Below are positions 1 through 64,000 of a DNA stretch of 64,000 bases, one piece after another. Origin of the DNA: an uncultured Bacilli bacterium (GTDB lineage Bacteria; Bacillota_I; Bacilli_A; RF39; UBA660); the NCBI GenBank assembly GCA_949505625.1, contig CATBQD010000006.1, positions 3,495 to 67,494 of the forward strand. Direction: 5' to 3'. Every line of letters starts with the position of its first letter. Positions within the stretch are counted from its first letter, which is position 1. Under the pieces are notes generated by a model. It saw only the letters and a list, made by a program, of their open reading frames with translations, searched no databases and had not been told where the DNA came from. A program made the translations under genes and the position numbers.

Positions 1-11
1 AACAAAATGTT

Positions 12-1013
12 CTATTTTCCAATTGGCATTACACTAACAGAATTTACTACATCTAGTAATTCTTCCTGATTCATAGTATCCGACACTACATAGTATTCAA
101 TTCCGTCACTTATCCAAGTGATACTAGAATCCGTCATTGCCCCAATAGTATCTCCTACAAAAAGCGGTTCTCCATAAACCGGAACTGTCGTCATAGCACT
201 TGCTTTTCCAGATGCTTCTTGTACCATCAAAAATGGTTTTTCTCCACTAAAGGTCAAAATTACCCTCTCTCCATTTTCTGTTTTCATAGTATCGTGACTA
301 GTCAATTTTGTATTAGCAGGTATATACATTGGATAAATAATATCTTCTATTTTAGATACAACTTCTGTATTTTCTTCTACCACAGCTGTTTGCATATTTT
401 CATTTAAATCAAAATAATTATTTTCAAAATTAGCTTTCATGTCGATTTTTGTAAACTGCATTTTAATTTGTGTTTTTCCATCCTTATTTTGAACATTTAC
501 TTCTTTTACATTTAAATCTTTATCCATAATAATAATTTGTTTTACCAATTCTTTATTACTTGAATATTCTACTGCTGTTGTAAATTCATATCCATTCTTT
601 GTTTCTTTAAATGTTTTATTGCTATCATTCTTTATATCCTGTAATAATGTTTGTAGCAAATAACTTTGTGAATTATTGTATGGCCATTCACTTTGAAACT
701 TAAAACTTTTATTAAGAGATGGAGTTAATACATAAACGCCTTCATCATTCCTTAAGATTATTTGTTCATGATTATTTGTTTTGTTTTTTAAACTTACTCT
801 AAATTTTTCATTGCTTCCGCTTGAAACATCTACTGTATAACGATATGTTTCCTCATTATTTACTATCTCTAAATTTCCAGTTAAATGATACCCTTTAGAT
901 TTTTCAATTTTTTTGGCAAAATCTTTTACGACATCTTTTTGACCTTTTTTAAAACAGCCAGTCATGAAAATACATCCTACTACCAAAATACAAAATAATA
1001 GTTTTTTACTCAT
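12..1013 (-). CDS. LolA-like lipoprotein, YdcC/sporulation lipoprotein family
   Basis: Lipobox-like FMTGC; HEQIILRNDEGVYVLTPSLNKSFKFQSEWP..NSQSYL resembles B. subtilis YdcC. Confidence 0.75.
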   Translation of the reverse strand: MSKKLLFCILVVGCIFMTGCFKKGQKDVVKDFAKKIEKSKGYHLTGNLEIVNNEETYRYTVDVSSGSNEKFRVSLKNKTNNHEQIILRNDEGVYVLTPSLNKSFKFQSEWPYNNSQSYLLQTLLQDIKNDSNKTFKETKNGYEFTTAVEYSSNKELVKQIIIMDKDLNVKEVNVQNKDGKTQIKMQFTKIDMKANFENNYFDLNENMQTAVVEENTEVVSKIEDIIYPMYIPANTKLTSHDTMKTENGERVILTFSGEKPFLMVQEASGKASAMTTVPVYGEPLFVGDTIGAMTDSSITWISDGIEYYVVSDTMNQEELLDVVNSVSVMPIGK

Positions 1014-1127
1014 TTTCCTTTCACCTCATCATTACAATTCAATTGTATGGAAACTATTAAATAAATATGATTGAATAATTTAAAAATTTTTGAGAATAAT
1101 AAAAACAAAAGAGAAAGGAGAAAGAAT

Positions 1128-1325
1128 ATGGAAACAATTCAAAAAATTGCTTTGGTTTTTACCATTATAGGCGCAATTAACTGGGGACTTGTAGGACTAT
1201 TTGATTTAGACCTTGTTGCCACTATTTTTGGCGACATGACAATGCTTTCTAGAATTGTCTATGGATTAGTTGGAATTTGTGGACTAATCAACATTGGAAT
1301 TCTATTTTCTCATATAGAACAATAA
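1128..1325 (+). CDS. DUF378 family small membrane protein
   Basis: IIGAINWGLVGLFDLDLVATIFG motif; start moved to ATG 1128 after AAGGAG RBS. Confidence 0.85.
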   Translation: METIQKIALVFTIIGAINWGLVGLFDLDLVATIFGDMTMLSRIVYGLVGICGLINIGILFSHIEQ

Positions 1326-1326
1326 T

Positions 1327-1366
1327 AAAAAAAGACCAAAGGTTTTATCTCTTTGATCTTTTTTAT
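1327..1366. terminator. Probable bidirectional intrinsic terminator
   Basis: aaaaaagaccaaag...ctttgatctttttt imperfect inverted repeat between convergent genes. Confidence 0.6.
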
Positions 1367-1368
1367 TA

Positions 1369-2733
1369 TTATTTTTCTTTCTCGATTTTAATTCTAACTC
1401 GTTTGGTTTTTGCTGTGTACTGAACACGAGAATCTGTTCCTTCCACATTTACCTCAATTTCATAAGTACCCTCTGTATATCCTTTTAAATCAAGATAAGC
1501 GGTAATATCATCAGATGCAATTCCATCTAATACTGATTTTACACCTTTCACATTAACACTAATTCGTATATCATTTTCACTAAGACCTTGAACAGTATAT
1601 CCATCGCTTAAGTTACGATATTCTATCTGAACGTTGTTAATATCTTTATCAGAGGACTCATCTAGTTTTATATTTACAGTAATATTATTAATACTCATTG
1701 AGGTAATTCCAGCTGGTTTAGAAATTCCTAATTTATACTGACGGTTTTCTTTTAAACCATTTACATCTACTTCTACAGGAATATAACGTAATTCTGAAAT
1801 CACGGCTTCATCTCCATAGACTGTAATCGTTGACTCACTACTCTCAATAGAACTAATTGCTTTTCCAAAAGCCACTGTTCCTTTTGGAATAATTCTGATT
1901 GGCACTTCTTTCATTGGGGAAGTAATTACTAAATCTACATCAATTTTAGCTGGGACTATTTCAACGTCAATAATGTTTCCCGTACTATCATAAGCTTTTA
2001 AAGGAACATCTTTCAATGTTGTAGTTCCAATTTCTTGCTTTACAATATTTTTCACATCGGCTAAAGCTTTTACTGTTGCTACTTTATTAAGCTGATGTTC
2101 TGCTCCTTTTACTATTACTTTATCATCGGTTACTTTTAATTCCTTAACAACTAATTTTGAATCTAAACTGTCCTTATTTAATAAATCCAACGACAAGATT
2201 TTAGTTTTCGAAATTTTTGGATAAATATTAATTGTTACAGAAGATGGATTCACTTTATATTCTAAAGAAGTTGAAGCAACCTGATTATATTTAATATTTA
2301 CCTTATGCGTTCCCGCCCTTAACCCTGTTAAATCTACATTCACATCATAAGATGGGGATTGTTTTGCTATAAATAAATCGGTTTTTGAACCTATTAAAGT
2401 AATATCTACTGTTTCTGGTAAACCCTCAATCACATACGCTTCTTCATTATATTTAGCCGTCACTGGTTGATTTGTTAAAACTTCAGCAGAGCTTTCAGAA
2501 AATCTCAATATTTTCTGATCCACTACTACAAATATAAAAATAGCTAAAAATAAAGAAATAAATAATAAAGTTGTTGGCCTAGATAGCCAATTTTCAAATC
2601 GTTTTCCAGAACGGTCAAAATTTCCAGTTAATTTTAAAATCAGTTTCGTTATTGGAACAATAATTCTACGATCAATAAAGCGCCAGATTTTATTAAAGAA
2701 ATTATTCATTGTCTGTATTAAATTCTTCATCAA
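1369..2733 (-). CDS. cdaR: CdaR/YbbR diadenylate cyclase regulator
   Basis: N-terminal TM helix, repeated YbbR-like beta domains (VDLTGL..GTHKV; AYLDLKGY..GTY), directly downstream of cdaA. Confidence 0.85.
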   Translation of the reverse strand: MMKNLIQTMNNFFNKIWRFIDRRIIVPITKLILKLTGNFDRSGKRFENWLSRPTTLLFISLFLAIFIFVVVDQKILRFSESSAEVLTNQPVTAKYNEEAYVIEGLPETVDITLIGSKTDLFIAKQSPSYDVNVDLTGLRAGTHKVNIKYNQVASTSLEYKVNPSSVTINIYPKISKTKILSLDLLNKDSLDSKLVVKELKVTDDKVIVKGAEHQLNKVATVKALADVKNIVKQEIGTTTLKDVPLKAYDSTGNIIDVEIVPAKIDVDLVITSPMKEVPIRIIPKGTVAFGKAISSIESSESTITVYGDEAVISELRYIPVEVDVNGLKENRQYKLGISKPAGITSMSINNITVNIKLDESSDKDINNVQIEYRNLSDGYTVQGLSENDIRISVNVKGVKSVLDGIASDDITAYLDLKGYTEGTYEIEVNVEGTDSRVQYTAKTKRVRIKIEKEK

Positions 2734-3532
2734 TCGTCTCCTCCTCTTCTTCCGTTACTGTTGCTTTTTTTGGACGCAATTCATCTAATAACATTAATTT
2801 CACTTCATCTAAAGTAAGATTATAATGTAATTCCCCTCCTAAAGCGATAGAAAGCCTTCCAGTTTCTTCAGAAGCAATGAGAGAAATACAATCTGTTTCT
2901 TCTGAGATTCCCAAGGCAGCTCGATGTCTTGTTCCAAGTCTTTTACTAATCTTTAGATTCTCACTTGTAGGAAAAACTGCTCCAGCGCTTGTAATTTTAT
3001 CTCCTTGAATTATTACACCACCATCATGTAATGGATTGTTTGGAAAAAAGATAGACTCCAACAAATCACTAGAAATATCCGCATATAATTTTTTCGATTT
3101 TTCAATATAATCATTTAAACTATGATCTCTTTCAATCACAATCAAAGCACCAATTCTTGCTCTTTTGCAATAATCCAAAGCTTGTATAATTTCATATACA
3201 ACTTTTTCCCTTTCATCTACTGTTAACAATTTATGTCTGCCTAATAATTGGCTTCTACCCAATTGTTCCAATACATTACGAATTTCCGGTTGAAAAATTA
3301 TAATAAGTGCTAAAGGCCCCCACATAATTACATAATCTAATAAATAATTAATTGTAACTAAATTCAATAAATCACTAATTACTTTTAATACCAATAAGAT
3401 TAATATTCCTTTAAATAATAATACCATTTTTACATTTTTTCTTAAATTTTTTAGAATATAATATAATAACCACCAAACTAATAATACATCTAATAATTTT
3501 CTTAGTAGTATTACAACTCCGTCAAATGTCAT
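2702..3532 (-). CDS. cdaA: Diadenylate cyclase CdaA (DacA)
   Basis: 3 TM helices, IIIFQPEIR, GALIVIER, PLHDGG, LGTRHRAALG, SEETG motifs. Confidence 0.95.
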   Translation of the reverse strand: MTFDGVVILLRKLLDVLLVWWLLYYILKNLRKNVKMVLLFKGILILLVLKVISDLLNLVTINYLLDYVIMWGPLALIIIFQPEIRNVLEQLGRSQLLGRHKLLTVDEREKVVYEIIQALDYCKRARIGALIVIERDHSLNDYIEKSKKLYADISSDLLESIFFPNNPLHDGGVIIQGDKITSAGAVFPTSENLKISKRLGTRHRAALGISEETDCISLIASEETGRLSIALGGELHYNLTLDEVKLMLLDELRPKKATVTEEEEETIDEEFNTDNE

Positions 3533-3634
3533 AGTTATCCTCCAATCATTTACAGTGTCTTATCCATTATATCATACTTATTCCAGAATTAAAAATAGGA
3601 ATTTTAAAATTCAAAAAAATAGCGTTTCCGCTAT

Positions 3635-4366
3635 TTAAAATTTCCATATATCATCGTCATCATTTTCACTATTTATAGTTGCACTCACGTCTTCTTTTAT
3701 AGAATCAATATCTGGAAGATTCAATCCGAAGTCTTCTTCTTTTGATGATATTTCTGCATTATCTCCAAATGGCACATTTAAATCTTCTTCTGGCATATTA
3801 TACGATGAATTGTATGAGACATCTTCTGTAAGTGGAACATTAAGATTTTCCTCTACTACATTTTCAGATGGAATTTCAAAATCTCCAAATGGCGCATTTA
3901 AATCCTCAGCAACCTCAAACGTTCCAGTATCAGGTACATCATAAGAATTATTCTCTCCTATGGGAACATTTAGATCTTCTTCTGGGAATGCTTCCACTCT
4001 ATTTTCTTCATATGGTACTTCTAATGTCTTACTTGAGACATTCATATCATCTGTCAAAGGATCCCTGAACTGTACAACTTCTTCTGGTTCTTTTTCTATT
4101 GGCTTTATAATTCTCTCTGGTGCTTCAAATTCATATGCTTTTTTTTCTGCTTCTGAAGTTTCTACAACAGGAGCCGCTGGAGTCTCAGCCTTCTTTATTT
4201 CCTCTTTTTTTTCCTGGTTGCCTTCTATTACTTGCTTATTATTTTTTTTCTTTGAAAATTCTTTTTTACCGAAATTAGTTTTTTCTGCAATATAACCAAT
4301 AATTGTCATCAATATAACGACCACAATGACAATAATCCATATATAATTATCTGTTAAAATTTCCAT
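3635..4366 (-). CDS. Membrane-anchored acidic low-complexity protein with four E-[DN]-L-N-[VA]-P repeats
   Basis: N-terminal TM helix; repeats EEDLNVPIGE, AEDLNAPFGD, EENLNVPLTE, EEDLNVPFGD. Confidence 0.7.
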   Translation of the reverse strand: MEILTDNYIWIIVIVVVILMTIIGYIAEKTNFGKKEFSKKKNNKQVIEGNQEKKEEIKKAETPAAPVVETSEAEKKAYEFEAPERIIKPIEKEPEEVVQFRDPLTDDMNVSSKTLEVPYEENRVEAFPEEDLNVPIGENNSYDVPDTGTFEVAEDLNAPFGDFEIPSENVVEENLNVPLTEDVSYNSSYNMPEEDLNVPFGDNAEISSKEEDFGLNLPDIDSIKEDVSATINSENDDDDIWKF

Positions 4367-4433
4367 ATAAAATTTTCCTCCCTTATATTCTCATAAACAT
4401 GATAACATTAAATCTTAATTTTTTCAAGCATTT

Positions 4434-4946
4434 TTAATCAACCCTTGTCAAATAATCTTCGCCTTTAAATGGATCACTAAAAAGCAGTTCTGGATAATCT
4501 TGCTGTCGTAGAACTTCAAATACCATAATAGCTACACAGTTTGATAAATTAAGAGCTCGTATATTATCATTTATAGGAATTCTCATACACCGATCTAAAT
4601 AATTTTTTAATATCTCCTTTGGAATTCCTGTACTTTCTTTTCCAAATATCAAATAAATTGGTTTTTCCTTTTCAGTATAGTTGAAGGCACTGTGAGCTTT
4701 TGTTCCGTAGCGAGTTAAGAAATAATATTCTCCAGGATTCTTCTTTACAAAATCGTCAAAATCTTCATATACTGTATAATCACAATGATCTATATAATTG
4801 ACCCCACTTCTTTTAATTTTATTTTCATCCAATGAAAAACCTAATGGTTTTATTAAATGCAATTTGGTATTTGTTCCTGCGCAGGTTCGCATAATATTTC
4901 CAGTATTTTGAGGAATCTCTGGTTCAAATAACACTACATTAAGCAT
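4434..4946 (-). CDS. trmL: tRNA (cytidine(34)-2'-O)-methyltransferase TrmL
   Basis: VVLFEPEIPQNTGNIMRTC, IFGKESTGIP, RALNLSN SPOUT motifs. Confidence 0.93.
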   Translation of the reverse strand: MLNVVLFEPEIPQNTGNIMRTCAGTNTKLHLIKPLGFSLDENKIKRSGVNYIDHCDYTVYEDFDDFVKKNPGEYYFLTRYGTKAHSAFNYTEKEKPIYLIFGKESTGIPKEILKNYLDRCMRIPINDNIRALNLSNCVAIMVFEVLRQQDYPELLFSDPFKGEDYLTRVD

Positions 4947-5451
4947 CTTCCAATACTCCATTTCTTTGCAAAAAAGGTTTTACATCATTTGCATTTCTTT
5001 CTATCAATGACGTACGATATAAAATATCTTTTACTTTTCCATTTTCTAAAATTAATAAATTCGGATACGTTATTTCTACCCCTTGCACATTATTCATAAA
5101 ATAATTTTTTTCAAGGTCTAATAAAAATTTTCTTGTACTTTCTTTTCCATTCATATAAATAAAATGTGATTTTAAGTTTTCATCTAATATATAATTTCTT
5201 AGTTTCTTTTCAAATTTCTTTGTAGTTTCTGATTGATCATTACTAATATAAACCACTATATCTGGATTTTCCAGAACATAATTTTCAAATTCAAGTTCTT
5301 TTACTTCGCCAACAAGATCCTTCATTACAGAATTTTCTAAATAATAATTCTCTGATGCTCGATACCATTTACTCATATACATAACTGCAAGAATCGTTAC
5401 TACCGCTAATAATCCTAATAATATATAATTTTTTTTAGGAATTGTTTTCAT
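4939..5451 (-). CDS. Membrane-anchored thioredoxin-fold-like hypothetical protein
   Basis: IPKKNYI + TM helix; C-terminal YPNLLILENGKVKDIL is thioredoxin-like; no CxxC. Confidence 0.55.
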   Translation of the reverse strand: MKTIPKKNYILLGLLAVVTILAVMYMSKWYRASENYYLENSVMKDLVGEVKELEFENYVLENPDIVVYISNDQSETTKKFEKKLRNYILDENLKSHFIYMNGKESTRKFLLDLEKNYFMNNVQGVEITYPNLLILENGKVKDILYRTSLIERNANDVKPFLQRNGVLEDA

Positions 5452-5549
5452 AACGCCACCTCACTATCATCATTTTAACACACATCCTTTCATAGTTCAA
5501 TCTAATGATATGATTTTAACACTTTCTTTTTGATTTAAAAAAGAGAATT

Positions 5550-6563
5550 TTAATAATTCTCTTCATTATTTTGTACTTCGTCAATTGTAACAACAGGAAG
5601 AACAACTTTCTCATCTTCACATAAACCTTTAAATTCTTCTCTAAATATATTTAATTCTTTAATAATACTATCTGGATAAATTCGTTTGCTGGTTTTGATC
5701 GCTTCATAAACATCTACAACATCTACAACAGGTTTATTTTGATATAACGCTTGGGAAAAAGCTTGTGTCAAAACAGAGAAAGCAACATCTGGATATTGAG
5801 CTGCAAGTCCATAAATACGCTTAAATTCTGAAGTTGCTCTTACAATCGATTTTATCAAAAGCTCCGATACATATTCATTGTACTTAAATTTTATTCCTGT
5901 TTTCTTTTCTATCTTAGGTAGTGAGCCCATCAAAATTTTTACTGTAGTTGGCTCATCTGGTTCACTTACTTCAATCTTATCGAATCGTCTTAAAAATGCC
6001 CGATCTCTTACAATATAAGTATCATACTCAATTGTCGTTGTAGCACCTATCGCTTTTACATCTCCACGATCAAGTGCTGGTTTTAAAATGTTTGCTAAAT
6101 CCATTGGCCCATCTCCGCGTCCGCCAATTAATGTATGTACTTCATCAATAAACAAAATTGTTTTATCTACATTTTTTAATTCTTGAACAAGCAAACTAAT
6201 AACCATTTCTTCTTTTCCATTTACGGTCATTTTACCAATTAATGAAGTAGAATTAATTTTAATAATACGATATCCCTTTAACGCTTCTGGAACCTCATCT
6301 CTTTGAATCAAATATGCCAGACCTTCTACAATCGCAGTTTTTCCAATACCTGGTTTTCCAACTAGCAATCCAGATTTTTCTGGAGTTAATAAAACAATCA
6401 TTAATTTCTTAATTTCACTTTCACGTGCTATTGCTGGATTAGTTATATATGTTTTTGCCGTCAAATCTTCTCCATATGATTTTATAACACTAAATGAATT
6501 TGGAACTACATTTGTTACATTTTCGTCATCTAGATTTAAGATTTCAATGTTTTCATCTTTCAT
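5550..6563 (-). CDS. Stand-alone ClpA/B/C-type AAA+ (NBD1-only) ATPase
   Basis: GKPGIGKTAIVEGLA Walker A, ILFIDEVHTLIG Walker B, DLANILKPALDRG, IGATT, DRAFLRRF. Confidence 0.85.
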   Translation of the reverse strand: MKDENIEILNLDDENVTNVVPNSFSVIKSYGEDLTAKTYITNPAIARESEIKKLMIVLLTPEKSGLLVGKPGIGKTAIVEGLAYLIQRDEVPEALKGYRIIKINSTSLIGKMTVNGKEEMVISLLVQELKNVDKTILFIDEVHTLIGGRGDGPMDLANILKPALDRGDVKAIGATTTIEYDTYIVRDRAFLRRFDKIEVSEPDEPTTVKILMGSLPKIEKKTGIKFKYNEYVSELLIKSIVRATSEFKRIYGLAAQYPDVAFSVLTQAFSQALYQNKPVVDVVDVYEAIKTSKRIYPDSIIKELNIFREEFKGLCEDEKVVLPVVTIDEVQNNEENY

Positions 6564-6575
6564 TTGGTTTCCCCT

Positions 6576-6989
6576 TTATTTTATATATCCTTTTTTCTTT
6601 AATTTTTCTACCACTTTATTCATTGGCTTATTTCCATCTATTCTATCATACATAGAAGCCTCTACTCCATTTTCTATGAATGCAGTAGTCGGTGTACCTG
6701 TATAATTTACATATGTTTTTAATTTAGCATTTTCTGCTACTGATAGTTTTGAAATATCAATATAACTAATTTTTATCTGATATTTTGAAATAACTTCGTT
6801 CAATGTTTCTTTATATAAATCACAATGCTGGCACTCAGTAGAACCGATAAATAAAATAAAACTTTGTTTTTCCTCAATCATATTCATCAATGTTTTGTAA
6901 TCTATTTCATCATAAGTCTTTAATTTATTTCCGCATCCAGTTAAGCAGAAAGAGAGACCGATTATGGCTAATATAAATATTTTTTTCAT
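6576..6989 (-). CDS. Thioredoxin-family lipoprotein
   Basis: Lipobox LTGC; CQHC motif; GTPT cis-Pro loop. Confidence 0.8.
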   Translation of the reverse strand: MKKIFILAIIGLSFCLTGCGNKLKTYDEIDYKTLMNMIEEKQSFILFIGSTECQHCDLYKETLNEVISKYQIKISYIDISKLSVAENAKLKTYVNYTGTPTTAFIENGVEASMYDRIDGNKPMNKVVEKLKKKGYIK

Positions 6990-7046
6990 TTATTTCACTT
7001 CCCTTACTGTTCATTATAACCTAAAAGGTTATAAAAAAAAAGAGTT

Positions 7047-7508
7047 TTATAAAAAATTTTCTCTTTTAAAAACTAATAATTGCTCAGGCAATAAATAAAT
7101 ATTTTCATTTTCCATTGTCAATTTTTCTGTGTTTGTTTTAAACCTTTTTACTACATCTTTTAAAGTATCAAATTCTTTTGTAACATAAATTTGAACCCCC
7201 GCTCTTGGAATTAATAATTCTTGATTTGGATAAATATAATCATCTTCTTCCAAGCCATTTATAAGCGCAATGTCTTTTGCACTAGCTTGATACTGTTTTC
7301 CTATTTCATATAAATTATCTCCAGATTTTACACGATAATTCTGAAATAAGCTTGCTTGGGTATTTGGAATCACAAGATTTTCTCCAACTCTTAATTCATG
7401 ATCTTCTGCAAAACCATTCAATTCACACAACACTTGATACTCCATATCCAATTTTTCTGCAATACCTTTTAACTCTTCTCCTGGTAATACCTGATATACT
7501 TTATACAT
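7047..7508 (-). CDS. LysM repeat protein
   Basis: Three LysM-like units (YQVLPGEEL..IA, YRVKSGDNLYEIG, YVTKEFDTL). Confidence 0.85.
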   Translation of the reverse strand: MYKVYQVLPGEELKGIAEKLDMEYQVLCELNGFAEDHELRVGENLVIPNTQASLFQNYRVKSGDNLYEIGKQYQASAKDIALINGLEEDDYIYPNQELLIPRAGVQIYVTKEFDTLKDVVKRFKTNTEKLTMENENIYLLPEQLLVFKRENFL

Positions 7509-7576
7509 ATAATACACCTCACTATAGTGTATGTACAAAATAAAATTTGGTTTTTATTTTATTATTATATTACCTT

Positions 7577-8086
7577 TTATTTAAAGTATCCATTTTGAAC
7601 CATTTTTGTTTCATTAACCACTAAGAATGCTTTTTCATCTAATTCTTTGACAATTGATTGTAAATGATCGAATCTTTTTTTGTCAATTTCAATAAATAAC
7701 ATTAATTTGTCTTCTTCTTGTCCTTTTACATTGATAACTGAGACTGCATATCCTTCTTTTCGTAGATGCTCTATCATAGATGACTTTTCTACGCTTGTAA
7801 TAATTTGAACGCCAAAATTTCCAGGAATAAATTTTTGAGAAATGAATCCACCTATATAAGTCCCTGTTGCATATCCGCCAGCATAAGAAATAGCAATAAA
7901 AATACTAGTAAGCTCTGTATTCATTGCTTCCTGTACAATGATAAACCAAATCAGAACTTCAACAAATCCAATTAAACTTGCATAACCTTTTTTTCCTTTC
8001 ACTGTTAGAACTGTTCTTACTGTCCCAAGTGAAACATCCATTATTCTTGCGCAAAATATTTTAATACATAATATGAAAAGTTCCAT
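7577..8086 (-). CDS. DUF2179/DUF5698 (YebE-like) membrane protein
   Basis: IFCARIMDVSLGTVRTV, GFVEVLIW, YAGGYATGTYIG. Confidence 0.8.
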   Translation of the reverse strand: MELFILCIKIFCARIMDVSLGTVRTVLTVKGKKGYASLIGFVEVLIWFIIVQEAMNTELTSIFIAISYAGGYATGTYIGGFISQKFIPGNFGVQIITSVEKSSMIEHLRKEGYAVSVINVKGQEEDKLMLFIEIDKKRFDHLQSIVKELDEKAFLVVNETKMVQNGYFK

Positions 8087-8301
8087 AAATACACTCCTAT
8101 TCTAAAATTAGTATATCATACTATTAGTATTACTGAAAAGGACTTTTCTATTCTTTATTTTTATTCTTCTATCAAAATTATACAAGTTTTATGCTTTTAA
8201 GCATTTAATCTATAACCTTCTGATAGATTATAATTCACTCATTAGATTGCTTATTTATTACATTATATTAGAAAATGTGCTACAATAAATATGGTGATAA
8301 T

Positions 8302-9309
8302 ATGAGAAAACTAAGTTATTTAATAAAAAGAATTTTCAACATGGATTATAAACGCTTTTTTTGCACAGTTAATGAAGTAAAACAAAAGACAGGGAAATCC
8401 AAAATATTTATTTTTTTTGATATTGTATATTGTGGCTTGAAGTATCAAGCAGGCTATTTAGATTATCTTTTATTTGAAATGTATAAATTAAATAAAAATC
8501 AACGTAAAACAATTTTAACAAGAGGAATTAACAACGCTTATATTAAAAAATATAATAATCCAAACTATACTTATTTATTCAAAGAAAAACAAGAATTTAA
8601 TAAAATGTTTAAAGATTATATTAAACGAGACTGGATTCTACTAAATGGTAGTAATCAAGAAGCATTTGATAAATTTTTAAAAAACAAAAAAGAAGTATTT
8701 GCCAAGCCGTTAAACGGAACTCACGGAGATAATATGCAAAAAATTAAACTTAGTGAGTGGAAAAATAAAAATCTTTATCAATACTTAATGGAACAACAAT
8801 TATTTTTAATAGAAGAATTGGTCATTCAAGATAAAATCATGAATTCTTTAAATCCCTCTTCTATCAATACAATTCGAGTAATCAGTATTTTTAAAAATGG
8901 AAAAGCAAAAATTATTGCTGCTTATTCTAGGATTGGTTGCGGTAAAATAGTAGATAACTTTAATGCTGGTGGTATGGTTGCGCCTGTTGATATAAAAACT
9001 GGGAAGATTACTTATCCTGCTGTAAATAAAAAAAATCTAGTTTTTGAAAAGCATCCAGAAACCAATATTCCAATTGAAGGATTCCAAATTCCAGAATGGG
9101 AAAATGTAAAGAATTTAGTTTTAAAAGCCGCTAAAATAGTCCCACAAGTTGGTTTAGTTGGATGGGATGTTGCCATTTCTGATCATGGACCGCTTTTAAT
9201 TGAAGGAAATGAATTTCCTGGTCACGATATTTATCAATTACCACCTCACAGAAAAGATGGTATTGGAATGCTTCCTACATTTGAAAAAATAATTAATAAT
9301 AAAAAATAG
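8302..9309 (+). CDS. Sugar-transfer-associated ATP-grasp protein
   Basis: AKPLNG, LIEE, SINTIRV, VDNFNAGG, VGWDVAI, LIEGN.FPG. Confidence 0.8.
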   Translation: MRKLSYLIKRIFNMDYKRFFCTVNEVKQKTGKSKIFIFFDIVYCGLKYQAGYLDYLLFEMYKLNKNQRKTILTRGINNAYIKKYNNPNYTYLFKEKQEFNKMFKDYIKRDWILLNGSNQEAFDKFLKNKKEVFAKPLNGTHGDNMQKIKLSEWKNKNLYQYLMEQQLFLIEELVIQDKIMNSLNPSSINTIRVISIFKNGKAKIIAAYSRIGCGKIVDNFNAGGMVAPVDIKTGKITYPAVNKKNLVFEKHPETNIPIEGFQIPEWENVKNLVLKAAKIVPQVGLVGWDVAISDHGPLLIEGNEFPGHDIYQLPPHRKDGIGMLPTFEKIINNKK

Positions 9310-9325
9310 GAGATTGGGAAATCTT

Positions 9326-9898
9326 CTATTTTATTATTTCAATAATTCCGTCTTTTACATCTTTTAAGTTTTTTCGAATTATAAAAATTTCAATCAAATC
9401 TAAAACTGCATATACCAAGATAAACATTCCAATAATTTGAGTAATTAGCATGGCTCCTTCAAAAGGATCAAATAAAAGTAATAGCCCCCAAATAAATGTG
9501 ATTGCAGCCAATATCATTGTTGGAACCCATGCTTTGTTATTATAAGCTTTTAATTGAAATGCATATTGTATTTTAGTAACACTGCTAATAATAATCCACA
9601 TTCCCAAAATAAAATGAATAACACTCGCCAAGGCCTTGGGATTTAAAAATAAAGATATTCCCACAATAACACAAATAACTCCTAATATTAATTCTCCGCT
9701 AAGCATGGTATAGCCATCTCTGTTGGTAAAATATTTAATTAAAAATATTGCACCACTTACCATAATCAAAGAACCAATCGCATAAGAAATAATTGCCATT
9801 GTTGTGTCAGGCTTCATAATTAAAAATAATCCAATTATAATAAAGAAAATCGAAGATAAAATAGACATCAAAAACATTTTCTTAAAACTTTCTATCAT
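9326..9898 (-). CDS. HdeD/DUF308 family membrane protein
   Basis: Six hydrophobic helices in a twofold repeat. Confidence 0.7.
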   Translation of the reverse strand: MIESFKKMFLMSILSSIFFIIIGLFLIMKPDTTMAIISYAIGSLIMVSGAIFLIKYFTNRDGYTMLSGELILGVICVIVGISLFLNPKALASVIHFILGMWIIISSVTKIQYAFQLKAYNNKAWVPTMILAAITFIWGLLLLFDPFEGAMLITQIIGMFILVYAVLDLIEIFIIRKNLKDVKDGIIEIIK

Positions 9899-10012
9899 GA
9901 AGTTTCCTCCTTTTTATCGATGTCTCTATTGTATCTTAATTTTATAAAAATTACAACTACACTTTCTAGCAGTTTGTTTATAAAAAAAGCTATTTTAAAA
10001 AAATTAAAATAA

Positions 10013-10453
10013 CTATAAATATTTTTTCAGATTATCAATTTGTTTTTCCTGAAATTTGTGAAGTTCTTTTGCCAAATCTAATATTTTATTGTCTACTTTT
10101 TTCTCATATTGATCAATCTTCTTACTAATTTCTAGACTTCCCATAGTTAATCCTTTTATAAGCATATCCGCCATACTAGCATCACTATTATCTTCTAGTA
10201 CTTCTTTTTTCATACTAATATTAGCACTCATTTTTGCCATAAATCCGACTTCTTTTTCTTCTATTTTAAATTTACTAAATAATTTCAATGATCTTTCAAA
10301 ATACTTTTCATATTCATTTAAAATATCGTCTAGAACTTCTTTAATTTTATTATCTTTTCCGTGTAATTCTTTTACTAACTCTGTTGTAGAATATTTGCCC
10401 ATTTCAGCTGTCTTATAAATATACTGCAATAATTCTTGATTGCTTTCGTTCAA
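10013..10453 (-). CDS. Conserved helical (ferritin-like) hypothetical protein
   Basis: LLQYIYKTAEMG...DNSDASMADMLIKGLTMG...LKKYL pattern typical of a Firmicutes family. Confidence 0.55.
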   Translation of the reverse strand: MNESNQELLQYIYKTAEMGKYSTTELVKELHGKDNKIKEVLDDILNEYEKYFERSLKLFSKFKIEEKEVGFMAKMSANISMKKEVLEDNSDASMADMLIKGLTMGSLEISKKIDQYEKKVDNKILDLAKELHKFQEKQIDNLKKYL

Positions 10454-10499
10454 ATTGCATTCTCCTCTCTAAACCTATTATGATAAAAAAAGAGAATTT

Positions 10500-10961
10500 C
10501 TATTCATGATTTCTCTCTAATGCAATCAATTTTTCTTTTCTATTTAATCCACCTATATAACCAGTTAATCTCCCATTCTTCCCTAAGACTCTATGACATG
10601 GGATTATAACAGGAAGTGGATTATTATAATTTGCTAATCCTACTGCCCGATATCCTTTTTTATTTCCTATTCTTTCTGCAATTTGCTGATACGTTTTTAT
10701 TTCACCAAAAGGAATTTCCATTAAGGCTTTCCATACTGATAATTGAAAATTTGTTCCTGTTAACATTATTGGAATATCAAAAGATTTTCTTTCTCCTTTA
10801 AAATATTCAAGAATCTGGGTAGCACAGTTTTTTAGGAAATCAGTTTCTATTATGTCAATTTCTTCATGGAGGTTTTCTTCAAATGATACTCTTTTTAAAT
10901 ATCCAGTATCTTCAATTAGTTCGATATTTCCAATGGGAGTCTTTATTATCATCCTATTCAT
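10500..10961 (-). CDS. ogt: Methylated-DNA--protein-cysteine methyltransferase
   Basis: GTNFQLSVW, IPFGE..TY, RAVG, IPCHRV active site. Confidence 0.93.
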   Translation of the reverse strand: MNRMIIKTPIGNIELIEDTGYLKRVSFEENLHEEIDIIETDFLKNCATQILEYFKGERKSFDIPIMLTGTNFQLSVWKALMEIPFGEIKTYQQIAERIGNKKGYRAVGLANYNNPLPVIIPCHRVLGKNGRLTGYIGGLNRKEKLIALERNHE

Positions 10962-11013
10962 ATCTCTCCTCTTTTCTAAAATAATTTTTCATACACTCAT
11001 ACTTTTTATTTTA

Positions 11014-11199
11014 CTATTGACTATTGGAAGAATTTTCCTGTAATATATGTTCTACAATTAGGTATTTTTCTAATAATAATTGATTTAATATTTCTAAATC
11101 TTGTTGTGAAAATTCATCAGAGACTTCAACTTTGCGAATTATTTCTTCTAATGGCTTTATTACTTTTTTCACATAAAGAATATCAATTTGTTTTTTCAT
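11014..11199 (-). CDS. Small hypothetical protein divergent from XRE regulator
   Basis: ATG at 11199 after GGAGGGAG RBS; the upstream part of the 140-aa ORF is antisense to the HTH gene. Confidence 0.55.
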   Translation of the reverse strand: MKKQIDILYVKKVIKPLEEIIRKVEVSDEFSQQDLEILNQLLLEKYLIVEHILQENSSNSQ

Positions 11200-11327
11200 T
11201 CTACTGCTCCCTCCACTTATATTATACCTTATTATTAGTATATCTAACAATTTATTATATATATTAAATTGTAACAATCCAGTTAAAAGGTTACAATGTT
11301 GGTAGCAGTGAGTAGTCAGGTGGTAAT

Positions 11328-11591
11328 ATGAAATTATATAATGATAGTAATAAAGAGGAATTAGCAAGATTGGTTGGTAGTAATGTCCGTTATTATAGGA
11401 ACTTATATAACCTAAATCATAAAGAACGTATAACACAAGCAGCTTTAGCAGAAATGATTGGAGTTAGTACAGGTCTAATTGGAACTTTAGAATCCGAGAA
11501 GCAGATGGTAAGCGTTCCAGTCTTGTGGAACATTAGTCAAGTATTAAATATTCAAATTGATCAATTATTTGAGGACCCTAAAGTAAAATAG
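11328..11591 (+). CDS. XRE-family HTH regulator
   Basis: ITQAALAEMIGVSTGLIGTLES helix-turn-helix. Confidence 0.85.
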   Translation: MKLYNDSNKEELARLVGSNVRYYRNLYNLNHKERITQAALAEMIGVSTGLIGTLESEKQMVSVPVLWNISQVLNIQIDQLFEDPKVK

Positions 11592-11595
11592 AAGC

Positions 11596-12657
11596 TTAAA
11601 CTTCTATTTTTTTATTTAGATATAATTCAATTTGTTTTAAATCACAATTACTAATATCAATAAAATTAGTTGTTATCATTTTTTCTGTAATCAAAATTGA
11701 AATGGTATCAATATAAAATTGTCCGTGATATTGATCATTAACATTTTTCCTAATGGTATCAAAATTATCAATAAGCTCCTTTATTATTTTTTTCTGATTC
11801 TCTGGTTTTAATAAAAATATTGTCTCGTTTTTCATTCCATAATACAAGCACAAATAAGTATTTTGTAAATATAAATTTCGAAGTTGAGAATTGCTCAAAT
11901 AAATCGATTTCTCTGGTGATACAACTGTTATATTTTTTATTTCTATTCTATATTGTTTTTCCCCACTCATTATTACCAGATCTGCTGGTTCGTTTGTCTC
12001 TTCGGATACATTTTCTACAGAAAATCCTTTATTTTTAAAGAAGTAATAACTTCCTTTCTCTCCTTTTGCTCCCTTTTTGACCTTTTCTAAGCCTATTTTA
12101 CTTGTTCCATATGTTGTAGGAAACTTGCTATCTAATATATCATGATGATCATATTTTTTTGTCCATGTTATGTTATCACCAGTATTCTTAATACATTCTT
12201 CAAGAAACATAATCATTTTAGAATGAAGTTTAAAGCAATATCCGCCTTGTTTTGCACAAAAACTCCCCTCTCTTATACAAAAAGGGAAATTATTCTTTTC
12301 TTGTGTCCCTATTCGATAATTTTTGCTTGTCATTTCTTCTATTACTTTTATACATTTATCTTGGTAAAATTCTAAAACTTCACTAATGATCCCATAACCA
12401 TCATCACTCCAACCAGCATTATTATGATATTCTGTATAATAGTCTTGATGCATAACATCTTCCGCATCAAAAAGAGCTTTACCCTTTGCATATAAATAGG
12501 TATCCGAAATAAAGTATATAATATCTCCCTTTTTTATTTTTCCGACATTTTTCCACCAATATTTTGTACTGTTCGTTTTAGGATTTCTTTTTGGCGCCCA
12601 AGATTTTATCTGATTATTCATTGCAGATAGCTTTGATTCAAAAATTAAATATGTCAT
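11596..12657 (-). CDS. Putative modification-dependent nuclease: EVE/PUA-like N-terminal domain + DUF3883 PD-(D/E)XK domain
   Basis: N-term WAPK...WWKNVGKIKKGDIIYF; C-term GAKGE...NVS...PADL...IEIKN...IYLSNSQ. Confidence 0.6.
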   Translation of the reverse strand: MTYLIFESKLSAMNNQIKSWAPKRNPKTNSTKYWWKNVGKIKKGDIIYFISDTYLYAKGKALFDAEDVMHQDYYTEYHNNAGWSDDGYGIISEVLEFYQDKCIKVIEEMTSKNYRIGTQEKNNFPFCIREGSFCAKQGGYCFKLHSKMIMFLEECIKNTGDNITWTKKYDHHDILDSKFPTTYGTSKIGLEKVKKGAKGEKGSYYFFKNKGFSVENVSEETNEPADLVIMSGEKQYRIEIKNITVVSPEKSIYLSNSQLRNLYLQNTYLCLYYGMKNETIFLLKPENQKKIIKELIDNFDTIRKNVNDQYHGQFYIDTISILITEKMITTNFIDISNCDLKQIELYLNKKIEV

Positions 12658-12668
12658 ACAAAATCCTT

Positions 12669-14732
12669 CTAAAACTGATCTTTCATAACCATATCTAAAT
12701 CGAAATAGAATCCATACTCTTTATAATATTGATCTCCAATTTTAGCCTGTTTCACTTCAACATTTTTTCCACCTAATTTTTCATAAAAACGAATTGCTTT
12801 TTCATTTTCAGCAAAGCACCAAACAATCATATTTTTTCTATCACGGCTTATTAATTCTTTTACTGTTTCTTTAAATAGGGCACTTCCTATACCCTTACCT
12901 TTATGATCAGGTTTTATATATAAGCTGACTAATTCAGAATCATATTTTTCATAAAACTTTTTTATATCAAAACAGGAATACCCTAAAATTTCATTGCCTT
13001 CTACTGCTACCAATACTAGATCTTTATAATCTTCAAAACTACGTATATAACGTTCTGTTTGAGCTTCATAATTCAATTCATTTAAATATTTAGAAGCAAC
13101 GATTTTATCATATGCTGTTCGCCATCCATCTACTTTAATGTGGGCCATTTGCTCTTGATCCTTTAATTCATTCTTTCGAATAATATATTCTTCTTTTACA
13201 GTAAGTTTTGAAAGCGCTAAATTCATATTTTTAAATGCTCCAATAATTTGTTCGTCCTCCAAAGCAAATGTAACTCTACCAACTAATTCTTTTTCATATG
13301 GCCAACTAATTGATTGACCAACCAAAAATCTTGTTCTAGAAGTCTTATAAAAAAACTTTAATAAATCTTTTTCACTATTAATTACATCACCATGGTACTT
13401 CATTCCCTTTATTTTAGTAAAATCTAAAATTGCAAAGAAACCTGCTTCAGGTATTAAGTTTTCAGGAAAATCTGTATATGGAAGTCCTTTTAAAACTTGT
13501 TCCAAATTTTCTTTCTCCACTTCAGAGACTATCTTTGAACTCACCTCTTCATAATATGGACTATCTTTAATACTATCTATTCCATTTACCAAGGCTTTTA
13601 ATAAATGAAATTTATACTGGTAGATATTTCTTAAATCACGAAAATATTCTTGATAAATAATTTCTCTTTTTTCACTTACATTAAAGGCTCCAGCTAAGGC
13701 TCTACCAACAATATCTGGTGAAGAATCCATTTCTTGAAAAATACGATTTACCAGCTCTCTGATAATGATTTCATCAGCAACTACAAATCCAGCTCTTAAG
13801 CTTGCCATACCATAACTTTTAGAAAGACCAAATAAAGAAATCGTATTTCGAAACATTCCTGGAATCGTTGCAATTGGTTTCGCAAGATTATTTTCATCAA
13901 ATGATAAGTCACGATATACTAAATCATCAATTACAAATACTCCACGTTCTAAACAAATTTGTCCAATTGCTCTGAGTAGTTCTATATCTTTTTCACTCAT
14001 CACTTTTCCCGTCGGATTATTTGGATTTGCATTTAGAAACGCTACTACTCTAGGAACATATCCCTTTCTACGATTATAAACTTTTTGTAAGCTTTCATTG
14101 ATTTCATCTATTTTACTTGCTAATTTCGTTGGATTCACTAACCAATTATCTTCTTTTTCTAAATTCAATACTTCAACTTCTGCTCCTGCTCTTTCAGCAC
14201 GAATTGTAAACAATCCATAATTAGGACCAGTCACTAGTATAACATCCCCTGGTTTTGAAATAACATTAATAATCATATTAAATGCAATTGATGTTGATGG
14301 TAAAAAGGTGATATTATGAACAGACAATCCTTTATCATCTACATCTTTATATGCATATGGGGCGTTGTTGATAAATCCCTCTTTCTCAATATAATCAAGT
14401 AATACTTTTCTAATATTATCGTCGCCTTCTGTATATGGATATTTATACATAGAAAGAGAATCTAAAGATTTTTTCATTTCATCTATTGAAAGTGGAAATG
14501 GGGGATATTTTGTTGGATTTCCACTTCCCAAATCAACATCAGGAATAGTTACTATATTTTCATCTCTTACTTCAAATCCATAAAAATCTATTGCATCAGC
14601 AATATTCTGAACAGTTGGATTAAATTTTTCTCCATCCATTCTAAGTCCAATATCTGGTAAACCAAATCTTCTCTCTCCTAAACTTGGATTTTCTCTTAAT
14701 AAACGATCAATTGCATTTGATTTAATTAACAT
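12669..14732 (-). CDS. Class I/II PLP-dependent aminotransferase fused to C-terminal GNAT acetyltransferase
   Basis: NPNNPTG, IDDLVY, GLSKSYGMASLRAG (PLP Lys); GNAT: SLYIKPDHKGKGIGSAL, NEKAIRFYEKLG. Confidence 0.85.
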   Translation of the reverse strand: MLIKSNAIDRLLRENPSLGERRFGLPDIGLRMDGEKFNPTVQNIADAIDFYGFEVRDENIVTIPDVDLGSGNPTKYPPFPLSIDEMKKSLDSLSMYKYPYTEGDDNIRKVLLDYIEKEGFINNAPYAYKDVDDKGLSVHNITFLPSTSIAFNMIINVISKPGDVILVTGPNYGLFTIRAERAGAEVEVLNLEKEDNWLVNPTKLASKIDEINESLQKVYNRRKGYVPRVVAFLNANPNNPTGKVMSEKDIELLRAIGQICLERGVFVIDDLVYRDLSFDENNLAKPIATIPGMFRNTISLFGLSKSYGMASLRAGFVVADEIIIRELVNRIFQEMDSSPDIVGRALAGAFNVSEKREIIYQEYFRDLRNIYQYKFHLLKALVNGIDSIKDSPYYEEVSSKIVSEVEKENLEQVLKGLPYTDFPENLIPEAGFFAILDFTKIKGMKYHGDVINSEKDLLKFFYKTSRTRFLVGQSISWPYEKELVGRVTFALEDEQIIGAFKNMNLALSKLTVKEEYIIRKNELKDQEQMAHIKVDGWRTAYDKIVASKYLNELNYEAQTERYIRSFEDYKDLVLVAVEGNEILGYSCFDIKKFYEKYDSELVSLYIKPDHKGKGIGSALFKETVKELISRDRKNMIVWCFAENEKAIRFYEKLGGKNVEVKQAKIGDQYYKEYGFYFDLDMVMKDQF

Positions 14733-14743
14733 ATAAATATCAC

Positions 14744-15295
14744 CTACTTCACATATCTTAAAAATTCCAAACTTTTCACTTTTGGAAGATTACTTTCTTG
14801 TTCTGTAAAAAGTATCCCAAGTCCACCATGCTGTTTCCAATCAATAATATTAGCTTCTATATCATCTACTAATACTACTTTTCGATTATAAAATGCGGGT
14901 GAGACAATTAAAGCCTTTGAAACTTTGGGTGGGACAGAAACAATCGGAATATCTATTCCCTGCGCTCTCATGAAAGATATTTTTTCTTGTTTTTCTATGG
15001 GACTATGATTTGTCGTTAATAATTGAATTCTCTTCAAATGTTTTTGTACTTCTCTTAAAATACATAAACTATTATTTATTTGCTTAGATGAAAAGATATG
15101 ATTATACCAATCAATTGTATTTATTGCTTCTTTCCAACCGACCTGTTCAGCGTATTTTCTCATTCGCTCCTCTGTATCAATACATACACCATCTATATCA
15201 ATCATATACCAAAAACTTTCATCTACTAATTTTAAAATCTTTTTAATTTCTATATCTAATTCATTCACCTTTTTAACTCCTTTCTTTTTCTTCAT
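14744..15295 (-). CDS. HAD-family 5'(3')-deoxyribonucleotidase-like phosphatase
   Basis: IDIDGV motif I, LLT motif II, K, VLVDD...WKQHGGLGIL. Confidence 0.7.
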   Translation of the reverse strand: MKKKKGVKKVNELDIEIKKILKLVDESFWYMIDIDGVCIDTEERMRKYAEQVGWKEAINTIDWYNHIFSSKQINNSLCILREVQKHLKRIQLLTTNHSPIEKQEKISFMRAQGIDIPIVSVPPKVSKALIVSPAFYNRKVVLVDDIEANIIDWKQHGGLGILFTEQESNLPKVKSLEFLRYVK

Positions 15296-16142
15296 TATAC
15301 CAAAATAAATCTTTACATTAAAGAAAAAATTATATTTTTATAATTTCTTTTATCATAATTCTTTTACAACAGATTATTGTATCATTTAACTTTATTTTCC
15401 GTTTGTCATTATCATGTAATCAATATTTTATTCTTTTTATTCTATAATTACTTCTATTAAATAAATTCTATGTAACCCAATTTTACGATTTGTAATTAGT
15501 TTCAATTATATTATATTTGAACAAGCTTAAATTTACTATAATTATTTATTTTAGCAAACAAAACTTTCTTTCAGAAATTATATTCTTAGACAACTACAAA
15601 ACAAAACAGCATATTTTTCTGAATATACTGCTTTATCAAAAATCTTATAGAGATGTATTATTTTTTCACTATACTTTCTGAATACCAAAATGATAATTCT
15701 AACAATAATCAATACACTACTAGCTATACTATCAATAATAAGCCAATTAGGAGTATTATTAATTGCTGATACAATAGTATTTGTTTCTTCCGAATTATTA
15801 GTTGTCTCTGTTTTCTTTTTTTTATATGAAATTATCTTTTCTATTTTTTAATTTCTATATAAAATATACATTATCACTTGGTAATTAATAACTTAATGAC
15901 AAATGTTTTCTTTGACAGCATTTTTACATTATATTTATATTTTTTTATTTAAAATCTTCTATGTAAACTAAAACCATTTTTATATATAAATCATAGCTTT
16001 ATATATTCATTCAATAATTTATAGATTAAAAAATTAAAAAAATCTAACAAATATGTTAGATCAATATTTAAATTAGCGAAAAACAATTATTTATCTAATA
16101 AAAATTATACTGCTTTTCTTATACTTGATAGACAATTTTCAA

Positions 16143-16403
16143 TTATCTTATTTTTGCCTTTGTCTCTGCTTTTTTTGAATGTAGTTCAATGATTAAATCA
16201 GCTGCCAAATTTATTTTATCTTCATATGGTAAACTATCAAACCCTGGTCTACTTTTAACAATTGAACCTGCTTCCCTTATTTCATCATGGTATTCTTCTT
16301 CTAAAGCTAATCTCAATTTTAATTCTTCCTCAGACAATGCTATTCCAGAATGTTCATCACTAAAAGTTCTAGATGCTAACCATCTCAATTCTTCTCTTGA
16401 CAT
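16143..16403 (-). CDS. Hypothetical protein
   Basis: ORF with GGGAGG RBS before MSREEL; no recognised motif. Confidence 0.6.
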   Translation of the reverse strand: MSREELRWLASRTFSDEHSGIALSEEELKLRLALEEEYHDEIREAGSIVKSRPGFDSLPYEDKINLAADLIIELHSKKAETKAKIR

Positions 16404-16465
16404 AAAAAAGCCTCCCAAATTATATATTTATTTTATTGGAACTCTAATTATAAATTAGAATCTCC

Positions 16466-16501
16466 TAAAATCTACTTTCACTATCATTTTAGTAGATTTT
16501 A
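16466..16501 (-). terminator. Hairpin next to left junction, possibly the original tRNA-Trp terminator
   Basis: Perfect 11-bp inverted repeat taaaatctact/agtagatttta just downstream (minus strand) of the TGCCA remnant. Confidence 0.5.
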
Positions 16502-16585
16502 TAATCTTATATATGGCACGTGGTAAGAAGGGCTTTCCAAACTTTTATTTTTACCTTATTACCTCTCTAAAACGCACTATTTTAG

Positions 16586-16615
16586 TGAGTGTGCTGGCTG
16601 TTTCTAACACACTCA
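16586..16615 (-). terminator. Hairpin immediately after recombinase stop codon
   Basis: tgagtgtg/cacactca perfect 8-bp inverted repeat. Confidence 0.45.
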
Positions 16616-18340
16616 TTATATCACTTTTTCTTCTCTATAACAACCATTGTTGGTAAGAATTATATCAGAACTCTCTTCAAGATATTCTTGATAATCTCCC
16701 ACAAGCTCTAACCATAAGATATTGTCTTTTTCAACAGCTCGATTACTTTTAATGCTTATCATCTTAAATACTTCATTATAAGCTATATCTAAATAATCGC
16801 CCTTATTAGTATCAACAACTCTTATATTATACTTTTCTTTAAGTACATTTATATAATCATCTGCTTTTTTTCTACTATCAAACTCAGCAACACTAAAATC
16901 TTGCCCAGTAGTATCTTTTACGATTTCATCAAGCATATTCTTTTGCTCTAATTCAAATAATTTTTTAAATTTATTTCGTTTTAGCTTTAATTCTTCTATT
17001 TTAATTCTAGGGTCTTTTTCACCTTTAACGTGATACTTCTTTATTTTTATAGTATCTATATAAGTACTAATAAAATCTCGCTTTCCCTCATATTCTAATG
17101 AATTCCATAAAAATTCAAGTAGATAGCAATTAGTTTTATTAAACCTATTTTCTATTAACATAGTATCTAAAGCATACCTAATCGTATTATCAATTTTACC
17201 AGTATTTAATTTTCTAGATGTTTCTTTATCCAATACTATATAATCTTTTTCAAGTAGTAAATAGAACCCAAGATATTTTGATAATACTTCTATAAGTTCA
17301 CTTTCCAAGTAATCTTCTCTAAAGTAAGTTTTACAGTCCTTACATTTATAATAAAGATACTCTGTACCATTAGCTTTTTTTGTTCCATTGCAAGCCATAA
17401 TTCTACCACACTTAGGACATAATAACTTCTGCATAAATAAATATTGTTTAGCTCTATAATAGTTATGAATATTCTTTTGTATGTTTTCTTGGCATTGGTA
17501 AAATATATCTTCTTCTATTATTTTAGGAACAATATCAACTATTTCTACGGTTTCTTTATTTTCAACGTTTCTTCGATATTCATAAGTACCTATATAATAT
17601 TTTCCATTTAAGATTTTTGAAATTGAACTATCAGTCCAAGCACGATACTTTATTTTTTCTTCTCCTGTTTCTTTATCGGTTTTCTTACTAGATATTACTT
17701 TTGGATATTTCTTTTTTAAAATAGTAGATATTTGAAAGTAAGTTTTTCCATTTAAGCACAAATCAAAAATTTCTCTAACTATTTTTGCTCCAGTTTCATC
17801 GATGACCCACTTTTTAGTGCTTTTCCCATCTATAATTTCTTTTTTATAACCAAGAGGAGGTTTACCACCAAAATTTCCTTTATTAACAGCACTTTCTACA
17901 CCTATAAGAGTTCTTTCAACAATTAGCTCTCTTTCAAATTGAGCGAATATACCTAACATACGTGCAAACATCATTCCAGAGGCTTCAGAAGTATTTATTT
18001 TCTCACAAAGTAATTCTATACCACAGTTATATTTCTTAATTTCATTAAAGAAATTCTCAAAATCACTTATGCTACGACTAATTCTATCTAATTTGAAAGC
18101 TACAATGCAATTAAATTTCCCTTTTTTCATCTCTTTTATCATTTGTTGATATTGAGGTCGATTTTCAGTTGATTTTCCACTTATACCAGCTTCTTTATAA
18201 ATCTTGAAAACTGTATAGCCATTATACTCACAATAAGCTTTTAATCTTTTTTCCTGTTCTTCTAAACTATGACCCTCTCTAGCTTGGTCTAAAGTGCTTA
18301 CTCTAGTATAAATAGCTACGATTTTTTTATCACTATTCAT
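16616..18340 (-). CDS. Large serine recombinase (integrase)
   Basis: IYTRVST (catalytic Ser), GISGKS..RP, KLDRISR, AQFERE.I.ER, recombinase domain PLGY, Zn ribbon CPKCG...YYKCKDC. Confidence 0.95.
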   Translation of the reverse strand: MNSDKKIVAIYTRVSTLDQAREGHSLEEQEKRLKAYCEYNGYTVFKIYKEAGISGKSTENRPQYQQMIKEMKKGKFNCIVAFKLDRISRSISDFENFFNEIKKYNCGIELLCEKINTSEASGMMFARMLGIFAQFERELIVERTLIGVESAVNKGNFGGKPPLGYKKEIIDGKSTKKWVIDETGAKIVREIFDLCLNGKTYFQISTILKKKYPKVISSKKTDKETGEEKIKYRAWTDSSISKILNGKYYIGTYEYRRNVENKETVEIVDIVPKIIEEDIFYQCQENIQKNIHNYYRAKQYLFMQKLLCPKCGRIMACNGTKKANGTEYLYYKCKDCKTYFREDYLESELIEVLSKYLGFYLLLEKDYIVLDKETSRKLNTGKIDNTIRYALDTMLIENRFNKTNCYLLEFLWNSLEYEGKRDFISTYIDTIKIKKYHVKGEKDPRIKIEELKLKRNKFKKLFELEQKNMLDEIVKDTTGQDFSVAEFDSRKKADDYINVLKEKYNIRVVDTNKGDYLDIAYNEVFKMISIKSNRAVEKDNILWLELVGDYQEYLEESSDIILTNNGCYREEKVI

Positions 18341-18343
18341 AAT

Positions 18344-18646
18344 TTAATCGCTTCCTTTCGATTTTAAAATTACTTTCCCTAGAATTCTATCACTACCATA
18401 ATAAAACTTATCATCTTCTTTAGCATTTAATAATTCTATATCCTTATTAGATACCAAAGGTACAATAAAGGTATTGTAGAACATAGCCATATTAATACTA
18501 CTCTTCGGAAAGAAATAAGCACATATTTCTTCAACTGAAATATTTCCAACTTCTTTTATAACATCTAGCACTTGACTTTCAATATGTTTTAGTGATATCT
18601 TTTTACCTAATTTTTTTAAATCTTCTTTTTTACTAACATATTTCAT
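18344..18646 (-). CDS. Small hypothetical protein, possible winged-helix/RDF
   Basis: Between resolvase and integrase; VLDVIKEVGNISVEEI is wHTH-like. Confidence 0.45.
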   Translation of the reverse strand: MKYVSKKEDLKKLGKKISLKHIESQVLDVIKEVGNISVEEICAYFFPKSSINMAMFYNTFIVPLVSNKDIELLNAKEDDKFYYGSDRILGKVILKSKGSD

Positions 18647-18653
18647 ATTAAAA

Positions 18654-19271
18654 TCAATTCCTTTCTTCTTTTACCCAAGCATAGAATTTATTAGGTTTTA
18701 TTCCACCTAGTAATTCCATAGCTTTTTTTGCTGTAATTTTTTTATTGTTCCACTTCTCATAAACTTCGCTCCAGTTAGTAGGAAGTGGGAGAGTAGGACG
18801 ACCCATACGATTACCAGTTTTAGTTTTACCAGTTTTCAAGTAAAGGTCAATTCCCTCTCTTTGCCTAGAACGTATATAAGTTCTTTCTTGTTCTGCAACA
18901 TAAGATAACAAAGCAAGAATAATATCATTAATTACACTTCCCAATAAATCTTTATTCTTGCTTGTATCAAGTATTGGCATATCCAATACTCGAATATCAG
19001 CTTTAATATTTTTCGTGATATCTCGCCACTCTTCAAGTATCATATTATAATTTCTTCCTAAACGGTCTATACTCTTAATTACTAAAATATCATCTTCTCT
19101 TAAAGCTTTCTTTAAAACTTGATATTGCTCACGATTAAAATCTTTTCCACTTTGGAAATCGACCATTAAAAATCGTTCATCAACACCACTTTCTATGAGA
19201 GCTATTTTTTGCCTATCTTCTACTTGACTAGAAGAAGAACAACGTGCATACCCCCAAGTTCTACTACTCAC
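18654..19271 (-). CDS. Resolvase/invertase-type small serine recombinase
   Basis: WGYARCSS, SGKDFNR, SIDRLGR, AEQER..IRSRQREGI, MGRP, C-terminal HTH. Confidence 0.93.
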   Translation of the reverse strand: MSSRTWGYARCSSSSQVEDRQKIALIESGVDERFLMVDFQSGKDFNREQYQVLKKALREDDILVIKSIDRLGRNYNMILEEWRDITKNIKADIRVLDMPILDTSKNKDLLGSVINDIILALLSYVAEQERTYIRSRQREGIDLYLKTGKTKTGNRMGRPTLPLPTNWSEVYEKWNNKKITAKKAMELLGGIKPNKFYAWVKEERN

Positions 19272-19332
19272 TACCTAACACCTCCTTTATAAAATTAATT
19301 ATATTGGAGATAAAATTTGAAATCCCGCCGAA

Positions 19333-19448
19333 AGTGTTGCAAAAACTCCAAAAACATAAGAAATATTGCAAAACTTATGAATTGGAGTTTTATAAACACT
19401 ATATTCAGCTTTTTTTGCGTGTTGCTAAAAGTATACTTTAAGCAATAC
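19333..19448. promoter_or_regulatory. Putative res site upstream of resolvase
   Basis: Nested inverted repeats aaaactccaa/ttggagtttt and cataag/cttatg; near-palindrome ttgctaaaagtatactttaagcaa. Confidence 0.55.
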
Positions 19449-19903
19449 TAATTTTCTTTAGTATCATAATTTCTTTTAAAGGATATACGAGCACCATTAA
19501 CACCCATAAAATTACAATTTTCTTTTATTTCAGCTTTAACACTAAATGGAAACATGTATTCTTCTTTAGGTGCATTATCAAACAATATATCTATTTGCAC
19601 TATAACCATTCCTTTATCTAATAACTCTTCATAAGATTTTAAAATCTCTTCATCACAAATAATTGAAAAGCTATCAAAATCAAGAGTTGTATCTACATCA
19701 CTTTCACCAAAAATCAAAACGTAACTATCAGACTTAGTAATACCTCTAATATCTGCAAGATGAATTTGATTTTTAGAAATAATAATTTTGGTAGTATCAT
19801 TCTCAAAAACCGAATGTAAATCAGAATAAGAACCGCCATGCAATACTATTTCTCTTAACTTTTTCTTTTTCTCTTTTTTTACAGTACCATTTTTCACATC
19901 CAC
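19448..19903 (-). CDS. Hypothetical protein
   Basis: ORF track; coupled to upstream ORF. Confidence 0.55.
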   Translation of the reverse strand: MDVKNGTVKKEKKKKLREIVLHGGSYSDLHSVFENDTTKIIISKNQIHLADIRGITKSDSYVLIFGESDVDTTLDFDSFSIICDEEILKSYEELLDKGMVIVQIDILFDNAPKEEYMFPFSVKAEIKENCNFMGVNGARISFKRNYDTKEN

Positions 19904-20307
19904 ACTTCACCTTTCTTTTTAGTTCTAACAAATAGTGCCAATTCGTTAGTTTCTAAATTTTCTTCTACTTCTGTATAATACATTCCACAACAAGGACAAT
20001 CACTTATTCCAGACTGAAATTCTTCATATGTAGTGTCATCATATTCTAAACCAACTTTATAAAGTCTAAAATCTGGTTTTAATAATTCTTCTATCGTACA
20101 CTTATTCAATTTATCGGTGTTTAAAATTAAAACCAAATCATTATAAGTAGATGGAGTTAAAAACTTATCATCAAAGCAATACATATTGTATTGAATTCCA
20201 TCCATTCTTATACCTTTTATCTCCTCTTCAAAAAATTTCATTTTAGGTAATGGAGTTTCTTTACTCCATACTGCTATACTTTTTATTTTTTTATTTACAT
20301 TTTTCAT
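19894..20307 (-). CDS. Hypothetical protein with CPCC motif
   Basis: ORF with GAGG RBS; DCPCCG. Confidence 0.6.
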   Translation of the reverse strand: MKNVNKKIKSIAVWSKETPLPKMKFFEEEIKGIRMDGIQYNMYCFDDKFLTPSTYNDLVLILNTDKLNKCTIEELLKPDFRLYKVGLEYDDTTYEEFQSGISDCPCCGMYYTEVEENLETNELALFVRTKKKGEVWM

Positions 20308-20404
20308 AATTTACCTCTTTCATTATATATAATCGCTAAGGCGAGAGAGCAACGCCTACGATTATATTTTCTATTTAAATTACTCTCTCAATAAAGAACT
20401 AAAA

Positions 20405-20986
20405 CTAAGCTTGGTAATACCAATACTTCTTGTCGTTGTTCTTTTCATATTGTTTAATCTTAGCTTGTCTACCATGCAAACGATTAATCGCTTCAGTTAT
20501 AGTAGAAACATCTCGAACATCATTTGTTGTTAAATGATAATTGAAACGAGATAGTACAGAATTTAATCTATCTATCGTGTTCTCAATATAATCATTACCT
20601 AAGAAGAATAAGTCCTCAATGCTTTTCACATTTGGAGTACCATCATTAACTAAGCAAATTAATTTAACAACGGGTGTATTAGAACTGCTCGTATAATAAT
20701 ACTCTGCTCTATCAATAGAACATGGAAGAACCACATTATCGGGTATCATAGCATGTTCTTTCTCGATAGATTTCTGCAAAGCCATTTGCATAATATTTAA
20801 TGGTTCTTCATGATTTACATCAAATATCTCTATGTTATCTTGGAAAAGCCAACCATCATCTAGTTGTGTATCCATATCATCTTGTGATATAATATCATTA
20901 GATGTATTTGAGATGTTTACATCATTTTGCTCTAAATTAGTTGCACCTAAATTAGAGCTTTTTACATCTTCTGATGAATTAAACAT
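20405..20986 (-). CDS. Possible DUF669-like OB-fold ssDNA-binding protein
   Basis: SIDRAEY..SSSNTPVVKL...DG...IEDLFFL...LHGRQAKI pattern; AGGAGG RBS. Confidence 0.45.
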   Translation of the reverse strand: MFNSSEDVKSSNLGATNLEQNDVNISNTSNDIISQDDMDTQLDDGWLFQDNIEIFDVNHEEPLNIMQMALQKSIEKEHAMIPDNVVLPCSIDRAEYYYTSSSNTPVVKLICLVNDGTPNVKSIEDLFFLGNDYIENTIDRLNSVLSRFNYHLTTNDVRDVSTITEAINRLHGRQAKIKQYEKNNDKKYWYYQA

Positions 20987-21231
20987 TATATACCTCCTTT
21001 CTCATAAGATTTTGCAAAGGGCAACTAGTTTGATAGGAGTTGTGGCTATATTAATGGCTCTTTTTTGCCCTTTGCAGTTTAAATATAACACTATGCACGA
21101 CAAGTTTCATTCATTTTCAAAAATTAAAAAATAAGTTAAAATTCTTACTAAAATTTCAAAATTTTGAAAAAGTTGTATTTACTTTCATTTTAATGAAAAT
21201 TATAATTAAAGTAATGTTATGAGGTGGGAAA

Positions 21232-21993
21232 ATGGTAAAAAAAACTGCTTATCAAATCGATAAGCATAGTGATGTTGAAATTAAAAAGACTGTAAAGGAA
21301 AATCGAGGAACTGATGAAAATGCCAAAACATATGAAATATTTGCAAGTAGATTAAATAAAGAACTGACTGAAAGAAAAATAAATCAAGAAGAATTTGCGA
21401 AAAAAATTGATATTTCAGTTGGATCATTATCTAATTACCGAAATGGAAAAAATATACCAACGGGTGATATTATTGTTAAAATAGCCAATGAATTTAACTG
21501 CTCTACTGATTATTTATTAGGTTTAACTGACTTAAAAAGTATGGATAGTGATTTTAAAGCTATTCACGAAATAACTGGTCTATCCGATAAAGCAATAAAA
21601 TATTTAGAGTATGAGCTTATAATATGCCAAAAAAAATACAAAGAATATGAAGCTAGAGTAGAAGAAGCAAAAGCAGAATACAAAAGAAGTGGAAAAAAAA
21701 TTAAATATATGATATACAACGGTAGTATATTTGACACATTAAACTACCTTATAGAAAATGAGTCAAATTATCACTTTCTTTATACTCTCACTAATTTTTT
21801 ATGGGAAAATAATAATACTAACAGGCATATAGAAAATATTATTTCCAAAAATAAACGAAAAGATTTAAGCCCTATAACCGCTCAAACAATACAACGTTAT
21901 AAACAACAAGCTCACAATAATCAAGAAATTATAAAAATAATGCTAGACAAAATATTATTTAAAATGGGAGATAATTATTCAAGTAATAAATAA
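21232..21993 (+). CDS. XRE-family repressor of the element
   Basis: INQEEFAKKIDISVGSLSNYRNG..IP; STDYLLGLTD; ITGLSDKAI. Confidence 0.88.
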   Translation: MVKKTAYQIDKHSDVEIKKTVKENRGTDENAKTYEIFASRLNKELTERKINQEEFAKKIDISVGSLSNYRNGKNIPTGDIIVKIANEFNCSTDYLLGLTDLKSMDSDFKAIHEITGLSDKAIKYLEYELIICQKKYKEYEARVEEAKAEYKRSGKKIKYMIYNGSIFDTLNYLIENESNYHFLYTLTNFLWENNNTNRHIENIISKNKRKDLSPITAQTIQRYKQQAHNNQEIIKIMLDKILFKMGDNYSSNK

Positions 21994-22047
21994 TAGCCAA
22001 AATAAAAGAATCAAAATATCTCCAGGGTTGCCAACAAACTATTAATA

Positions 22048-22446
22048 CTATCTTTTATTAAGTGCCATTAACACAACTACATTATATTTGCTTTCTAAAC
22101 TCTCTAGCACATTTCTTATATAATAAAGTTTTTTACCTTGAATACGAAAATTGTAACCATCAACCATTATAAAACAATCAACAAATACATACTTCGGTTT
22201 TTTATACTGAAGTATGTATTTTTCTATATCCTCAAGTAATAGAGAAGTATCGTTTATTACAGTTATATTCGTTCTATTTAACACTTTATACTTGTTTAAT
22301 AGATATTCTTTAGAATTAACACAACTCAAATATAATATCGTTTTATTAGTGTTTATTCTCCTTATATGATTAACAAAAGAAGAAGTTATTCTTTTATCTT
22401 CCTCTTGATTATAAAATAATGCTCGACTTCTCATATATACCACCAA
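22048..22446 (-). CDS. Degenerate DnaB-like RecA-fold fragment (no Walker A)
   Basis: TNKTILYLS...SKEYL, KYVFVD, L.SLESKYNVVVLM align by eye with the 26776-27429 DnaB fragment. Confidence 0.5.
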   Translation of the reverse strand: MVVYMRSRALFYNQEEDKRITSSFVNHIRRINTNKTILYLSCVNSKEYLLNKYKVLNRTNITVINDTSLLLEDIEKYILQYKKPKYVFVDCFIMVDGYNFRIQGKKLYYIRNVLESLESKYNVVVLMALNKR

Positions 22447-22502
22447 TTCTAATTATAAAGTAGATACTTCAAAATGCTACAAATTTATATATACTCTTCA
22501 TC

Positions 22503-22817
22503 TCATACTTTATTAGAGCTTGATAAAAATGTTATATTTTCTGCAATTATATTAGTGTGCTTTACTTTATCATATAAAGTAGTTTCAACTCTACCTCTAA
22601 CTCCAACTACATCTCCTTTATTACAATACTCTGATACGCTTTCAGCAACACTATTCCATAATATACAATCTATAAAATCTTTTTCATATTCGCCATTTTC
22701 ATTTTTATAACTTCTAGGTACTACTAAAGTTATATTAACAACTTTCTTTCCATTTTCCAATTCTTTCACTTCTGGTATATCTAACAATCTTCCAACCATA
22801 ACAACTTGATTTAACAT
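22503..22817 (-). CDS. ssb: Single-stranded DNA-binding protein, OB fold only, no acidic tail
   Basis: MLNQVVMVGRL, DFIDCILWN..AE....YCNKGD.VGVRGRV; ends FLSSSNKV. Confidence 0.9.
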   Translation of the reverse strand: MLNQVVMVGRLLDIPEVKELENGKKVVNITLVVPRSYKNENGEYEKDFIDCILWNSVAESVSEYCNKGDVVGVRGRVETTLYDKVKHTNIIAENITFLSSSNKV

Positions 22818-22820
22818 ATT

Positions 22821-23141
22821 TTATTCCTCCTCATATTTAATTTTCAACTCATTCAAAGAAATAGCATTTTTATAATAATTAAATTCCACATCACAATCTA
22901 AACTATAAAGTTCATTAAAACTTACATATCCGAATTCACTATCTGTTATATGACAATAACCGAAGAAAATAAAATCATCATCTTCACAATTACCCTCTAA
23001 TATTAACCAATACATATTTTGATATGGAATAAAGATTTCAAGTATTACTTTCTTATCCTCTATATTCTCTTGTGAATATAAAGGATAATCTTTAAACATC
23101 ATATCTAATTTTTCTTTATTTAATAATTTAACACTACTCAT
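22821..23141 (-). CDS. DUF2958 family protein
   Basis: PLYSQE...FIP..N.YW...E...FFGY....EFGYVSFNEL. Confidence 0.75.
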   Translation of the reverse strand: MSSVKLLNKEKLDMMFKDYPLYSQENIEDKKVILEIFIPYQNMYWLILEGNCEDDDFIFFGYCHITDSEFGYVSFNELYSLDCDVEFNYYKNAISLNELKIKYEEE

Positions 23142-23565
23142 CTTCTAACTCCCCACAAACATATATTGCTTTCAATTCTTTTGGATTATTAATAATTTTT
23201 TTTAAAAGAGTTATTTCGCTTAGAGGTCTTAACTTACTATTAATTATTTCCTCAATAGATTTTATAAACATAGGGTAGTGATTATAATAAAACTTTAAAA
23301 TGCTATCTAAATCATCAATATAATACTTCTTACCTTTAAAATGAAGAAAATCTTGTAAATCCTCGCTTAATTCTTTTGTGTCAAAACCATATAATAAAAT
23401 ATTTAATTTTAAAAATACGTGATATAAATCTAAATATTTATTCAATAATTTAATAAGTAGCCCTGTATCTATTACTTCATTTTTATTATAAGTTTCTTCA
23501 AATCTAATATAATCTTCATCATCAAGCAACTCCCTTTTTAATCTCATTACTTTGCTTACTCCCAT
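23134..23565 (-). CDS. Hypothetical protein
   Basis: ORF with AAGGAG RBS. Confidence 0.55.
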   Translation of the reverse strand: MGVSKVMRLKRELLDDEDYIRFEETYNKNEVIDTGLLIKLLNKYLDLYHVFLKLNILLYGFDTKELSEDLQDFLHFKGKKYYIDDLDSILKFYYNHYPMFIKSIEEIINSKLRPLSEITLLKKIINNPKELKAIYVCGELEDE

Positions 23566-23690
23566 ACTATTTGCTCCTTTCTAAGTATATAAATATTTTA
23601 GTATTCATTTATAACAAAGTCCCGCCATAAAAAGAAAAAAGAACACTTTATTATTGTGTTCATTAACATACAAAAACATAAAATTTTTAA

Positions 23691-25058
23691 TTAGTTGCAT
23701 TTCAATTCATCAAAAATATTAATTAAATTAGTACATGATTCGTAATCTCCTTTGGGAAAAAGCACTTCTTTGCCATCTATAATAGTATAAACATCGCTTG
23801 GGTTATGCTCTATATGGCAATAATTAGCACTACTCTCTTTACCCGAACAAGAATAACAACCTTGTTCTTCATTTGTACCATCACAACAAGGAAACATATT
23901 ATTTTTATAATTATAGCCTGCTGCTTTTACTTTAGGTAAACACCTTTCAACTCGTTCATTCCATTCTCTCTCACTTTTTTTAAACTCGTTATTCATTTCA
24001 TAATTTTTTATAATACTTTCAGCGATACCCAATTTACTAATAATCATATTATCTGTTATAGAATTAGGATATATAAGATTAACTTCATTAAGAGGAATTA
24101 AGTACATTCCACCATCTACTTGACATTTTCCATCATCATATTCAGCATATCCTTGGTCGCATATATCATTATCTAAACTTTCAATTATATTAGCAGTTAA
24201 CACATTTTTATATGGTGTACCGTTTAATGTAAATAATGGAACATATTTAAATTCAATTCCATTTATAATAACCTTATTATTTTTTATATTAAAATTAAAT
24301 TTTTTTAAAGTATTAAGGATCTTGTTTGTGCTATCAGTAAATATAGATTGTAAATAATTTAACCCTGTATCATCTTCTACATTATAATCACTATCTTTAT
24401 TAATACCAGTTTGTAAAATGATATAACACTTTAACTCGTTATTATCCATGTTACAAGCATATACCTTATCATAATCCTTATCTTTCTTTAATTCTTCCCA
24501 TAACTTAGTATAATAACCAACATTACTTTTATTCTTTATTTCCTCGTTATTTTTTATATTTGATAATAGTTCTTGCTTAGATGTTTCATCAATAAATTCT
24601 ACTGAAATATAATCTTTATTTTCAAAATTTAAACTAATAGTAGTTTTTACTTTAACCCCTTTAGAAGTATCAAAACCTTTTTCTTTTGCTAAATTATAAA
24701 TATTATCAATACTTTCGCCGATGCTTTTCCCTTTAACATCAATATCATTATAAATACTTACACAGTCATCATTTAAACAAGCAATATCATTTACTTTATT
24801 TTCTTTTATAGTTAATACAAATGATGGGTTAATTTCTATAAATACATAATCTATTCTATCCTTAGAAATTTCATTAATAACATTATTCATTTTCTTAGTA
24901 TTTATATCTTCTAATTTATTATTAATAAACCTATATCCAAAGAATAATATTATAGGTATAAAAATAATTAACAAGATAATTAAAATTAACTTTCTTCCTT
25001 TTCCTTTTTTCTTTTCTAACTCTCCATTTTTTACTTGTTTCTTACCCACATAAATCAC
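23691..25058 (-). CDS. Membrane protein with RsgI-like extracellular domain and Cys-rich C-terminus
   Basis: TM helix then YVFIEINPSFVL...V....LNDD (RsgI DINPS-like motif). Confidence 0.6.
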   Translation of the reverse strand: MIYVGKKQVKNGELEKKKGKGRKLILIILLIIFIPIILFFGYRFINNKLEDINTKKMNNVINEISKDRIDYVFIEINPSFVLTIKENKVNDIACLNDDCVSIYNDIDVKGKSIGESIDNIYNLAKEKGFDTSKGVKVKTTISLNFENKDYISVEFIDETSKQELLSNIKNNEEIKNKSNVGYYTKLWEELKKDKDYDKVYACNMDNNELKCYIILQTGINKDSDYNVEDDTGLNYLQSIFTDSTNKILNTLKKFNFNIKNNKVIINGIEFKYVPLFTLNGTPYKNVLTANIIESLDNDICDQGYAEYDDGKCQVDGGMYLIPLNEVNLIYPNSITDNMIISKLGIAESIIKNYEMNNEFKKSEREWNERVERCLPKVKAAGYNYKNNMFPCCDGTNEEQGCYSCSGKESSANYCHIEHNPSDVYTIIDGKEVLFPKGDYESCTNLINIFDELKCN

Positions 25059-25081
25059 TCACTTTCTAATTTTAATTATAA

Positions 25082-25552
25082 TTAAGAAACCTCTTTATTA
25101 TATTTTTCAATTACTTCTTTTAATTTATTGTTAGAACTACCTCTATCCACATAACCTCCACTTGATAATTTCTCTATCATCCACTCAAAGAACATTAATA
25201 CATAGTTATACATTACTTCTTTATCATAATACTTTATATCTAATTCTTCTTTTTCACTATCTTTGTAATACCTATCTATTACTGAATGTAAATCTTTATC
25301 CCAGTCGCAATGTTCTATCATTTCTTTTCTTAATACTTTAACTGATGGATAAGCTCCAGTAGTACGTAACTTAATTAAATGTGGAATAAAATCGTGTATT
25401 CTTCTTTCCCAATAATCATAACCAAAAGGTGTATTGTATTTCGTAATAGCAAATACTATATATGTTGCAATTATATCAGAACGTGAGGTTAAAAGCCATA
25501 AAGTACCTTTATCTATTTTTTTATCTCTTATTCTTCTATATAAACCTTTCAT
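25082..25552 (-). CDS. Hypothetical protein, possibly DUF29-like helical fold
   Basis: YW.RRIHDFIP...KLR....YPS pattern; weak recognition. Confidence 0.4.
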   Translation of the reverse strand: MKGLYRRIRDKKIDKGTLWLLTSRSDIIATYIVFAITKYNTPFGYDYWERRIHDFIPHLIKLRTTGAYPSVKVLRKEMIEHCDWDKDLHSVIDRYYKDSEKEELDIKYYDKEVMYNYVLMFFEWMIEKLSSGGYVDRGSSNNKLKEVIEKYNKEVS

Positions 25553-26037
25553 TAATTACCACTCTCACTTTTAGAAGTTAATTTAGTATAGCTAGGTATA
25601 GTTAAAATTTCATTCATAGATGTTTGAGAATTATTTTGATGTTCCCAAGAAAATATTAAAAGCTCCCAGTTTGTATTGAAATTATCGTATTTAGGTTTAG
25701 AAGATAAAAACTTAATTAAATTCTCTTTTTGATTATCGTTTAAAACATCTTCATTTCCAATGTGATTATAGTATTCAGCCTTATCAAACCTTATGCAAGT
25801 ATGAAATCCCATTTTCTTATTTTTTTCTTTTTTTCTATAATGGAAGTGAGGTATATCACTTAACATATAGTCATCAGTAACAATAAATACTTCATACCCA
25901 TCATCAGTAAAACCAATTCTATTTATTCCCTCAATATCATAATCTTTATTTAATTCATTTAATACCCATTCATAATTAAAACACTCATCTTGGTTATTGT
26001 TACCACCATAATTCGGTATTACACCTATCTTAGCCAT
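25552..26037 (-). CDS. DUF4160-like phage-type protein
   Basis: RIG...YEVFI.TDD....IPHFH...HTCI...EYY.H...NWE...W. Confidence 0.5.
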   Translation of the reverse strand: MAKIGVIPNYGGNNNQDECFNYEWVLNELNKDYDIEGINRIGFTDDGYEVFIVTDDYMLSDIPHFHYRKKEKNKKMGFHTCIRFDKAEYYNHIGNEDVLNDNQKENLIKFLSSKPKYDNFNTNWELLIFSWEHQNNSQTSMNEILTIPSYTKLTSKSESGN

Positions 26038-26057
26038 ATTTAAATCACTTCTCTTTT

Positions 26058-26756
26058 TTATTCACAACTACTTAAATACCTATGAATATCTCCAATATCC
26101 ATATCATCTCTTTCTGTATATTCTTTTAAAAAATCATAATGTCTTTTAATGAAATCTTGAACTCTCTTAAATTCTTCTTTAGGTATTCCAAGTTTAACAT
26201 CATATACTAATTGTGGATTTTCTTTATCAATACTTACAGTAACATAATCTTCAAACCTTTTATTACTTTTATGGGTATTCTGCATAAGTAAAGTATATAA
26301 ATCTCTTTCATCATCATACTCATTAACATCACAATATAAATACAAATCTACTGGAAGACTTTGGTAATCTCTAGCACTAATTCCATTTACAAAGAAACCA
26401 TCAATTACAGTAGGTTTAAATCTGTTTATATCTGTATATTCCATAATAGATAAATCAATATCAATACCGTTTATTGTATCTATTAAAATTTGATGTTTTT
26501 CTCTAATGAAGTTTAATACTTTTTTTAAATCTTTTTCTTTAACATTTAATTCTACTTCTTCTAGTAATTTTGGGTTATCTTTATCAATACTAATAGGAAT
26601 TAAATCATTTCCAGTAGTATATTTATTATAGTTGTTCTGCATATAAATTATTTTCTTTTTATCATCATATTTTAACCACAATGTTATAGGTAGATTAGTG
26701 TTAGGATAAATCTTACTTCCTTTTTGTGCTAATATAATCATAGGTGTAAATTCCAT
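26058..26756 (-). CDS. Tandem-duplicated domain protein (phage-type)
   Basis: Two copies of LP..L.L...MQN...SIDK.NP.L.....K.V..FI. Confidence 0.65.
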   Translation of the reverse strand: MEFTPMIILAQKGSKIYPNTNLPITLWLKYDDKKKIIYMQNNYNKYTTGNDLIPISIDKDNPKLLEEVELNVKEKDLKKVLNFIREKHQILIDTINGIDIDLSIMEYTDINRFKPTVIDGFFVNGISARDYQSLPVDLYLYCDVNEYDDERDLYTLLMQNTHKSNKRFEDYVTVSIDKENPQLVYDVKLGIPKEEFKRVQDFIKRHYDFLKEYTERDDMDIGDIHRYLSSCE

Positions 26757-26775
26757 ACTTAATCACTTCCTTATA

Positions 26776-27429
26776 TTACGGAATAACGGCAATTACAATA
26801 TTTTTATCTAATACTATTACATCTTTAAAATAGTTGTTATCTTCAGTAGTAGTTAATTTTTCTTTAGGGTTATAATAACTTTCTCTATATAAGAATATAA
26901 TTTTATCTGTATGTTGTAATAATGGAGAATTATCTTGATAATCAAAACTAGTAATACTATCATCTTCTAATGTTTTCGCTTGTTGTTTAGTTAATTGGGA
27001 TAATATTATTATAGGAACATTTAAATTTGTTGCTACTTCTTTTAAAATTTCTGTTGAATGTTTTAAATCATCCAATACAAGAACGTTAAAAGTAGTTGGG
27101 TGTATAAGTTGAATATAATCTATTACTACCAACGATAAACCATTTTTTGCGACTTCTTCACATTTACTTTTAATTTCTTCAATAGTTATCATTGGTGTAT
27201 CTATAATTTCAACTTTATCCGTTGTTATTCTCTCTTTTAAACGTTCTTTGCTTGTTTCTAAATTAAAATATAATATCTTATCATTTGTTTGTTTAGCAAT
27301 ATTATTTATTATATTTATAGCAAATGTACTTTTTCCAACACCTGGGCGACTTGCAATAGCATATAACTTTCCTTTTTCTAAACTACCGATAGTATTATCT
27401 AAATTTTCATAACCTGTTTTTAAATTCAT
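26776..27429 (-). CDS. DnaB-like helicase C-terminal (ATPase) domain only
   Basis: TGYENLD, ASRPGVGKST Walker A, FNLE, VVIDYIQL, LSQL; no N-terminal domain; no KNR finger. Confidence 0.85.
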   Translation of the reverse strand: MNLKTGYENLDNTIGSLEKGKLYAIASRPGVGKSTFAINIINNIAKQTNDKILYFNLETSKERLKERITTDKVEIIDTPMITIEEIKSKCEEVAKNGLSLVVIDYIQLIHPTTFNVLVLDDLKHSTEILKEVATNLNVPIIILSQLTKQQAKTLEDDSITSFDYQDNSPLLQHTDKIIFLYRESYYNPKEKLTTTEDNNYFKDVIVLDKNIVIAVIP

Positions 27430-27430
27430 T

Positions 27431-28411
27431 TTAAATCACATCTTCATATACTTTTAAATAATTCATTTTGTAATAAGTTAACCATACATATATTATTGCT
27501 CTGTTAATCGAGTAGGCTTTAGAAAACAAATATTGTATTTTAGAACAACAATTTATGTACTCATCTTCTATTCCATGCTCTTTCATAATAAAGATGTATT
27601 TTTCCCAAGTTTCTTTATATATCTTAATTCTATGTTTTCCTTTAGCAATAAAGTTCATTATTTCATAAGCTAATTTTTTCTCTAATCCTGCCATTATTAA
27701 AAAACTATAAATTGCTTCTCTATATACTGGATAATATATTATAGAATTTACTATATCTAATTTATCAGTAATTGTGCTTCTGTCTAAAGAAATAACACTA
27801 GCAACACAATTAACATTATTGATTATAAACTCTTGATTAAATAAACTTGTAGCTATTTTCATTTCACTTTCATCAAATATAGTTGTATTTTCATCGATTA
27901 GATACTTGTAAAGTTCTTCATCTTTTAAATCTATATCTTGTCTATGCTTACCTGTTCTTGTTTCTAAATTTTCTAATACAGAACATAATTCGTATGTATT
28001 TAAATATAAATTATGACCCTTTAAATCTTCTTTATTATTAATAGTTATACTATATTTCTTACATACTTCTTTTGTATATTCAAAAATAGTTTTAAAATAA
28101 TCTTCTGCAAATTCTAAATCAAATGTTATTGGTTTAAATCCTTTTTCATAAACTATACAATATTCAATTGGATTTACAAAAGTAATTCCCAGTAAGTATG
28201 CAATATAAGATGAACCACATATTCTATCTATCATAATCCTATTATCAGATTTCACTTTTTTTGCTATTTCATATGCAATTAAATACTGATATTCTATTTT
28301 TTCATCTATAATTATATCTAATTCTTCTTCTATTCTTGTTTTTATCTCTTGTGGTATATTGTTATTATATAATTCGAATAATTTATCATCTAATATTTCT
28401 TTTAGCTTCAT
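27431..28411 (-). CDS. Truncated PolC-like polymerase fragment, likely catalytically inactive
   Basis: R.EEEL..I, GSSYIAYLLGITFVNP, GLEKKLAYEIM..IAKGK, YI.CCSKIQYLFSKA match PolC; PDID reads ITFD and KLDIL reads NLYLN. Confidence 0.8.
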   Translation of the reverse strand: MKLKEILDDKLFELYNNNIPQEIKTRIEEELDIIIDEKIEYQYLIAYEIAKKVKSDNRIMIDRICGSSYIAYLLGITFVNPIEYCIVYEKGFKPITFDLEFAEDYFKTIFEYTKEVCKKYSITINNKEDLKGHNLYLNTYELCSVLENLETRTGKHRQDIDLKDEELYKYLIDENTTIFDESEMKIATSLFNQEFIINNVNCVASVISLDRSTITDKLDIVNSIIYYPVYREAIYSFLIMAGLEKKLAYEIMNFIAKGKHRIKIYKETWEKYIFIMKEHGIEDEYINCCSKIQYLFSKAYSINRAIIYVWLTYYKMNYLKVYEDVI

Positions 28412-28427
28412 TTTAATTTCCTTCCTT

Positions 28428-28573
28428 TTAATCACTTAATATATGAAATTCATCGATACCAACCAATAATGCTAAAGTTCTACCATTATCCCGTTTCATA
28501 TGTATTTGCCCCTCATCATCAATTATATCAACATTTTCTATTATTTCTTTAACTTCTTTTTTAATTTATTCAT
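28428..28573 (-). pseudogene. Frameshifted/truncated DUF4314-like ORF
   Basis: AAGGAG RBS + ATG 28573; the -1 frame reads VDIIDDEGQIHMKRDNGRTLALLVGIDEF. Confidence 0.6.
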
Positions 28574-28674
28574 ATTACACTCCTTAATTTTACTCATTGT
28601 AAATCAATTATAATTAAATTTTTTCTTTTAATATATTATTTTTTGGGAATAATCTCACATTTTTAAATCACTTC

Positions 28675-29739
28675 CTAATAATACTCTTCATCGTAAACAT
28701 CATCATAAAAACCATCGTCAAATATTTTCTTTTTTATATTTACAGAGTAGATATTTTCTTGATGGAGTATATCTAAATATTGTTTTAAATATTTTTGATA
28801 AACTAAATCTTCATTACCACGTACCATAGCAATAAAATTTAATCTACCCTCAATAACTTTCCTTATTTCTAAAACTAGATTATCTCTTTTATTACTACTA
28901 CAATTATAATTTTTTTCTTTTTTAAAGTAGTATAATGCTGTTCTATAAAGACCATCTTTTTCACATCTATTAAGTAATGCTCTAAGTTGTTTTAAATAAA
29001 CTTTTTTTATATTAACTTTCTCATTTACAATTAAACCAGTAACTTCTTTTCTTTCATTATTCCAACTATAATTAGTTTTCTTTTCATTAATAGTAAAGCC
29101 CTGCTTTTCAATAATACTTCTTAGTTTATTCCCTATAATCACATAATTTTCTTGCGTTCTAGTAACTATCTCTTTAGGAAATGGTTTATTGCTAGATAAC
29201 GTTATATCGTCAACATATCTAGAATAATTAAAATCATACTTCTTACTTAAATTTAACAACTGTTTATCTAATGAATAACATACAATATTCGATATTGTAG
29301 GAGAACAAGGAGATCCTTGTGGTAATTCATTATGATAACAAGCAATTTTTGAAAGTGTTGTTGCAACATAATTTGGTAAATTAAACGGTTCACTCATAAA
29401 TATTCCTCTAACTCTTCCAAAGTGTATAGATGGAAAGAAATCTTTTAAATCAATATTTAAAATGTACTTAGCCTTGTTATGTACCTTAGCATTATCAACT
29501 ATACTTTTACCTTTAACAAAACCATACTGACACTCTAAAAATTCATATTTTTTTGTAATGTAATTATTTAATTTTTCTTGTACCCATTTTAATCTATCAT
29601 CTGGAGCAGAGATTTTTCTATAACCACCACTTCTTTTAGGTACTTTAAACGTATGATACTTAGATTTAGTAAGTACATTATCTAAAGTATTTTCTTTTAT
29701 ATCTAAAATATAACAAATAAAATTTTTATAATTTCTCAT
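28675..29739 (-). CDS. Retron-type reverse transcriptase
   Basis: KRSGGYRKISAP, GFVKGKSIVDNAKVH (region X NAxxH), IDLKDFFPSI, LPQGSPCSP, YSRYVDD, EVTGLIVN (region Y VTG). Confidence 0.93.
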   Translation of the reverse strand: MRNYKNFICYILDIKENTLDNVLTKSKYHTFKVPKRSGGYRKISAPDDRLKWVQEKLNNYITKKYEFLECQYGFVKGKSIVDNAKVHNKAKYILNIDLKDFFPSIHFGRVRGIFMSEPFNLPNYVATTLSKIACYHNELPQGSPCSPTISNIVCYSLDKQLLNLSKKYDFNYSRYVDDITLSSNKPFPKEIVTRTQENYVIIGNKLRSIIEKQGFTINEKKTNYSWNNERKEVTGLIVNEKVNIKKVYLKQLRALLNRCEKDGLYRTALYYFKKEKNYNCSSNKRDNLVLEIRKVIEGRLNFIAMVRGNEDLVYQKYLKQYLDILHQENIYSVNIKKKIFDDGFYDDVYDEEYY

Positions 29740-29870
29740 TTGAATACCACCTCTTGAATTCTAAACATTAATAACCACCCGAAGTGGTTACATATCGAAG
29801 ATATGTACAAAATGTAACAATTTAATATTCACTGCGAAACGCCCGTGATATGCAATTCTTTATATTTTAA
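29740..29870 (-). ncRNA. Putative retron msr-msd ncRNA
   Basis: Directly upstream of the RT; three hairpins at 29829-29848, 29789-29807 and 29772-29790. Confidence 0.65.
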
Positions 29871-30665
29871 TTAGTATTCAATAAATGTAGATTTTTCTTT
29901 ATCATATTCTAAATATGTTATACCAACACTACAAAACCGATTTTTAGATACACTAATCTCAGTTATATTCTTATTATCATAATCACGATATAATAAAATA
30001 ACAACATCTGAATTACATTCTAAATTACCAGTATTTTTTAAATCTACAAGTAATGGTCTTTTATTTTCTCTATATTCAACATTTCTTGATAACTGCGATG
30101 ATATAAAGATAATTGTTTTATATTTTGTAGTAAGATAACGTAATCTATCTAAAATATCATTAGATAAATCAGTTACAGAAGTAAAAGGTTTTTCGTTTTT
30201 CATAAGTTGTATGTAATCAATAACTATAAATTTAATATCCCTATTTTCTTCTAATAATTGTTCTAATTCTAAAATATTAAAACAATCATCTGAAATATAA
30301 AGATTATATTTTTTAGAAATAAATTCATTCATACTTATTTCTGAATAATCTTTATTATTCCAAATTTTTACTAAATCTTGTTCTGTACATATTCCAGCAA
30401 ATTTTAATGCTGCTATCTCTTTACTTGTTTCTAAACTTAAATATAAAATAGGTAAATTATATTTTTTTAACAAATTAATTACTATATTATTTAAAAATGT
30501 AGTTTTTCCCATTCCTGGTCTAGAGCCTACTGTTATTATATTTCCATCTTTTAGACCACCTATTAGAGCATCTAAATTTTTATAACCTAAATCATATGAT
30601 TTTGAGAATTTATCATTAATTTTGATTTCATCTATCTTATTTATTGTTGCCACGATTACAAACAC
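29871..30665 (-). CDS. DnaB-like helicase C-terminal domain with intact motifs
   Basis: SRPGMGKTT, LSLE, IVIDYIQLM, SQLSRNVE.R.NKRPLL.DL, SKNR; lacks the N-terminal primase-binding domain. Confidence 0.9.
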   Translation of the reverse strand: MFVIVATINKIDEIKINDKFSKSYDLGYKNLDALIGGLKDGNIITVGSRPGMGKTTFLNNIVINLLKKYNLPILYLSLETSKEIAALKFAGICTEQDLVKIWNNKDYSEISMNEFISKKYNLYISDDCFNILELEQLLEENRDIKFIVIDYIQLMKNEKPFTSVTDLSNDILDRLRYLTTKYKTIIFISSQLSRNVEYRENKRPLLVDLKNTGNLECNSDVVILLYRDYDNKNITEISVSKNRFCSVGITYLEYDKEKSTFIEY

Positions 30666-31165
30666 CCCTTACTTAAAATTTCTTGTTTTCTTTCCTTAAC
30701 ACTTTCTATATCAAGTGTTTCAAAGAAAAAATATTTTTCTTGTTCTTTATCGATTAAACTTTCATTAATTTTAGGTATCTGTTTCATTTTTATAACACCC
30801 ATACCATCGTATTTTTTATTAGCACACTCTCCATAAAATCTCCACGAAGAACCTATTTTTATTTTTTCTAAAGTTTCTTCTAAAGAATTATTTGAAATTG
30901 CTAATCTAGCAATAATACTACCAGTAATATCACTTAATTTTAAAGTTATAAAAGTTACATCTCTTTCACTTACTATAATATCGATACCGAATATATAAGC
31001 CTCAATTAAAGTGTTATCAGTTTCAAAATCAAATCTTCTTGGTAAATCTTTAATCTTAGTTATAGGATATTCACATTTTTTATCAGCAAGAGTTGAAATA
31101 ATTTTAGTAAATTTATTACTAGAAATATCCGTTTTATTATGCATTACATAGTTTCTCCTTTCCAT
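30656..31165 (-). CDS. Stand-alone PolC-type OB-fold domain protein
   Basis: ITKIKDL...IEAYIFGID...ITLKLSDITGSI...EKIKIG..WRFYG resembles the PolC OB domain (TDYTDSI); start may be ATG 31144. Confidence 0.7.
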   Translation of the reverse strand: MERRNYVMHNKTDISSNKFTKIISTLADKKCEYPITKIKDLPRRFDFETDNTLIEAYIFGIDIIVSERDVTFITLKLSDITGSIIARLAISNNSLEETLEKIKIGSSWRFYGECANKKYDGMGVIKMKQIPKINESLIDKEQEKYFFFETLDIESVKERKQEILSKGCL

Positions 31166-31171
31166 AATATT

Positions 31172-31227
31172 ATTATAAAGAAAAATAGATAAGAAAACTA
31201 GCTAATAACTAATAAATTATCTATTTC
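31172..31227. repeat. 56-bp direct repeat copy 1 (imperfect hairpin + TATAAT on minus strand)
   Basis: 49/56 identical to 32389-32444 by manual alignment. Confidence 0.85.
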
Positions 31228-32357
31228 TAGTTTTGTAATTCATCAAAATAAGCTATATAATCTTCAACACTACCATCTTTTATCTTATTATTAACATTTA
31301 TTTTTGGATATTCTAAATTTAAATTTAATACAGTTTCTTTTATTCCAACATCAATTAATAATTTCTCAACTTTACTATTGTAATGATTTTTTCTAAATTC
31401 TATAAAATCATTCCATTTATCGGTCGTATTATTATAATATTCAGTAAAATTAGCATTAAAATTATTTAAGTCTTTTTCCATTTCTTCTATATGATTTTTT
31501 AAAACTTCTTTTGGTTTGATTTTATTTAGTTTTAAAGTTTCTAAGTATATTAAATCATCTAACTTCGACTCGATATATTTTCTACTTTCGTTTCGTATAC
31601 CACTTTTAAAAAGATTTTTACATTTACATACATAATAAACCCAAAATATTGTTGTAGGAATATTTAGAATAATTACTGTAACAAGCAAACCATCATCACT
31701 GCTACTTGAATTAGCACTAGCAAATATAACTAAATATATTACCGCCAAAATAATAGAGCTTATAATAAGACCTGTTATACATTTACTACTATTTTTTTCA
31801 TTAATAACATCATCGTAAATATTCATTTCTTTTAATTCTTTCTCATATTCATCTGGATTTTGAATTTTTTCCTCAAATTCTGTTCTTATTTTAATCTTTT
31901 GTTCCTCAGATAGTTGCTTTTTTAACTTTCTAATTCGCGAAAACACTTCATAATAACGACTAATAATCAATTCATCATCTTTAGATAAATAAATTTTTGC
32001 ATCTTGTATTTGTTCATCAAGATTATAATATTTTAAATCAATATCTTCTTTAAGTTTCTGTAACTCTTTAGGTGGTGTAAATAAGTAATCTCTAAAACTA
32101 TCAATAGCCTCTTTAGTAATCCCAACATCATCACATAACTTTAAAATTCGCATTTCTTCTTCGTGTTCCATTTGCTTATATTGAGCTATCATTTCATTTA
32201 ATCTATTTTTTTCGTTAATTTGATTTTGTTGTGCTATTAACCGATTTTGTTCTTCTAATAAACTTTTTTGCTCTTGATGTTGGTCATACCTTGCGTCTGC
32301 CTCACTTCGTTGCCCCCAAGTATCATATACTTTCCCATCTTTCCCTATATATCCCAT
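31227..32357 (-). CDS. Coiled-coil protein with two TM helices
   Basis: Hydrophobic segments ITGLIISSIILAVIYLVIFA and LLVTVIILNIPTTIFWVYYV; AAGGAG RBS. Confidence 0.7.
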   Translation of the reverse strand: MGYIGKDGKVYDTWGQRSEADARYDQHQEQKSLLEEQNRLIAQQNQINEKNRLNEMIAQYKQMEHEEEMRILKLCDDVGITKEAIDSFRDYLFTPPKELQKLKEDIDLKYYNLDEQIQDAKIYLSKDDELIISRYYEVFSRIRKLKKQLSEEQKIKIRTEFEEKIQNPDEYEKELKEMNIYDDVINEKNSSKCITGLIISSIILAVIYLVIFASANSSSSDDGLLVTVIILNIPTTIFWVYYVCKCKNLFKSGIRNESRKYIESKLDDLIYLETLKLNKIKPKEVLKNHIEEMEKDLNNFNANFTEYYNNTTDKWNDFIEFRKNHYNSKVEKLLIDVGIKETVLNLNLEYPKINVNNKIKDGSVEDYIAYFDELQN

Positions 32358-32388
32358 ATTTATATCTCACTCCTTTAAATTATTAATA

Positions 32389-32444
32389 ATTATAATGAAA
32401 AATAGATAAGAAAACTAGCCAAAAACCAGTTACTTATCTATTTC
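32389..32444. repeat. 56-bp direct repeat copy 2
   Basis: attataatgaaaaatagataagaaaactagccaaaaaccagttacttatctatttc; overlaps the last codons of 32430-33062. Confidence 0.85.
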
Positions 32445-33062
32445 ATTTACTAGATACATAAAAGTACCTGCTTTTTCATCATTTATTTTACTAAATTCTT
32501 TCCAATTCATAGTATAAGATCCTTTTAATGTTATAGGTTCTTCATAACCTTTTTTAGGTGTTTCTCTATTCCAATTTAAAGTACCAGTTTTTACTACGTT
32601 TTCGTGAATAGAAAACTCTTTATACTCTGCATTTTCTCTCGGTACATTCAAATAAGATAAATCGTTTGTTAAGAATATTGTATAACCTTTTTTAAATAAT
32701 GGTTCATTATCTCTAAATTTTTCAATTCTTTCAACATCTTTTAAAGCAGAATAACAATTTTCATTTTGAGCATTATCAGTAGATAAATTATATTCAATAT
32801 TATCTACTATTCCTTTAAAAGCAAGTTTCTTATACTTTAATTCAATAGGATAGTACTCATTATCTCTAATTAGTACAATATCAATACTCTTTCTAACATC
32901 AAAAGGAGAACGATATTCAGTTTCTATTCTTGTATTTTCATACATATCTCGAATAACATCACGTAACTTTTGCTTTAAATCATCTTCATTACGAAAAATC
33001 TTATTTCTTTTCCTTAGTTCATCTAAAACTAAATTAATATCAAAATCTGTATTCACAATCAA
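32430..33062 (-). CDS. PD-(D/E)XK restriction-endonuclease-like protein
   Basis: F.NEDDL, ETEY, IDIVL...YPIELKYK, LKDVERIE, GYTIFLTND..Y. Confidence 0.7.
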   Translation of the reverse strand: MIVNTDFDINLVLDELRKRNKIFRNEDDLKQKLRDVIRDMYENTRIETEYRSPFDVRKSIDIVLIRDNEYYPIELKYKKLAFKGIVDNIEYNLSTDNAQNENCYSALKDVERIEKFRDNEPLFKKGYTIFLTNDLSYLNVPRENAEYKEFSIHENVVKTGTLNWNRETPKKGYEEPITLKGSYTMNWKEFSKINDEKAGTFMYLVNEIDK

Positions 33063-33197
33063 TCACCTCCATATCTACAAGCACAACCTTACGGCACGTC
33101 AATAACGTGCTTTTTCAACTAATTTTACCACTTAAATGATATAATTGTCAACGAGTTTAAAGTCGATAATTTACGATATTTACAAAGGAGTGTAGAT

Positions 33198-33410
33198 ATG
33201 AAATTAAATTTCAATGATTATGAACCTAAAGATGTTATACGTATTATTCGTGAATGGACTGGACTTACTCAAGAAGAATTCGCAAAAACAATTAATAAGA
33301 AAAAAAGAACTATACAAGATTATGAAGCTGGTAAGTGTAGATACTATACAGAAACATTAAAATTAATCTGTAAAGTTCATAACATAGAAATAACTATTAA
33401 CAAGAAGTAG
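33198..33410 (+). CDS. XRE-family HTH regulator
   Basis: IREWTGLTQEEFAKTINKKKRTIQDYEAG. Confidence 0.88.
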   Translation: MKLNFNDYEPKDVIRIIREWTGLTQEEFAKTINKKKRTIQDYEAGKCRYYTETLKLICKVHNIEITINKK

Positions 33411-33414
33411 TGAG

Positions 33415-33717
33415 GTGATACAAATGAGTGAAGAAGAGATAATAAAAAAAATTCAAAATCTTTTAGATGAAAAAGTCTTTTCGATAATATTAAAATGTGA
33501 TGATGAAAAAATAAGAACTTCTACTAACAAAGTAAGAAATAAACTTTTTGAAAAGACAATGGTAAAAGATTTTATCGGTCATTTTGATATATTAACCAAA
33601 TACCAAAGTATAGCAGGTTTAAATTTCTATGCTAAACTAAAAACACACGGATTACCAGCACTTGAAGACGTTGCAGATGAAGTTCACGATATAGTTGATA
33701 ACTGGTTAAATAAATAA
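33415..33717 (+). CDS. Hypothetical protein (paralog of 33921-34229)
   Basis: Shares N.L......K..I..F....K...LK......LEDV...W.NK register with the convergent ORF. Confidence 0.65.
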   Translation: MIQMSEEEIIKKIQNLLDEKVFSIILKCDDEKIRTSTNKVRNKLFEKTMVKDFIGHFDILTKYQSIAGLNFYAKLKTHGLPALEDVADEVHDIVDNWLNK

Positions 33718-33920
33718 TTTAAGATATTTACGAAAAAGTAATTATCTTTTTTATTTGTATCAACTAAATTCGCTCAAAAACATAGAAATAAAGAGAGTTT
33801 CTAGTTAATCAACATAATTACATTAATTTACTAAAAACTCTCTAAAATACTTAAATATGTACTGAATAAGAGAAGATTATAACTTATTAAAAATAAAAAA
33901 GTTAAAAATCTCTAACCTTT

Positions 33921-34229
33921 TTACTTATTTACCCATTTACTATTAAACTTTTTATCAAAATTTCTTTTTACATCTTCTAAACGTAGTATCTTTCTATTTT
34001 TTAAATACTTAGATACCCATTTTAATTTTGAAGTATTACATTTAACTATATTATTAAAAAAATTAATAACACCTTTAGGAGTATGTATCTTATATAACTC
34101 ATTGATAGTACCCTCTATTATAGTAGTTGCCTTTGTATCTCCTTTACTAGTAGCAGAGTAGTGAGCTTTCATAAGTACATTATCAATTAAATAATTCCTC
34201 ATTTCATTACATTTATTTTCATTTTTCAA
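33921..34229 (-). CDS. Hypothetical protein (paralog of 33415-33717)
   Basis: Same residue register as 33415-33717; TTG start. Confidence 0.65.
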   Translation of the reverse strand: MKNENKCNEMRNYLIDNVLMKAHYSATSKGDTKATTIIEGTINELYKIHTPKGVINFFNNIVKCNTSKLKWVSKYLKNRKILRLEDVKRNFDKKFNSKWVNK

Positions 34230-34484
34230 ATTTAACCATCTTCTTTCTATTATTTTAATACGTTTAAAACCAACATTTCCTATAAAAATTCTTGATGAAG
34301 TTGATTTTTTATCTATAATTTTAAAAATTATAGATGAATTTGTGATGTGATATTTATTATTTTTTTATAGAGTAGTAATAGTGTTAATTATATAGTAGTT
34401 TATTAGAATTAAATTTTAGATGATTAACCCTTATAAAATCTAACTATAATCTACTTTTAGAATAACAAGATTTTCTAATCTTAA

Positions 34485-35465
34485 TTACCCTAAGTACCGA
34501 TTATTCCGTTTCTCTATATTTCTCTTGATTATTTCATCTCTACGCTTTTTCTTTTCTTCCTCAAATTTTTTAGTGTAATTCTCATGAAAAGGTTTATAAT
34601 AATCAAGCATTTCATTATATCGCTTTTCTTCTTTCGATTTTTCAGCACGAGAAAAAGAACCGTAGTGAAATAAAGTATTAAGCCTTAAACGCTCTTCAAA
34701 AAGTTTTTTAAAACTCATATAAGTATCTTTTCCCTCTAAACGATTAGAGAAGTTAGCATACTCTATAAAATCAATACCTGTTTTACATTTCCTATCAAAC
34801 TCTTGTTGTTCCTTTTTAGATGGGATAGAGTAATCAACATCAATAAAGAATAAATTTTCGGATTGTTGAAACATATATTCTGCATATCCAGTATCACAAT
34901 CTTTGCCATAAACTTTCTTTTCTTCTTTATTTTTTTCTTGTTTCTCTTGATTTTCATCTGCAACTCCAAACATTTTCTTTCTCTCATTTTCTTGTTGCTT
35001 CTTTTTTATAATTTCATCTAATTCTTCTGGAGTAATAGTACTTGGATAAAACTTAGGTATGTTTTTCCAATTTTTATTAATGTATTTTTTAATCTTTAAT
35101 CTAACAGTTTCTCCAGGATAAGATAATATTAGAACGTGTAAATGCCATCCAACATAAACATTTCCTAATTCTCCACTTTCTCCTAAATTCCCATAATTTA
35201 ATTCTTTAATTTTTTCATCATCTGTTATAACTTCACGAATAATCTTAGGTTTTCCCACGTTTCCCGTTCTCTCGTAATAATAATCAACAACTGCTTTTCC
35301 TATTATATTACTAGCACTAATAACACCACTACACTTATATTTTCCCTTTTTACATATAAAATCGATAGCTTTTACTAATCTCTTAGCATACTTACAAGCT
35401 TCTTCTTGATCGTAAAACTTATGGTTAATATCGATTTTACTCATCTTTGCTACTCTTTTTGACAT
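34485..35465 (-). CDS. HUH endonuclease, rolling-circle Rep-like
   Basis: GWHLHVLIL (HUH motif) and downstream YAEYMFQQ (candidate catalytic Tyr); AAGGAG RBS. Confidence 0.65.
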   Translation of the reverse strand: MSKRVAKMSKIDINHKFYDQEEACKYAKRLVKAIDFICKKGKYKCSGVISASNIIGKAVVDYYYERTGNVGKPKIIREVITDDEKIKELNYGNLGESGELGNVYVGWHLHVLILSYPGETVRLKIKKYINKNWKNIPKFYPSTITPEELDEIIKKKQQENERKKMFGVADENQEKQEKNKEEKKVYGKDCDTGYAEYMFQQSENLFFIDVDYSIPSKKEQQEFDRKCKTGIDFIEYANFSNRLEGKDTYMSFKKLFEERLRLNTLFHYGSFSRAEKSKEEKRYNEMLDYYKPFHENYTKKFEEEKKKRRDEIIKRNIEKRNNRYLG

Positions 35466-35651
35466 TTAAACCACTCCTTACTATGTATAAGCAAATACAT
35501 TAGATTTTCCGAGTAAAAAAAAATCTCTACTATATAAGTACGGATTTCTCAACCGTTTTGAGTGATTTTTGCTAAATTTTTTAAAAATTTTTTAAATTTC
35601 TTATCTAAAGCATTAAAAAAAAGATGCTATTCACACCTTTAATTACACTTG

Positions 35652-36194
35652 CTATTCATTAGTTTCATAATAATATGAAGTTTCTATTCCTTTAAAAAAG
35701 CTCTCCAAACTCATATCCTCTGTTAAATTATTTTCAATTAAAGTTTTAATTTCTAATGTATTAATAGGACTTCTCTCCATAGCTTGTAGATACAATTTCT
35801 TATCTATATTTTCCCAATTCACAATTCTATTTAAATTCTTCTTTAATATTAAATCTAACCATATTCTAGTACTCCTGCCATTACCCTCTAAAAATGGATG
35901 AGCGATATTCATTTCAACATACTTATCAATTATTTCATCTAAAGTATTCTCACTCATAGTTTCAATTTTATTTAGCATTTCTTTTAAATATAAGGAGTTT
36001 CCAAATCTAAAATTTCCTTTAGAAATGTTTTCTTTTCTAATAATACCTGCAAAATCATATAACCCATCAAATAAATATTTATGAATTTGTTGTAACCCTT
36101 TTGTAGTACCAATTTCAACACTATCAATAGTACCACTTGAAAATAATTCTTTTGCATTCCCTAAGCTCTTCTTATCTATATCATTCATACACAT
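35652..36194 (-). CDS. fic: Class III Fic protein adenylyltransferase (NmFic-like)
   Basis: [12 protein letters not shown] Fic motif; C-terminal GIETSYYYE inhibitory helix. Confidence 0.9.
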
Positions 36195-36278
36195 TAACTC
36201 CTATTAAAATTGCTTTTATATGCTTATATTTTACCATAAAATAGCTATGCTTACAATAAAAGCAAAAGGATTAATAAA

Positions 36279-36572
36279 CTATGCTAGTTCTTTCTTAATA
36301 CTTTTAAGTAGAGTATCAAACTGCTTTATCGTGATAGGCATTGTTCTATTATATAAAAATAAATTTTTCCTATCAAAATATATTAGTATTAGTTTCTTAC
36401 CCTTTATAGTAACATCTACTTTATGAGGTTCTATAAAACTAATATTAGTACCACCTATATAAAGAATTCTACCTTGCCTAAACTCACACTTAGCATTATT
36501 AAAACTACACGTAGTTCTTATCCTTTTTTCTAATTCTTCTGATTTTATAAATTTTTCACTAAAAATCTCCAT
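36279..36572 (-). CDS. Hypothetical protein, first gene inside the right end
   Basis: ORF with AAGGTG RBS. Confidence 0.6.
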   Translation of the reverse strand: MEIFSEKFIKSEELEKRIRTTCSFNNAKCEFRQGRILYIGGTNISFIEPHKVDVTIKGKKLILIYFDRKNLFLYNRTMPITIKQFDTLLKSIKKELA

Positions 36573-36602
36573 TTTTTACACCTTTTTTAGTAAAAACAAA
36601 AA

Positions 36603-36629
36603 CCGTGGATTTTCCTTTTATTTCCACGG
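36603..36629 (-). terminator. Terminator downstream of tRNA-Trp (element side)
   Basis: ccgtgga/tccacgg stem flanked by A and T runs. Confidence 0.6.
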
Positions 36630-36673
36630 CTTTTTACATATTTTAACTCCACTTTTTGGAGTGTATTTGCATT

Positions 36674-36747
36674 TGGCAGGGGTAGCAGGAGTTGAACCCA
36701 CATCAGCGGTTTTGGAGACCGTTATTCTACCATTGAACTATACCCCT
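36674..36747 (-). tRNA. trnW: tRNA-Trp (CCA)
   Basis: AGGGGTATAGTTCAATGGTAGAATAACGGTCTCCAAAACCGCTGATGTGGGTTCAACTCCTGCTACCCCTGCCA: cloverleaf, CCA anticodon, encoded CCA end. Confidence 0.95.
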
Positions 36748-36899
36748 AAATCAAAAGACAAATAAATTATATCATAAATTATAATAAAGTACAATAATCA
36801 TTTTAGTATTTTAAACAATCATAGGTAATATTTTATTAAAACATCCAAAACAAATGTAGATATTATGTAAAGAAAGCATATAGTAAATTAGGTGATTAT

Positions 36900-37328
36900 A
36901 TGGGAGTAATAAAATATACTACAAAAGAAAGAGATTTACTAGCTAGACTTATGCGCGCTGAAGCTGTAGGCGAAGGCAATCTAGGAATGCTTATGGTTGG
37001 AAACGTAGGAGTAAATAGGGTTTTAGGGAATTGTCTTACTTTTAAGGATATTACAACAATATCAAAAATGATATATCAAACTCCAGGAGGATTCGAGGGA
37101 AAAAATAGTCCTTTATTTTTTAGTAATCCTACAACTCAAGAAAAAAATCTGGCGGATAGAGTTTTAAGAGGAGAATACTATCATCCAGCAACACATGCAC
37201 TTTGGTTTTACGCTCCAAGCAGTGGGGCCGCGTGTAAAGCAACTTGGTGGGATCAAGAAAACTCAGGTAGATATAAAAATCATTGTTTTTACAGACCAGC
37301 TGCTGGAACTTGTCCTGAGTTGTATTAA
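36900..37328 (+). CDS. cwlJ: Spore cortex hydrolase, CwlJ-like (Hydrolase_2)
   Basis: LLARLMRAEAVGEG.LGMLMVGNVGVNRV, PATHALWF, GRYKNHCFY. Confidence 0.85.
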   Translation: MGVIKYTTKERDLLARLMRAEAVGEGNLGMLMVGNVGVNRVLGNCLTFKDITTISKMIYQTPGGFEGKNSPLFFSNPTTQEKNLADRVLRGEYYHPATHALWFYAPSSGAACKATWWDQENSGRYKNHCFYRPAAGTCPELY

Positions 37329-37358
37329 AAAACCTTTGATAAAAATCAAAAGTTTTTT

Positions 37359-37619
37359 TTAATGTAAATCTTCTAATTGTTTGCAAAATAAAGGCGCTAA
37401 TTTATCTAATTCATTTTTATCATTTACTTCTACAATATATAAACGATTATCTTCTTTTTCTTCTTTTACAACAGCTACCTGTTCAGTTACATCTTCTCCA
37501 TCTGCAGAAAGTTGAAGCAAATAATCATATGCATTTCCATCGTATTCGGCTTTTGCAACAACAATATACTTTTCATTATCATCTAAGGTCAGAACGGTAT
37601 GAAGTTCAATATTCATCAT
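37359..37619 (-). CDS. DUF1292-like small acidic protein
   Basis: LTLDDNEKYIV...YDG..Y.YL pattern. Confidence 0.5.
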   Translation of the reverse strand: MMNIELHTVLTLDDNEKYIVVAKAEYDGNAYDYLLQLSADGEDVTEQVAVVKEEKEDNRLYIVEVNDKNELDKLAPLFCKQLEDLH

Positions 37620-39355
37620 TTTTTTATTCCTCCCTTTTTCTGTTCTTCATTTAATTGACATAGAACCATTATATTTGCATCTGCTGCATTAATCCACCCT
37701 TTTTCAATATCTGCATTTAATTTATCATCTGTTACAGCAATAAACTTTCCGTCTGCATCTCCTATAGAACATCCTAAAACAATATTATATGTTCCTTCTG
37801 ACAAATTCATATTTTTAGCAACTGTTTCTAAATCAACTCCATACTCTGTCGTAATATAAATCGGAGTTCCAGTATGATCTAAAATTGCACCTCGTGTGAC
37901 AAATAATTTAGTTCCAATTAAACTAACCTCTTTTGCTTCTTTTCTGCCCTTTTCTTCCACTATATCCATAGGGTTAGAGTAAATAACAGCTTTTTCTCTT
38001 AATTCAATTTGATCTCCAATCGTTGGCTTATATTTTACAGGGACTTCTATCATTTTCTCTATTTGTTCTTTTATCTTTCCTGGAATATTTCCGATCGTTC
38101 TTAAAGTCGAAAGTAACGAATCTTTCGCTTTTCCTAATTTTTCTAACAAGCTTTTTTTAGCAGGCTCAATAGATATAATTTGTCGTCTTCTTTTTCTGTC
38201 TCTATTAACTTGCTCGTCCTCAAATAAAATTTCTGGTGCCTCTGGTACAATTGCGATTCTTCCTCTTTCCTTTGCACGCTCTGCGAAAATTAATTCTAGA
38301 TCTTCTTTTCCTTTTACTTCATCTCTTGTATGTTGTAACTGTTCTTCAATCGAGATTATCAGTTCCTCATTTTTCTCTAGTTCTGCTAAATCGGATAACT
38401 GTCTATATATCCTACTGTGATCAATTCTTGAAGCTAATGTCTCATATTCTCCGTTTTCAATCACGCCTTCTTGGTATAACTGTTCGACTTTAGAAATACG
38501 AGAACTTACTATTCCTTGTACTATTTTTGTTCTTTTCTCTAATGACTCATAACTATCAACTGGTGATTGCATCATCTTTCCTAATAAATGAAGAAATGTT
38601 TGTTCTGCCACTTTATCTAACTCTAGTTCATTTTTTTTAACACGTGCTTCATAAGTTGCTACATAACCCTCAGCATCTTTTGCGCTACGTGCCAATTCTA
38701 GATTTTCTAGTAATTGATTTTGGCGCTTTTTCAAAGCTTTCTCTTTAGCCTTTATGTTTTGAAAATCAAGTTGACTTGCATTTCCTTCTTTTAGAATTCT
38801 AGAGTAAACTTCTAGAATTTCCTCATTTAAAGTTTCAAATGATAGCTGTGCATTTCTTAAATTCGTTTTTTTCACATAAGCTTGTGTTCTCTCTTCATTC
38901 AATTCTGCTTCCCTTTGTTCTGCTGCTTTTATTTTATCAAATTGTTCTTCTACTAATTTAATATCACTTTCATATTCATGGACTTGATTTTCTGATATAT
39001 CTATCTTTTCACTAATATATGACCAAAGATCTGATGCTACTTCTATTTTTTTAACATCAGAAAACATTGCTAGAATTTCTTGAAGCTTTTGATTGACAAC
39101 TGTATAAATTTGATTTCTTTTTTCTAATTCTTCTTCTAAAGTTACTGCAAATCTCTTTTCTATTCCTTGAATTTGACTTTCAACTCTGCCATCTAACAGA
39201 CTAATATATTCTGTGGCTAATTCTTTTACTCTAGCTACAACTTTATCAATACGTTCTGCGTCTATTGTTTCTTGCATTCCCAATAAGTCTAACTGGTCAA
39301 TATAAGAATCTATTTGTTCTTTTAAGTAATTCTCTCGCTCCATGAATTTCACCAA
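37616..39355 (-). CDS. Long coiled-coil hypothetical protein
   Basis: E/K/L-rich heptads followed by a globular C-terminal domain. Confidence 0.65.
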   Translation of the reverse strand: MVKFMERENYLKEQIDSYIDQLDLLGMQETIDAERIDKVVARVKELATEYISLLDGRVESQIQGIEKRFAVTLEEELEKRNQIYTVVNQKLQEILAMFSDVKKIEVASDLWSYISEKIDISENQVHEYESDIKLVEEQFDKIKAAEQREAELNEERTQAYVKKTNLRNAQLSFETLNEEILEVYSRILKEGNASQLDFQNIKAKEKALKKRQNQLLENLELARSAKDAEGYVATYEARVKKNELELDKVAEQTFLHLLGKMMQSPVDSYESLEKRTKIVQGIVSSRISKVEQLYQEGVIENGEYETLASRIDHSRIYRQLSDLAELEKNEELIISIEEQLQHTRDEVKGKEDLELIFAERAKERGRIAIVPEAPEILFEDEQVNRDRKRRRQIISIEPAKKSLLEKLGKAKDSLLSTLRTIGNIPGKIKEQIEKMIEVPVKYKPTIGDQIELREKAVIYSNPMDIVEEKGRKEAKEVSLIGTKLFVTRGAILDHTGTPIYITTEYGVDLETVAKNMNLSEGTYNIVLGCSIGDADGKFIAVTDDKLNADIEKGWINAADANIMVLCQLNEEQKKGGIKK

Positions 39356-39419
39356 TCCTCTATTATTATTTTTATTATAACAAAAAAGTAAAAATAAGTA
39401 AATCTAAAAAGCAGAGCTT

Positions 39420-40508
39420 TTACTCTGCTTTTTGATTTAATGTCAATGTTGTTTCTTTTTCTTCTCCATTTCTGTTATAAATTACTTTTATTTTATCTCC
39501 AATACTATATTTATACAAATTGTATCTAAAATGCGCTACATCTTCAATTTTATTTTCATTTACTTTTAAAATAACATCTCCTTGTTGTAATCCTGCTTTT
39601 TCTGCCACCGAATTAGGTTCTACATTTATAATAACTGCTCCATAAGTAATACTTTTATGTAAAGTAATTCTATTTCTATACAAAGCATAACTATTACTTA
39701 CATCAAGTAAGCTAACTCCAACTACTGGTCGTTCTATCTTCTCGCCCTTTTCCAATTTTTCGACAGAAGCCATCACTAATTCAATCGGGATAGCAAAACC
39801 CATTCCTTCAATCTCATCTTCTACCAATTTTAAAGAGTTTACTCCTATTACTTCACCATTAATATTTACAAGAGGTCCACCACTATTTCCTGGATTAATT
39901 GCTGCATCTGTTTGTAATACTGACATCATATAGCTGCCATTTCCACTTGAAGACTCTACAGAGACAGTCCTATCTTTCCCAGATAGAATACCTTTTGTAA
40001 CTGTTCCTCTATAAGCGTTTCCTACTGGAGTTCCAACTGTAAATAATGTATCTCCTAACTCCAATTTGCTACTATCCCCTATTTCTGCCACATCCATAAC
40101 CCCACTAATATCCATTGAAAGAACCGCTATATCTGCATATTCATCACTTCCTAGAACCTTTGCTTCCACGGATTCCCCTTCCATATTGACTACTTTCACA
40201 GAAGTCGCCCCTTCTATTACATGATGGTTAGTTATAACGAATCCTTCTTGATTATTTTTCTTATAAACAAATCCGCTTCCACTCCCAGTTTGCCTTCCAT
40301 TTCTATAAGATTCTATTACTACAACTGCATTATAAATTTTATAAACAGCTTCTTTGATTGAATCCGCTTCTGTAATAGAAACTGTTTTTACAGTCTTTTC
40401 TACTGCTTCCATTTTTAAAGGAAAAAGCTGTGTGACTACTAAAGTCCCAGAAATACCTATAAAAAATGACAATATAACTACAACTATATAAACTATTTTT
40501 TGTTTCAT
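39420..40508 (-). CDS. htrA: HtrA-family serine protease with PDZ domain
   Basis: GSGSGF, ITNHHVI, DIAVL, QTDAAINPGNSGGPL; C-terminal PDZ. Confidence 0.93.
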   Translation of the reverse strand: MKQKIVYIVVVILSFFIGISGTLVVTQLFPLKMEAVEKTVKTVSITEADSIKEAVYKIYNAVVVIESYRNGRQTGSGSGFVYKKNNQEGFVITNHHVIEGATSVKVVNMEGESVEAKVLGSDEYADIAVLSMDISGVMDVAEIGDSSKLELGDTLFTVGTPVGNAYRGTVTKGILSGKDRTVSVESSSGNGSYMMSVLQTDAAINPGNSGGPLVNINGEVIGVNSLKLVEDEIEGMGFAIPIELVMASVEKLEKGEKIERPVVGVSLLDVSNSYALYRNRITLHKSITYGAVIINVEPNSVAEKAGLQQGDVILKVNENKIEDVAHFRYNLYKYSIGDKIKVIYNRNGEEKETTLTLNQKAE

Positions 40509-40517
40509 TTTTCCTCC

Positions 40518-41450
40518 TTAATCCATATCAACAATATCTCTCCAATTATCTGGGAAACCTATTCTATTTAAGATTGTATTTAACGGTAATACTTCTATCT
40601 TACCATCTAACACATCAATCTCATAACCTAATTCATAAATCAATTCCCTAAATTCATCTTCTCTAAGCATTTGTTTCATAATAATAATAAGTGCATATAA
40701 GTCATTCTTACCAAAATCATACTCATCTTTTGTTTGACTAATATCTAACATATCATGATATTTATTATTTGGAATTACCCTTTGTGTTCTATGATCATAC
40801 AAAATATCCTCATGCGCACATAAATTTCTAAAATTAGAAAGAAGAGCCAGATATATCGTTAAAGACTCAATATCTATATGATATATATCTGCTATAATCT
40901 CTTGATCTTCTGCTTTTAGTATACAATATAATTCAGAAACTATTCCAAATGATAATACTTTGACTAAAATCCACATCGGAATATAACCATAGTTACTAAG
41001 ATAATGCATGGTGGCAGCGTGTTGCTTTCCATTTACTCGGATTTGCCTTTTCATTTTATTTAAAACATCATGGACCTGCCTTACTTTTAAATTGTCTTGT
41101 GTAAAGTTTTTTGGATCTAAATAGTCTTTTTCTTTAAAACCATATTTTTTCGATAATGTATAACTAATAATTGATTTTATATTATTCTCAATTATTAATA
41201 AATATTTAAACATAATATTTCGTATTTTTCTGTCAAATAAAAACATTGCATAAAGTTCATCAAATGTTGTTCCATCAATAAATCTATTTTCTTTGATTGA
41301 ACGCATAAATAAGTGTCTATACCCGCTGATAAAAAAGTAATTTTCACGGAATAAGATTTCTTTTGCCTTATCCAAATCTTCAACTATCAATCCTTTTGAC
41401 TTTAAGATTTCTATTTGTTCATCCAAGGTTTTAAATATCTTGCCACCCAT
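40518..41450 (-). CDS. Abi_2 (AbiD/AbiF-like) HEPN protein
   Basis: FKTLDEQIEILKSKGL, FDRKIR...L..IE, IPMWI...LSFG, RNLCAH (RxxxxH). Confidence 0.88.
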   Translation of the reverse strand: MGGKIFKTLDEQIEILKSKGLIVEDLDKAKEILFRENYFFISGYRHLFMRSIKENRFIDGTTFDELYAMFLFDRKIRNIMFKYLLIIENNIKSIISYTLSKKYGFKEKDYLDPKNFTQDNLKVRQVHDVLNKMKRQIRVNGKQHAATMHYLSNYGYIPMWILVKVLSFGIVSELYCILKAEDQEIIADIYHIDIESLTIYLALLSNFRNLCAHEDILYDHRTQRVIPNNKYHDMLDISQTKDEYDFGKNDLYALIIIMKQMLREDEFRELIYELGYEIDVLDGKIEVLPLNTILNRIGFPDNWRDIVDMD

Positions 41451-41605
41451 ATTACCACCTAGTATTCATTATACCATACTATTTATGAAATAAATATGTT
41501 TTTTTTATGGGATTTTCGTGTGATTTTTTAAAGCTTTCTCTCCTCATCAATTCCAATATTTTTGTTCTTTTTATGAGTTAAATTTTTATTTTCTATCAGA
41601 AAAAA

Positions 41606-41644
41606 AGTAATTATTAAAATACTAATATATTTTTTAATAATTAC
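41606..41644 (-). terminator. Hairpin terminator after amidase gene
   Basis: agtaattattaaaa/ttttaataattact inverted repeat with T-run on the minus strand. Confidence 0.55.
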
Positions 41645-41660
41645 TCACAATATCTTTAAA

Positions 41661-42320
41661 TTAGGAAAAATACTTAATAATTCCATTTAAAATTGAATTG
41701 GCCACTTTTTCTTGATACCAATCTTGTGTTAATAAATAGCGGTCATTAGGATTACTTAAAAAGCCGACCTCTAAAAGTACGCCAGGACGCTTAACTCGTT
41801 TGTGTAAATACATAGAATCAGTTTTTTTATAATCCCGTTTTGAATCTAAACTTTTTTTAAATTCTTCTTGCATTATTTTGGCAATTTTTTCATTTTCAGA
41901 ATTTACATCATCATAATAAGCCTCGGCTCCATGCCAACTACTGGATGTTTCAGCATTCAAATGAATTGATAAATATAAATCACAATTGGAACGATTTATA
42001 ATATTAGCTCTTCTCGATAAGTCACTACGCTTCCTATTTACAGCATATGGTACTGATAAGTCATAATCACCATCTCTGGTTAAATATACAGTTACTCCTA
42101 TATCCTCTAATTTTTGTTTTAGTTTTTGGGCAATTTTTAAGTTAATTGCTTGCTCTTCTATATTTTTATATAACGCTCCTGGATCTGCGCCTCCGTGTCC
42201 AGGATCCAAATAAATTATTTTATTGTGCAAAACTTTGGACTTTTCTTCCGCTTTTACGAAGTTAAAACTACATAGACATAGTAATAATAAAATAATCATT
42301 CCTAACTTATATTTTACCAT
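41661..42320 (-). CDS. cwlD: N-acetylmuramoyl-L-alanine amidase, CwlD-like
   Basis: YLDPGHGGADPG, TRDGDYDL, RK.SDL.RR, LSIHLNA, LLEVGFLSN. Confidence 0.75.
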   Translation of the reverse strand: MVKYKLGMIILLLLCLCSFNFVKAEEKSKVLHNKIIYLDPGHGGADPGALYKNIEEQAINLKIAQKLKQKLEDIGVTVYLTRDGDYDLSVPYAVNRKRSDLSRRANIINRSNCDLYLSIHLNAETSSSWHGAEAYYDDVNSENEKIAKIMQEEFKKSLDSKRDYKKTDSMYLHKRVKRPGVLLEVGFLSNPNDRYLLTQDWYQEKVANSILNGIIKYFS

Positions 42321-42429
42321 TTTATCACCTATAAAAATATATTCATATATATTCCTTTATTATTCTAAAAATTTTTAAGTAATAGAAAAGATAGAATTTG
42401 AGATAAATCTAAAATTCTATCTTTTTACT

Positions 42430-43956
42430 TTATTGAATCGTAATATATTCTGCAGTAAATGCTGGTATTGTAAGAGCATTTCCTATTACCGTTGTATATG
42501 TTTTTGTTCCTGTTAAAACTCCCCACATATTTATCATATCATTTTCTAATACTCTTGTGTCTCCATAATATGTTACATATACTGTATCAGAGCAAGAATA
42601 ACCACTAATATATTTGTATTTTTCACAAGAAACATTAACCCTTAAAATTTTACTATAAGAAGATGGTATAACTTGCACTACTTTTCCAAAAAAGCGAGCT
42701 CTCTTTTGACTATACTGTTCTGGATATCTTGAAATTTCTTGATAATTATAAGTTTGACATGAGTTTTTATAATCACTTTCTTTTTTCGCTTCGATATTTG
42801 TTTTAATTGAAGTTATTGTTTGATTCCAATTTATCTTATGATTATCATAATATGTATCCTTTATGCCATTTATTTCTTCTTCTAGTTGTTTCAATGCTTC
42901 TGCATCCAAACTGCTTGATATTTCAGTTAATTTAGTTGTAATAGTTGAAGCATAACCTTCTTTTTTCTCAATAATTTTATTTTCGATTTCTTTTATTTTT
43001 GCTTCCCAACTTGGAACTTTTTCCTTATAATATGCAAGGTTCTTTAGTTCTTCGTAATCTGCTTTAACTTCTGTATATTTTTTTTCATCAACAGAATTTA
43101 ATAGCTCCTCCATGTCATTCTCTAATTCTTTGGCTAATAAATCTAATTTTTCATTGAATGTAGAAACTTTTGTTCCATATTCTTCTTTTATTTTTGATTG
43201 TTTTTGTTTTTTTATGTTTTCCAGTTGTTTTTCACTTGAAACTTTTTTGTTTGTCTGTTTATAATTAGAAAATATACTTTCTAATTTTTCTTCGTAGTCT
43301 TCTATTTGACCTTTTGTAAATGAAGAACTAAATCTAACATACACATTTCCATTTAAATAAGAATATTGCTCATCAGCACATATCTCTTCTGCCAATCTTC
43401 CATAAATTTCTTCTTTAAAATAATTTTTACACTGTTTTTTCACTTCTTCATAATACCATTTTCTCATTTGAGCATCTTTTGAATTTCTAAAAACTTCAAT
43501 TGTTCCAGCATAATCTTCATTTTCATTTAATACAATACGTTTATCATTCCAACTTACCTTTGAAATATATTCATTAGAATCTCCCAATAGATGATTCACA
43601 TCTGTATCTTTTGTATAAATAGTATAATTTGTAATTGAAGACGACATCTCTGACTTTAATTTTCTCATTAATTTAGCTGCATCCCAATTCCTATGTGACA
43701 ATATAAAAATACCAATTACTGAAATAATCAAAATACTAGCAATAGCAACAATTATAATGACTAATTTTCTTGTTTCTATTTTCTTTTTCAATTTTTTAGG
43801 TTGCTTATCATTAGAATTTACTTCCTCCGTAATTTTACTTTTACTATTTTTCTCTTCTATATTTTCTGTCTTTTTTACTTTAGCATTTTTCTCTTCTTTT
43901 TCCTTAGATGAACTTTTTTTCTCTTTTTCTTGGACTTCCTTTTCCACACTACACAC
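42430..43956 (-). CDS. Membrane-anchored protein with C-terminal OB-like domain
   Basis: Basic N-terminus, TM helix, coiled coil, YQEISRYPEQY...F.GKVVQV...LEND...WG...YTTV.G....IP. Confidence 0.6.
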   Translation of the reverse strand: MCSVEKEVQEKEKKSSSKEKEEKNAKVKKTENIEEKNSKSKITEEVNSNDKQPKKLKKKIETRKLVIIIVAIASILIISVIGIFILSHRNWDAAKLMRKLKSEMSSSITNYTIYTKDTDVNHLLGDSNEYISKVSWNDKRIVLNENEDYAGTIEVFRNSKDAQMRKWYYEEVKKQCKNYFKEEIYGRLAEEICADEQYSYLNGNVYVRFSSSFTKGQIEDYEEKLESIFSNYKQTNKKVSSEKQLENIKKQKQSKIKEEYGTKVSTFNEKLDLLAKELENDMEELLNSVDEKKYTEVKADYEELKNLAYYKEKVPSWEAKIKEIENKIIEKKEGYASTITTKLTEISSSLDAEALKQLEEEINGIKDTYYDNHKINWNQTITSIKTNIEAKKESDYKNSCQTYNYQEISRYPEQYSQKRARFFGKVVQVIPSSYSKILRVNVSCEKYKYISGYSCSDTVYVTYYGDTRVLENDMINMWGVLTGTKTYTTVIGNALTIPAFTAEYITIQ

Positions 43957-44031
43957 TCCTTTGTTAATTCCATATTATCATATTTATATTAAATTAACAA
44001 TCGTTTTTTCACAAAAACATCACATTGAAAA

Positions 44032-44697
44032 TTACCTTTTGCTATTAAAAAATAAACTCCAAGGAAACCTGTTTGACGGTTCTCCTAAAAATAATAATTT
44101 CTCCTTTGTTATTGGATGGTAAAAAGATAATTTATAAGAATATAGAGCAATTTGTTCTCCTATCTTACTATGTTGATTATATTTCTGATCCCCATAGAGA
44201 GGATGATTTCTGCTAGCAAACTGAACTCTTATTTGATGACTTCTTCCAGTTTTTAAATCAATTTCTACAAGGCTATATTTCCCCTGCCTATTCAGAACCT
44301 TATAATTCAAAATTGCTTCTTTTCCTTCACTATCAACAAATACCTTATTAAGTTTCTCATCTTTTTTTAAATAATCAACTAAACATCCTTCTTCTTTATC
44401 TATAATTCCTTCTACTACTGCATAATATCCTTTTTGCATTTGATGTTTTCTTATTTGTTCTGATAATCTTGCAGCTGCTTTGCTCGTTTTGGCAAACACC
44501 ATAACTCCGCCTACTGGTCTATCCAAGCGATGAACTAAACCTAAATAGACATTTCCAGGTTTCTGATATCTTTTTTTAATATCTTCTTTTAATATAGTTA
44601 ATAAATCTTTATCACGAGTGTTATCTGATTGCACTAATATGTTAACAGGTTTTTCTACAACCAACAAATGATTATCCTCATAAATAATATTAATCAT
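44032..44697 (-). CDS. RluA-family pseudouridine synthase
   Basis: IIYEDNHLLVVEKP, VHRLDRPVGG, TGRSHQIRVQ, PLYGD.KY. Confidence 0.92.
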   Translation of the reverse strand: MINIIYEDNHLLVVEKPVNILVQSDNTRDKDLLTILKEDIKKRYQKPGNVYLGLVHRLDRPVGGVMVFAKTSKAAARLSEQIRKHQMQKGYYAVVEGIIDKEEGCLVDYLKKDEKLNKVFVDSEGKEAILNYKVLNRQGKYSLVEIDLKTGRSHQIRVQFASRNHPLYGDQKYNQHSKIGEQIALYSYKLSFYHPITKEKLLFLGEPSNRFPWSLFFNSKR

Positions 44698-45565
44698 TAC
44701 TTTGCCATCTTCCATATATTCCACAAGGTAATATCAAATTGTTTTTTTCTACTGGTAATCCTACCTCTCCAGCATCTACTTTACCATTTGGATAAAGAGG
44801 TAGCAAAGTTGTTTTCAATATATTTTCTAAAACAATACTTGATATTCCAGTTGTATATGAATTAATCAATAAAAATAAAGGCTGATCACTTAGAATTTTT
44901 ATACAAGCATTGATTAGTGTATAAATACTATCTTCAAATTTCCAAACTTCTCCGTTTGGCCCTCTTCCATAACTAGGTGGGTCCATTACGATTGCATCAT
45001 ATTTATTTCCACGACGATATTCTCTTTCTACAAATTTTAAACAGTCATCCACAATAAAACGAATAAAGTTGTTTTCCAAACCTGATAATCTCATATTTTC
45101 TTTTGCCCATTCTGTCATACCTCTAGAAGCATCTACATGAACTACATCTGCCCCAGCTTTTGAGCAAGCTATCGTGGCTCCACCTGTATATGCAAATAAA
45201 TTAAGAACTTTTATTTTACGATTACTATTTTTTATCTTATCCATCATAAAATCCCAATTTACTGCTTGCTCTGGAAATAAGCCAGTATGTTTAAAATTTG
45301 TAGGACTAATTTTAAAAGTTAGACCTTTGTAATTGATTGTCCAATATTCTGGAAGAGACTTAAAAAATTTCCATTCTCCCCCACCTTTATTACTTCTAAA
45401 ATATTGTCCATCTATTTTCTTCCATATATCAATATCCTTATCAACTGTCCATATAGCTTGAGGATCTGGTCGTCTTAAAATAATCCCATTCCAGTTTTCC
45501 AATTTTTCCCCATTTCCTGCATCCAAGCATTTAAACTCATTCCAATTATTACTCATTCTAAGCAT
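44690..45565 (-). CDS. Class I SAM-dependent methyltransferase (RlmI/K-like)
   Basis: HTGLFPEQ, VLNLFAYTG, VDAS, DPPSYG. Confidence 0.88.
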   Translation of the reverse strand: MLRMSNNWNEFKCLDAGNGEKLENWNGIILRRPDPQAIWTVDKDIDIWKKIDGQYFRSNKGGGEWKFFKSLPEYWTINYKGLTFKISPTNFKHTGLFPEQAVNWDFMMDKIKNSNRKIKVLNLFAYTGGATIACSKAGADVVHVDASRGMTEWAKENMRLSGLENNFIRFIVDDCLKFVEREYRRGNKYDAIVMDPPSYGRGPNGEVWKFEDSIYTLINACIKILSDQPLFLLINSYTTGISSIVLENILKTTLLPLYPNGKVDAGEVGLPVEKNNLILPCGIYGRWQSND

Positions 45566-45566
45566 A

Positions 45567-45905
45567 TTATTTAAACCTCACTTCATGTTCTAATCGTTTT
45601 AAATCGGAAACTGTTCGTTGATAGTCCTGTTCGCTAATCTCTTTTTTGGGTTCTAGAGACCTAGTTTCCTCAAAGAAATTATTATTGTTTACACTTTTTA
45701 CATTTGACAAGATTTCATTATAATCATTTGGATTCATTTGCCCTTGAAACCGACTTAAAGAACTAAGAACTTCATTCTTTTTTGTTGGATCAATAGACAT
45801 CGCTTTTAAATTTGCAACTGAATTCTGCAAAGAAGAATTTTGATTAAAGTTAACTTGTTGTTGGAATACCTGGTTTCCAAACATATCTTTATTTTTAAAG
45901 TTCAT
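45567..45905 (-). CDS. Hypothetical protein
   Basis: ORF coupled to the methyltransferase gene. Confidence 0.55.
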   Translation of the reverse strand: MNFKNKDMFGNQVFQQQVNFNQNSSLQNSVANLKAMSIDPTKKNEVLSSLSRFQGQMNPNDYNEILSNVKSVNNNNFFEETRSLEPKKEISEQDYQRTVSDLKRLEHEVRFK

Positions 45906-45965
45906 ATTATCACCAAATAAATTATAATATAAATATTTTTATAAAGCAAGAAAGGAACTCATAAC

Positions 45966-46490
45966 TTAATAATATACACTTTTAAAGGCTCTATCAAATT
46001 CTTGCAATATTTGATTCAATACTTTATCACAACAATGATCTCCAATACGTTTCATATTAAAAATAAAAATTTGGTTATCTCCTAATAAATTTCTTTTTTT
46101 CTGATAATTATAAATCTGTTCCACATTCTGCGATGATTCTATTTTTCTTATATCTTCTTTTTTATATAAACCATATTGATTACATAATTCTAATTCTTCT
46201 GGACACTTATAACAAAAAGACAAAAATAAACAAGCTTCATAATGTTCAAAATCCTGATTATAATGGGAAGTATATTTCAATCTTATTATAATATTATCTT
46301 TATTTTGTTCAATTCTTCCTTTCATACGAATTATTTCTAACTTATTGATTATAAAGTCAATAGTGAAATCTCTTTCCTGTGGATAAATTTTTCTTTCTAT
46401 TACCTTAAGCGGACTTTTCCACAGACATTCTAAAAATCTTTCTAAAAGTTCTATATTATTTAAAAAAAAGACTTTTGTTTTTCTTCTCAT
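45966..46490 (-). CDS. Hypothetical protein
   Basis: ORF with GAGGTG RBS. Confidence 0.55.
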   Translation of the reverse strand: MRRKTKVFFLNNIELLERFLECLWKSPLKVIERKIYPQERDFTIDFIINKLEIIRMKGRIEQNKDNIIIRLKYTSHYNQDFEHYEACLFLSFCYKCPEELELCNQYGLYKKEDIRKIESSQNVEQIYNYQKKRNLLGDNQIFIFNMKRIGDHCCDKVLNQILQEFDRAFKSVYY

Positions 46491-46625
46491 TTTATCACCT
46501 CAAATAAACTATATCAAGACTTACATATGAAAGCAAATGATAGAAATATAGAATTTGCATTATAATTTTTTTTAATATTTAAAATTCATTAATCAAATTT
46601 TAAAAAAAAGGCTACAAATGTAGTC

Positions 46626-48065
46626 TTAAATGTAAAGTCCTTCCAAAAAATAATATTTTCCATTCTCATGTTTCTTAAAAACATAACGATAAGTAACATA
46701 TTCCAAGTCCCAATATTCTTCTAATATATTGGTACTCTTAATATTTTTTTCTAAAGGTACTTTATAATCATTATTTTGGTAAATATCTAAGCGATTTCCA
46801 TTTTTATCTATAAAGCGAATCTTATAATCTAAATAAAGGGTATCTTCTTTTTCATATATATGCTCCAATTTCGTTTCTACATATTTTCTGGTATCCAGAC
46901 AAATACTTCTCTCTAAATGTATAATAAAACGATATTGTTCTTCTTCTATGACTCCTTCAAAATTATATCTTTTAAATTCTTCTAATTCTGATTTCAATTC
47001 TTCTCCCCAGAAATCTTTATAAATATCTTTTATTTCTTTTTCTGTAAATAAATACTCCTTTTTATCGTTTAATTCTTGTCCCACTTTATTAAGTTGATCA
47101 TTCTTATAAGCATGAGAAAGTGCTAATAACAAACGATCCGATACACTTATGCTCTCTATTGAAAATTTCTCTTTTTGATATATATGTTCTTCTGTAAAAT
47201 CAATACAATCACTTTCTAATATCAACATATTTATATCTTTAAGCAGCTCTTCTGAAACCTCTATTTCGTTAAGACTATTCACTGTATTTTTTTTATTGCC
47301 TTCTATAAAATGATAATCTCCATTCTGCCCTTCTTTAAATACAAAAGTGTATTGCTCCAGTTTGGACTGATATTTTGAGGCACTTTTATTTAAATTTTCT
47401 TTTATTTCTGGTATCGTTTCAAGATAAATCGTAAATTCTTTATCTTGATATATGTGATAAACAACATTACTTTCATTACTAGAATCTTCAATATAATAAA
47501 GAATTACATGATCTACTATAATTTGCTTTTCCTTCTTCATTGCAGTCATAATAATTGGTTGGAAGCGCTTCACATAATTGGTTTCTTCACAGTTACTATT
47601 TTCATCTCCAATCTCAATATTATAAATCTTTTCTTCTTCATCATATGTATAATTTGTATCATTAATTGAAAAAGTGAAATCTTTATATTCTTCTATCTCA
47701 CCCCAATATCTTTTAACGTATTGTCTCATATCATTCGATGAAATAGCATTATTTGATGATGTAGATAACTTTTTATATGCTGTATCTATTTTTTCAGAAA
47801 GCTCAATTTCTTCTACTTTCAGTTTATTCTCATCATATCTTCCAAGATTACCTATTTTATTACATCCATTATTCATCCTTGGATAAGGAAGATTTTTCAC
47901 AAGTTCACTATTAATATCTAATTTTTCCTCTTTGATTTCTGGCTCTTTTGGCGGAATCTTTTTTTCTTCTTTTGATTGATTTAGAAATAACCATATCATA
48001 ATCCCAATTAAGATAATAACTAAAGTTGTCATAAGTTTTAAAATTACCACTGCCTTATTTTTCAT
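46626..48065 (-). CDS. Membrane-anchored protein with internal twofold repeat
   Basis: Both halves contain K..WGE and end in Y.[FY]VFK...NG.Y.F.EG. Confidence 0.7.
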   Translation of the reverse strand: MKNKAVVILKLMTTLVIILIGIMIWLFLNQSKEEKKIPPKEPEIKEEKLDINSELVKNLPYPRMNNGCNKIGNLGRYDENKLKVEEIELSEKIDTAYKKLSTSSNNAISSNDMRQYVKRYWGEIEEYKDFTFSINDTNYTYDEEEKIYNIEIGDENSNCEETNYVKRFQPIIMTAMKKEKQIIVDHVILYYIEDSSNESNVVYHIYQDKEFTIYLETIPEIKENLNKSASKYQSKLEQYTFVFKEGQNGDYHFIEGNKKNTVNSLNEIEVSEELLKDINMLILESDCIDFTEEHIYQKEKFSIESISVSDRLLLALSHAYKNDQLNKVGQELNDKKEYLFTEKEIKDIYKDFWGEELKSELEEFKRYNFEGVIEEEQYRFIIHLERSICLDTRKYVETKLEHIYEKEDTLYLDYKIRFIDKNGNRLDIYQNNDYKVPLEKNIKSTNILEEYWDLEYVTYRYVFKKHENGKYYFLEGLYI

Positions 48066-48133
48066 TCCTGCACCCCTATTCTATTCAATATTATATCATA
48101 AGAAAAGAGATTTTAATACACAAAAAAAGATGC

Positions 48134-48490
48134 TTATTTTGCATCTTCCTCAACTAACTCTAAAATTACTTCCAACGCATCGTCCCCTCTACGTTCTCCT
48201 AATTTTAAAATTCTTGTATATCCACCATTACGATTAGCGTAACGAGGTGCTAAAACGTCAAATACTTTCTTTACAGCAGTATTATCATTTTGTAAGAATG
48301 CTAATGCTTTTCTTCTTGCAACTAATGAACCATCTTTACCATATGTAATCATCTTATCAACAAACTTACGAACTTCTTTGGCTCTAGGTTCTGTTGTTTT
48401 AATGCTTTCATTCATGATTAGGTCTTTTGTTAGGTTAGCAAGCATGCTTCTTCTATGTTTATTAGTACGTCCTAATTTTCTATAAGCCAT
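48134..48490 (-). CDS. rplQ: 50S ribosomal protein L17
   Basis: RKLGRT..HR, GGYTRI.K...RRGD. Confidence 0.97.
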
Positions 48491-48507
48491 ATTATTCCTC
48501 CTAACTA

Positions 48508-49455
48508 TTAATCTTCATCACGGAATCTAAGTCCCATATCTTTAATTTTATCCATAACTTCTTTTAAAGATTTTTTACCAAGATTACGGATTTTCATCAT
48601 TTCTAATTCTGATTTTTCTGTTAAATCGCCTAAAGTATTAACTCCAGCTCTCTTTAAACAATTGTATGCACGAACAGAGAAATCCAAGTCATCAATAGAA
48701 GTTTCTAATTTCTTTAGTTTGCTATCTTCTTGTTTTGCATTCATAATTCCTGTGACATCAGCAATTTCGCTTAAGTCAGTAATAATATTTAAGTGTTCAA
48801 TTAAAATTTTTGCTCCTAATGCCATCGCTTCTTCTGGGCGCACTGACCCGTTTGTTGTTACATTCATAATTAATTTATCATAACTAGCATCTTGTCCAAC
48901 ACGAGCATTATCTACATCATAGCTAATTCTCTCAATTGGTGAATAAAGAGCGTCAATTGGAATATATCCTATATTACCTTCCACATATTTTTTATTTTCA
49001 TTTGATGGAACATAACCACGTCCATTTGACACAATCATCTCCATATCAAGTTTGCCGCCTTTTGATAAAGTTGCAATTACTTGATCTGGATTAATAATTT
49101 CAATATCTGCATCTGCTTCTATATCTGCAGCAGTAACAATTCTCTCTTCATTTACTGACAAATGTAATACTTTATCTTCATTAGAGTGATTTTTTACTAC
49201 TACATTTTTAAGATTTAATACAATAGTTGTTACATCTTCTACAACTCCGTCCATTGATTGAAATTCATGCATAACTCCATCAATCTTAACCGCTACTATA
49301 GCGCTTCCCGGCATACTAGAAAGCATAACTCTTCTAAGTGCATTACCAATTGTTGTTCCAAATCCTCTTTCCAAAGGCTCTAATTCAAATTTTCCAAAAT
49401 TATTATTTTCAACGTATTCCGTTATTTTATAAATTGGTTTTTCAAAGTTTAACAC
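48508..49455 (-). CDS. rpoA: RNA polymerase alpha subunit
   Basis: [37 protein letters not shown]. Confidence 0.98.
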
Positions 49456-49472
49456 TTAATCACTCCCTTTCA

Positions 49473-49856
49473 TTATCCACGTGGACGTTTTGGTGGACGA
49501 CATCCATTATGTGGAATAGGTGTTACATCAGAAATTGAAGTAATCTCTAATCCAGCAGTTTGTAACGAACGAATTGCTGTTTCTCTTCCAGATCCTAATC
49601 CTTTTACGAAAACTTCAACTTTTTTCATACCCATTTCTACAGCCGCTTTTCCTGCTGCTTCTGCAGACATACCTGCTGCAAATGGAGTTGATTTCTTACT
49701 TCCTTTGAATCCTAATGTCCCAGCTGAAGCCCAACTAATCGCATTTCCATCTTTATCACTAATTGTTACAATTGTGTTATTGAAAGTAGAATGAATAAAT
49801 GCTTTACCTTCTGGCACATTCTTTTTCACTTTACGTTTTCTTGGTTTATAAGCCAT
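49473..49856 (-). CDS. rpsK: 30S ribosomal protein S11
   Basis: [22 protein letters not shown]. Confidence 0.98.
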
Positions 49857-49882
49857 GTATATAACCTCCTTTATTCGTATTC

Positions 49883-50248
49883 CTATTTTTTCTTATTAGC
49901 AACTACTTTTCCTTTACCCTTACGAGTTCTTGCATTACGGTTTGTTCTTTGTCCTCTTACTGGTAACCCTTTTTTATGACGAGTTCCCTCATAAGAATTG
50001 ATTTCCATCTTAGTCTTGATATTCATATTAACTTCACGACGCAAATCTCCTTCTGTTTGATATTTATTTAAAACATCACGAATAGCAACTAATTCGTCGT
50101 TTGTTAAATCTCCTGCTTTTTTATTAATGTCAATTTTAGCTTCTTTTAGAATTGTGTTAGATAAGCTTCTTCCGACACCATAAATATAAGTTAAAGCAAT
50201 TTCAATTCTTTTATTATTTGGTATATCTACACCTTTAATACGTGCCAT
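49883..50248 (-). CDS. rpsM: 30S ribosomal protein S13
   Basis: [24 protein letters not shown]. Confidence 0.98.
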
Positions 50249-50263
50249 AAAACACCTCCTATA

Positions 50264-50377
50264 TTACCCTTGTCTTTGTTTATGTTTTGGATTTGTACAA
50301 ATTACTTGTACTTTTCCTTTACGTTTAATAATTTTGCAATTTTCGCACATTTTTTTTACTGATGGTCTTACTTTCAT
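50264..50377 (-). CDS. rpmJ: 50S ribosomal protein L36 (missing from ORF track)
   Basis: Manual translation [37 protein letters not shown]. Confidence 0.97.
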
Positions 50378-50388
50378 CTAAATCCCTC

Positions 50389-50604
50389 CTACTTTCTATA
50401 GGTTATGCGCCCACATGTTAAATCATATGGTGACATCTCCACAGTGACTTTATCACCTGCTAAAATGCGAATATAATTCATTCGGATTTTACCAGAAACG
50501 TGGGCAATTATAATATGTTTATTCTCTAATTCCACTCTGAATTTTCCGCCTGGTAATACTTCTAATACTTTACCTTCAACTTCGATTACATCTGTTTTTG
50601 CCAT
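50389..50604 (-). CDS. infA: Translation initiation factor IF-1
   Basis: [27 protein letters not shown]. Confidence 0.97.
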
Positions 50605-50608
50605 CTAA

Positions 50609-51355
50609 TCACCTCTTTGTCAAAATTTGATACCCATCTTTGGTAACTAGAACAGTATGTTCAAAGTGTGCAGAAGGTTTTCCATCTGCTGTAATAATTG
50701 TCCAATCGTCATCTTCTAAGAAAATGTGTGGTGTTCCTAGATTTAGCATTGGTTCTACAGCAATGACCATTCCTTCCTTCAAGATAGGTCCAGTATTCTT
50801 TTTTCCATAGTTTGGCACATCAGGTTCTTCATGAACATCACTTCCAACCCCATGACCAATTAATTCTTTTACTACCCCTAAGTGATATTTGTTTGCGATT
50901 TCACTTACGGCGTTTCCAATATCTCCAACATGTGCTCCTTCTTTAATCGCAGAAAGTCCTGCAAATAAAGATTCTTCAGTTTGTTCTAGAAGTCTTTTTA
51001 AGTTGTTATCTATTTTCCCAACTGGATAAGTCCAGGCAGAATCACCATGATAACCCTTATAACATGCTCCGATATCAATAGAAATTATGTCACCATTTTT
51101 CAGTTTTCGATTTCCTGGAATACCATGTACTACCTCATCATTGATAGAAGTACAAATACTTCCTGGAAAACCATCATAATTTTTAAATGAAGGAGTAGCT
51201 CCTCTGCTTACAATATAATCATAAGCTAAAGTATCAAGTTCTTTTGTTGTAATACCAGGTTTAATAAACTGCTTTAAATAATTATGTGTATCTCCCGTTA
51301 TTTCTCCTGCAATTTTAAGAAGCTCTATTTCTCTTTCACTTTTTATAGGAATCAT
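50609..51355 (-). CDS. map: Methionine aminopeptidase
   Basis: CTSINDEVVHGIP, GYHGDSA, GHGVG, HEEP, SAHFEHT. Confidence 0.97.
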   Translation of the reverse strand: MIPIKSEREIELLKIAGEITGDTHNYLKQFIKPGITTKELDTLAYDYIVSRGATPSFKNYDGFPGSICTSINDEVVHGIPGNRKLKNGDIISIDIGACYKGYHGDSAWTYPVGKIDNNLKRLLEQTEESLFAGLSAIKEGAHVGDIGNAVSEIANKYHLGVVKELIGHGVGSDVHEEPDVPNYGKKNTGPILKEGMVIAVEPMLNLGTPHIFLEDDDWTIITADGKPSAHFEHTVLVTKDGYQILTKR

Positions 51356-52017
51356 ATTTTAGTTCTCCCTTCTAAAATAAGAGAGATATCTTTGAATGTT
51401 TCATTTTTATTTGTTCCGCTTTGAACACGATATAGTACATTTTTATTTTCATAATACTCTATGAGCGGTTTAGTTTTATCTAAATATGTATCATATCGAG
51501 TACTAAATGTTTCGCGATTGTCGTCCTGTCTTTTTGTTAACTGATTTCCACATCGATCACAAATACCTTCCTGTTTTGGCATAGCTTCTTCGATAATTGT
51601 ATTATAGACAGAACCGCATTTTGGACAGCTGACTCTGCCTTCGATTCTTTTAAAAGCAAGTTCCTTCTCCACTTCAAGATAAATTACAATTCCTAACTTT
51701 TTATTTAGCTTTTCTAGAATACTTTCATAAGATTTGGCTTGCTCAATATTTCTAGGAAAGCCATCTAAAATATAACCATTATTACAATCTTTTTCTTGTA
51801 TGCGTTCTTCAAGTAATTCTAAAATAATATCATCACTAACCAACGCTCCATTACTGATTTGGTCTTTAATATATTTTCCTCTTTCATCTTCTACTAGAGA
51901 CGCCTCCCGAAGAAGATCTCCAGTAGAAATATGAGGAATATGGTAGGTATCACAAAGCATTTTTGACTGTGTACCTTTTCCTGCGGCTGGAGGAGCGATA
52001 AAGATAATACTTTCCAT
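51352..52017 (-). CDS. adk: Adenylate kinase
   Basis: PPAAGKGTQ, HISTGDLLR, LDGFPR, Zn-lid CPKC/CDRC. Confidence 0.97.
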   Translation of the reverse strand: MESIIFIAPPAAGKGTQSKMLCDTYHIPHISTGDLLREASLVEDERGKYIKDQISNGALVSDDIILELLEERIQEKDCNNGYILDGFPRNIEQAKSYESILEKLNKKLGIVIYLEVEKELAFKRIEGRVSCPKCGSVYNTIIEEAMPKQEGICDRCGNQLTKRQDDNRETFSTRYDTYLDKTKPLIEYYENKNVLYRVQSGTNKNETFKDISLILEGRTKI

Positions 52018-52018
52018 C

Positions 52019-53290
52019 TTATCTTCTTCTTCCTCTCTTATACTGGCGACTTACTAACTGACTTTCCATTTGTTTGTAAGTTTCAAGTGCTACTCCAACA
52101 ACAATCAAAAGTCCTGTTCCACCTAGTTGTACGCTTGTTGGTAAACTTGATATAGAGCCAAATACCATTGGAAGTCCTGCTATGAAGGCTAAAAAGATAG
52201 CTCCCACAATTGTGATTTTATTTAAGACTCCACTTACATATTTTTCTGTATCAATGCCTGGGCGTACTCCAGGAATAAATCCCCCATTTTTATTTAAATT
52301 TTCTGCTAATTCTTTTGGTTTTAATTGTAAATATGTATAAAAGTATGCAAAACCGATAATTAATAAAATATATAAAATTAATCCTGTTCCGCTACTCATA
52401 TTTAACCATTTATTCACAAATAGTACAAACCCTTCTTTTTTTACAAACTGCGCAATAATTGAAGGTATCGATAATAACGCAGATGCGAAAATAACAGGTA
52501 CTACACCAGCTGAATTAAGCTTAAATGGAATATAACTATTTTTTGCTCCAACACTGTTTACAGAACGATTTGCATATTGAATTGGCACTCTTCTTTCAGC
52601 ACTTTGCTCAAATACAACGCCAACAACAATCGCTAAATAAACAACCACTAGAAGCACAAATTTTACAATTCCTAATGTAAGTGCTTGTGTACTAGTCGTT
52701 ACAATTAAACTTTGCCATGCACTAACAAACATTGTTGGAAGACTAGCAATAATACCAGCCATAATAATTAATGAGATTCCATTTCCTATTCCTTTGGCAG
52801 TAATTTGGTCTCCTAACCAAAGCAAGAATGCTGTCCCAGCTGTTAAAATAAGAGCAAACTCCATATAATCAAGTGGTGTTCCACCCTTAATTACAGAGAA
52901 TGAGAATAAATAACCTTGGAAAAATGCTAATGCAATTCCTACCACTCTTGTAATTTGATTTAATTTTGCCCTTCCTGTTCCTCCTTGTTTAGAAAGCTCT
53001 GCCAAATAAGGAATAATATCCATCTGTAATAATTGAATAACAATAGATGCTGTAATATAAGGCATTACACCTAATGAGAAGATAGAGAATTTCTCCATTG
53101 CTCCTCCACCCATTGCATTAATGAGTTCTAAGAACCCTAACTTTCCGGCATCAAATGCAGATGAGTTTACTCCCGGAACGATAATAGTTGTTCCTAGTTT
53201 AAAAATAAATAAACAGAAGAAAGTAAAATAAATTCTCTTTCTTAAGTCTTTATTTTTGGGATTAAATATTTGCTTCATCGTTGCAAACAT
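52019..53290 (-). CDS. secY: Preprotein translocase SecY
   Basis: SIFSLGVMPYITASI, GIGNGISL, IPGVRPG, GGTGLLIVVGV. Confidence 0.98.
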   Translation of the reverse strand: MFATMKQIFNPKNKDLRKRIYFTFFCLFIFKLGTTIIVPGVNSSAFDAGKLGFLELINAMGGGAMEKFSIFSLGVMPYITASIVIQLLQMDIIPYLAELSKQGGTGRAKLNQITRVVGIALAFFQGYLFSFSVIKGGTPLDYMEFALILTAGTAFLLWLGDQITAKGIGNGISLIIMAGIIASLPTMFVSAWQSLIVTTSTQALTLGIVKFVLLVVVYLAIVVGVVFEQSAERRVPIQYANRSVNSVGAKNSYIPFKLNSAGVVPVIFASALLSIPSIIAQFVKKEGFVLFVNKWLNMSSGTGLILYILLIIGFAYFYTYLQLKPKELAENLNKNGGFIPGVRPGIDTEKYVSGVLNKITIVGAIFLAFIAGLPMVFGSISSLPTSVQLGGTGLLIVVGVALETYKQMESQLVSRQYKRGRRR

Positions 53291-53291
53291 T

Positions 53292-53735
53292 TTAGATCAC
53301 CTCTGCTTTTCCACCTAATTTTTCTATTTGCTCTTTTGCTACAATAGAGAACTTATGCGCTTTTACATTTACTTTTTTCTCTAATGTACCATTTCCTAAA
53401 ACTTTAATTCCATCTAATTGATTCTTAACTAGTCCCATCTCTTTTAAAAGTTCTGGAGTAATTACTGCTCCATCTTCGAATTTATTTAAATCGTCTAAAT
53501 TAATAATAGCATATTCTGTTTTAAATCTGGCATTTGTAAAACCCCTTTTTGGTAAACGACGGAATAAAGGTAATTGTCCACCTTCAAATCCAGGTCTTAC
53601 TCCTCCTCCACTTCTTGCATTTTGTCCCTTATGTCCTTTTCCAGCAGTTTTTCCATGTCCACTGCTTGTTCCACGACCAACAATTTTACGTTCTTTTGTT
53701 GCCCCTGGATTTGGATACATTGTATGTAGCTTCAT
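53292..53735 (-). CDS. rplO: 50S ribosomal protein L15
   Basis: [28 protein letters not shown]. Confidence 0.98.
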
Positions 53736-53736
53736 A

Positions 53737-54240
53737 CTATCTGATCTCCTCTACTTTTTTGCCACGTAAACGTGCCACTTCTTCTATTGTTCTTTGTGAT
53801 TTAAGTGCATTAAGGGTTGCATATGCCATATTGATTTTTGTATTTGAGCCAAGAGACTTTGATAAGATATCTTTTACACCAGCAAGTTCTAATACTGCTC
53901 TGACTGGTCCACCAGCTTTTACTCCAGTACCTTTAGAAGCAGGTTTTAACATAACTCTACTAGCTCCTCTTACACCAATTGCTTCATGAGGGATAGTTCC
54001 ATCAACAACAGATACCCTTGACACGTTTTTAGTAGCTGCAGCAACAGCTTTCTTAATAGCATCTGGTACTTCATTTGCTTTTCCAGTTCCAAGTCCAACT
54101 TGGCCTTTTCTATCTCCTACAGCAACAGTAGCAGAGAAACGGAAATGACGACCACCTTTTGTTACTTTTGTAACACGACCAATATTAATTACTTCTTCTT
54201 CGAATTGTTTTGGTCTTGGTTCTCTTCTTCTATTTTCCAT
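53737..54240 (-). CDS. rpsE: 30S ribosomal protein S5
   Basis: [27 protein letters not shown]. Confidence 0.98.
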
Positions 54241-54254
54241 GTGTTTTCCTCCTT

Positions 54255-54617
54255 TTAGAATTCTAATCCATTTTCGCGAGCAGCTTCAGCTAAAGCTTTT
54301 ACACGACCATGATATAGGTATCCACCTCTATCAAAAACAACTGTTTTTATTTTTGCATCTTTTGCTCTTTTGGCAAGTAATTCTCCTACTTTAGTAGCTG
54401 CTTCAATATTTCCACCATTTTCTAGTTTCAACTCTTTATCGATAGAAGATGCACTTACTAATGTAACAGATGCTTCATCATCGATGATTTGTGCAAAAAT
54501 GTTTCCGTTAGATCTAAACACATTTAATCTTGGAGTATTTACTGTTCCTGTTATTTTAGATCTTACACGTGCATGTCTAGCTTTACGTACATCGTTACGA
54601 GATACTTTTTTAATCAT
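54255..54617 (-). CDS. rplR: 50S ribosomal protein L18
   Basis: [22 protein letters not shown]. Confidence 0.98.
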
Positions 54618-54646
54618 AAGTATTACTCTCCTTTACTATTTAAATA

Positions 54647-55177
54647 TTAAGATGCTTTCTTTCCTTCTTTACGACGAACAATTTCATCTTTATAACGAAT
54701 ACCTTTACCTTTATAAGGCTCTGGTTCTCTTATCTTCCTAACATTAGCTGCAAATTCACCAACTAAACATTTGTCGATTCCTTTGATTGTAAGTTCTGTA
54801 TTACTTGGACATTCCAATGTAATTCCTTCTGGAACTGTTACTTCAACAGGGTGAGAATACCCAGCTGTTACTACTAAGTCCTTTCCTTTTAAAGCAAAAC
54901 GATATCCAACTCCTAAAGATTCTAAATTTTTTTCAAATCCGTTAGTAACTCCTTCAATCATATTACTAATGTTTGCGTTTGCAGTACCATGAAAACTTTT
55001 ATAATTATCGTTTTCTCTTGTAACTGTCAATTCATTTCCATCTATTTTAATGTCAATATGGTTGTTAATTTCAGTAGAAAGTTCGCCTTTAGGACCTTTT
55101 ACTGTAACAACATTACCATCTTTAGATACTGTAACATTCTCTGGTATAGTTAATACTCTATTTCCTATACGACTCAT
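54647..55177 (-). CDS. rplF: 50S ribosomal protein L6
   Basis: MSRIG, GPKGEL, PEPYKGKGIRY. Confidence 0.98.
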   Translation of the reverse strand: MSRIGNRVLTIPENVTVSKDGNVVTVKGPKGELSTEINNHIDIKIDGNELTVTRENDNYKSFHGTANANISNMIEGVTNGFEKNLESLGVGYRFALKGKDLVVTAGYSHPVEVTVPEGITLECPSNTELTIKGIDKCLVGEFAANVRKIREPEPYKGKGIRYKDEIVRRKEGKKAS

Positions 55178-55195
55178 AATAATCCTCCTAACTTT

Positions 55196-55591
55196 CTACC
55201 AAATATAAGCTAAAACTTCTCCACCTAATGATTTTTCTCTAGCTTCTTTATCAGTCATAATTCCTTTTGAAGTAGAAATGATGGCAATTCCAAGTCCATT
55301 TAATACACTTGGGATTTCTTCAGCTTTAGCATATACACGCAATCCTGGTTTTGATATTCTTTTTAATCCAGTAATAACGCGTTCTTTTTTATCTCCATAT
55401 TTTAAATCTAATGTGATAACATCAAATTTATCATTTTTTGCTACTTTATAATCGCTAATAAATCCAGTTTCCTTTAAAATTCTAGCAATTTCTGTTTTCA
55501 TTTTTGAAGCGGGTACTTCAACTTCTTTGTATCGCATTTGATTGGCATTACGAATTCTTGTAAGCATATCTGCGATTGGATCTGTTACCAT
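55196..55591 (-). CDS. rpsH: 30S ribosomal protein S8
   Basis: [30 protein letters not shown]. Confidence 0.98.
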
Positions 55592-55608
55592 ATATATCCT
55601 CCCATCTA

Positions 55609-55794
55609 CTACCAGCTAGATTTTGTAACCCCTGGTATTTGTCCTTTATAAGCTAATTCTCTAAAACAAATACGGCAAATCCCATATTTTCTAAGTACAG
55701 CATGAGGTCTTCCACATCTTTGACAACGTGTATATTCTCTTACTTTGTACTTTGGTTTACGACTAGCTTTTACTATCATACTTTTTTTAGCCAT
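55609..55794 (-). CDS. rpsZ: 30S ribosomal protein S14 (Zn-binding type Z)
   Basis: RCQRCGRP...CRICFRELA. Confidence 0.96.
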
Positions 55795-55809
55795 AATATC
55801 CTCCTATAA

Positions 55810-56349
55810 CTATTTCTTAAAAGGCATTCCGAAACCTTTTAATAAGTCATGTGCTTCTTCGTTCGTATGAGCTGTTGTTACAAATACAATATCCATACCA
55901 CGAACTTTTACAACGTTATCGTATTCGATCTCTGAGAAAATTAATTGTTCTGTCAATCCTAATGTATAATTACCTCTTCCATCAAATGATTTACTTGAAA
56001 TTCCTCTAAAGTCACGAACACGTGGTAATGTAATACTAATTAATTTATCCAAGAAGTTATACATATTTTCTCCACGTAATGTTACTTTACATCCGATTGC
56101 TTGACCTTCTCTTAATTTAAATCCAGCAATAGCTTTTTTTGCAGTTGTAGCAACTGGCTTTTGTCCTGTGATAGCTTCTAAGTCTGCAATTGCAGCTTCT
56201 AACATTTTACTGTTATGTGCAGCGTCTCCAACACCCATATTTACTACGATTTTATCTAATTTTGGAACTTCCATAATACTTGTGTAATTATATTTTTCTC
56301 TTAAACTTGGTACGATTTCATTTAAATATTTTTCTTTTAGGCGGTTCAC
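55810..56349 (-). CDS. rplE: 50S ribosomal protein L5
   Basis: [16 protein letters not shown]; GTG start after GGAGG. Confidence 0.97.
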
Positions 56350-56367
56350 TCTTAACCCTCCTTCCAA

Positions 56368-56676
56368 TTAGTCAAGGACTTCATTAGATTTTTTGCAAAC
56401 TCTAACTTTTTTTCCTTCTTTATTTACTGTGTGTCCAATTCTAGTTCCTTTTTTCGTTTTAGGATCTAGTATCATAACATTTGAAGCATGAATTGGTGCT
56501 TCCATTTCTACAATACTTCCAGCATTTCCACCTTGAGGTTTTATATGCTTTTTACGAACATTTACGCCTTCAATGATTACTCTATTTTCGTCACGAAGAA
56601 CTTTTGTAATAGTTCCTTCTTTTCCTTTATTAGAACCAGCAATGACTACTACTTTATCTCCAGTTTTCAAGTTCAT
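56368..56676 (-). CDS. rplX: 50S ribosomal protein L24
   Basis: GDKVVVIAG..KGK.G, EAPIHASNV. Confidence 0.97.
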   Translation of the reverse strand: MNLKTGDKVVVIAGSNKGKEGTITKVLRDENRVIIEGVNVRKKHIKPQGGNAGSIVEMEAPIHASNVMILDPKTKKGTRIGHTVNKEGKKVRVCKKSNEVLD

Positions 56677-56691
56677 GCTTTTCCCTCCAAA

Positions 56692-57060
56692 CTATAGCAC
56701 TTCTTTAGCAAGTGATACAATCTTCATAAAATCTTTTTCACGTAATTCACGTGCTACTGGCCCAAATACACGAGTTCCAACTGGACTCTTATCATCTTTA
56801 ATAATAACGCAAGCATTATCATCAAATTTAATATAAGATCCATCTTCTCTTCTTAGACCAAATTTACTTCTAACGATTACAGCTTTCACTACCTTACCAC
56901 GTCCAACTGTACCATTAGGAGTTGCTTTTTTAATAGTTCCAACAACTATATCACCAATATTACCAGTTTTAACTTTGCTTCCACCTAATACACGAATGAC
57001 TAAAAGTTCACGTGCACCTGAGTTATCAGCAACTTTTAAACGGCTTTCTTGTTGAATCAT
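56692..57060 (-). CDS. rplN: 50S ribosomal protein L14
   Basis: [27 protein letters not shown]. Confidence 0.98.
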
Positions 57061-57090
57061 ATATGAATCCTCCTTTATCCGTTACAGCTA

Positions 57091-57351
57091 TTATAAGATA
57101 ACTGCTTTTTCTACTATTTCAACTAAACGGAAACGTTTTGTTCTAGATAGTGGTCTAGTTTCTGCAATACGTACAGTATCTCCAGTTTTTGCTTCATTTT
57201 TTTCATCATGTGCAGTAAATTTTTTAGAATATTTAACACGTTTCTTGTATAATGGGTCAGTTTTATAAGTTTCAACTAAAACAGTAATTGTTTTGTCGTT
57301 CTTGTCGCTAACTACTTTACCAACTAATTCACGAGCTTTATTTTCTTTCAT
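57091..57351 (-). CDS. rpsQ: 30S ribosomal protein S17
   Basis: GKVVSDK.DKTI.V, AHDE, ETRPLS. Confidence 0.97.
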
Positions 57352-57362
57352 ACGTTACCTCC

Positions 57363-57554
57363 CTATTTACCTTCACGTTCACGAAGAATCGTTTTCATAC
57401 GTGCTACTAATTTTCTAAGTTCTCTAATTCTTGATGGTTTTTCTAAATTTCCAGTAGCTTGGCTAAAACGTAAGTTAAATAATTCTTCATTAGACTCTTC
57501 AATTTTTTTCAAAATTTCTTCATTAGACATTGCTCTAATTTCACTATTTTTCAT
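57363..57554 (-). CDS. rpmC: 50S ribosomal protein L29
   Basis: ELFNLRF..ATG.LE. Confidence 0.95.
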
Positions 57555-57978
57555 TAGCCTCACCACTTTCTTCTTTTTTTACAAATTTACATTTAATTGG
57601 AAGTTTATGCATAGCAAGTCTTAAAGCTTCACGAGCCGTTTCTTCACTAACTCCTCCAATTTCAAACATGATTTTTCCTTTTTTAACTACTGCAACCCAA
57701 GCTTCTGGTTGACCTTTACCTTTACCCATACGAGTTTCTAATGGAATTTTTGTTAATGATAAGTGTGGGAAAATGTTAATCCATACTTTTCCTCCACGTT
57801 TCATATAACGAGTCATAGCAACACGGGCAGCTTCGATTTGTTGTTGTGTAATCCAAGCACCTTCCATTGCCATTAATCCATATTCACCAAAATGAAGTTC
57901 TTTATTTCCTCTCGTAATTCCATCATATCTTAAACGATGGGGTCTACGATATTTAGTTCTTTTTGGAATGACTGCCAT
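57544..57978 (-). CDS. rplP: 50S ribosomal protein L16
   Basis: PKRTKYR, QIEAAR, RMGKGKG. Confidence 0.97.
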
Positions 57979-58633
57979 TTTCATTACCTCCCTTATTTTT
58001 TGCACCAGGAAGTATTTCTCCTTTGTAAATCCATACTTTTACACCAATTTTACCATAAGTAGTATCAGCTTCTTTATGAGCATAATCAATATCAGCTCTT
58101 AAAGTATGAAGTGGAATGTTACCTTCTGTATATCCTTCAGTTCTTGCCATATCAGCTCCACCTAAACGACCTGATACAGAAGTTTTAATTCCTTTTGCTC
58201 CGGCTTTCATTGCATTACGAATTGCTCTTTTTTGTGCGATTCTGAATGATACACGGCCTTCGATTTGATGTGCAATATTTTCTGCAACTAATGCTGCATC
58301 TACATCTGGATTCTTAATTTCCATAATTGAAATTTGAATCTCTTCTTTTACTAATTTCGATAATTCTTTTTTGATTTTTTCAATTTCATCTCCACCATGA
58401 CCAATAACAACTCCAGGTTTTGCTGTGTTAATAATTACATCAGTCTTTTTAGCGGTTCTTTCAATTAGAATACTTGAAACTGCTGCGTCTTTTAATCTTT
58501 TAGATAAATATTTACGAATCTGTACATCATTATTTAAAAACTTAGCAAAATCTTTATTATCTGCATACCATTTAGATTCCCAAGTTTTATTGATTCCCAT
58601 TCTAAGTCCGACTGGACTAACTTTTTGACCCAT
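57953..58633 (-). CDS. rpsC: 30S ribosomal protein S3
   Basis: [30 protein letters not shown]. Confidence 0.98.
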
Positions 58634-58650
58634 CAGTTACCCTCCTTTGC

Positions 58651-58986
58651 TTAATTTTTTTCACTTACAATAACTGTAATGTGACTTGTTCTTTTTTTGA
58701 TTGGATCTACATGTCCACGAGAACCAAATCTCATTCTTTTCATTGTAGCTCCTTCGTTTACATATGCTTCTTTTACAACTAGTTTTTCTTTATCTAAACC
58801 TAAGTTATTTTCAGCATTCGCTACTGCAGAAGTTAATACTTTACGAATTAATCTTGCAGCTTCTTTATTCATATTATTTAAAATTTTATCAGCTTCGATT
58901 ACGTCTTTACCACGTATTAAATCGATCACTAAACGAGCTTTACGAGCTGGGATTCTAACTCCCTTTGCAATCGCTTTTGCTTCCAT
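58651..58986 (-). CDS. rplV: 50S ribosomal protein L22
   Basis: RKARLVIDLIRG, SAVANAENN, KRTSHITV. Confidence 0.97.
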   Translation of the reverse strand: MEAKAIAKGVRIPARKARLVIDLIRGKDVIEADKILNNMNKEAARLIRKVLTSAVANAENNLGLDKEKLVVKEAYVNEGATMKRMRFGSRGHVDPIKKRTSHITVIVSEKN

Positions 58987-59009
58987 TTTAGTCCTCCCTT
59001 CTGGTAATT

Positions 59010-59282
59010 CTATTTTTTACCTTTGTCGTCACCATGTCCGCCAAATTTACGAGTTAAAGCAAACTCTCCTAATTTATGTCCTACCATGTCTTCTGTTACA
59101 TAAACAGGAATAAATTCTTTACCATTATGAACAGCAAATGTGTGTCCGATAAATTCAGGATAAATTGTTGAACGGCGTGACCATGTTTTAATTACTTCTT
59201 TTTTCCCAGATTCATTTACTTTTTTAACCTTATTCATCAAACTTTTATCAACGAAAGGTCCTTTTTTTAAACTTCTAGCCAT
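59010..59282 (-). CDS. rpsS: 30S ribosomal protein S19
   Basis: [25 protein letters not shown]. Confidence 0.98.
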
Positions 59283-59298
59283 TTAAACCATCCTTTCA

Positions 59299-60129
59299 CT
59301 ATTTGTTACGACGACGAACAATTAACTTATTTGAAGCTTTTTTGCTGTCTCTTGTTTTATATCCTAATGCTGGTTTACCCCATGGAGTAACTGGTCCCTT
59401 ACGTCCGATTGGCGCACGTCCTTCTCCTCCACCATGTGGGTGGTCATTAGGGTTCATAACAGAACCACGAACTGTTGGACGGATCCCCATATGTCTTTTA
59501 CGACCTGCTTTTCCGATTTTTACTAATTCATGATCTGCATTTCCTACTTCTCCAATAGTAGCTCTACAAGTACTTAATACTTTACGAACTTCTCCACTAG
59601 TTAAACGAAGTAATGTATATCTTCCTTCACGTCCTAATATTTGAACTGAAGAACCAGCTGAACGAGCAAGTTCTCCACCTTTACCAGGTTTTAATTCAAT
59701 GTTATGAACTTGTGTTCCTTCTGGAATATTTGCAAGTGGTAAAGAATTTCCAACTTTAATGTCAGCAGTTTCTCCACTTTCAACTTTCATTCCAACTTTT
59801 AGTCCTTTTGGAGCGATAATATATCTTTTTTCTCCATCGGCATATTTAATTAAAGCAATGTTAGCAGTTCTGTTTGGGTCATATTCGATAGAAGCAACTG
59901 TTCCAATAACACCATCTTTATTTCTTTTGAAATCGATGATACGGTATTTTCTTTTTGCTCCTCCACCACGGTGTCTTACAGTAATTCTACCTTGGTTGTT
60001 ACGACCGCCATTTTTCTTTAATGTTACAACTAATGATTTTTCTGGTGTTGTCTTTGTTATTTCATCATTGATTAACTTTGACATTCCACGAGTACCATTA
60101 GTCATTGGTTTATATGTTTTAATTGCCAT
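59299..60129 (-). CDS. rplB: 50S ribosomal protein L2
   Basis: [34 protein letters not shown]. Confidence 0.98.
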
Positions 60130-60150
60130 ATATGTGTCCTCCTTTTTGGA

Positions 60151-60426
60151 TTAGTTAAGTTCAATTGAACTTCCTTCTTTTAATTTAACAATTGCTTTTT
60201 TTACCCTGTTAGTCTTTCCTACATAACGACCAACTCTTTTTTTCTTTGGTTTTACGTTAATTGTATTAACGCTTTCTACTTTAACATTAAAAATGTTTTC
60301 GATTGCTTGTTTTATTTGAGTTTTATTTGCTTTTGTATCAACGCTAAATACATATGTATTATTTTGCGCTAATAGAGAAGTTTTCTCAGTAATAATTGGA
60401 GCTTTTATAATACTTCTATAATTCAT
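60151..60426 (-). CDS. rplW: 50S ribosomal protein L23
   Basis: [25 protein letters not shown]. Confidence 0.97.
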
Positions 60427-61049
60427 TATACAAGCACCTCCTCAATTGCTTTTACTGCCGCTTCGCTAATAATCATGTTATCTGCTGCAACAATATCTAA
60501 TGTGTTGATTTCAGATGCTTCTAGTAAAACAACATTTGATAAATTACGAGTTCCTAAAATAACATTGTCATTTAATTCTTCAACTACGATTAATGTTTTA
60601 CCTTCTGCTTTTAAATTTGCTAAGATATTTTTCATATCTTTTGTTTTGTTTGTTTCCGCGATAAAGTTATCTACAATAATTAGTTCTTTATCTAATACTT
60701 TATAAGATAGAGCTGATTTTAAAGCTAATCTTCTTTCTTTTCTGTTCATTTTCTTACTATAACTTCTTGGATGTGGTCCGAATACAATACCACCTTTAAT
60801 CCAATGAGGTGCACGAGTACTTCCTTGACGAGCGCGTCCTGTACCTTTTTGTTTCCATGGTTTTCTACCTCCACCACTTACTTCACTACGAGTTTTAGTG
60901 TCAGCGGTACCTTGTCTTAAAGAATTTCTTGTTAATGTAATTGCATCATATAATACAGCATCGTTTGGAGTTATTCCCCATACTGTTTCGTTTAAGGTAA
61001 TATCTTTTACTTTTTCACCTTTTATATTTAATACAGATAATTTTTCCAT
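60426..61049 (-). CDS. rplD: 50S ribosomal protein L4
   Basis: [26 protein letters not shown]. Confidence 0.98.
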
Positions 61050-61060
61050 ATTCTTCCTCC

Positions 61061-61828
61061 TTACTCAGCAACTTCAGTAGTTTCTTCTGTAACTGTTTCT
61101 GATTCAACTTCTACAGTTTCTTCTACTTCTGTACTTTCTGGATTCTCAGGTGTTTCTACAGTAACGTAAGAGATCAATTCTTCTCTTGCGTTTATTTTAT
61201 CAGGATTCTTTACAGCTGATTCAATAATTACTAATGAATTTTTAGCTCCTGGAACATTACCTTTGATTAAAATTACATTATTTTCTACATCAATAGCAAC
61301 AACTTCTAAATTTTGAATTGTTACTGTTAATTGTCCCATATGTCCTGGTAATTTTTTACCTTTGAATACACGCATTGGTCTCATAGTTCCCATTGAACCT
61401 GGTTTTCTATGATAATGTGACCCGTGTCCCATAGGTCCACGACTTTGTCCGTGACGTTTAATAACACCTTGGAAACCTTTTCCTTTTGTTACACCTGTAA
61501 CATCAACAACTTCTCCTTCTACAAAAGTATCAACTTTGATTTCTTGTCCTAAAGAATAGTTGTTTACATCTACACCTCTAATTTCTCTAAAGAAGCGCTT
61601 AGGTGTAGTGTTCGCTTTATTGGTATGGCCAATAGAAGCTTTTGTCGCTAACTTTTCTCTCTTTGTATCAAAACCAAGTTGAATTGCTTCATAACCATCG
61701 TTTTCTATAGTTTTAATTTGCGTTACCACATTTGGCTCTACAGAAACAACTGTTACTGGAATCAATTTACCTGATTGTGTAAATACTTGAGTCATTCCAA
61801 TTTTACGACCTAAGATTCCTTTTTTCAT
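61061..61828 (-). CDS. rplC: 50S ribosomal protein L3 with acidic C-terminal extension
   Basis: [22 protein letters not shown]; E/T/V-rich tail. Confidence 0.98.
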
Positions 61829-61843
61829 ATCTTTTTCCTCCTA

Positions 61844-62152
61844 TTATAATTTAATCTGAATATCAACACCACTTGGAATATCTAAATGAGTTAATGCCTC
61901 AATAGTCTCCTTACTTGGATTATTGATATCAATAAGTCTTTTGTGTGTTCTTTTTTCAAATTGTTCACGAGAATCTTTATATTTGTGAACAGCTCTTAAG
62001 ATAGTGATTTTTTCTACTTCTGTCGGAAGTGGAATTGGACCACTTACTTCTCCACCAGTTCTCTTTACAGTCTCAACGATTTTTGCGCAAGCTGTATCTA
62101 AACTTTTGTGTTCAAATGCTTTCAATTTGATGCGAACTTTTGTCTTAGACAT
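61844..62152 (-). CDS. rpsJ: 30S ribosomal protein S10
   Basis: [25 protein letters not shown]; true start ATG 62152 after GAGGAGG. Confidence 0.98.
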
Positions 62153-62275
62153 ATTTATATCCTCCTCTCGCCTATATCCAGTATAGACTTGCTCCGTGTA
62201 AAAACCTGAATTCCCTTTTCGTTTTTTAAACAACTCTCCCGGGTGTTTCAGCAACCTCACACATCAATGCATGCC
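62153..62275 (-). promoter_or_regulatory. S10 operon 5' leader RNA
   Basis: GAGGTTGCTGA.ACACCCGG...CAGGTTTTT...CACGGAG...GTCTA...TAGGCGA resembles the Bacilli rpsJ leader as recalled. Confidence 0.7.
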
Positions 62276-62286
62276 ACACATTCAAA

Positions 62287-62315
62287 AGTATACACGATAA
62301 TTGTATGAAAAGCAA
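62287..62315 (-). promoter_or_regulatory. SigA promoter of S10 operon
   Basis: TTGCTT-17 bp-TATACT on the minus strand. Confidence 0.7.
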
Positions 62316-62391
62316 CACTTTTTTATGATTTTCGTGAATTTTTTCCGCTTCTTTTATGTAAAGTAAAAAAAGAAAGTTTTTATTTCTTTCT

Positions 62392-63978
62392 TTACTTTGT
62401 ATTAATTCTTTTCCAAATTGTTTTTGATACTTTCAATATTTCATTTTTCTTATTTTGAAATAAATTTTCACCAAATAATTTATGAAAAACATTTTCTATA
62501 TGTTCTGTTAATTCTTTTTCCGTTTTTAGCTTACTTAATTTAGTAGTAATCTTTTTTATTTCTAAACTATATTCATCTTCTAAATTACCATCTTTCTTTA
62601 ACCCAAGCGGATTCCAGCTATTGATTTCTTCCGTAACTATTTTATCCTTTTCTGTTTTGGTTAATTTTGTTTTTTTCTTTGCTTGTTTTGGCTTACAATC
62701 TTTTAATATACCATCTATGATTTTTTCTACAAGAATTTGATTGCTAATTTCATATTTCATTTCAAAACACTTTTTCCACTCTTTTTCCTGTTTAACTTTT
62801 GCTTTTTCTACCACAAATAATTCATTTTCATATTTTATCCTAAAATACTGATTTTGATATTCATAAAATGAAATAATATCTTTTTTCCTATTGAATCCTT
62901 TTCTTATTAATTGAAGCTTTAATAATTTTAAAACTTGTTCACTATTTATCTTTCTCTTTTCTTTTTCTAATGGTTTTCGAACTAGGTTTTTATATTCTGC
63001 CGCTATTGCGCCTACTTTTTTATAATTTTCTTGTGCTTCTTTAAGCGTCATTTTATTAACTCCAATAATTTCTGTGTTATGATTTTGTTCACTATTATTT
63101 TTCCAGTAACAGACTGGACATGGTTCATTATAATAATTAATTAAGTATCCTTCTATTGTATTATTTTCACAACAAGCACACTTAAATTTTTTCTTTTCAT
63201 ATTTTCTACTATATCCAAAGCATTCCCTAAACAATTTCCTTCCAACATAATTATGAAACTTAAATGTTCTTTCTCTATAAAATTCATTCCAATAGCTTGT
63301 CATCTTTGAATAACTTTTACAAAGCTGTCCTTTATTTTTTTTGGCGAATTCTTTTATTGCATCATTTTTTTTGTTTTTTAAAAACGAATATATAATAGCA
63401 ACTATTTCATATACATATTCTTCACTTAATTTTAATATATATGGAAATTCCCATTCTTGAAGTTCTGTTTCTAATATTTTCTTAATATACTTTTCACGAA
63501 TATACCCATTATAATGTCTTGTATAAATACAATATAACATTTGTTTTTCTTTTGAAGTTAATAAATTCTCATCCACTTCCTCTAATTCGATTCGATATGG
63601 AACAGTTATCGTTTCTTTTGCCAATTGATAAGTTGTATTTTGTTCGCTAACTTTCAAATCTTCTATTCCGAGTTTTCTTGTTAGGCTAAACCATTCTTCT
63701 TTCAAACTTTTTGGAAAACATTCAGAAAAATTTAGAAAAATTGGATTTGGTTTTTTTGGTTCTTCTTTTTCTTTAAAAATCAATTTATTTATTGGCTCAT
63801 TTTCTTTTATATTCTGTTCTTTTTTTTTATTTGTAGTATCAAGTTTGTATTCTGATACAAACCAACATAAAATAACAAATGAGATGATAATTAAACCAAT
63901 TGCTAAAATTATTTCATTGCCAACTCTGTCAGTTCCACATAATAGCATATAAATTGTCAAATCAACCGCAGTTAACAT
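62392..63978 (-). CDS. Multidomain membrane protein: TM + unknown helical domain + CPCC Cys-rich domain + DUF1871-like domain; probably 5'-truncated by the window edge
   Basis: RHYNGYIREK; CACC...CPVCYW...N.MTLKEAQENY; IN.WNPLGL...DEY..EI; frame stays open to 64000. Confidence 0.65.
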   Translation of the reverse strand: MLTAVDLTIYMLLCGTDRVGNEIILAIGLIIISFVILCWFVSEYKLDTTNKKKEQNIKENEPINKLIFKEKEEPKKPNPIFLNFSECFPKSLKEEWFSLTRKLGIEDLKVSEQNTTYQLAKETITVPYRIELEEVDENLLTSKEKQMLYCIYTRHYNGYIREKYIKKILETELQEWEFPYILKLSEEYVYEIVAIIYSFLKNKKNDAIKEFAKKNKGQLCKSYSKMTSYWNEFYRERTFKFHNYVGRKLFRECFGYSRKYEKKKFKCACCENNTIEGYLINYYNEPCPVCYWKNNSEQNHNTEIIGVNKMTLKEAQENYKKVGAIAAEYKNLVRKPLEKEKRKINSEQVLKLLKLQLIRKGFNRKKDIISFYEYQNQYFRIKYENELFVVEKAKVKQEKEWKKCFEMKYEISNQILVEKIIDGILKDCKPKQAKKKTKLTKTEKDKIVTEEINSWNPLGLKKDGNLEDEYSLEIKKITTKLSKLKTEKELTEHIENVFHKLFGENLFQNKKNEILKVSKTIWKRINTK

Positions 63979-64000
63979 AATTGCTAATAAAACGAATGAG

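What the first reader, a model, noticed from the sequence alone, without database searches (positions are those of the whole stretch)
22048..31165. Retron embedded in a set of truncated/inactivated replisome parts: candidate decoy-replisome system
Seen: co-oriented, tightly packed genes around the retron RT are all partial copies of Firmicutes replisome proteins. They are a stand-alone PolC-type OB domain (30656-31165) overlapping a DnaB ATPase domain with intact Walker A/B and KNR but no N-terminal domain (29871-30665), then ncRNA + RT, then a mini-PolC (27431-28411), and a second DnaB ATPase domain without the Arg finger (26776-27429). Further down lie a tailless SSB (22503-22817) and a third DnaB fragment without Walker A (22048-22446). 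The PolC-piece + DnaB-piece pair occurs on both sides of the retron. All are open frames with RBS or coupling. Known: retrons are anti-phage RT-msDNA-effector systems that sense phage DNA-processing proteins or inhibition of host complexes; I know no retron type partnered with PolC or DnaB fragments. Inference: these fragments may be decoys or sensors for phage replisome inhibitors, or dominant-negative effectors that poison replication when msDNA is disturbed. Alternative: unrelated cargo into which a retron inserted.
Basis: partly seen in the sequence, partly recalled or inferred. Interest (0 to 1): 0.88.

Follow-up and report, generated by a model that had tools for sequence, protein, structure and literature searches.

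The report
Retron cassette inside replisome-fragment island
A retron (a bacterial reverse-transcriptase immune element) with a helicase-like partner sits in the middle of a mobile island's own set of shrunken, probably inactive copies of DNA-replication proteins, and related islands carry those copies without any retron.

Summary
The genes at 22048-31165 are real, open and derived from replisome proteins: a PolC-type OB domain, two DnaB C-terminal ATPase domains, a 326-334 aa mini-PolC with a degenerate catalytic motif, a tailless SSB, and a weakly supported third DnaB piece. They surround a retron RT and a conserved structured ncRNA.

The RT is a protease-less offshoot of type XI retrons. In all 5 distinct relatives with upstream sequence, the full DnaB_C ATPase (C1) lies directly upstream of the ncRNA and RT. 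An OB gene precedes C1 in the 4 of those 5 that extend far enough. A 2026 in-silico survey (Toro, PMC13712802) already reported the RT-DnaB_C link.

The mini-PolC, the second DnaB_C, the SSB and the third fragment are not tied to the RT. Related retron-less islands (G154, G191, G288) carry OB followed directly by a mini-Pol III. More distant RT relatives (L005, L030) lack these genes.

Best reading: a C1-ncRNA-RT cassette sits between the OB and mini-PolC genes of a module that belongs to a ~21 kb island at tRNA-Trp. Function is untested. The OB partner, the dead mini-PolC family and the island module did not turn up in the papers I searched.

The parts
30656..31165 (-). Stand-alone OB-fold protein (169 aa) homologous to the OB domain of PolC. 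First gene of the OB-C1-ncRNA-RT run, and also the first gene of the island's OB/mini-Pol module.
   Evidence: NCBIfam PolC NF001688 positions 215-331, E 1.6e-8. tblastn to host PolC aa 228-311, E 3.6e-7. The family profile hits PolC ORFs across the order. Family of 106 representatives. dN/dS 0.52 against L002.
29871..30665 (-). DnaB_C1: linker helix plus RecA-like ATPase domain of DnaB (264 aa), no N-terminal primase-binding domain. Candidate retron accessory or effector.
   Evidence: Pfam DnaB_C E 2e-43. PDB DnaB residues 160-429 aligned. Walker A, Walker B, SQxSR and RxxxRP conserved in 5 of 5 family members. Directly upstream of ncRNA and RT in all RT-clade loci with upstream sequence. Family found only in the 2 RT-bearing genomes of 401.
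29756..29858 (-). Retron ncRNA (msr/msd candidate), 103 nt. GAATT/AATTC closing repeat, an invariant hairpin H1 and two covarying hairpins H2 and H3.
   Evidence: The intergenic region is 82-86% identical across loci whose flanking C1 proteins are only 49-56% identical. H1 and H2 fold in 6 of 6 sequences and H3 in 4 of 6 minimum-energy folds. Compensatory changes are visible in H2 and H3. The core 20-mer also lies upstream of a canonical RT-protease gene (L037).
28675..29739 (-). Retron reverse transcriptase (354 aa), type XI-like, without a fused protease.
   Evidence: PADLOC RT-TIR_XII and RT-Protease_XI models, E 5.5e-118 and 5e-117, RT part only. A clade of 19 stand-alone homologues at 67-95% identity, then RT-protease fusions at 48% or less. 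The clade is monophyletic (SH-aLRT 100) and nested among RT-protease sequences. dN/dS 0.09.
27431..28411 (-). Mini-PolC (326 aa from the ATG at 28411; the ORF runs to a GTG at 28435). It keeps the start of the palm and part of the fingers of PolC. The catalytic motif is degenerate, and the PHP, exonuclease, Zn-finger and C-terminal domains are missing.
   Evidence: PDB PolC 9qpc residues 854-936 and 1234-1320 aligned. Pfam DNA_pol3_alpha E 3.5e-13. Host PDIDLNF corresponds to ITFDLEF: the first Asp is Thr, and the second Asp is D, N or A within the family. Family of 13 proteins, 312-348 aa, 41-99% identity.
26776..27429 (-). DnaB_C2: short DnaB C-terminal domain (217 aa) with Walker A and B, an internal deletion of about 34 aa and no KRP Arg-finger motif. 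Starts 1 nt after the mini-PolC stop.
   Evidence: Pfam DnaB_C E 9e-40. About 75 proteins of roughly 200-225 aa among the 90 hits; some keep KRP, but the window's subclade does not. Family members occur in retron-less genomes G154, G099 and G329.
22503..22817 (-). SSB consisting of the OB domain only (104 aa), no C-terminal acidic tail.
   Evidence: Pfam SSB profile 1-104 of 104, E 2.6e-22. C-terminus read. Absent from the related island in G154. dN/dS 0.39.
22048..22446 (-). 132-aa protein, possibly the central part of a DnaB C-terminal domain without Walker A (weak support). A conserved island gene.
   Evidence: hhalign against the DnaB_C profile: probability 48%, E 1.8e-4, 105 columns. No library hits. 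Orthologues at 87% (L002), 49% (G154) and 29% (G191) identity. dN/dS 0.36.
15463..36655 (.). Genomic island of about 21 kb next to tRNA-Trp (36674-36747) that carries all of the above. Serine recombinases lie at 16616-18340 and 18654-19271.
   Evidence: A same-genus genome (G260) joins the two flanks with about 1.5 kb between them. G389 has a different insert of about 9 kb at the same place. tRNA. No PHROG hits for 10 of 10 further island proteins and no phage DNA match.

Best explanation
The region is a composite of two things.

(1) A retron cassette: DnaB_C1 ATPase, ncRNA and RT, with the OB gene in front of it. The RT belongs to a protease-less branch of type XI retrons, most likely the DnaB_C-associated lineage that Toro (2026) called TXI_noncan_h.

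(2) A module that belongs to the backbone of a family of ~20 kb integrative islands in this group of small-genome gut Bacillota. It consists of OB, then a mini-Pol III, then a short DnaB_C, plus further island genes such as the third fragment and sometimes an SSB.

In this window the cassette lies between the module's OB and mini-PolC genes. That is why PolC and DnaB pieces appear on both sides of the retron.

Proposed working of the retron part (inferred, not shown). The RT copies the hairpin part of the ncRNA into a short msDNA. The RT-msDNA complex holds the ring-forming ATPase C1, probably together with the ssDNA-binding OB protein, in an inactive state. A phage factor that alters the msDNA, or that grips DnaB-like surfaces, releases C1. 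C1 then blocks replication by loading on fork ssDNA, co-assembling with host DnaB, or titrating its loader, which arrests the infected cell.

The island module, with its dead mini-PolC and partly degenerate DnaB_C, works independently of the retron, in island DNA replication or establishment or in interference with replication.

Shown here: gene content, homologies, motif states, co-occurrence, ncRNA conservation. Inferred: msDNA synthesis, complex formation, trigger, effector action, defence role.
For: RT identity and origin:
- Retron RT HMMs at E 1e-118 over the RT part only.
- 19 stand-alone close homologues, then RT-protease fusions.
- The clade is monophyletic and nested in RT-protease sequences.

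C1 goes with the RT:
- C1 lies directly upstream in all 5 distinct lineages with upstream sequence: window/L001-3, L031, L004/L033, L005 and L030. RT identity spans 66-97% and C1 identity 49-100%.
- The C1 family was found in 2 of 401 order genomes, both RT-bearing.
- Catalytic motifs are conserved in 5 of 5 C1 proteins.

OB gene:
- It directly precedes C1 in 4 of 4 lineages whose sequence reaches that far, including L005, which lies outside the island backbone.

ncRNA:
- 82-86% identical across these loci, with compensatory changes in two hairpins.

Independence of the module:
- G154 has OB (136 aa), mini-Pol III (351 aa) and C2-like (214 aa) contiguous in the same island backbone; no RT hit in the genome.
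- G191 has OB, mini-Pol and DnaB_C; no RT hit.
- G288 has OB followed by mini-Pol, with only a 34% RT on another contig.
- G389 has a mini-PolC (41% identity) beside an MBL-fold nuclease, with only a 32% RT on another contig.
- L005 and L030 have unrelated genes downstream of the RT, and G004 and G005 have no mini-PolC.
- L033's OB is 53% identical to the OB of retron-less G154 but about 25% to the window's OB, while the two RTs are 83% identical.
Against: - The split between cassette and module is not clean. The OB gene belongs to both, and insertion versus deletion was not polarised.
- A Pol III alpha-like gene lies downstream of the RT in two RT lineages with different pol subtypes: the window-type mini-PolC, and the L033 fragment with an intact IDIDLE motif (Pfam E 4.4e-34). 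That could mean a functional tie rather than a shared backbone.
- Only 5 distinct RT contexts were seen, all from metagenome assemblies. The contexts of the other Logan-derived family members could not be fetched.
- The a1/a2 pairing is only 5 bp and invariant, so it is untested by covariation.
- There is no evidence of msDNA, of binding, or of defence. The only expression hint is short contigs in RNA libraries, which may be DNA carry-over.
- Membership in Toro's lineage could not be checked against his sequences. His stated DnaB_C position is mostly +1, and his methods order genes by coordinate, so the comparison is ambiguous.
Confidence: 0.65

Rival explanations
1. One integrated system. The retron, both PolC pieces, both DnaB pieces and perhaps the SSB and the third fragment act together as a decoy or dominant-negative pseudo-replisome. 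The retron is an optional add-on that arms or senses it.
For: The genes are tightly packed and co-oriented, with overlaps or 1-nt gaps. Very rare families sit together: 13 mini-PolC proteins and 19 RT-clade clusters. A Pol III alpha-like gene follows the RT in two diverged RT lineages. The OB family is shared by the retron and the module. The active sites look deliberately disabled but the genes are conserved.
Against: The module exists whole without the retron in G154 and G191. The retron exists without the module in L005 and L030. The SSB is missing from the G154 island. No binding or phenotype data exist.
Confidence: 0.13
2. Everything, retron included, serves the island's own replication or transfer. 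A HUH-type initiator nicks the island, the DnaB_C proteins unwind it, the SSB and OB proteins coat ssDNA, the mini-PolC recruits host polymerase, and the RT-made DNA acts as a primer or regulator rather than as an immune sensor.
For: The island has serine recombinases and sits at a tRNA. A related island encodes a rolling-circle Rep, PF23343 at E 1e-20. The window's 326-aa protein at 34485-35465 carries an HLHVLI motif that looks like HUH (read; no library hit). SSB and DUF2958 are typical of transferred elements (the typicality is recalled; domains).
Against: The mini-PolC lacks the first catalytic Asp in all 13 family members aligned. C2 lacks the Arg finger. The RT clade descends from RT-protease retrons. 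L005 carries OB-C1-ncRNA-RT outside any such island. No retron is known to prime replication (recalled).
Confidence: 0.1
3. The fragments are decaying remnants of replication genes of a dead phage or plasmid, with no function.
For: Truncated domains, lost catalytic residues, and AT-rich DNA in which ORFs arise easily.
Against: Lengths are conserved across 41-99% identity in 13 mini-PolC proteins, with 55 invariant columns. The C2 family holds about 75 proteins of roughly 200-225 aa. dN/dS is 0.36-0.52 for OB, SSB and the third fragment. Orthologues are intact in several genomes. No phage similarity was found.
Confidence: 0.03

Closest known systems
TXI_noncan_h, the protease-less type XI-like retron lineage associated with DnaB_C proteins (Toro 2026, mSystems, PMC13712802; in silico only)
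   Same: Stand-alone RT related to type XI. A DnaB_C-domain protein as separate ORF within two genes of the RT. Conserved structured ncRNA just upstream of the RT. Gut-associated Bacillota hosts.
   Different: The paper's main text has no occurrence of 'OB-fold' or 'polymerase III'. Here an OB gene precedes C1 in every locus that reaches that far, a second degenerate DnaB_C and a mini-PolC follow the RT, and these are shown to belong to an island module that also exists without the retron. Identity with his lineage could not be tested because the supplements are closed.
Canonical type XI retrons (RT fused to a trypsin-like protease)
   Same: Nearest RT relatives, at 48% identity or less. The clade is nested among them. 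The same 20-nt ncRNA core lies upstream of one such gene (L037).
   Different: The window's RT has no protease domain: 354 aa with only RVT_1. The presumed effector is a separate ATPase.
Tripartite retron toxin-antitoxin logic, for example Sen2/St85 and Ec86 (recalled from the literature, not read here)
   Same: RT plus ncRNA plus an accessory protein in one operon. I assume the same logic, with RT-msDNA holding the accessory protein in check until a phage disturbs it.
   Different: The accessory protein here is a DnaB-type ring ATPase, with an OB protein, rather than a nuclease, NDT, protease, TIR or membrane protein. Nothing has been tested.
Catalytically dead polymerase homologues used as scaffolds, such as ImuB with ImuA and DnaE2 (passages of PMC12926913)
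   Same: A polymerase fold kept under selection without catalytic residues, encoded next to a RecA-fold ATPase.
   Different: ImuB is Y-family and part of a mutasome. The mini-PolC is a C-family core cut down to about 330 aa, is island-borne, and has no known partner polymerase. That survey discarded truncated sequences.
Replication modules of serine-recombinase islands such as SCCmec (Cch helicase, CCPol, SSB-like protein; recalled)
   Same: An island moved by serine recombinases that encodes its own helicase-like, polymerase-like and SSB proteins.
   Different: Here the polymerase piece lacks a catalytic Asp and the helicase pieces lack the DnaB N-terminal domain. No homology to the SCC proteins was tested.

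Membership tests
Retron | RT of the retron clade | tested here: met
   PADLOC retron RT models, best E 5.5e-118; 53 retron RT models hit. NCBIfam retron or anti-phage RT models at E 3.5e-102 and 1.5e-99, below the full-length cut-offs because the fused domains are missing. YVDD, NAKVH and VTG were read; that the last two are retron signatures is recalled.
Retron | Structured ncRNA (msr/msd) next to the RT, closed by inverted repeats a1/a2 | tested here: inconclusive
   A conserved 103-nt element directly upstream of the RT. H1 and H2 fold in 6 of 6 sequences and H3 in 4 of 6. Compensatory changes occur in H2 and H3. The closing repeat is only 5 bp and invariant, so it is not tested by covariation. 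No Rfam family matched at gathering score.
Retron | Production of msDNA | not testable with these tools
   Needs nucleic-acid extraction from a strain or clone. RNA-library contigs cover the ncRNA region but say nothing about msDNA.
Retron | Accessory or effector gene conserved with the RT | tested here: met
   C1 lies upstream in 5 of 5 distinct lineages. The C1 family occurs only in RT-bearing genomes, 2 of 401.
Type XI retron (canonical) | RT fused to a C-terminal trypsin-like protease | tested here: not met
   354 aa with RVT_1 only. The PADLOC match covers positions 13-330 of a 510-position RT-protease model.
TXI_noncan_h (Toro 2026) | Protease-less RT branching within or next to type XI | tested here: met
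   Tree of 73 RTs: the clade has SH-aLRT 100 and sits in a group of 25 that includes 5 RT-protease sequences (support 99).
TXI_noncan_h (Toro 2026) | DnaB_C protein within two genes of the RT | tested here: met
   C1 is the gene before the RT and C2 is the second gene after it.
TXI_noncan_h (Toro 2026) | Placement among the paper's own sequences and a match to its ncRNA model | not testable with these tools
   The sequences and the model are in supplements, which are closed. The paper's description (motif 22-104 bp upstream of the RT start, double stem-loop, a1/a2-like motif) is compatible with this locus.
Replicative helicase DnaB | N-terminal primase-binding domain plus C-terminal RecA-like ATPase domain | tested here: not met
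   C1 aligns to DnaB residues 160-429 only. C2 and the third fragment are shorter still. The host's own DnaB (450-aa ORF) lies elsewhere, at G000 C4.
PolC / Pol III alpha | PHP domain, complete palm with three catalytic Asp, thumb, fingers, clamp-binding C-terminus | tested here: not met
   Only PolC 854-936 and 1234-1320 align. The first Asp is Thr and the second varies. The total length is 326-334 aa against 1546 aa for the host PolC ORF.
Bacterial SSB | OB domain plus a C-terminal acidic tip that recruits partner proteins | tested here: not met
   The OB domain is complete. The protein ends at residue 104 without a tail. The role of the tip is recalled.

The most novel reading that the evidence does not exclude
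The island-borne set forms a pseudo-replisome: a PolC OB domain, a catalytically dead mini-PolC, degenerate DnaB C-terminal domains (in one relative fused to DNA-mimicking pentapeptide repeats), a tailless SSB and a Walker-A-less DnaB piece. These would be disabled look-alikes of host replication proteins that the island uses in conflicts with phages or with the host, as baits for phage proteins that seize the replisome or as dominant-negative blockers of replication. The retron cassette would then be a plug-in that shares the OB protein and couples msDNA sensing to this machinery.
Probability: 0.15. Interest if true: 0.85.

Novelty: new variant of a known kind. Interest (0 to 1): 0.55.

Why it matters
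The only link so far between DnaB_C proteins and protease-less type XI-like retrons is a statistical survey. This locus and its relatives add concrete, testable content:
- a defined candidate unit (OB, ATPase with intact motifs, 103-nt ncRNA, RT);
- a natural series of partner swaps (RT 83-95% identical while C1 is 50-55% and OB 25-79%);
- a clear statement of which neighbours are not part of the unit.

A ring ATPase derived from the replicative helicase would be a new kind of retron effector.

Separately, the OB plus mini-Pol III plus short DnaB_C module shows that a family of gut-bacterial islands keeps severely reduced, apparently inactive copies of PolC and DnaB under selection. I found no description of this in the papers searched. 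It bears on how mobile elements copy, hijack or jam replication.

Tried and rejected
Searches that led nowhere:
- Viral contigs hold no relative of the RT (7 pattern hits, none confirmed) or of the mini-PolC (81 hits, none confirmed).
- A C2-family profile found 57 viral loci, all ordinary phage DnaB helicases at 22-39% identity, so no context was gained.
- No phage record matches 26700-31200.
- PHROGs gave nothing for 10 of 10 further island proteins.

The 20-nt ncRNA motif scan gave 16 loci. 12 of them are unrelated high-GC DNA, about what chance predicts for 19 fixed bases in collections of this size. Only L030, L031, L033 and L037 are real.

The promoter scan is uninformative in this AT-rich DNA: 61 sites against 66 expected.

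I suspected that the C-terminus of the 403-aa DnaB_C protein of G154 was a DnaA domain IV. Pfam did not support this and I dropped it.

The roughly 335-aa OB proteins are not OB-DnaB_C fusions; they have no Pfam hit.

dN/dS for mini-PolC and C2 cannot be read: only 5 and 3 differences against L002.

Read laying used contigs only. The short pieces in RNA libraries from two studies may be DNA carry-over, and parts without cover mean nothing.

Rows left out of the tree: of the 120 listed homologues I used the first 19, every second one of the rest, and the 3 TIR-fused ones, 73 rows with the window.

Full report
**Setting.** The window has low GC (23-35%) and nearly all genes lie on the minus strand. 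It belongs to a 1.49 Mb genome, 90% complete. Near-identical DNA occurs in mouse-gut metagenomes from 13 studies.

The finding lies inside an island. A genome of the same genus (G260) joins window positions ~15.46 kb and ~36.65 kb with only about 1.5 kb between them. Another (G389) has a different insert of about 9 kb at the same place. The island of about 21 kb abuts tRNA-Trp (36674-36747) and ends with two serine recombinases (16616-18340 and 18654-19271). It shows no phage signal: 0 of 10 further island proteins hit PHROGs, and there is no DNA match to 50,697 phage records.

**Checking the observation.**
- OB gene (30656-31165): no Pfam hit. It matches the PolC models at positions 215-331 (E 1.6e-8) and the host's own PolC at aa 228-311 (E 3.6e-7).
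- OB family: a profile of six members found 106 representative proteins. These include stand-alone forms of 120-160 aa, HTH-OB fusions of about 200-230 aa, and N-terminal PolC fragments with the match at about residues 185-300. The same profile matched 153 of 401 genomes of the host's order, mostly in PolC-sized ORFs. So "PolC-type OB" is correct.
- C1 (29871-30665): a complete DnaB C-terminal domain with the linker region. Walker A, Walker B, the SQLSR motif and the RxxKRP region are present, and there is no N-terminal domain.
- Mini-PolC: it matches PolC in two blocks, residues 11-92 to PolC 854-936 and 239-326 to 1234-1320.
  - The host motif PDIDLNF reads ITFDLEF here. The first catalytic Asp is Thr, and the second is D, N or A among the 13 family members.
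  - The Zn-finger segment and everything before the palm and after the fingers are missing. That these Asp residues are the catalytic ones is recalled.
- C2 (26776-27429): a DnaB_C with an internal deletion of about 34 aa and no KRP motif.
- SSB: only the OB domain, with no tail.
- Third fragment (22048-22446): weak support only (hhalign probability 48%, E 1.8e-4). It is a conserved gene, with orthologues at 87%, 49% and 29% identity.

**The retron.**
- The RT scores 390-393 bits on the PADLOC RT-TIR_XII and RT-Protease_XI models, but only over their RT part.
- Among 2621 homologues at E <= 0.001 (4529 candidates), the best 19 are 67-95% identical and 330-356 aa long, apart from one of 537 aa. 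From the 20th on, identity drops to 48% or less, and most carry a trypsin-like domain.
- In a tree of 73 of these RTs the stand-alone clade is one branch (SH-aLRT 100), nested among RT-protease sequences. It is therefore a type XI derivative that lost the protease.
- The 131-nt spacer between C1 and the RT is 82-86% identical across loci whose C1 proteins are only 49-56% identical.
- It folds into an invariant hairpin H1, then hairpins H2 and H3. These show compensatory changes, for example ACAUAUC/GAUAUGU against GCAUAUC/GAUAUGC and CUUAUC/GAUAAG, and CCAC/GUGG against CUCC/GGAG and AACC/GGUU. A 5-bp GAATT/AATTC repeat closes the whole structure.
- The 20-nt core of H1 also lies upstream of a canonical RT-protease gene (L037).

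**What travels with the RT.** A scan of one genome per species gave 5 loci (133 pattern hits, 5 confirmed). The ncRNA motif scan added 3 loci with a clade RT. Together they fall into five distinct lineages:

| Lineage | RT identity to the window | Upstream of the RT | Downstream of the RT |
|---|---|---|---|
| window / L001-L003 | 97% | OB, C1 | mini-PolC, C2 |
| L031 | 95% | OB (79%), C1 (55%) | mini-PolC, C2 (both 100%) |
| L004 / L033 | 82-83% | OB, C1 | 113-aa ORF, then a Pol III alpha-like ORF with intact IDIDLE, cut by the contig end (Pfam E 4.4e-34) |
| L005 | 70% | HTH-OB, C1 | unrelated genes |
| L030 | 66% | C1 (contig cut before any OB) | unrelated genes |

- C1 lies directly upstream of the ncRNA in all five lineages. 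An OB-family gene lies directly upstream of C1 in the four that extend far enough.
- The genomes holding L004 and L005 have no mini-PolC.
- In 401 genomes of the order, the C1 family occurs only in the window's genome and in G352. G352 carries the same element; its contig and coordinates equal those of G002.

**What does not need the RT.** The order-level searches found the other families in retron-less genomes.
- G154 carries an island with the same backbone: orthologues of 34485-35465 at 65%, 32430-33062 at 71% and 26058-26756 at 87.5%. In it an OB gene (136 aa), a mini-Pol III (351 aa; DNA_pol3_alpha E 1e-7 plus fingers), a C2-family protein (214 aa, 54%) and a 403-aa DnaB_C protein are contiguous. 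The ncRNA motif is absent and the genome gives no RT hit.
- G191 has OB (135 aa), mini-Pol (348 aa) and DnaB_C (231 aa), and no RT hit.
- G288 has an extended OB followed by a mini-Pol, with only a 34% RT on another contig.
- G389 has a mini-PolC (41% identity) followed by an MBL-fold nuclease and a 488-aa protein. Its only RT is 32% identical and on another contig; the contig ends just upstream of the mini-PolC.
- G099 has a C2-like domain fused to pentapeptide repeats, beside a rolling-circle Rep.
- L033's OB is 53% identical to the OB of retron-less G154 and about 25% to the window's OB, although the two RTs are 83% identical.

So OB followed by mini-Pol (and usually a DnaB_C) is a module of the island family. 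In the window the C1-ncRNA-RT cassette lies between its first two genes. Read together, OB plus mini-Pol are colinear with PolC and look like a split, heavily reduced PolC.

**Selection.** Against L002, dN/dS is 0.09 for the RT, 0.52 for OB, 0.39 for the SSB and 0.36 for the third fragment. Mini-PolC and C2 differ at too few sites to read. Their conservation shows at family level instead:
- 13 mini-PolC proteins of 312-348 aa, down to 41% identity, with 55 invariant columns;
- about 75 short DnaB_C proteins among the 90 hits.

The elements are mosaics. Between the window and L002, C1 is identical while OB is 84% and the gene before it 71%. In L031 the RT is 95% and C1 55%.

**Literature.** "Retron" plus "DnaB" returned 19 papers. 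The relevant one is Toro 2026 (PMC13712802, with a bioRxiv version seen only in the listing).
- What I read: the outline and abstract, passages, and sections 10, 15 (part 2) and 16.
- What it reports: a protease-less type XI-like lineage, TXI_noncan_h, with DnaB_C proteins in 20 of 29 loci and a candidate upstream ncRNA. It calls the meaning of the association unclear.
- What it lacks: its main text has no occurrence of "OB-fold" or "polymerase III".
- Offsets: neighbours were ordered by genomic coordinates, so its "+1" may not mean downstream of the RT.

Searches for retron plus PolC, DnaB_C plus defence system, type XI retron, anti-phage DnaB decoys and inactive PolC on mobile elements found nothing else relevant. 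A 2026 survey of bacterial polymerases, read as passages only, discarded truncated sequences.

**Verdict.**
- The retron part is a member or close relative of a lineage described in silico in 2026. The additions here are that an OB protein accompanies the ATPase and that the ATPase keeps its catalytic motifs.
- The remaining replisome fragments are island genes that do not depend on the retron. Their function is unknown.
- I favour independent roles, at about 0.65. An integrated pseudo-replisome is about 0.13, and an island replication role for everything about 0.1.
Fold and binding claims therefore rest on sequence profiles only.

Noticed in passing
window 35652-36194 (-): A Fic-domain protein (Pfam Fic E 7e-11) matches the PADLOC candidate defence family PDC-S04 at E 3.7e-85. 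The island therefore carries a second defence-like gene next to the tRNA end.
   Followed up: partly
L123 (G099 C50) 8925-10271 (+): A short DnaB_C domain of the C2 family is fused to pentapeptide repeats (Pfam E 6e-24). It sits in a tRNA-linked island that also encodes a rolling-circle Rep (PF23343, E 1e-20). That pentapeptide repeats can mimic DNA is recalled.
   Followed up: partly
L021 (G389 C5) 14688-18439 (-): A mini-PolC homologue (41% identity) is followed by an MBL-fold/RMMBL nuclease-like protein (407 aa) and a 488-aa protein with no family hit. This is a different three-gene set, at a contig end, in a genome without the RT clade.
   Followed up: partly
L037 (metagenome contig, 304 kb) around 770-789: The 20-nt ncRNA core, preceded by TTGCCT, lies about 200 nt upstream of a canonical RT-protease (type XI) gene that is 50% identical to the window's RT. 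The msr-like hairpin is therefore shared with protease-fused type XI retrons.
   Followed up: partly
window 28436-28674 (-): The 240-nt spacer between the RT and the mini-PolC holds a tiny ORF (MNKLKKKLKK) ending in an A-rich run. A roughly 45-codon frame follows in another phase, so this may be a frameshifted small gene. In L004 and L033 a 113-aa ORF occupies this position.
   Followed up: no
window 26058-26756 (-) and L122 5707-6750 (-): The 232-aa protein has an internal repeat: residues 2-113 resemble 133-227 (tblastn self-hits in relatives). In G154 it is fused with the orthologue of the next gene (25552-26037), which carries a DUF4160-like segment (E 1.3e-6).
   Followed up: no
window 22000-33600 against L002 and L031: Sharp mosaic structure. 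Blocks of 99-100% nucleotide identity (C1, mini-PolC, C2) sit next to blocks of 55-85% (OB, the 376-aa membrane protein, 25552-26037). L031 has C1 at 55% but the RT at 95% and mini-PolC and C2 at 100%.
   Followed up: partly
P0009 (protein): One RT-clade member (76% identical) is 537 aa long. It has a C-terminal extension of about 190 aa with no precomputed Pfam domain.
   Followed up: no
window 32430-33062 (-): A 210-aa protein with no family hit is conserved across the island family (99.5% in L001-3, 71% in G154, 52% in G099). It has a D...ELK pattern that may be a PD-(D/E)xK nuclease motif (read by eye only).
   Followed up: no
L005 3564-4871 (+): A group II intron-type RT (435 aa) and IS3-like transposase fragments lie just upstream of the HTH-OB-C1-ncRNA-RT unit of L005.
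   Followed up: no
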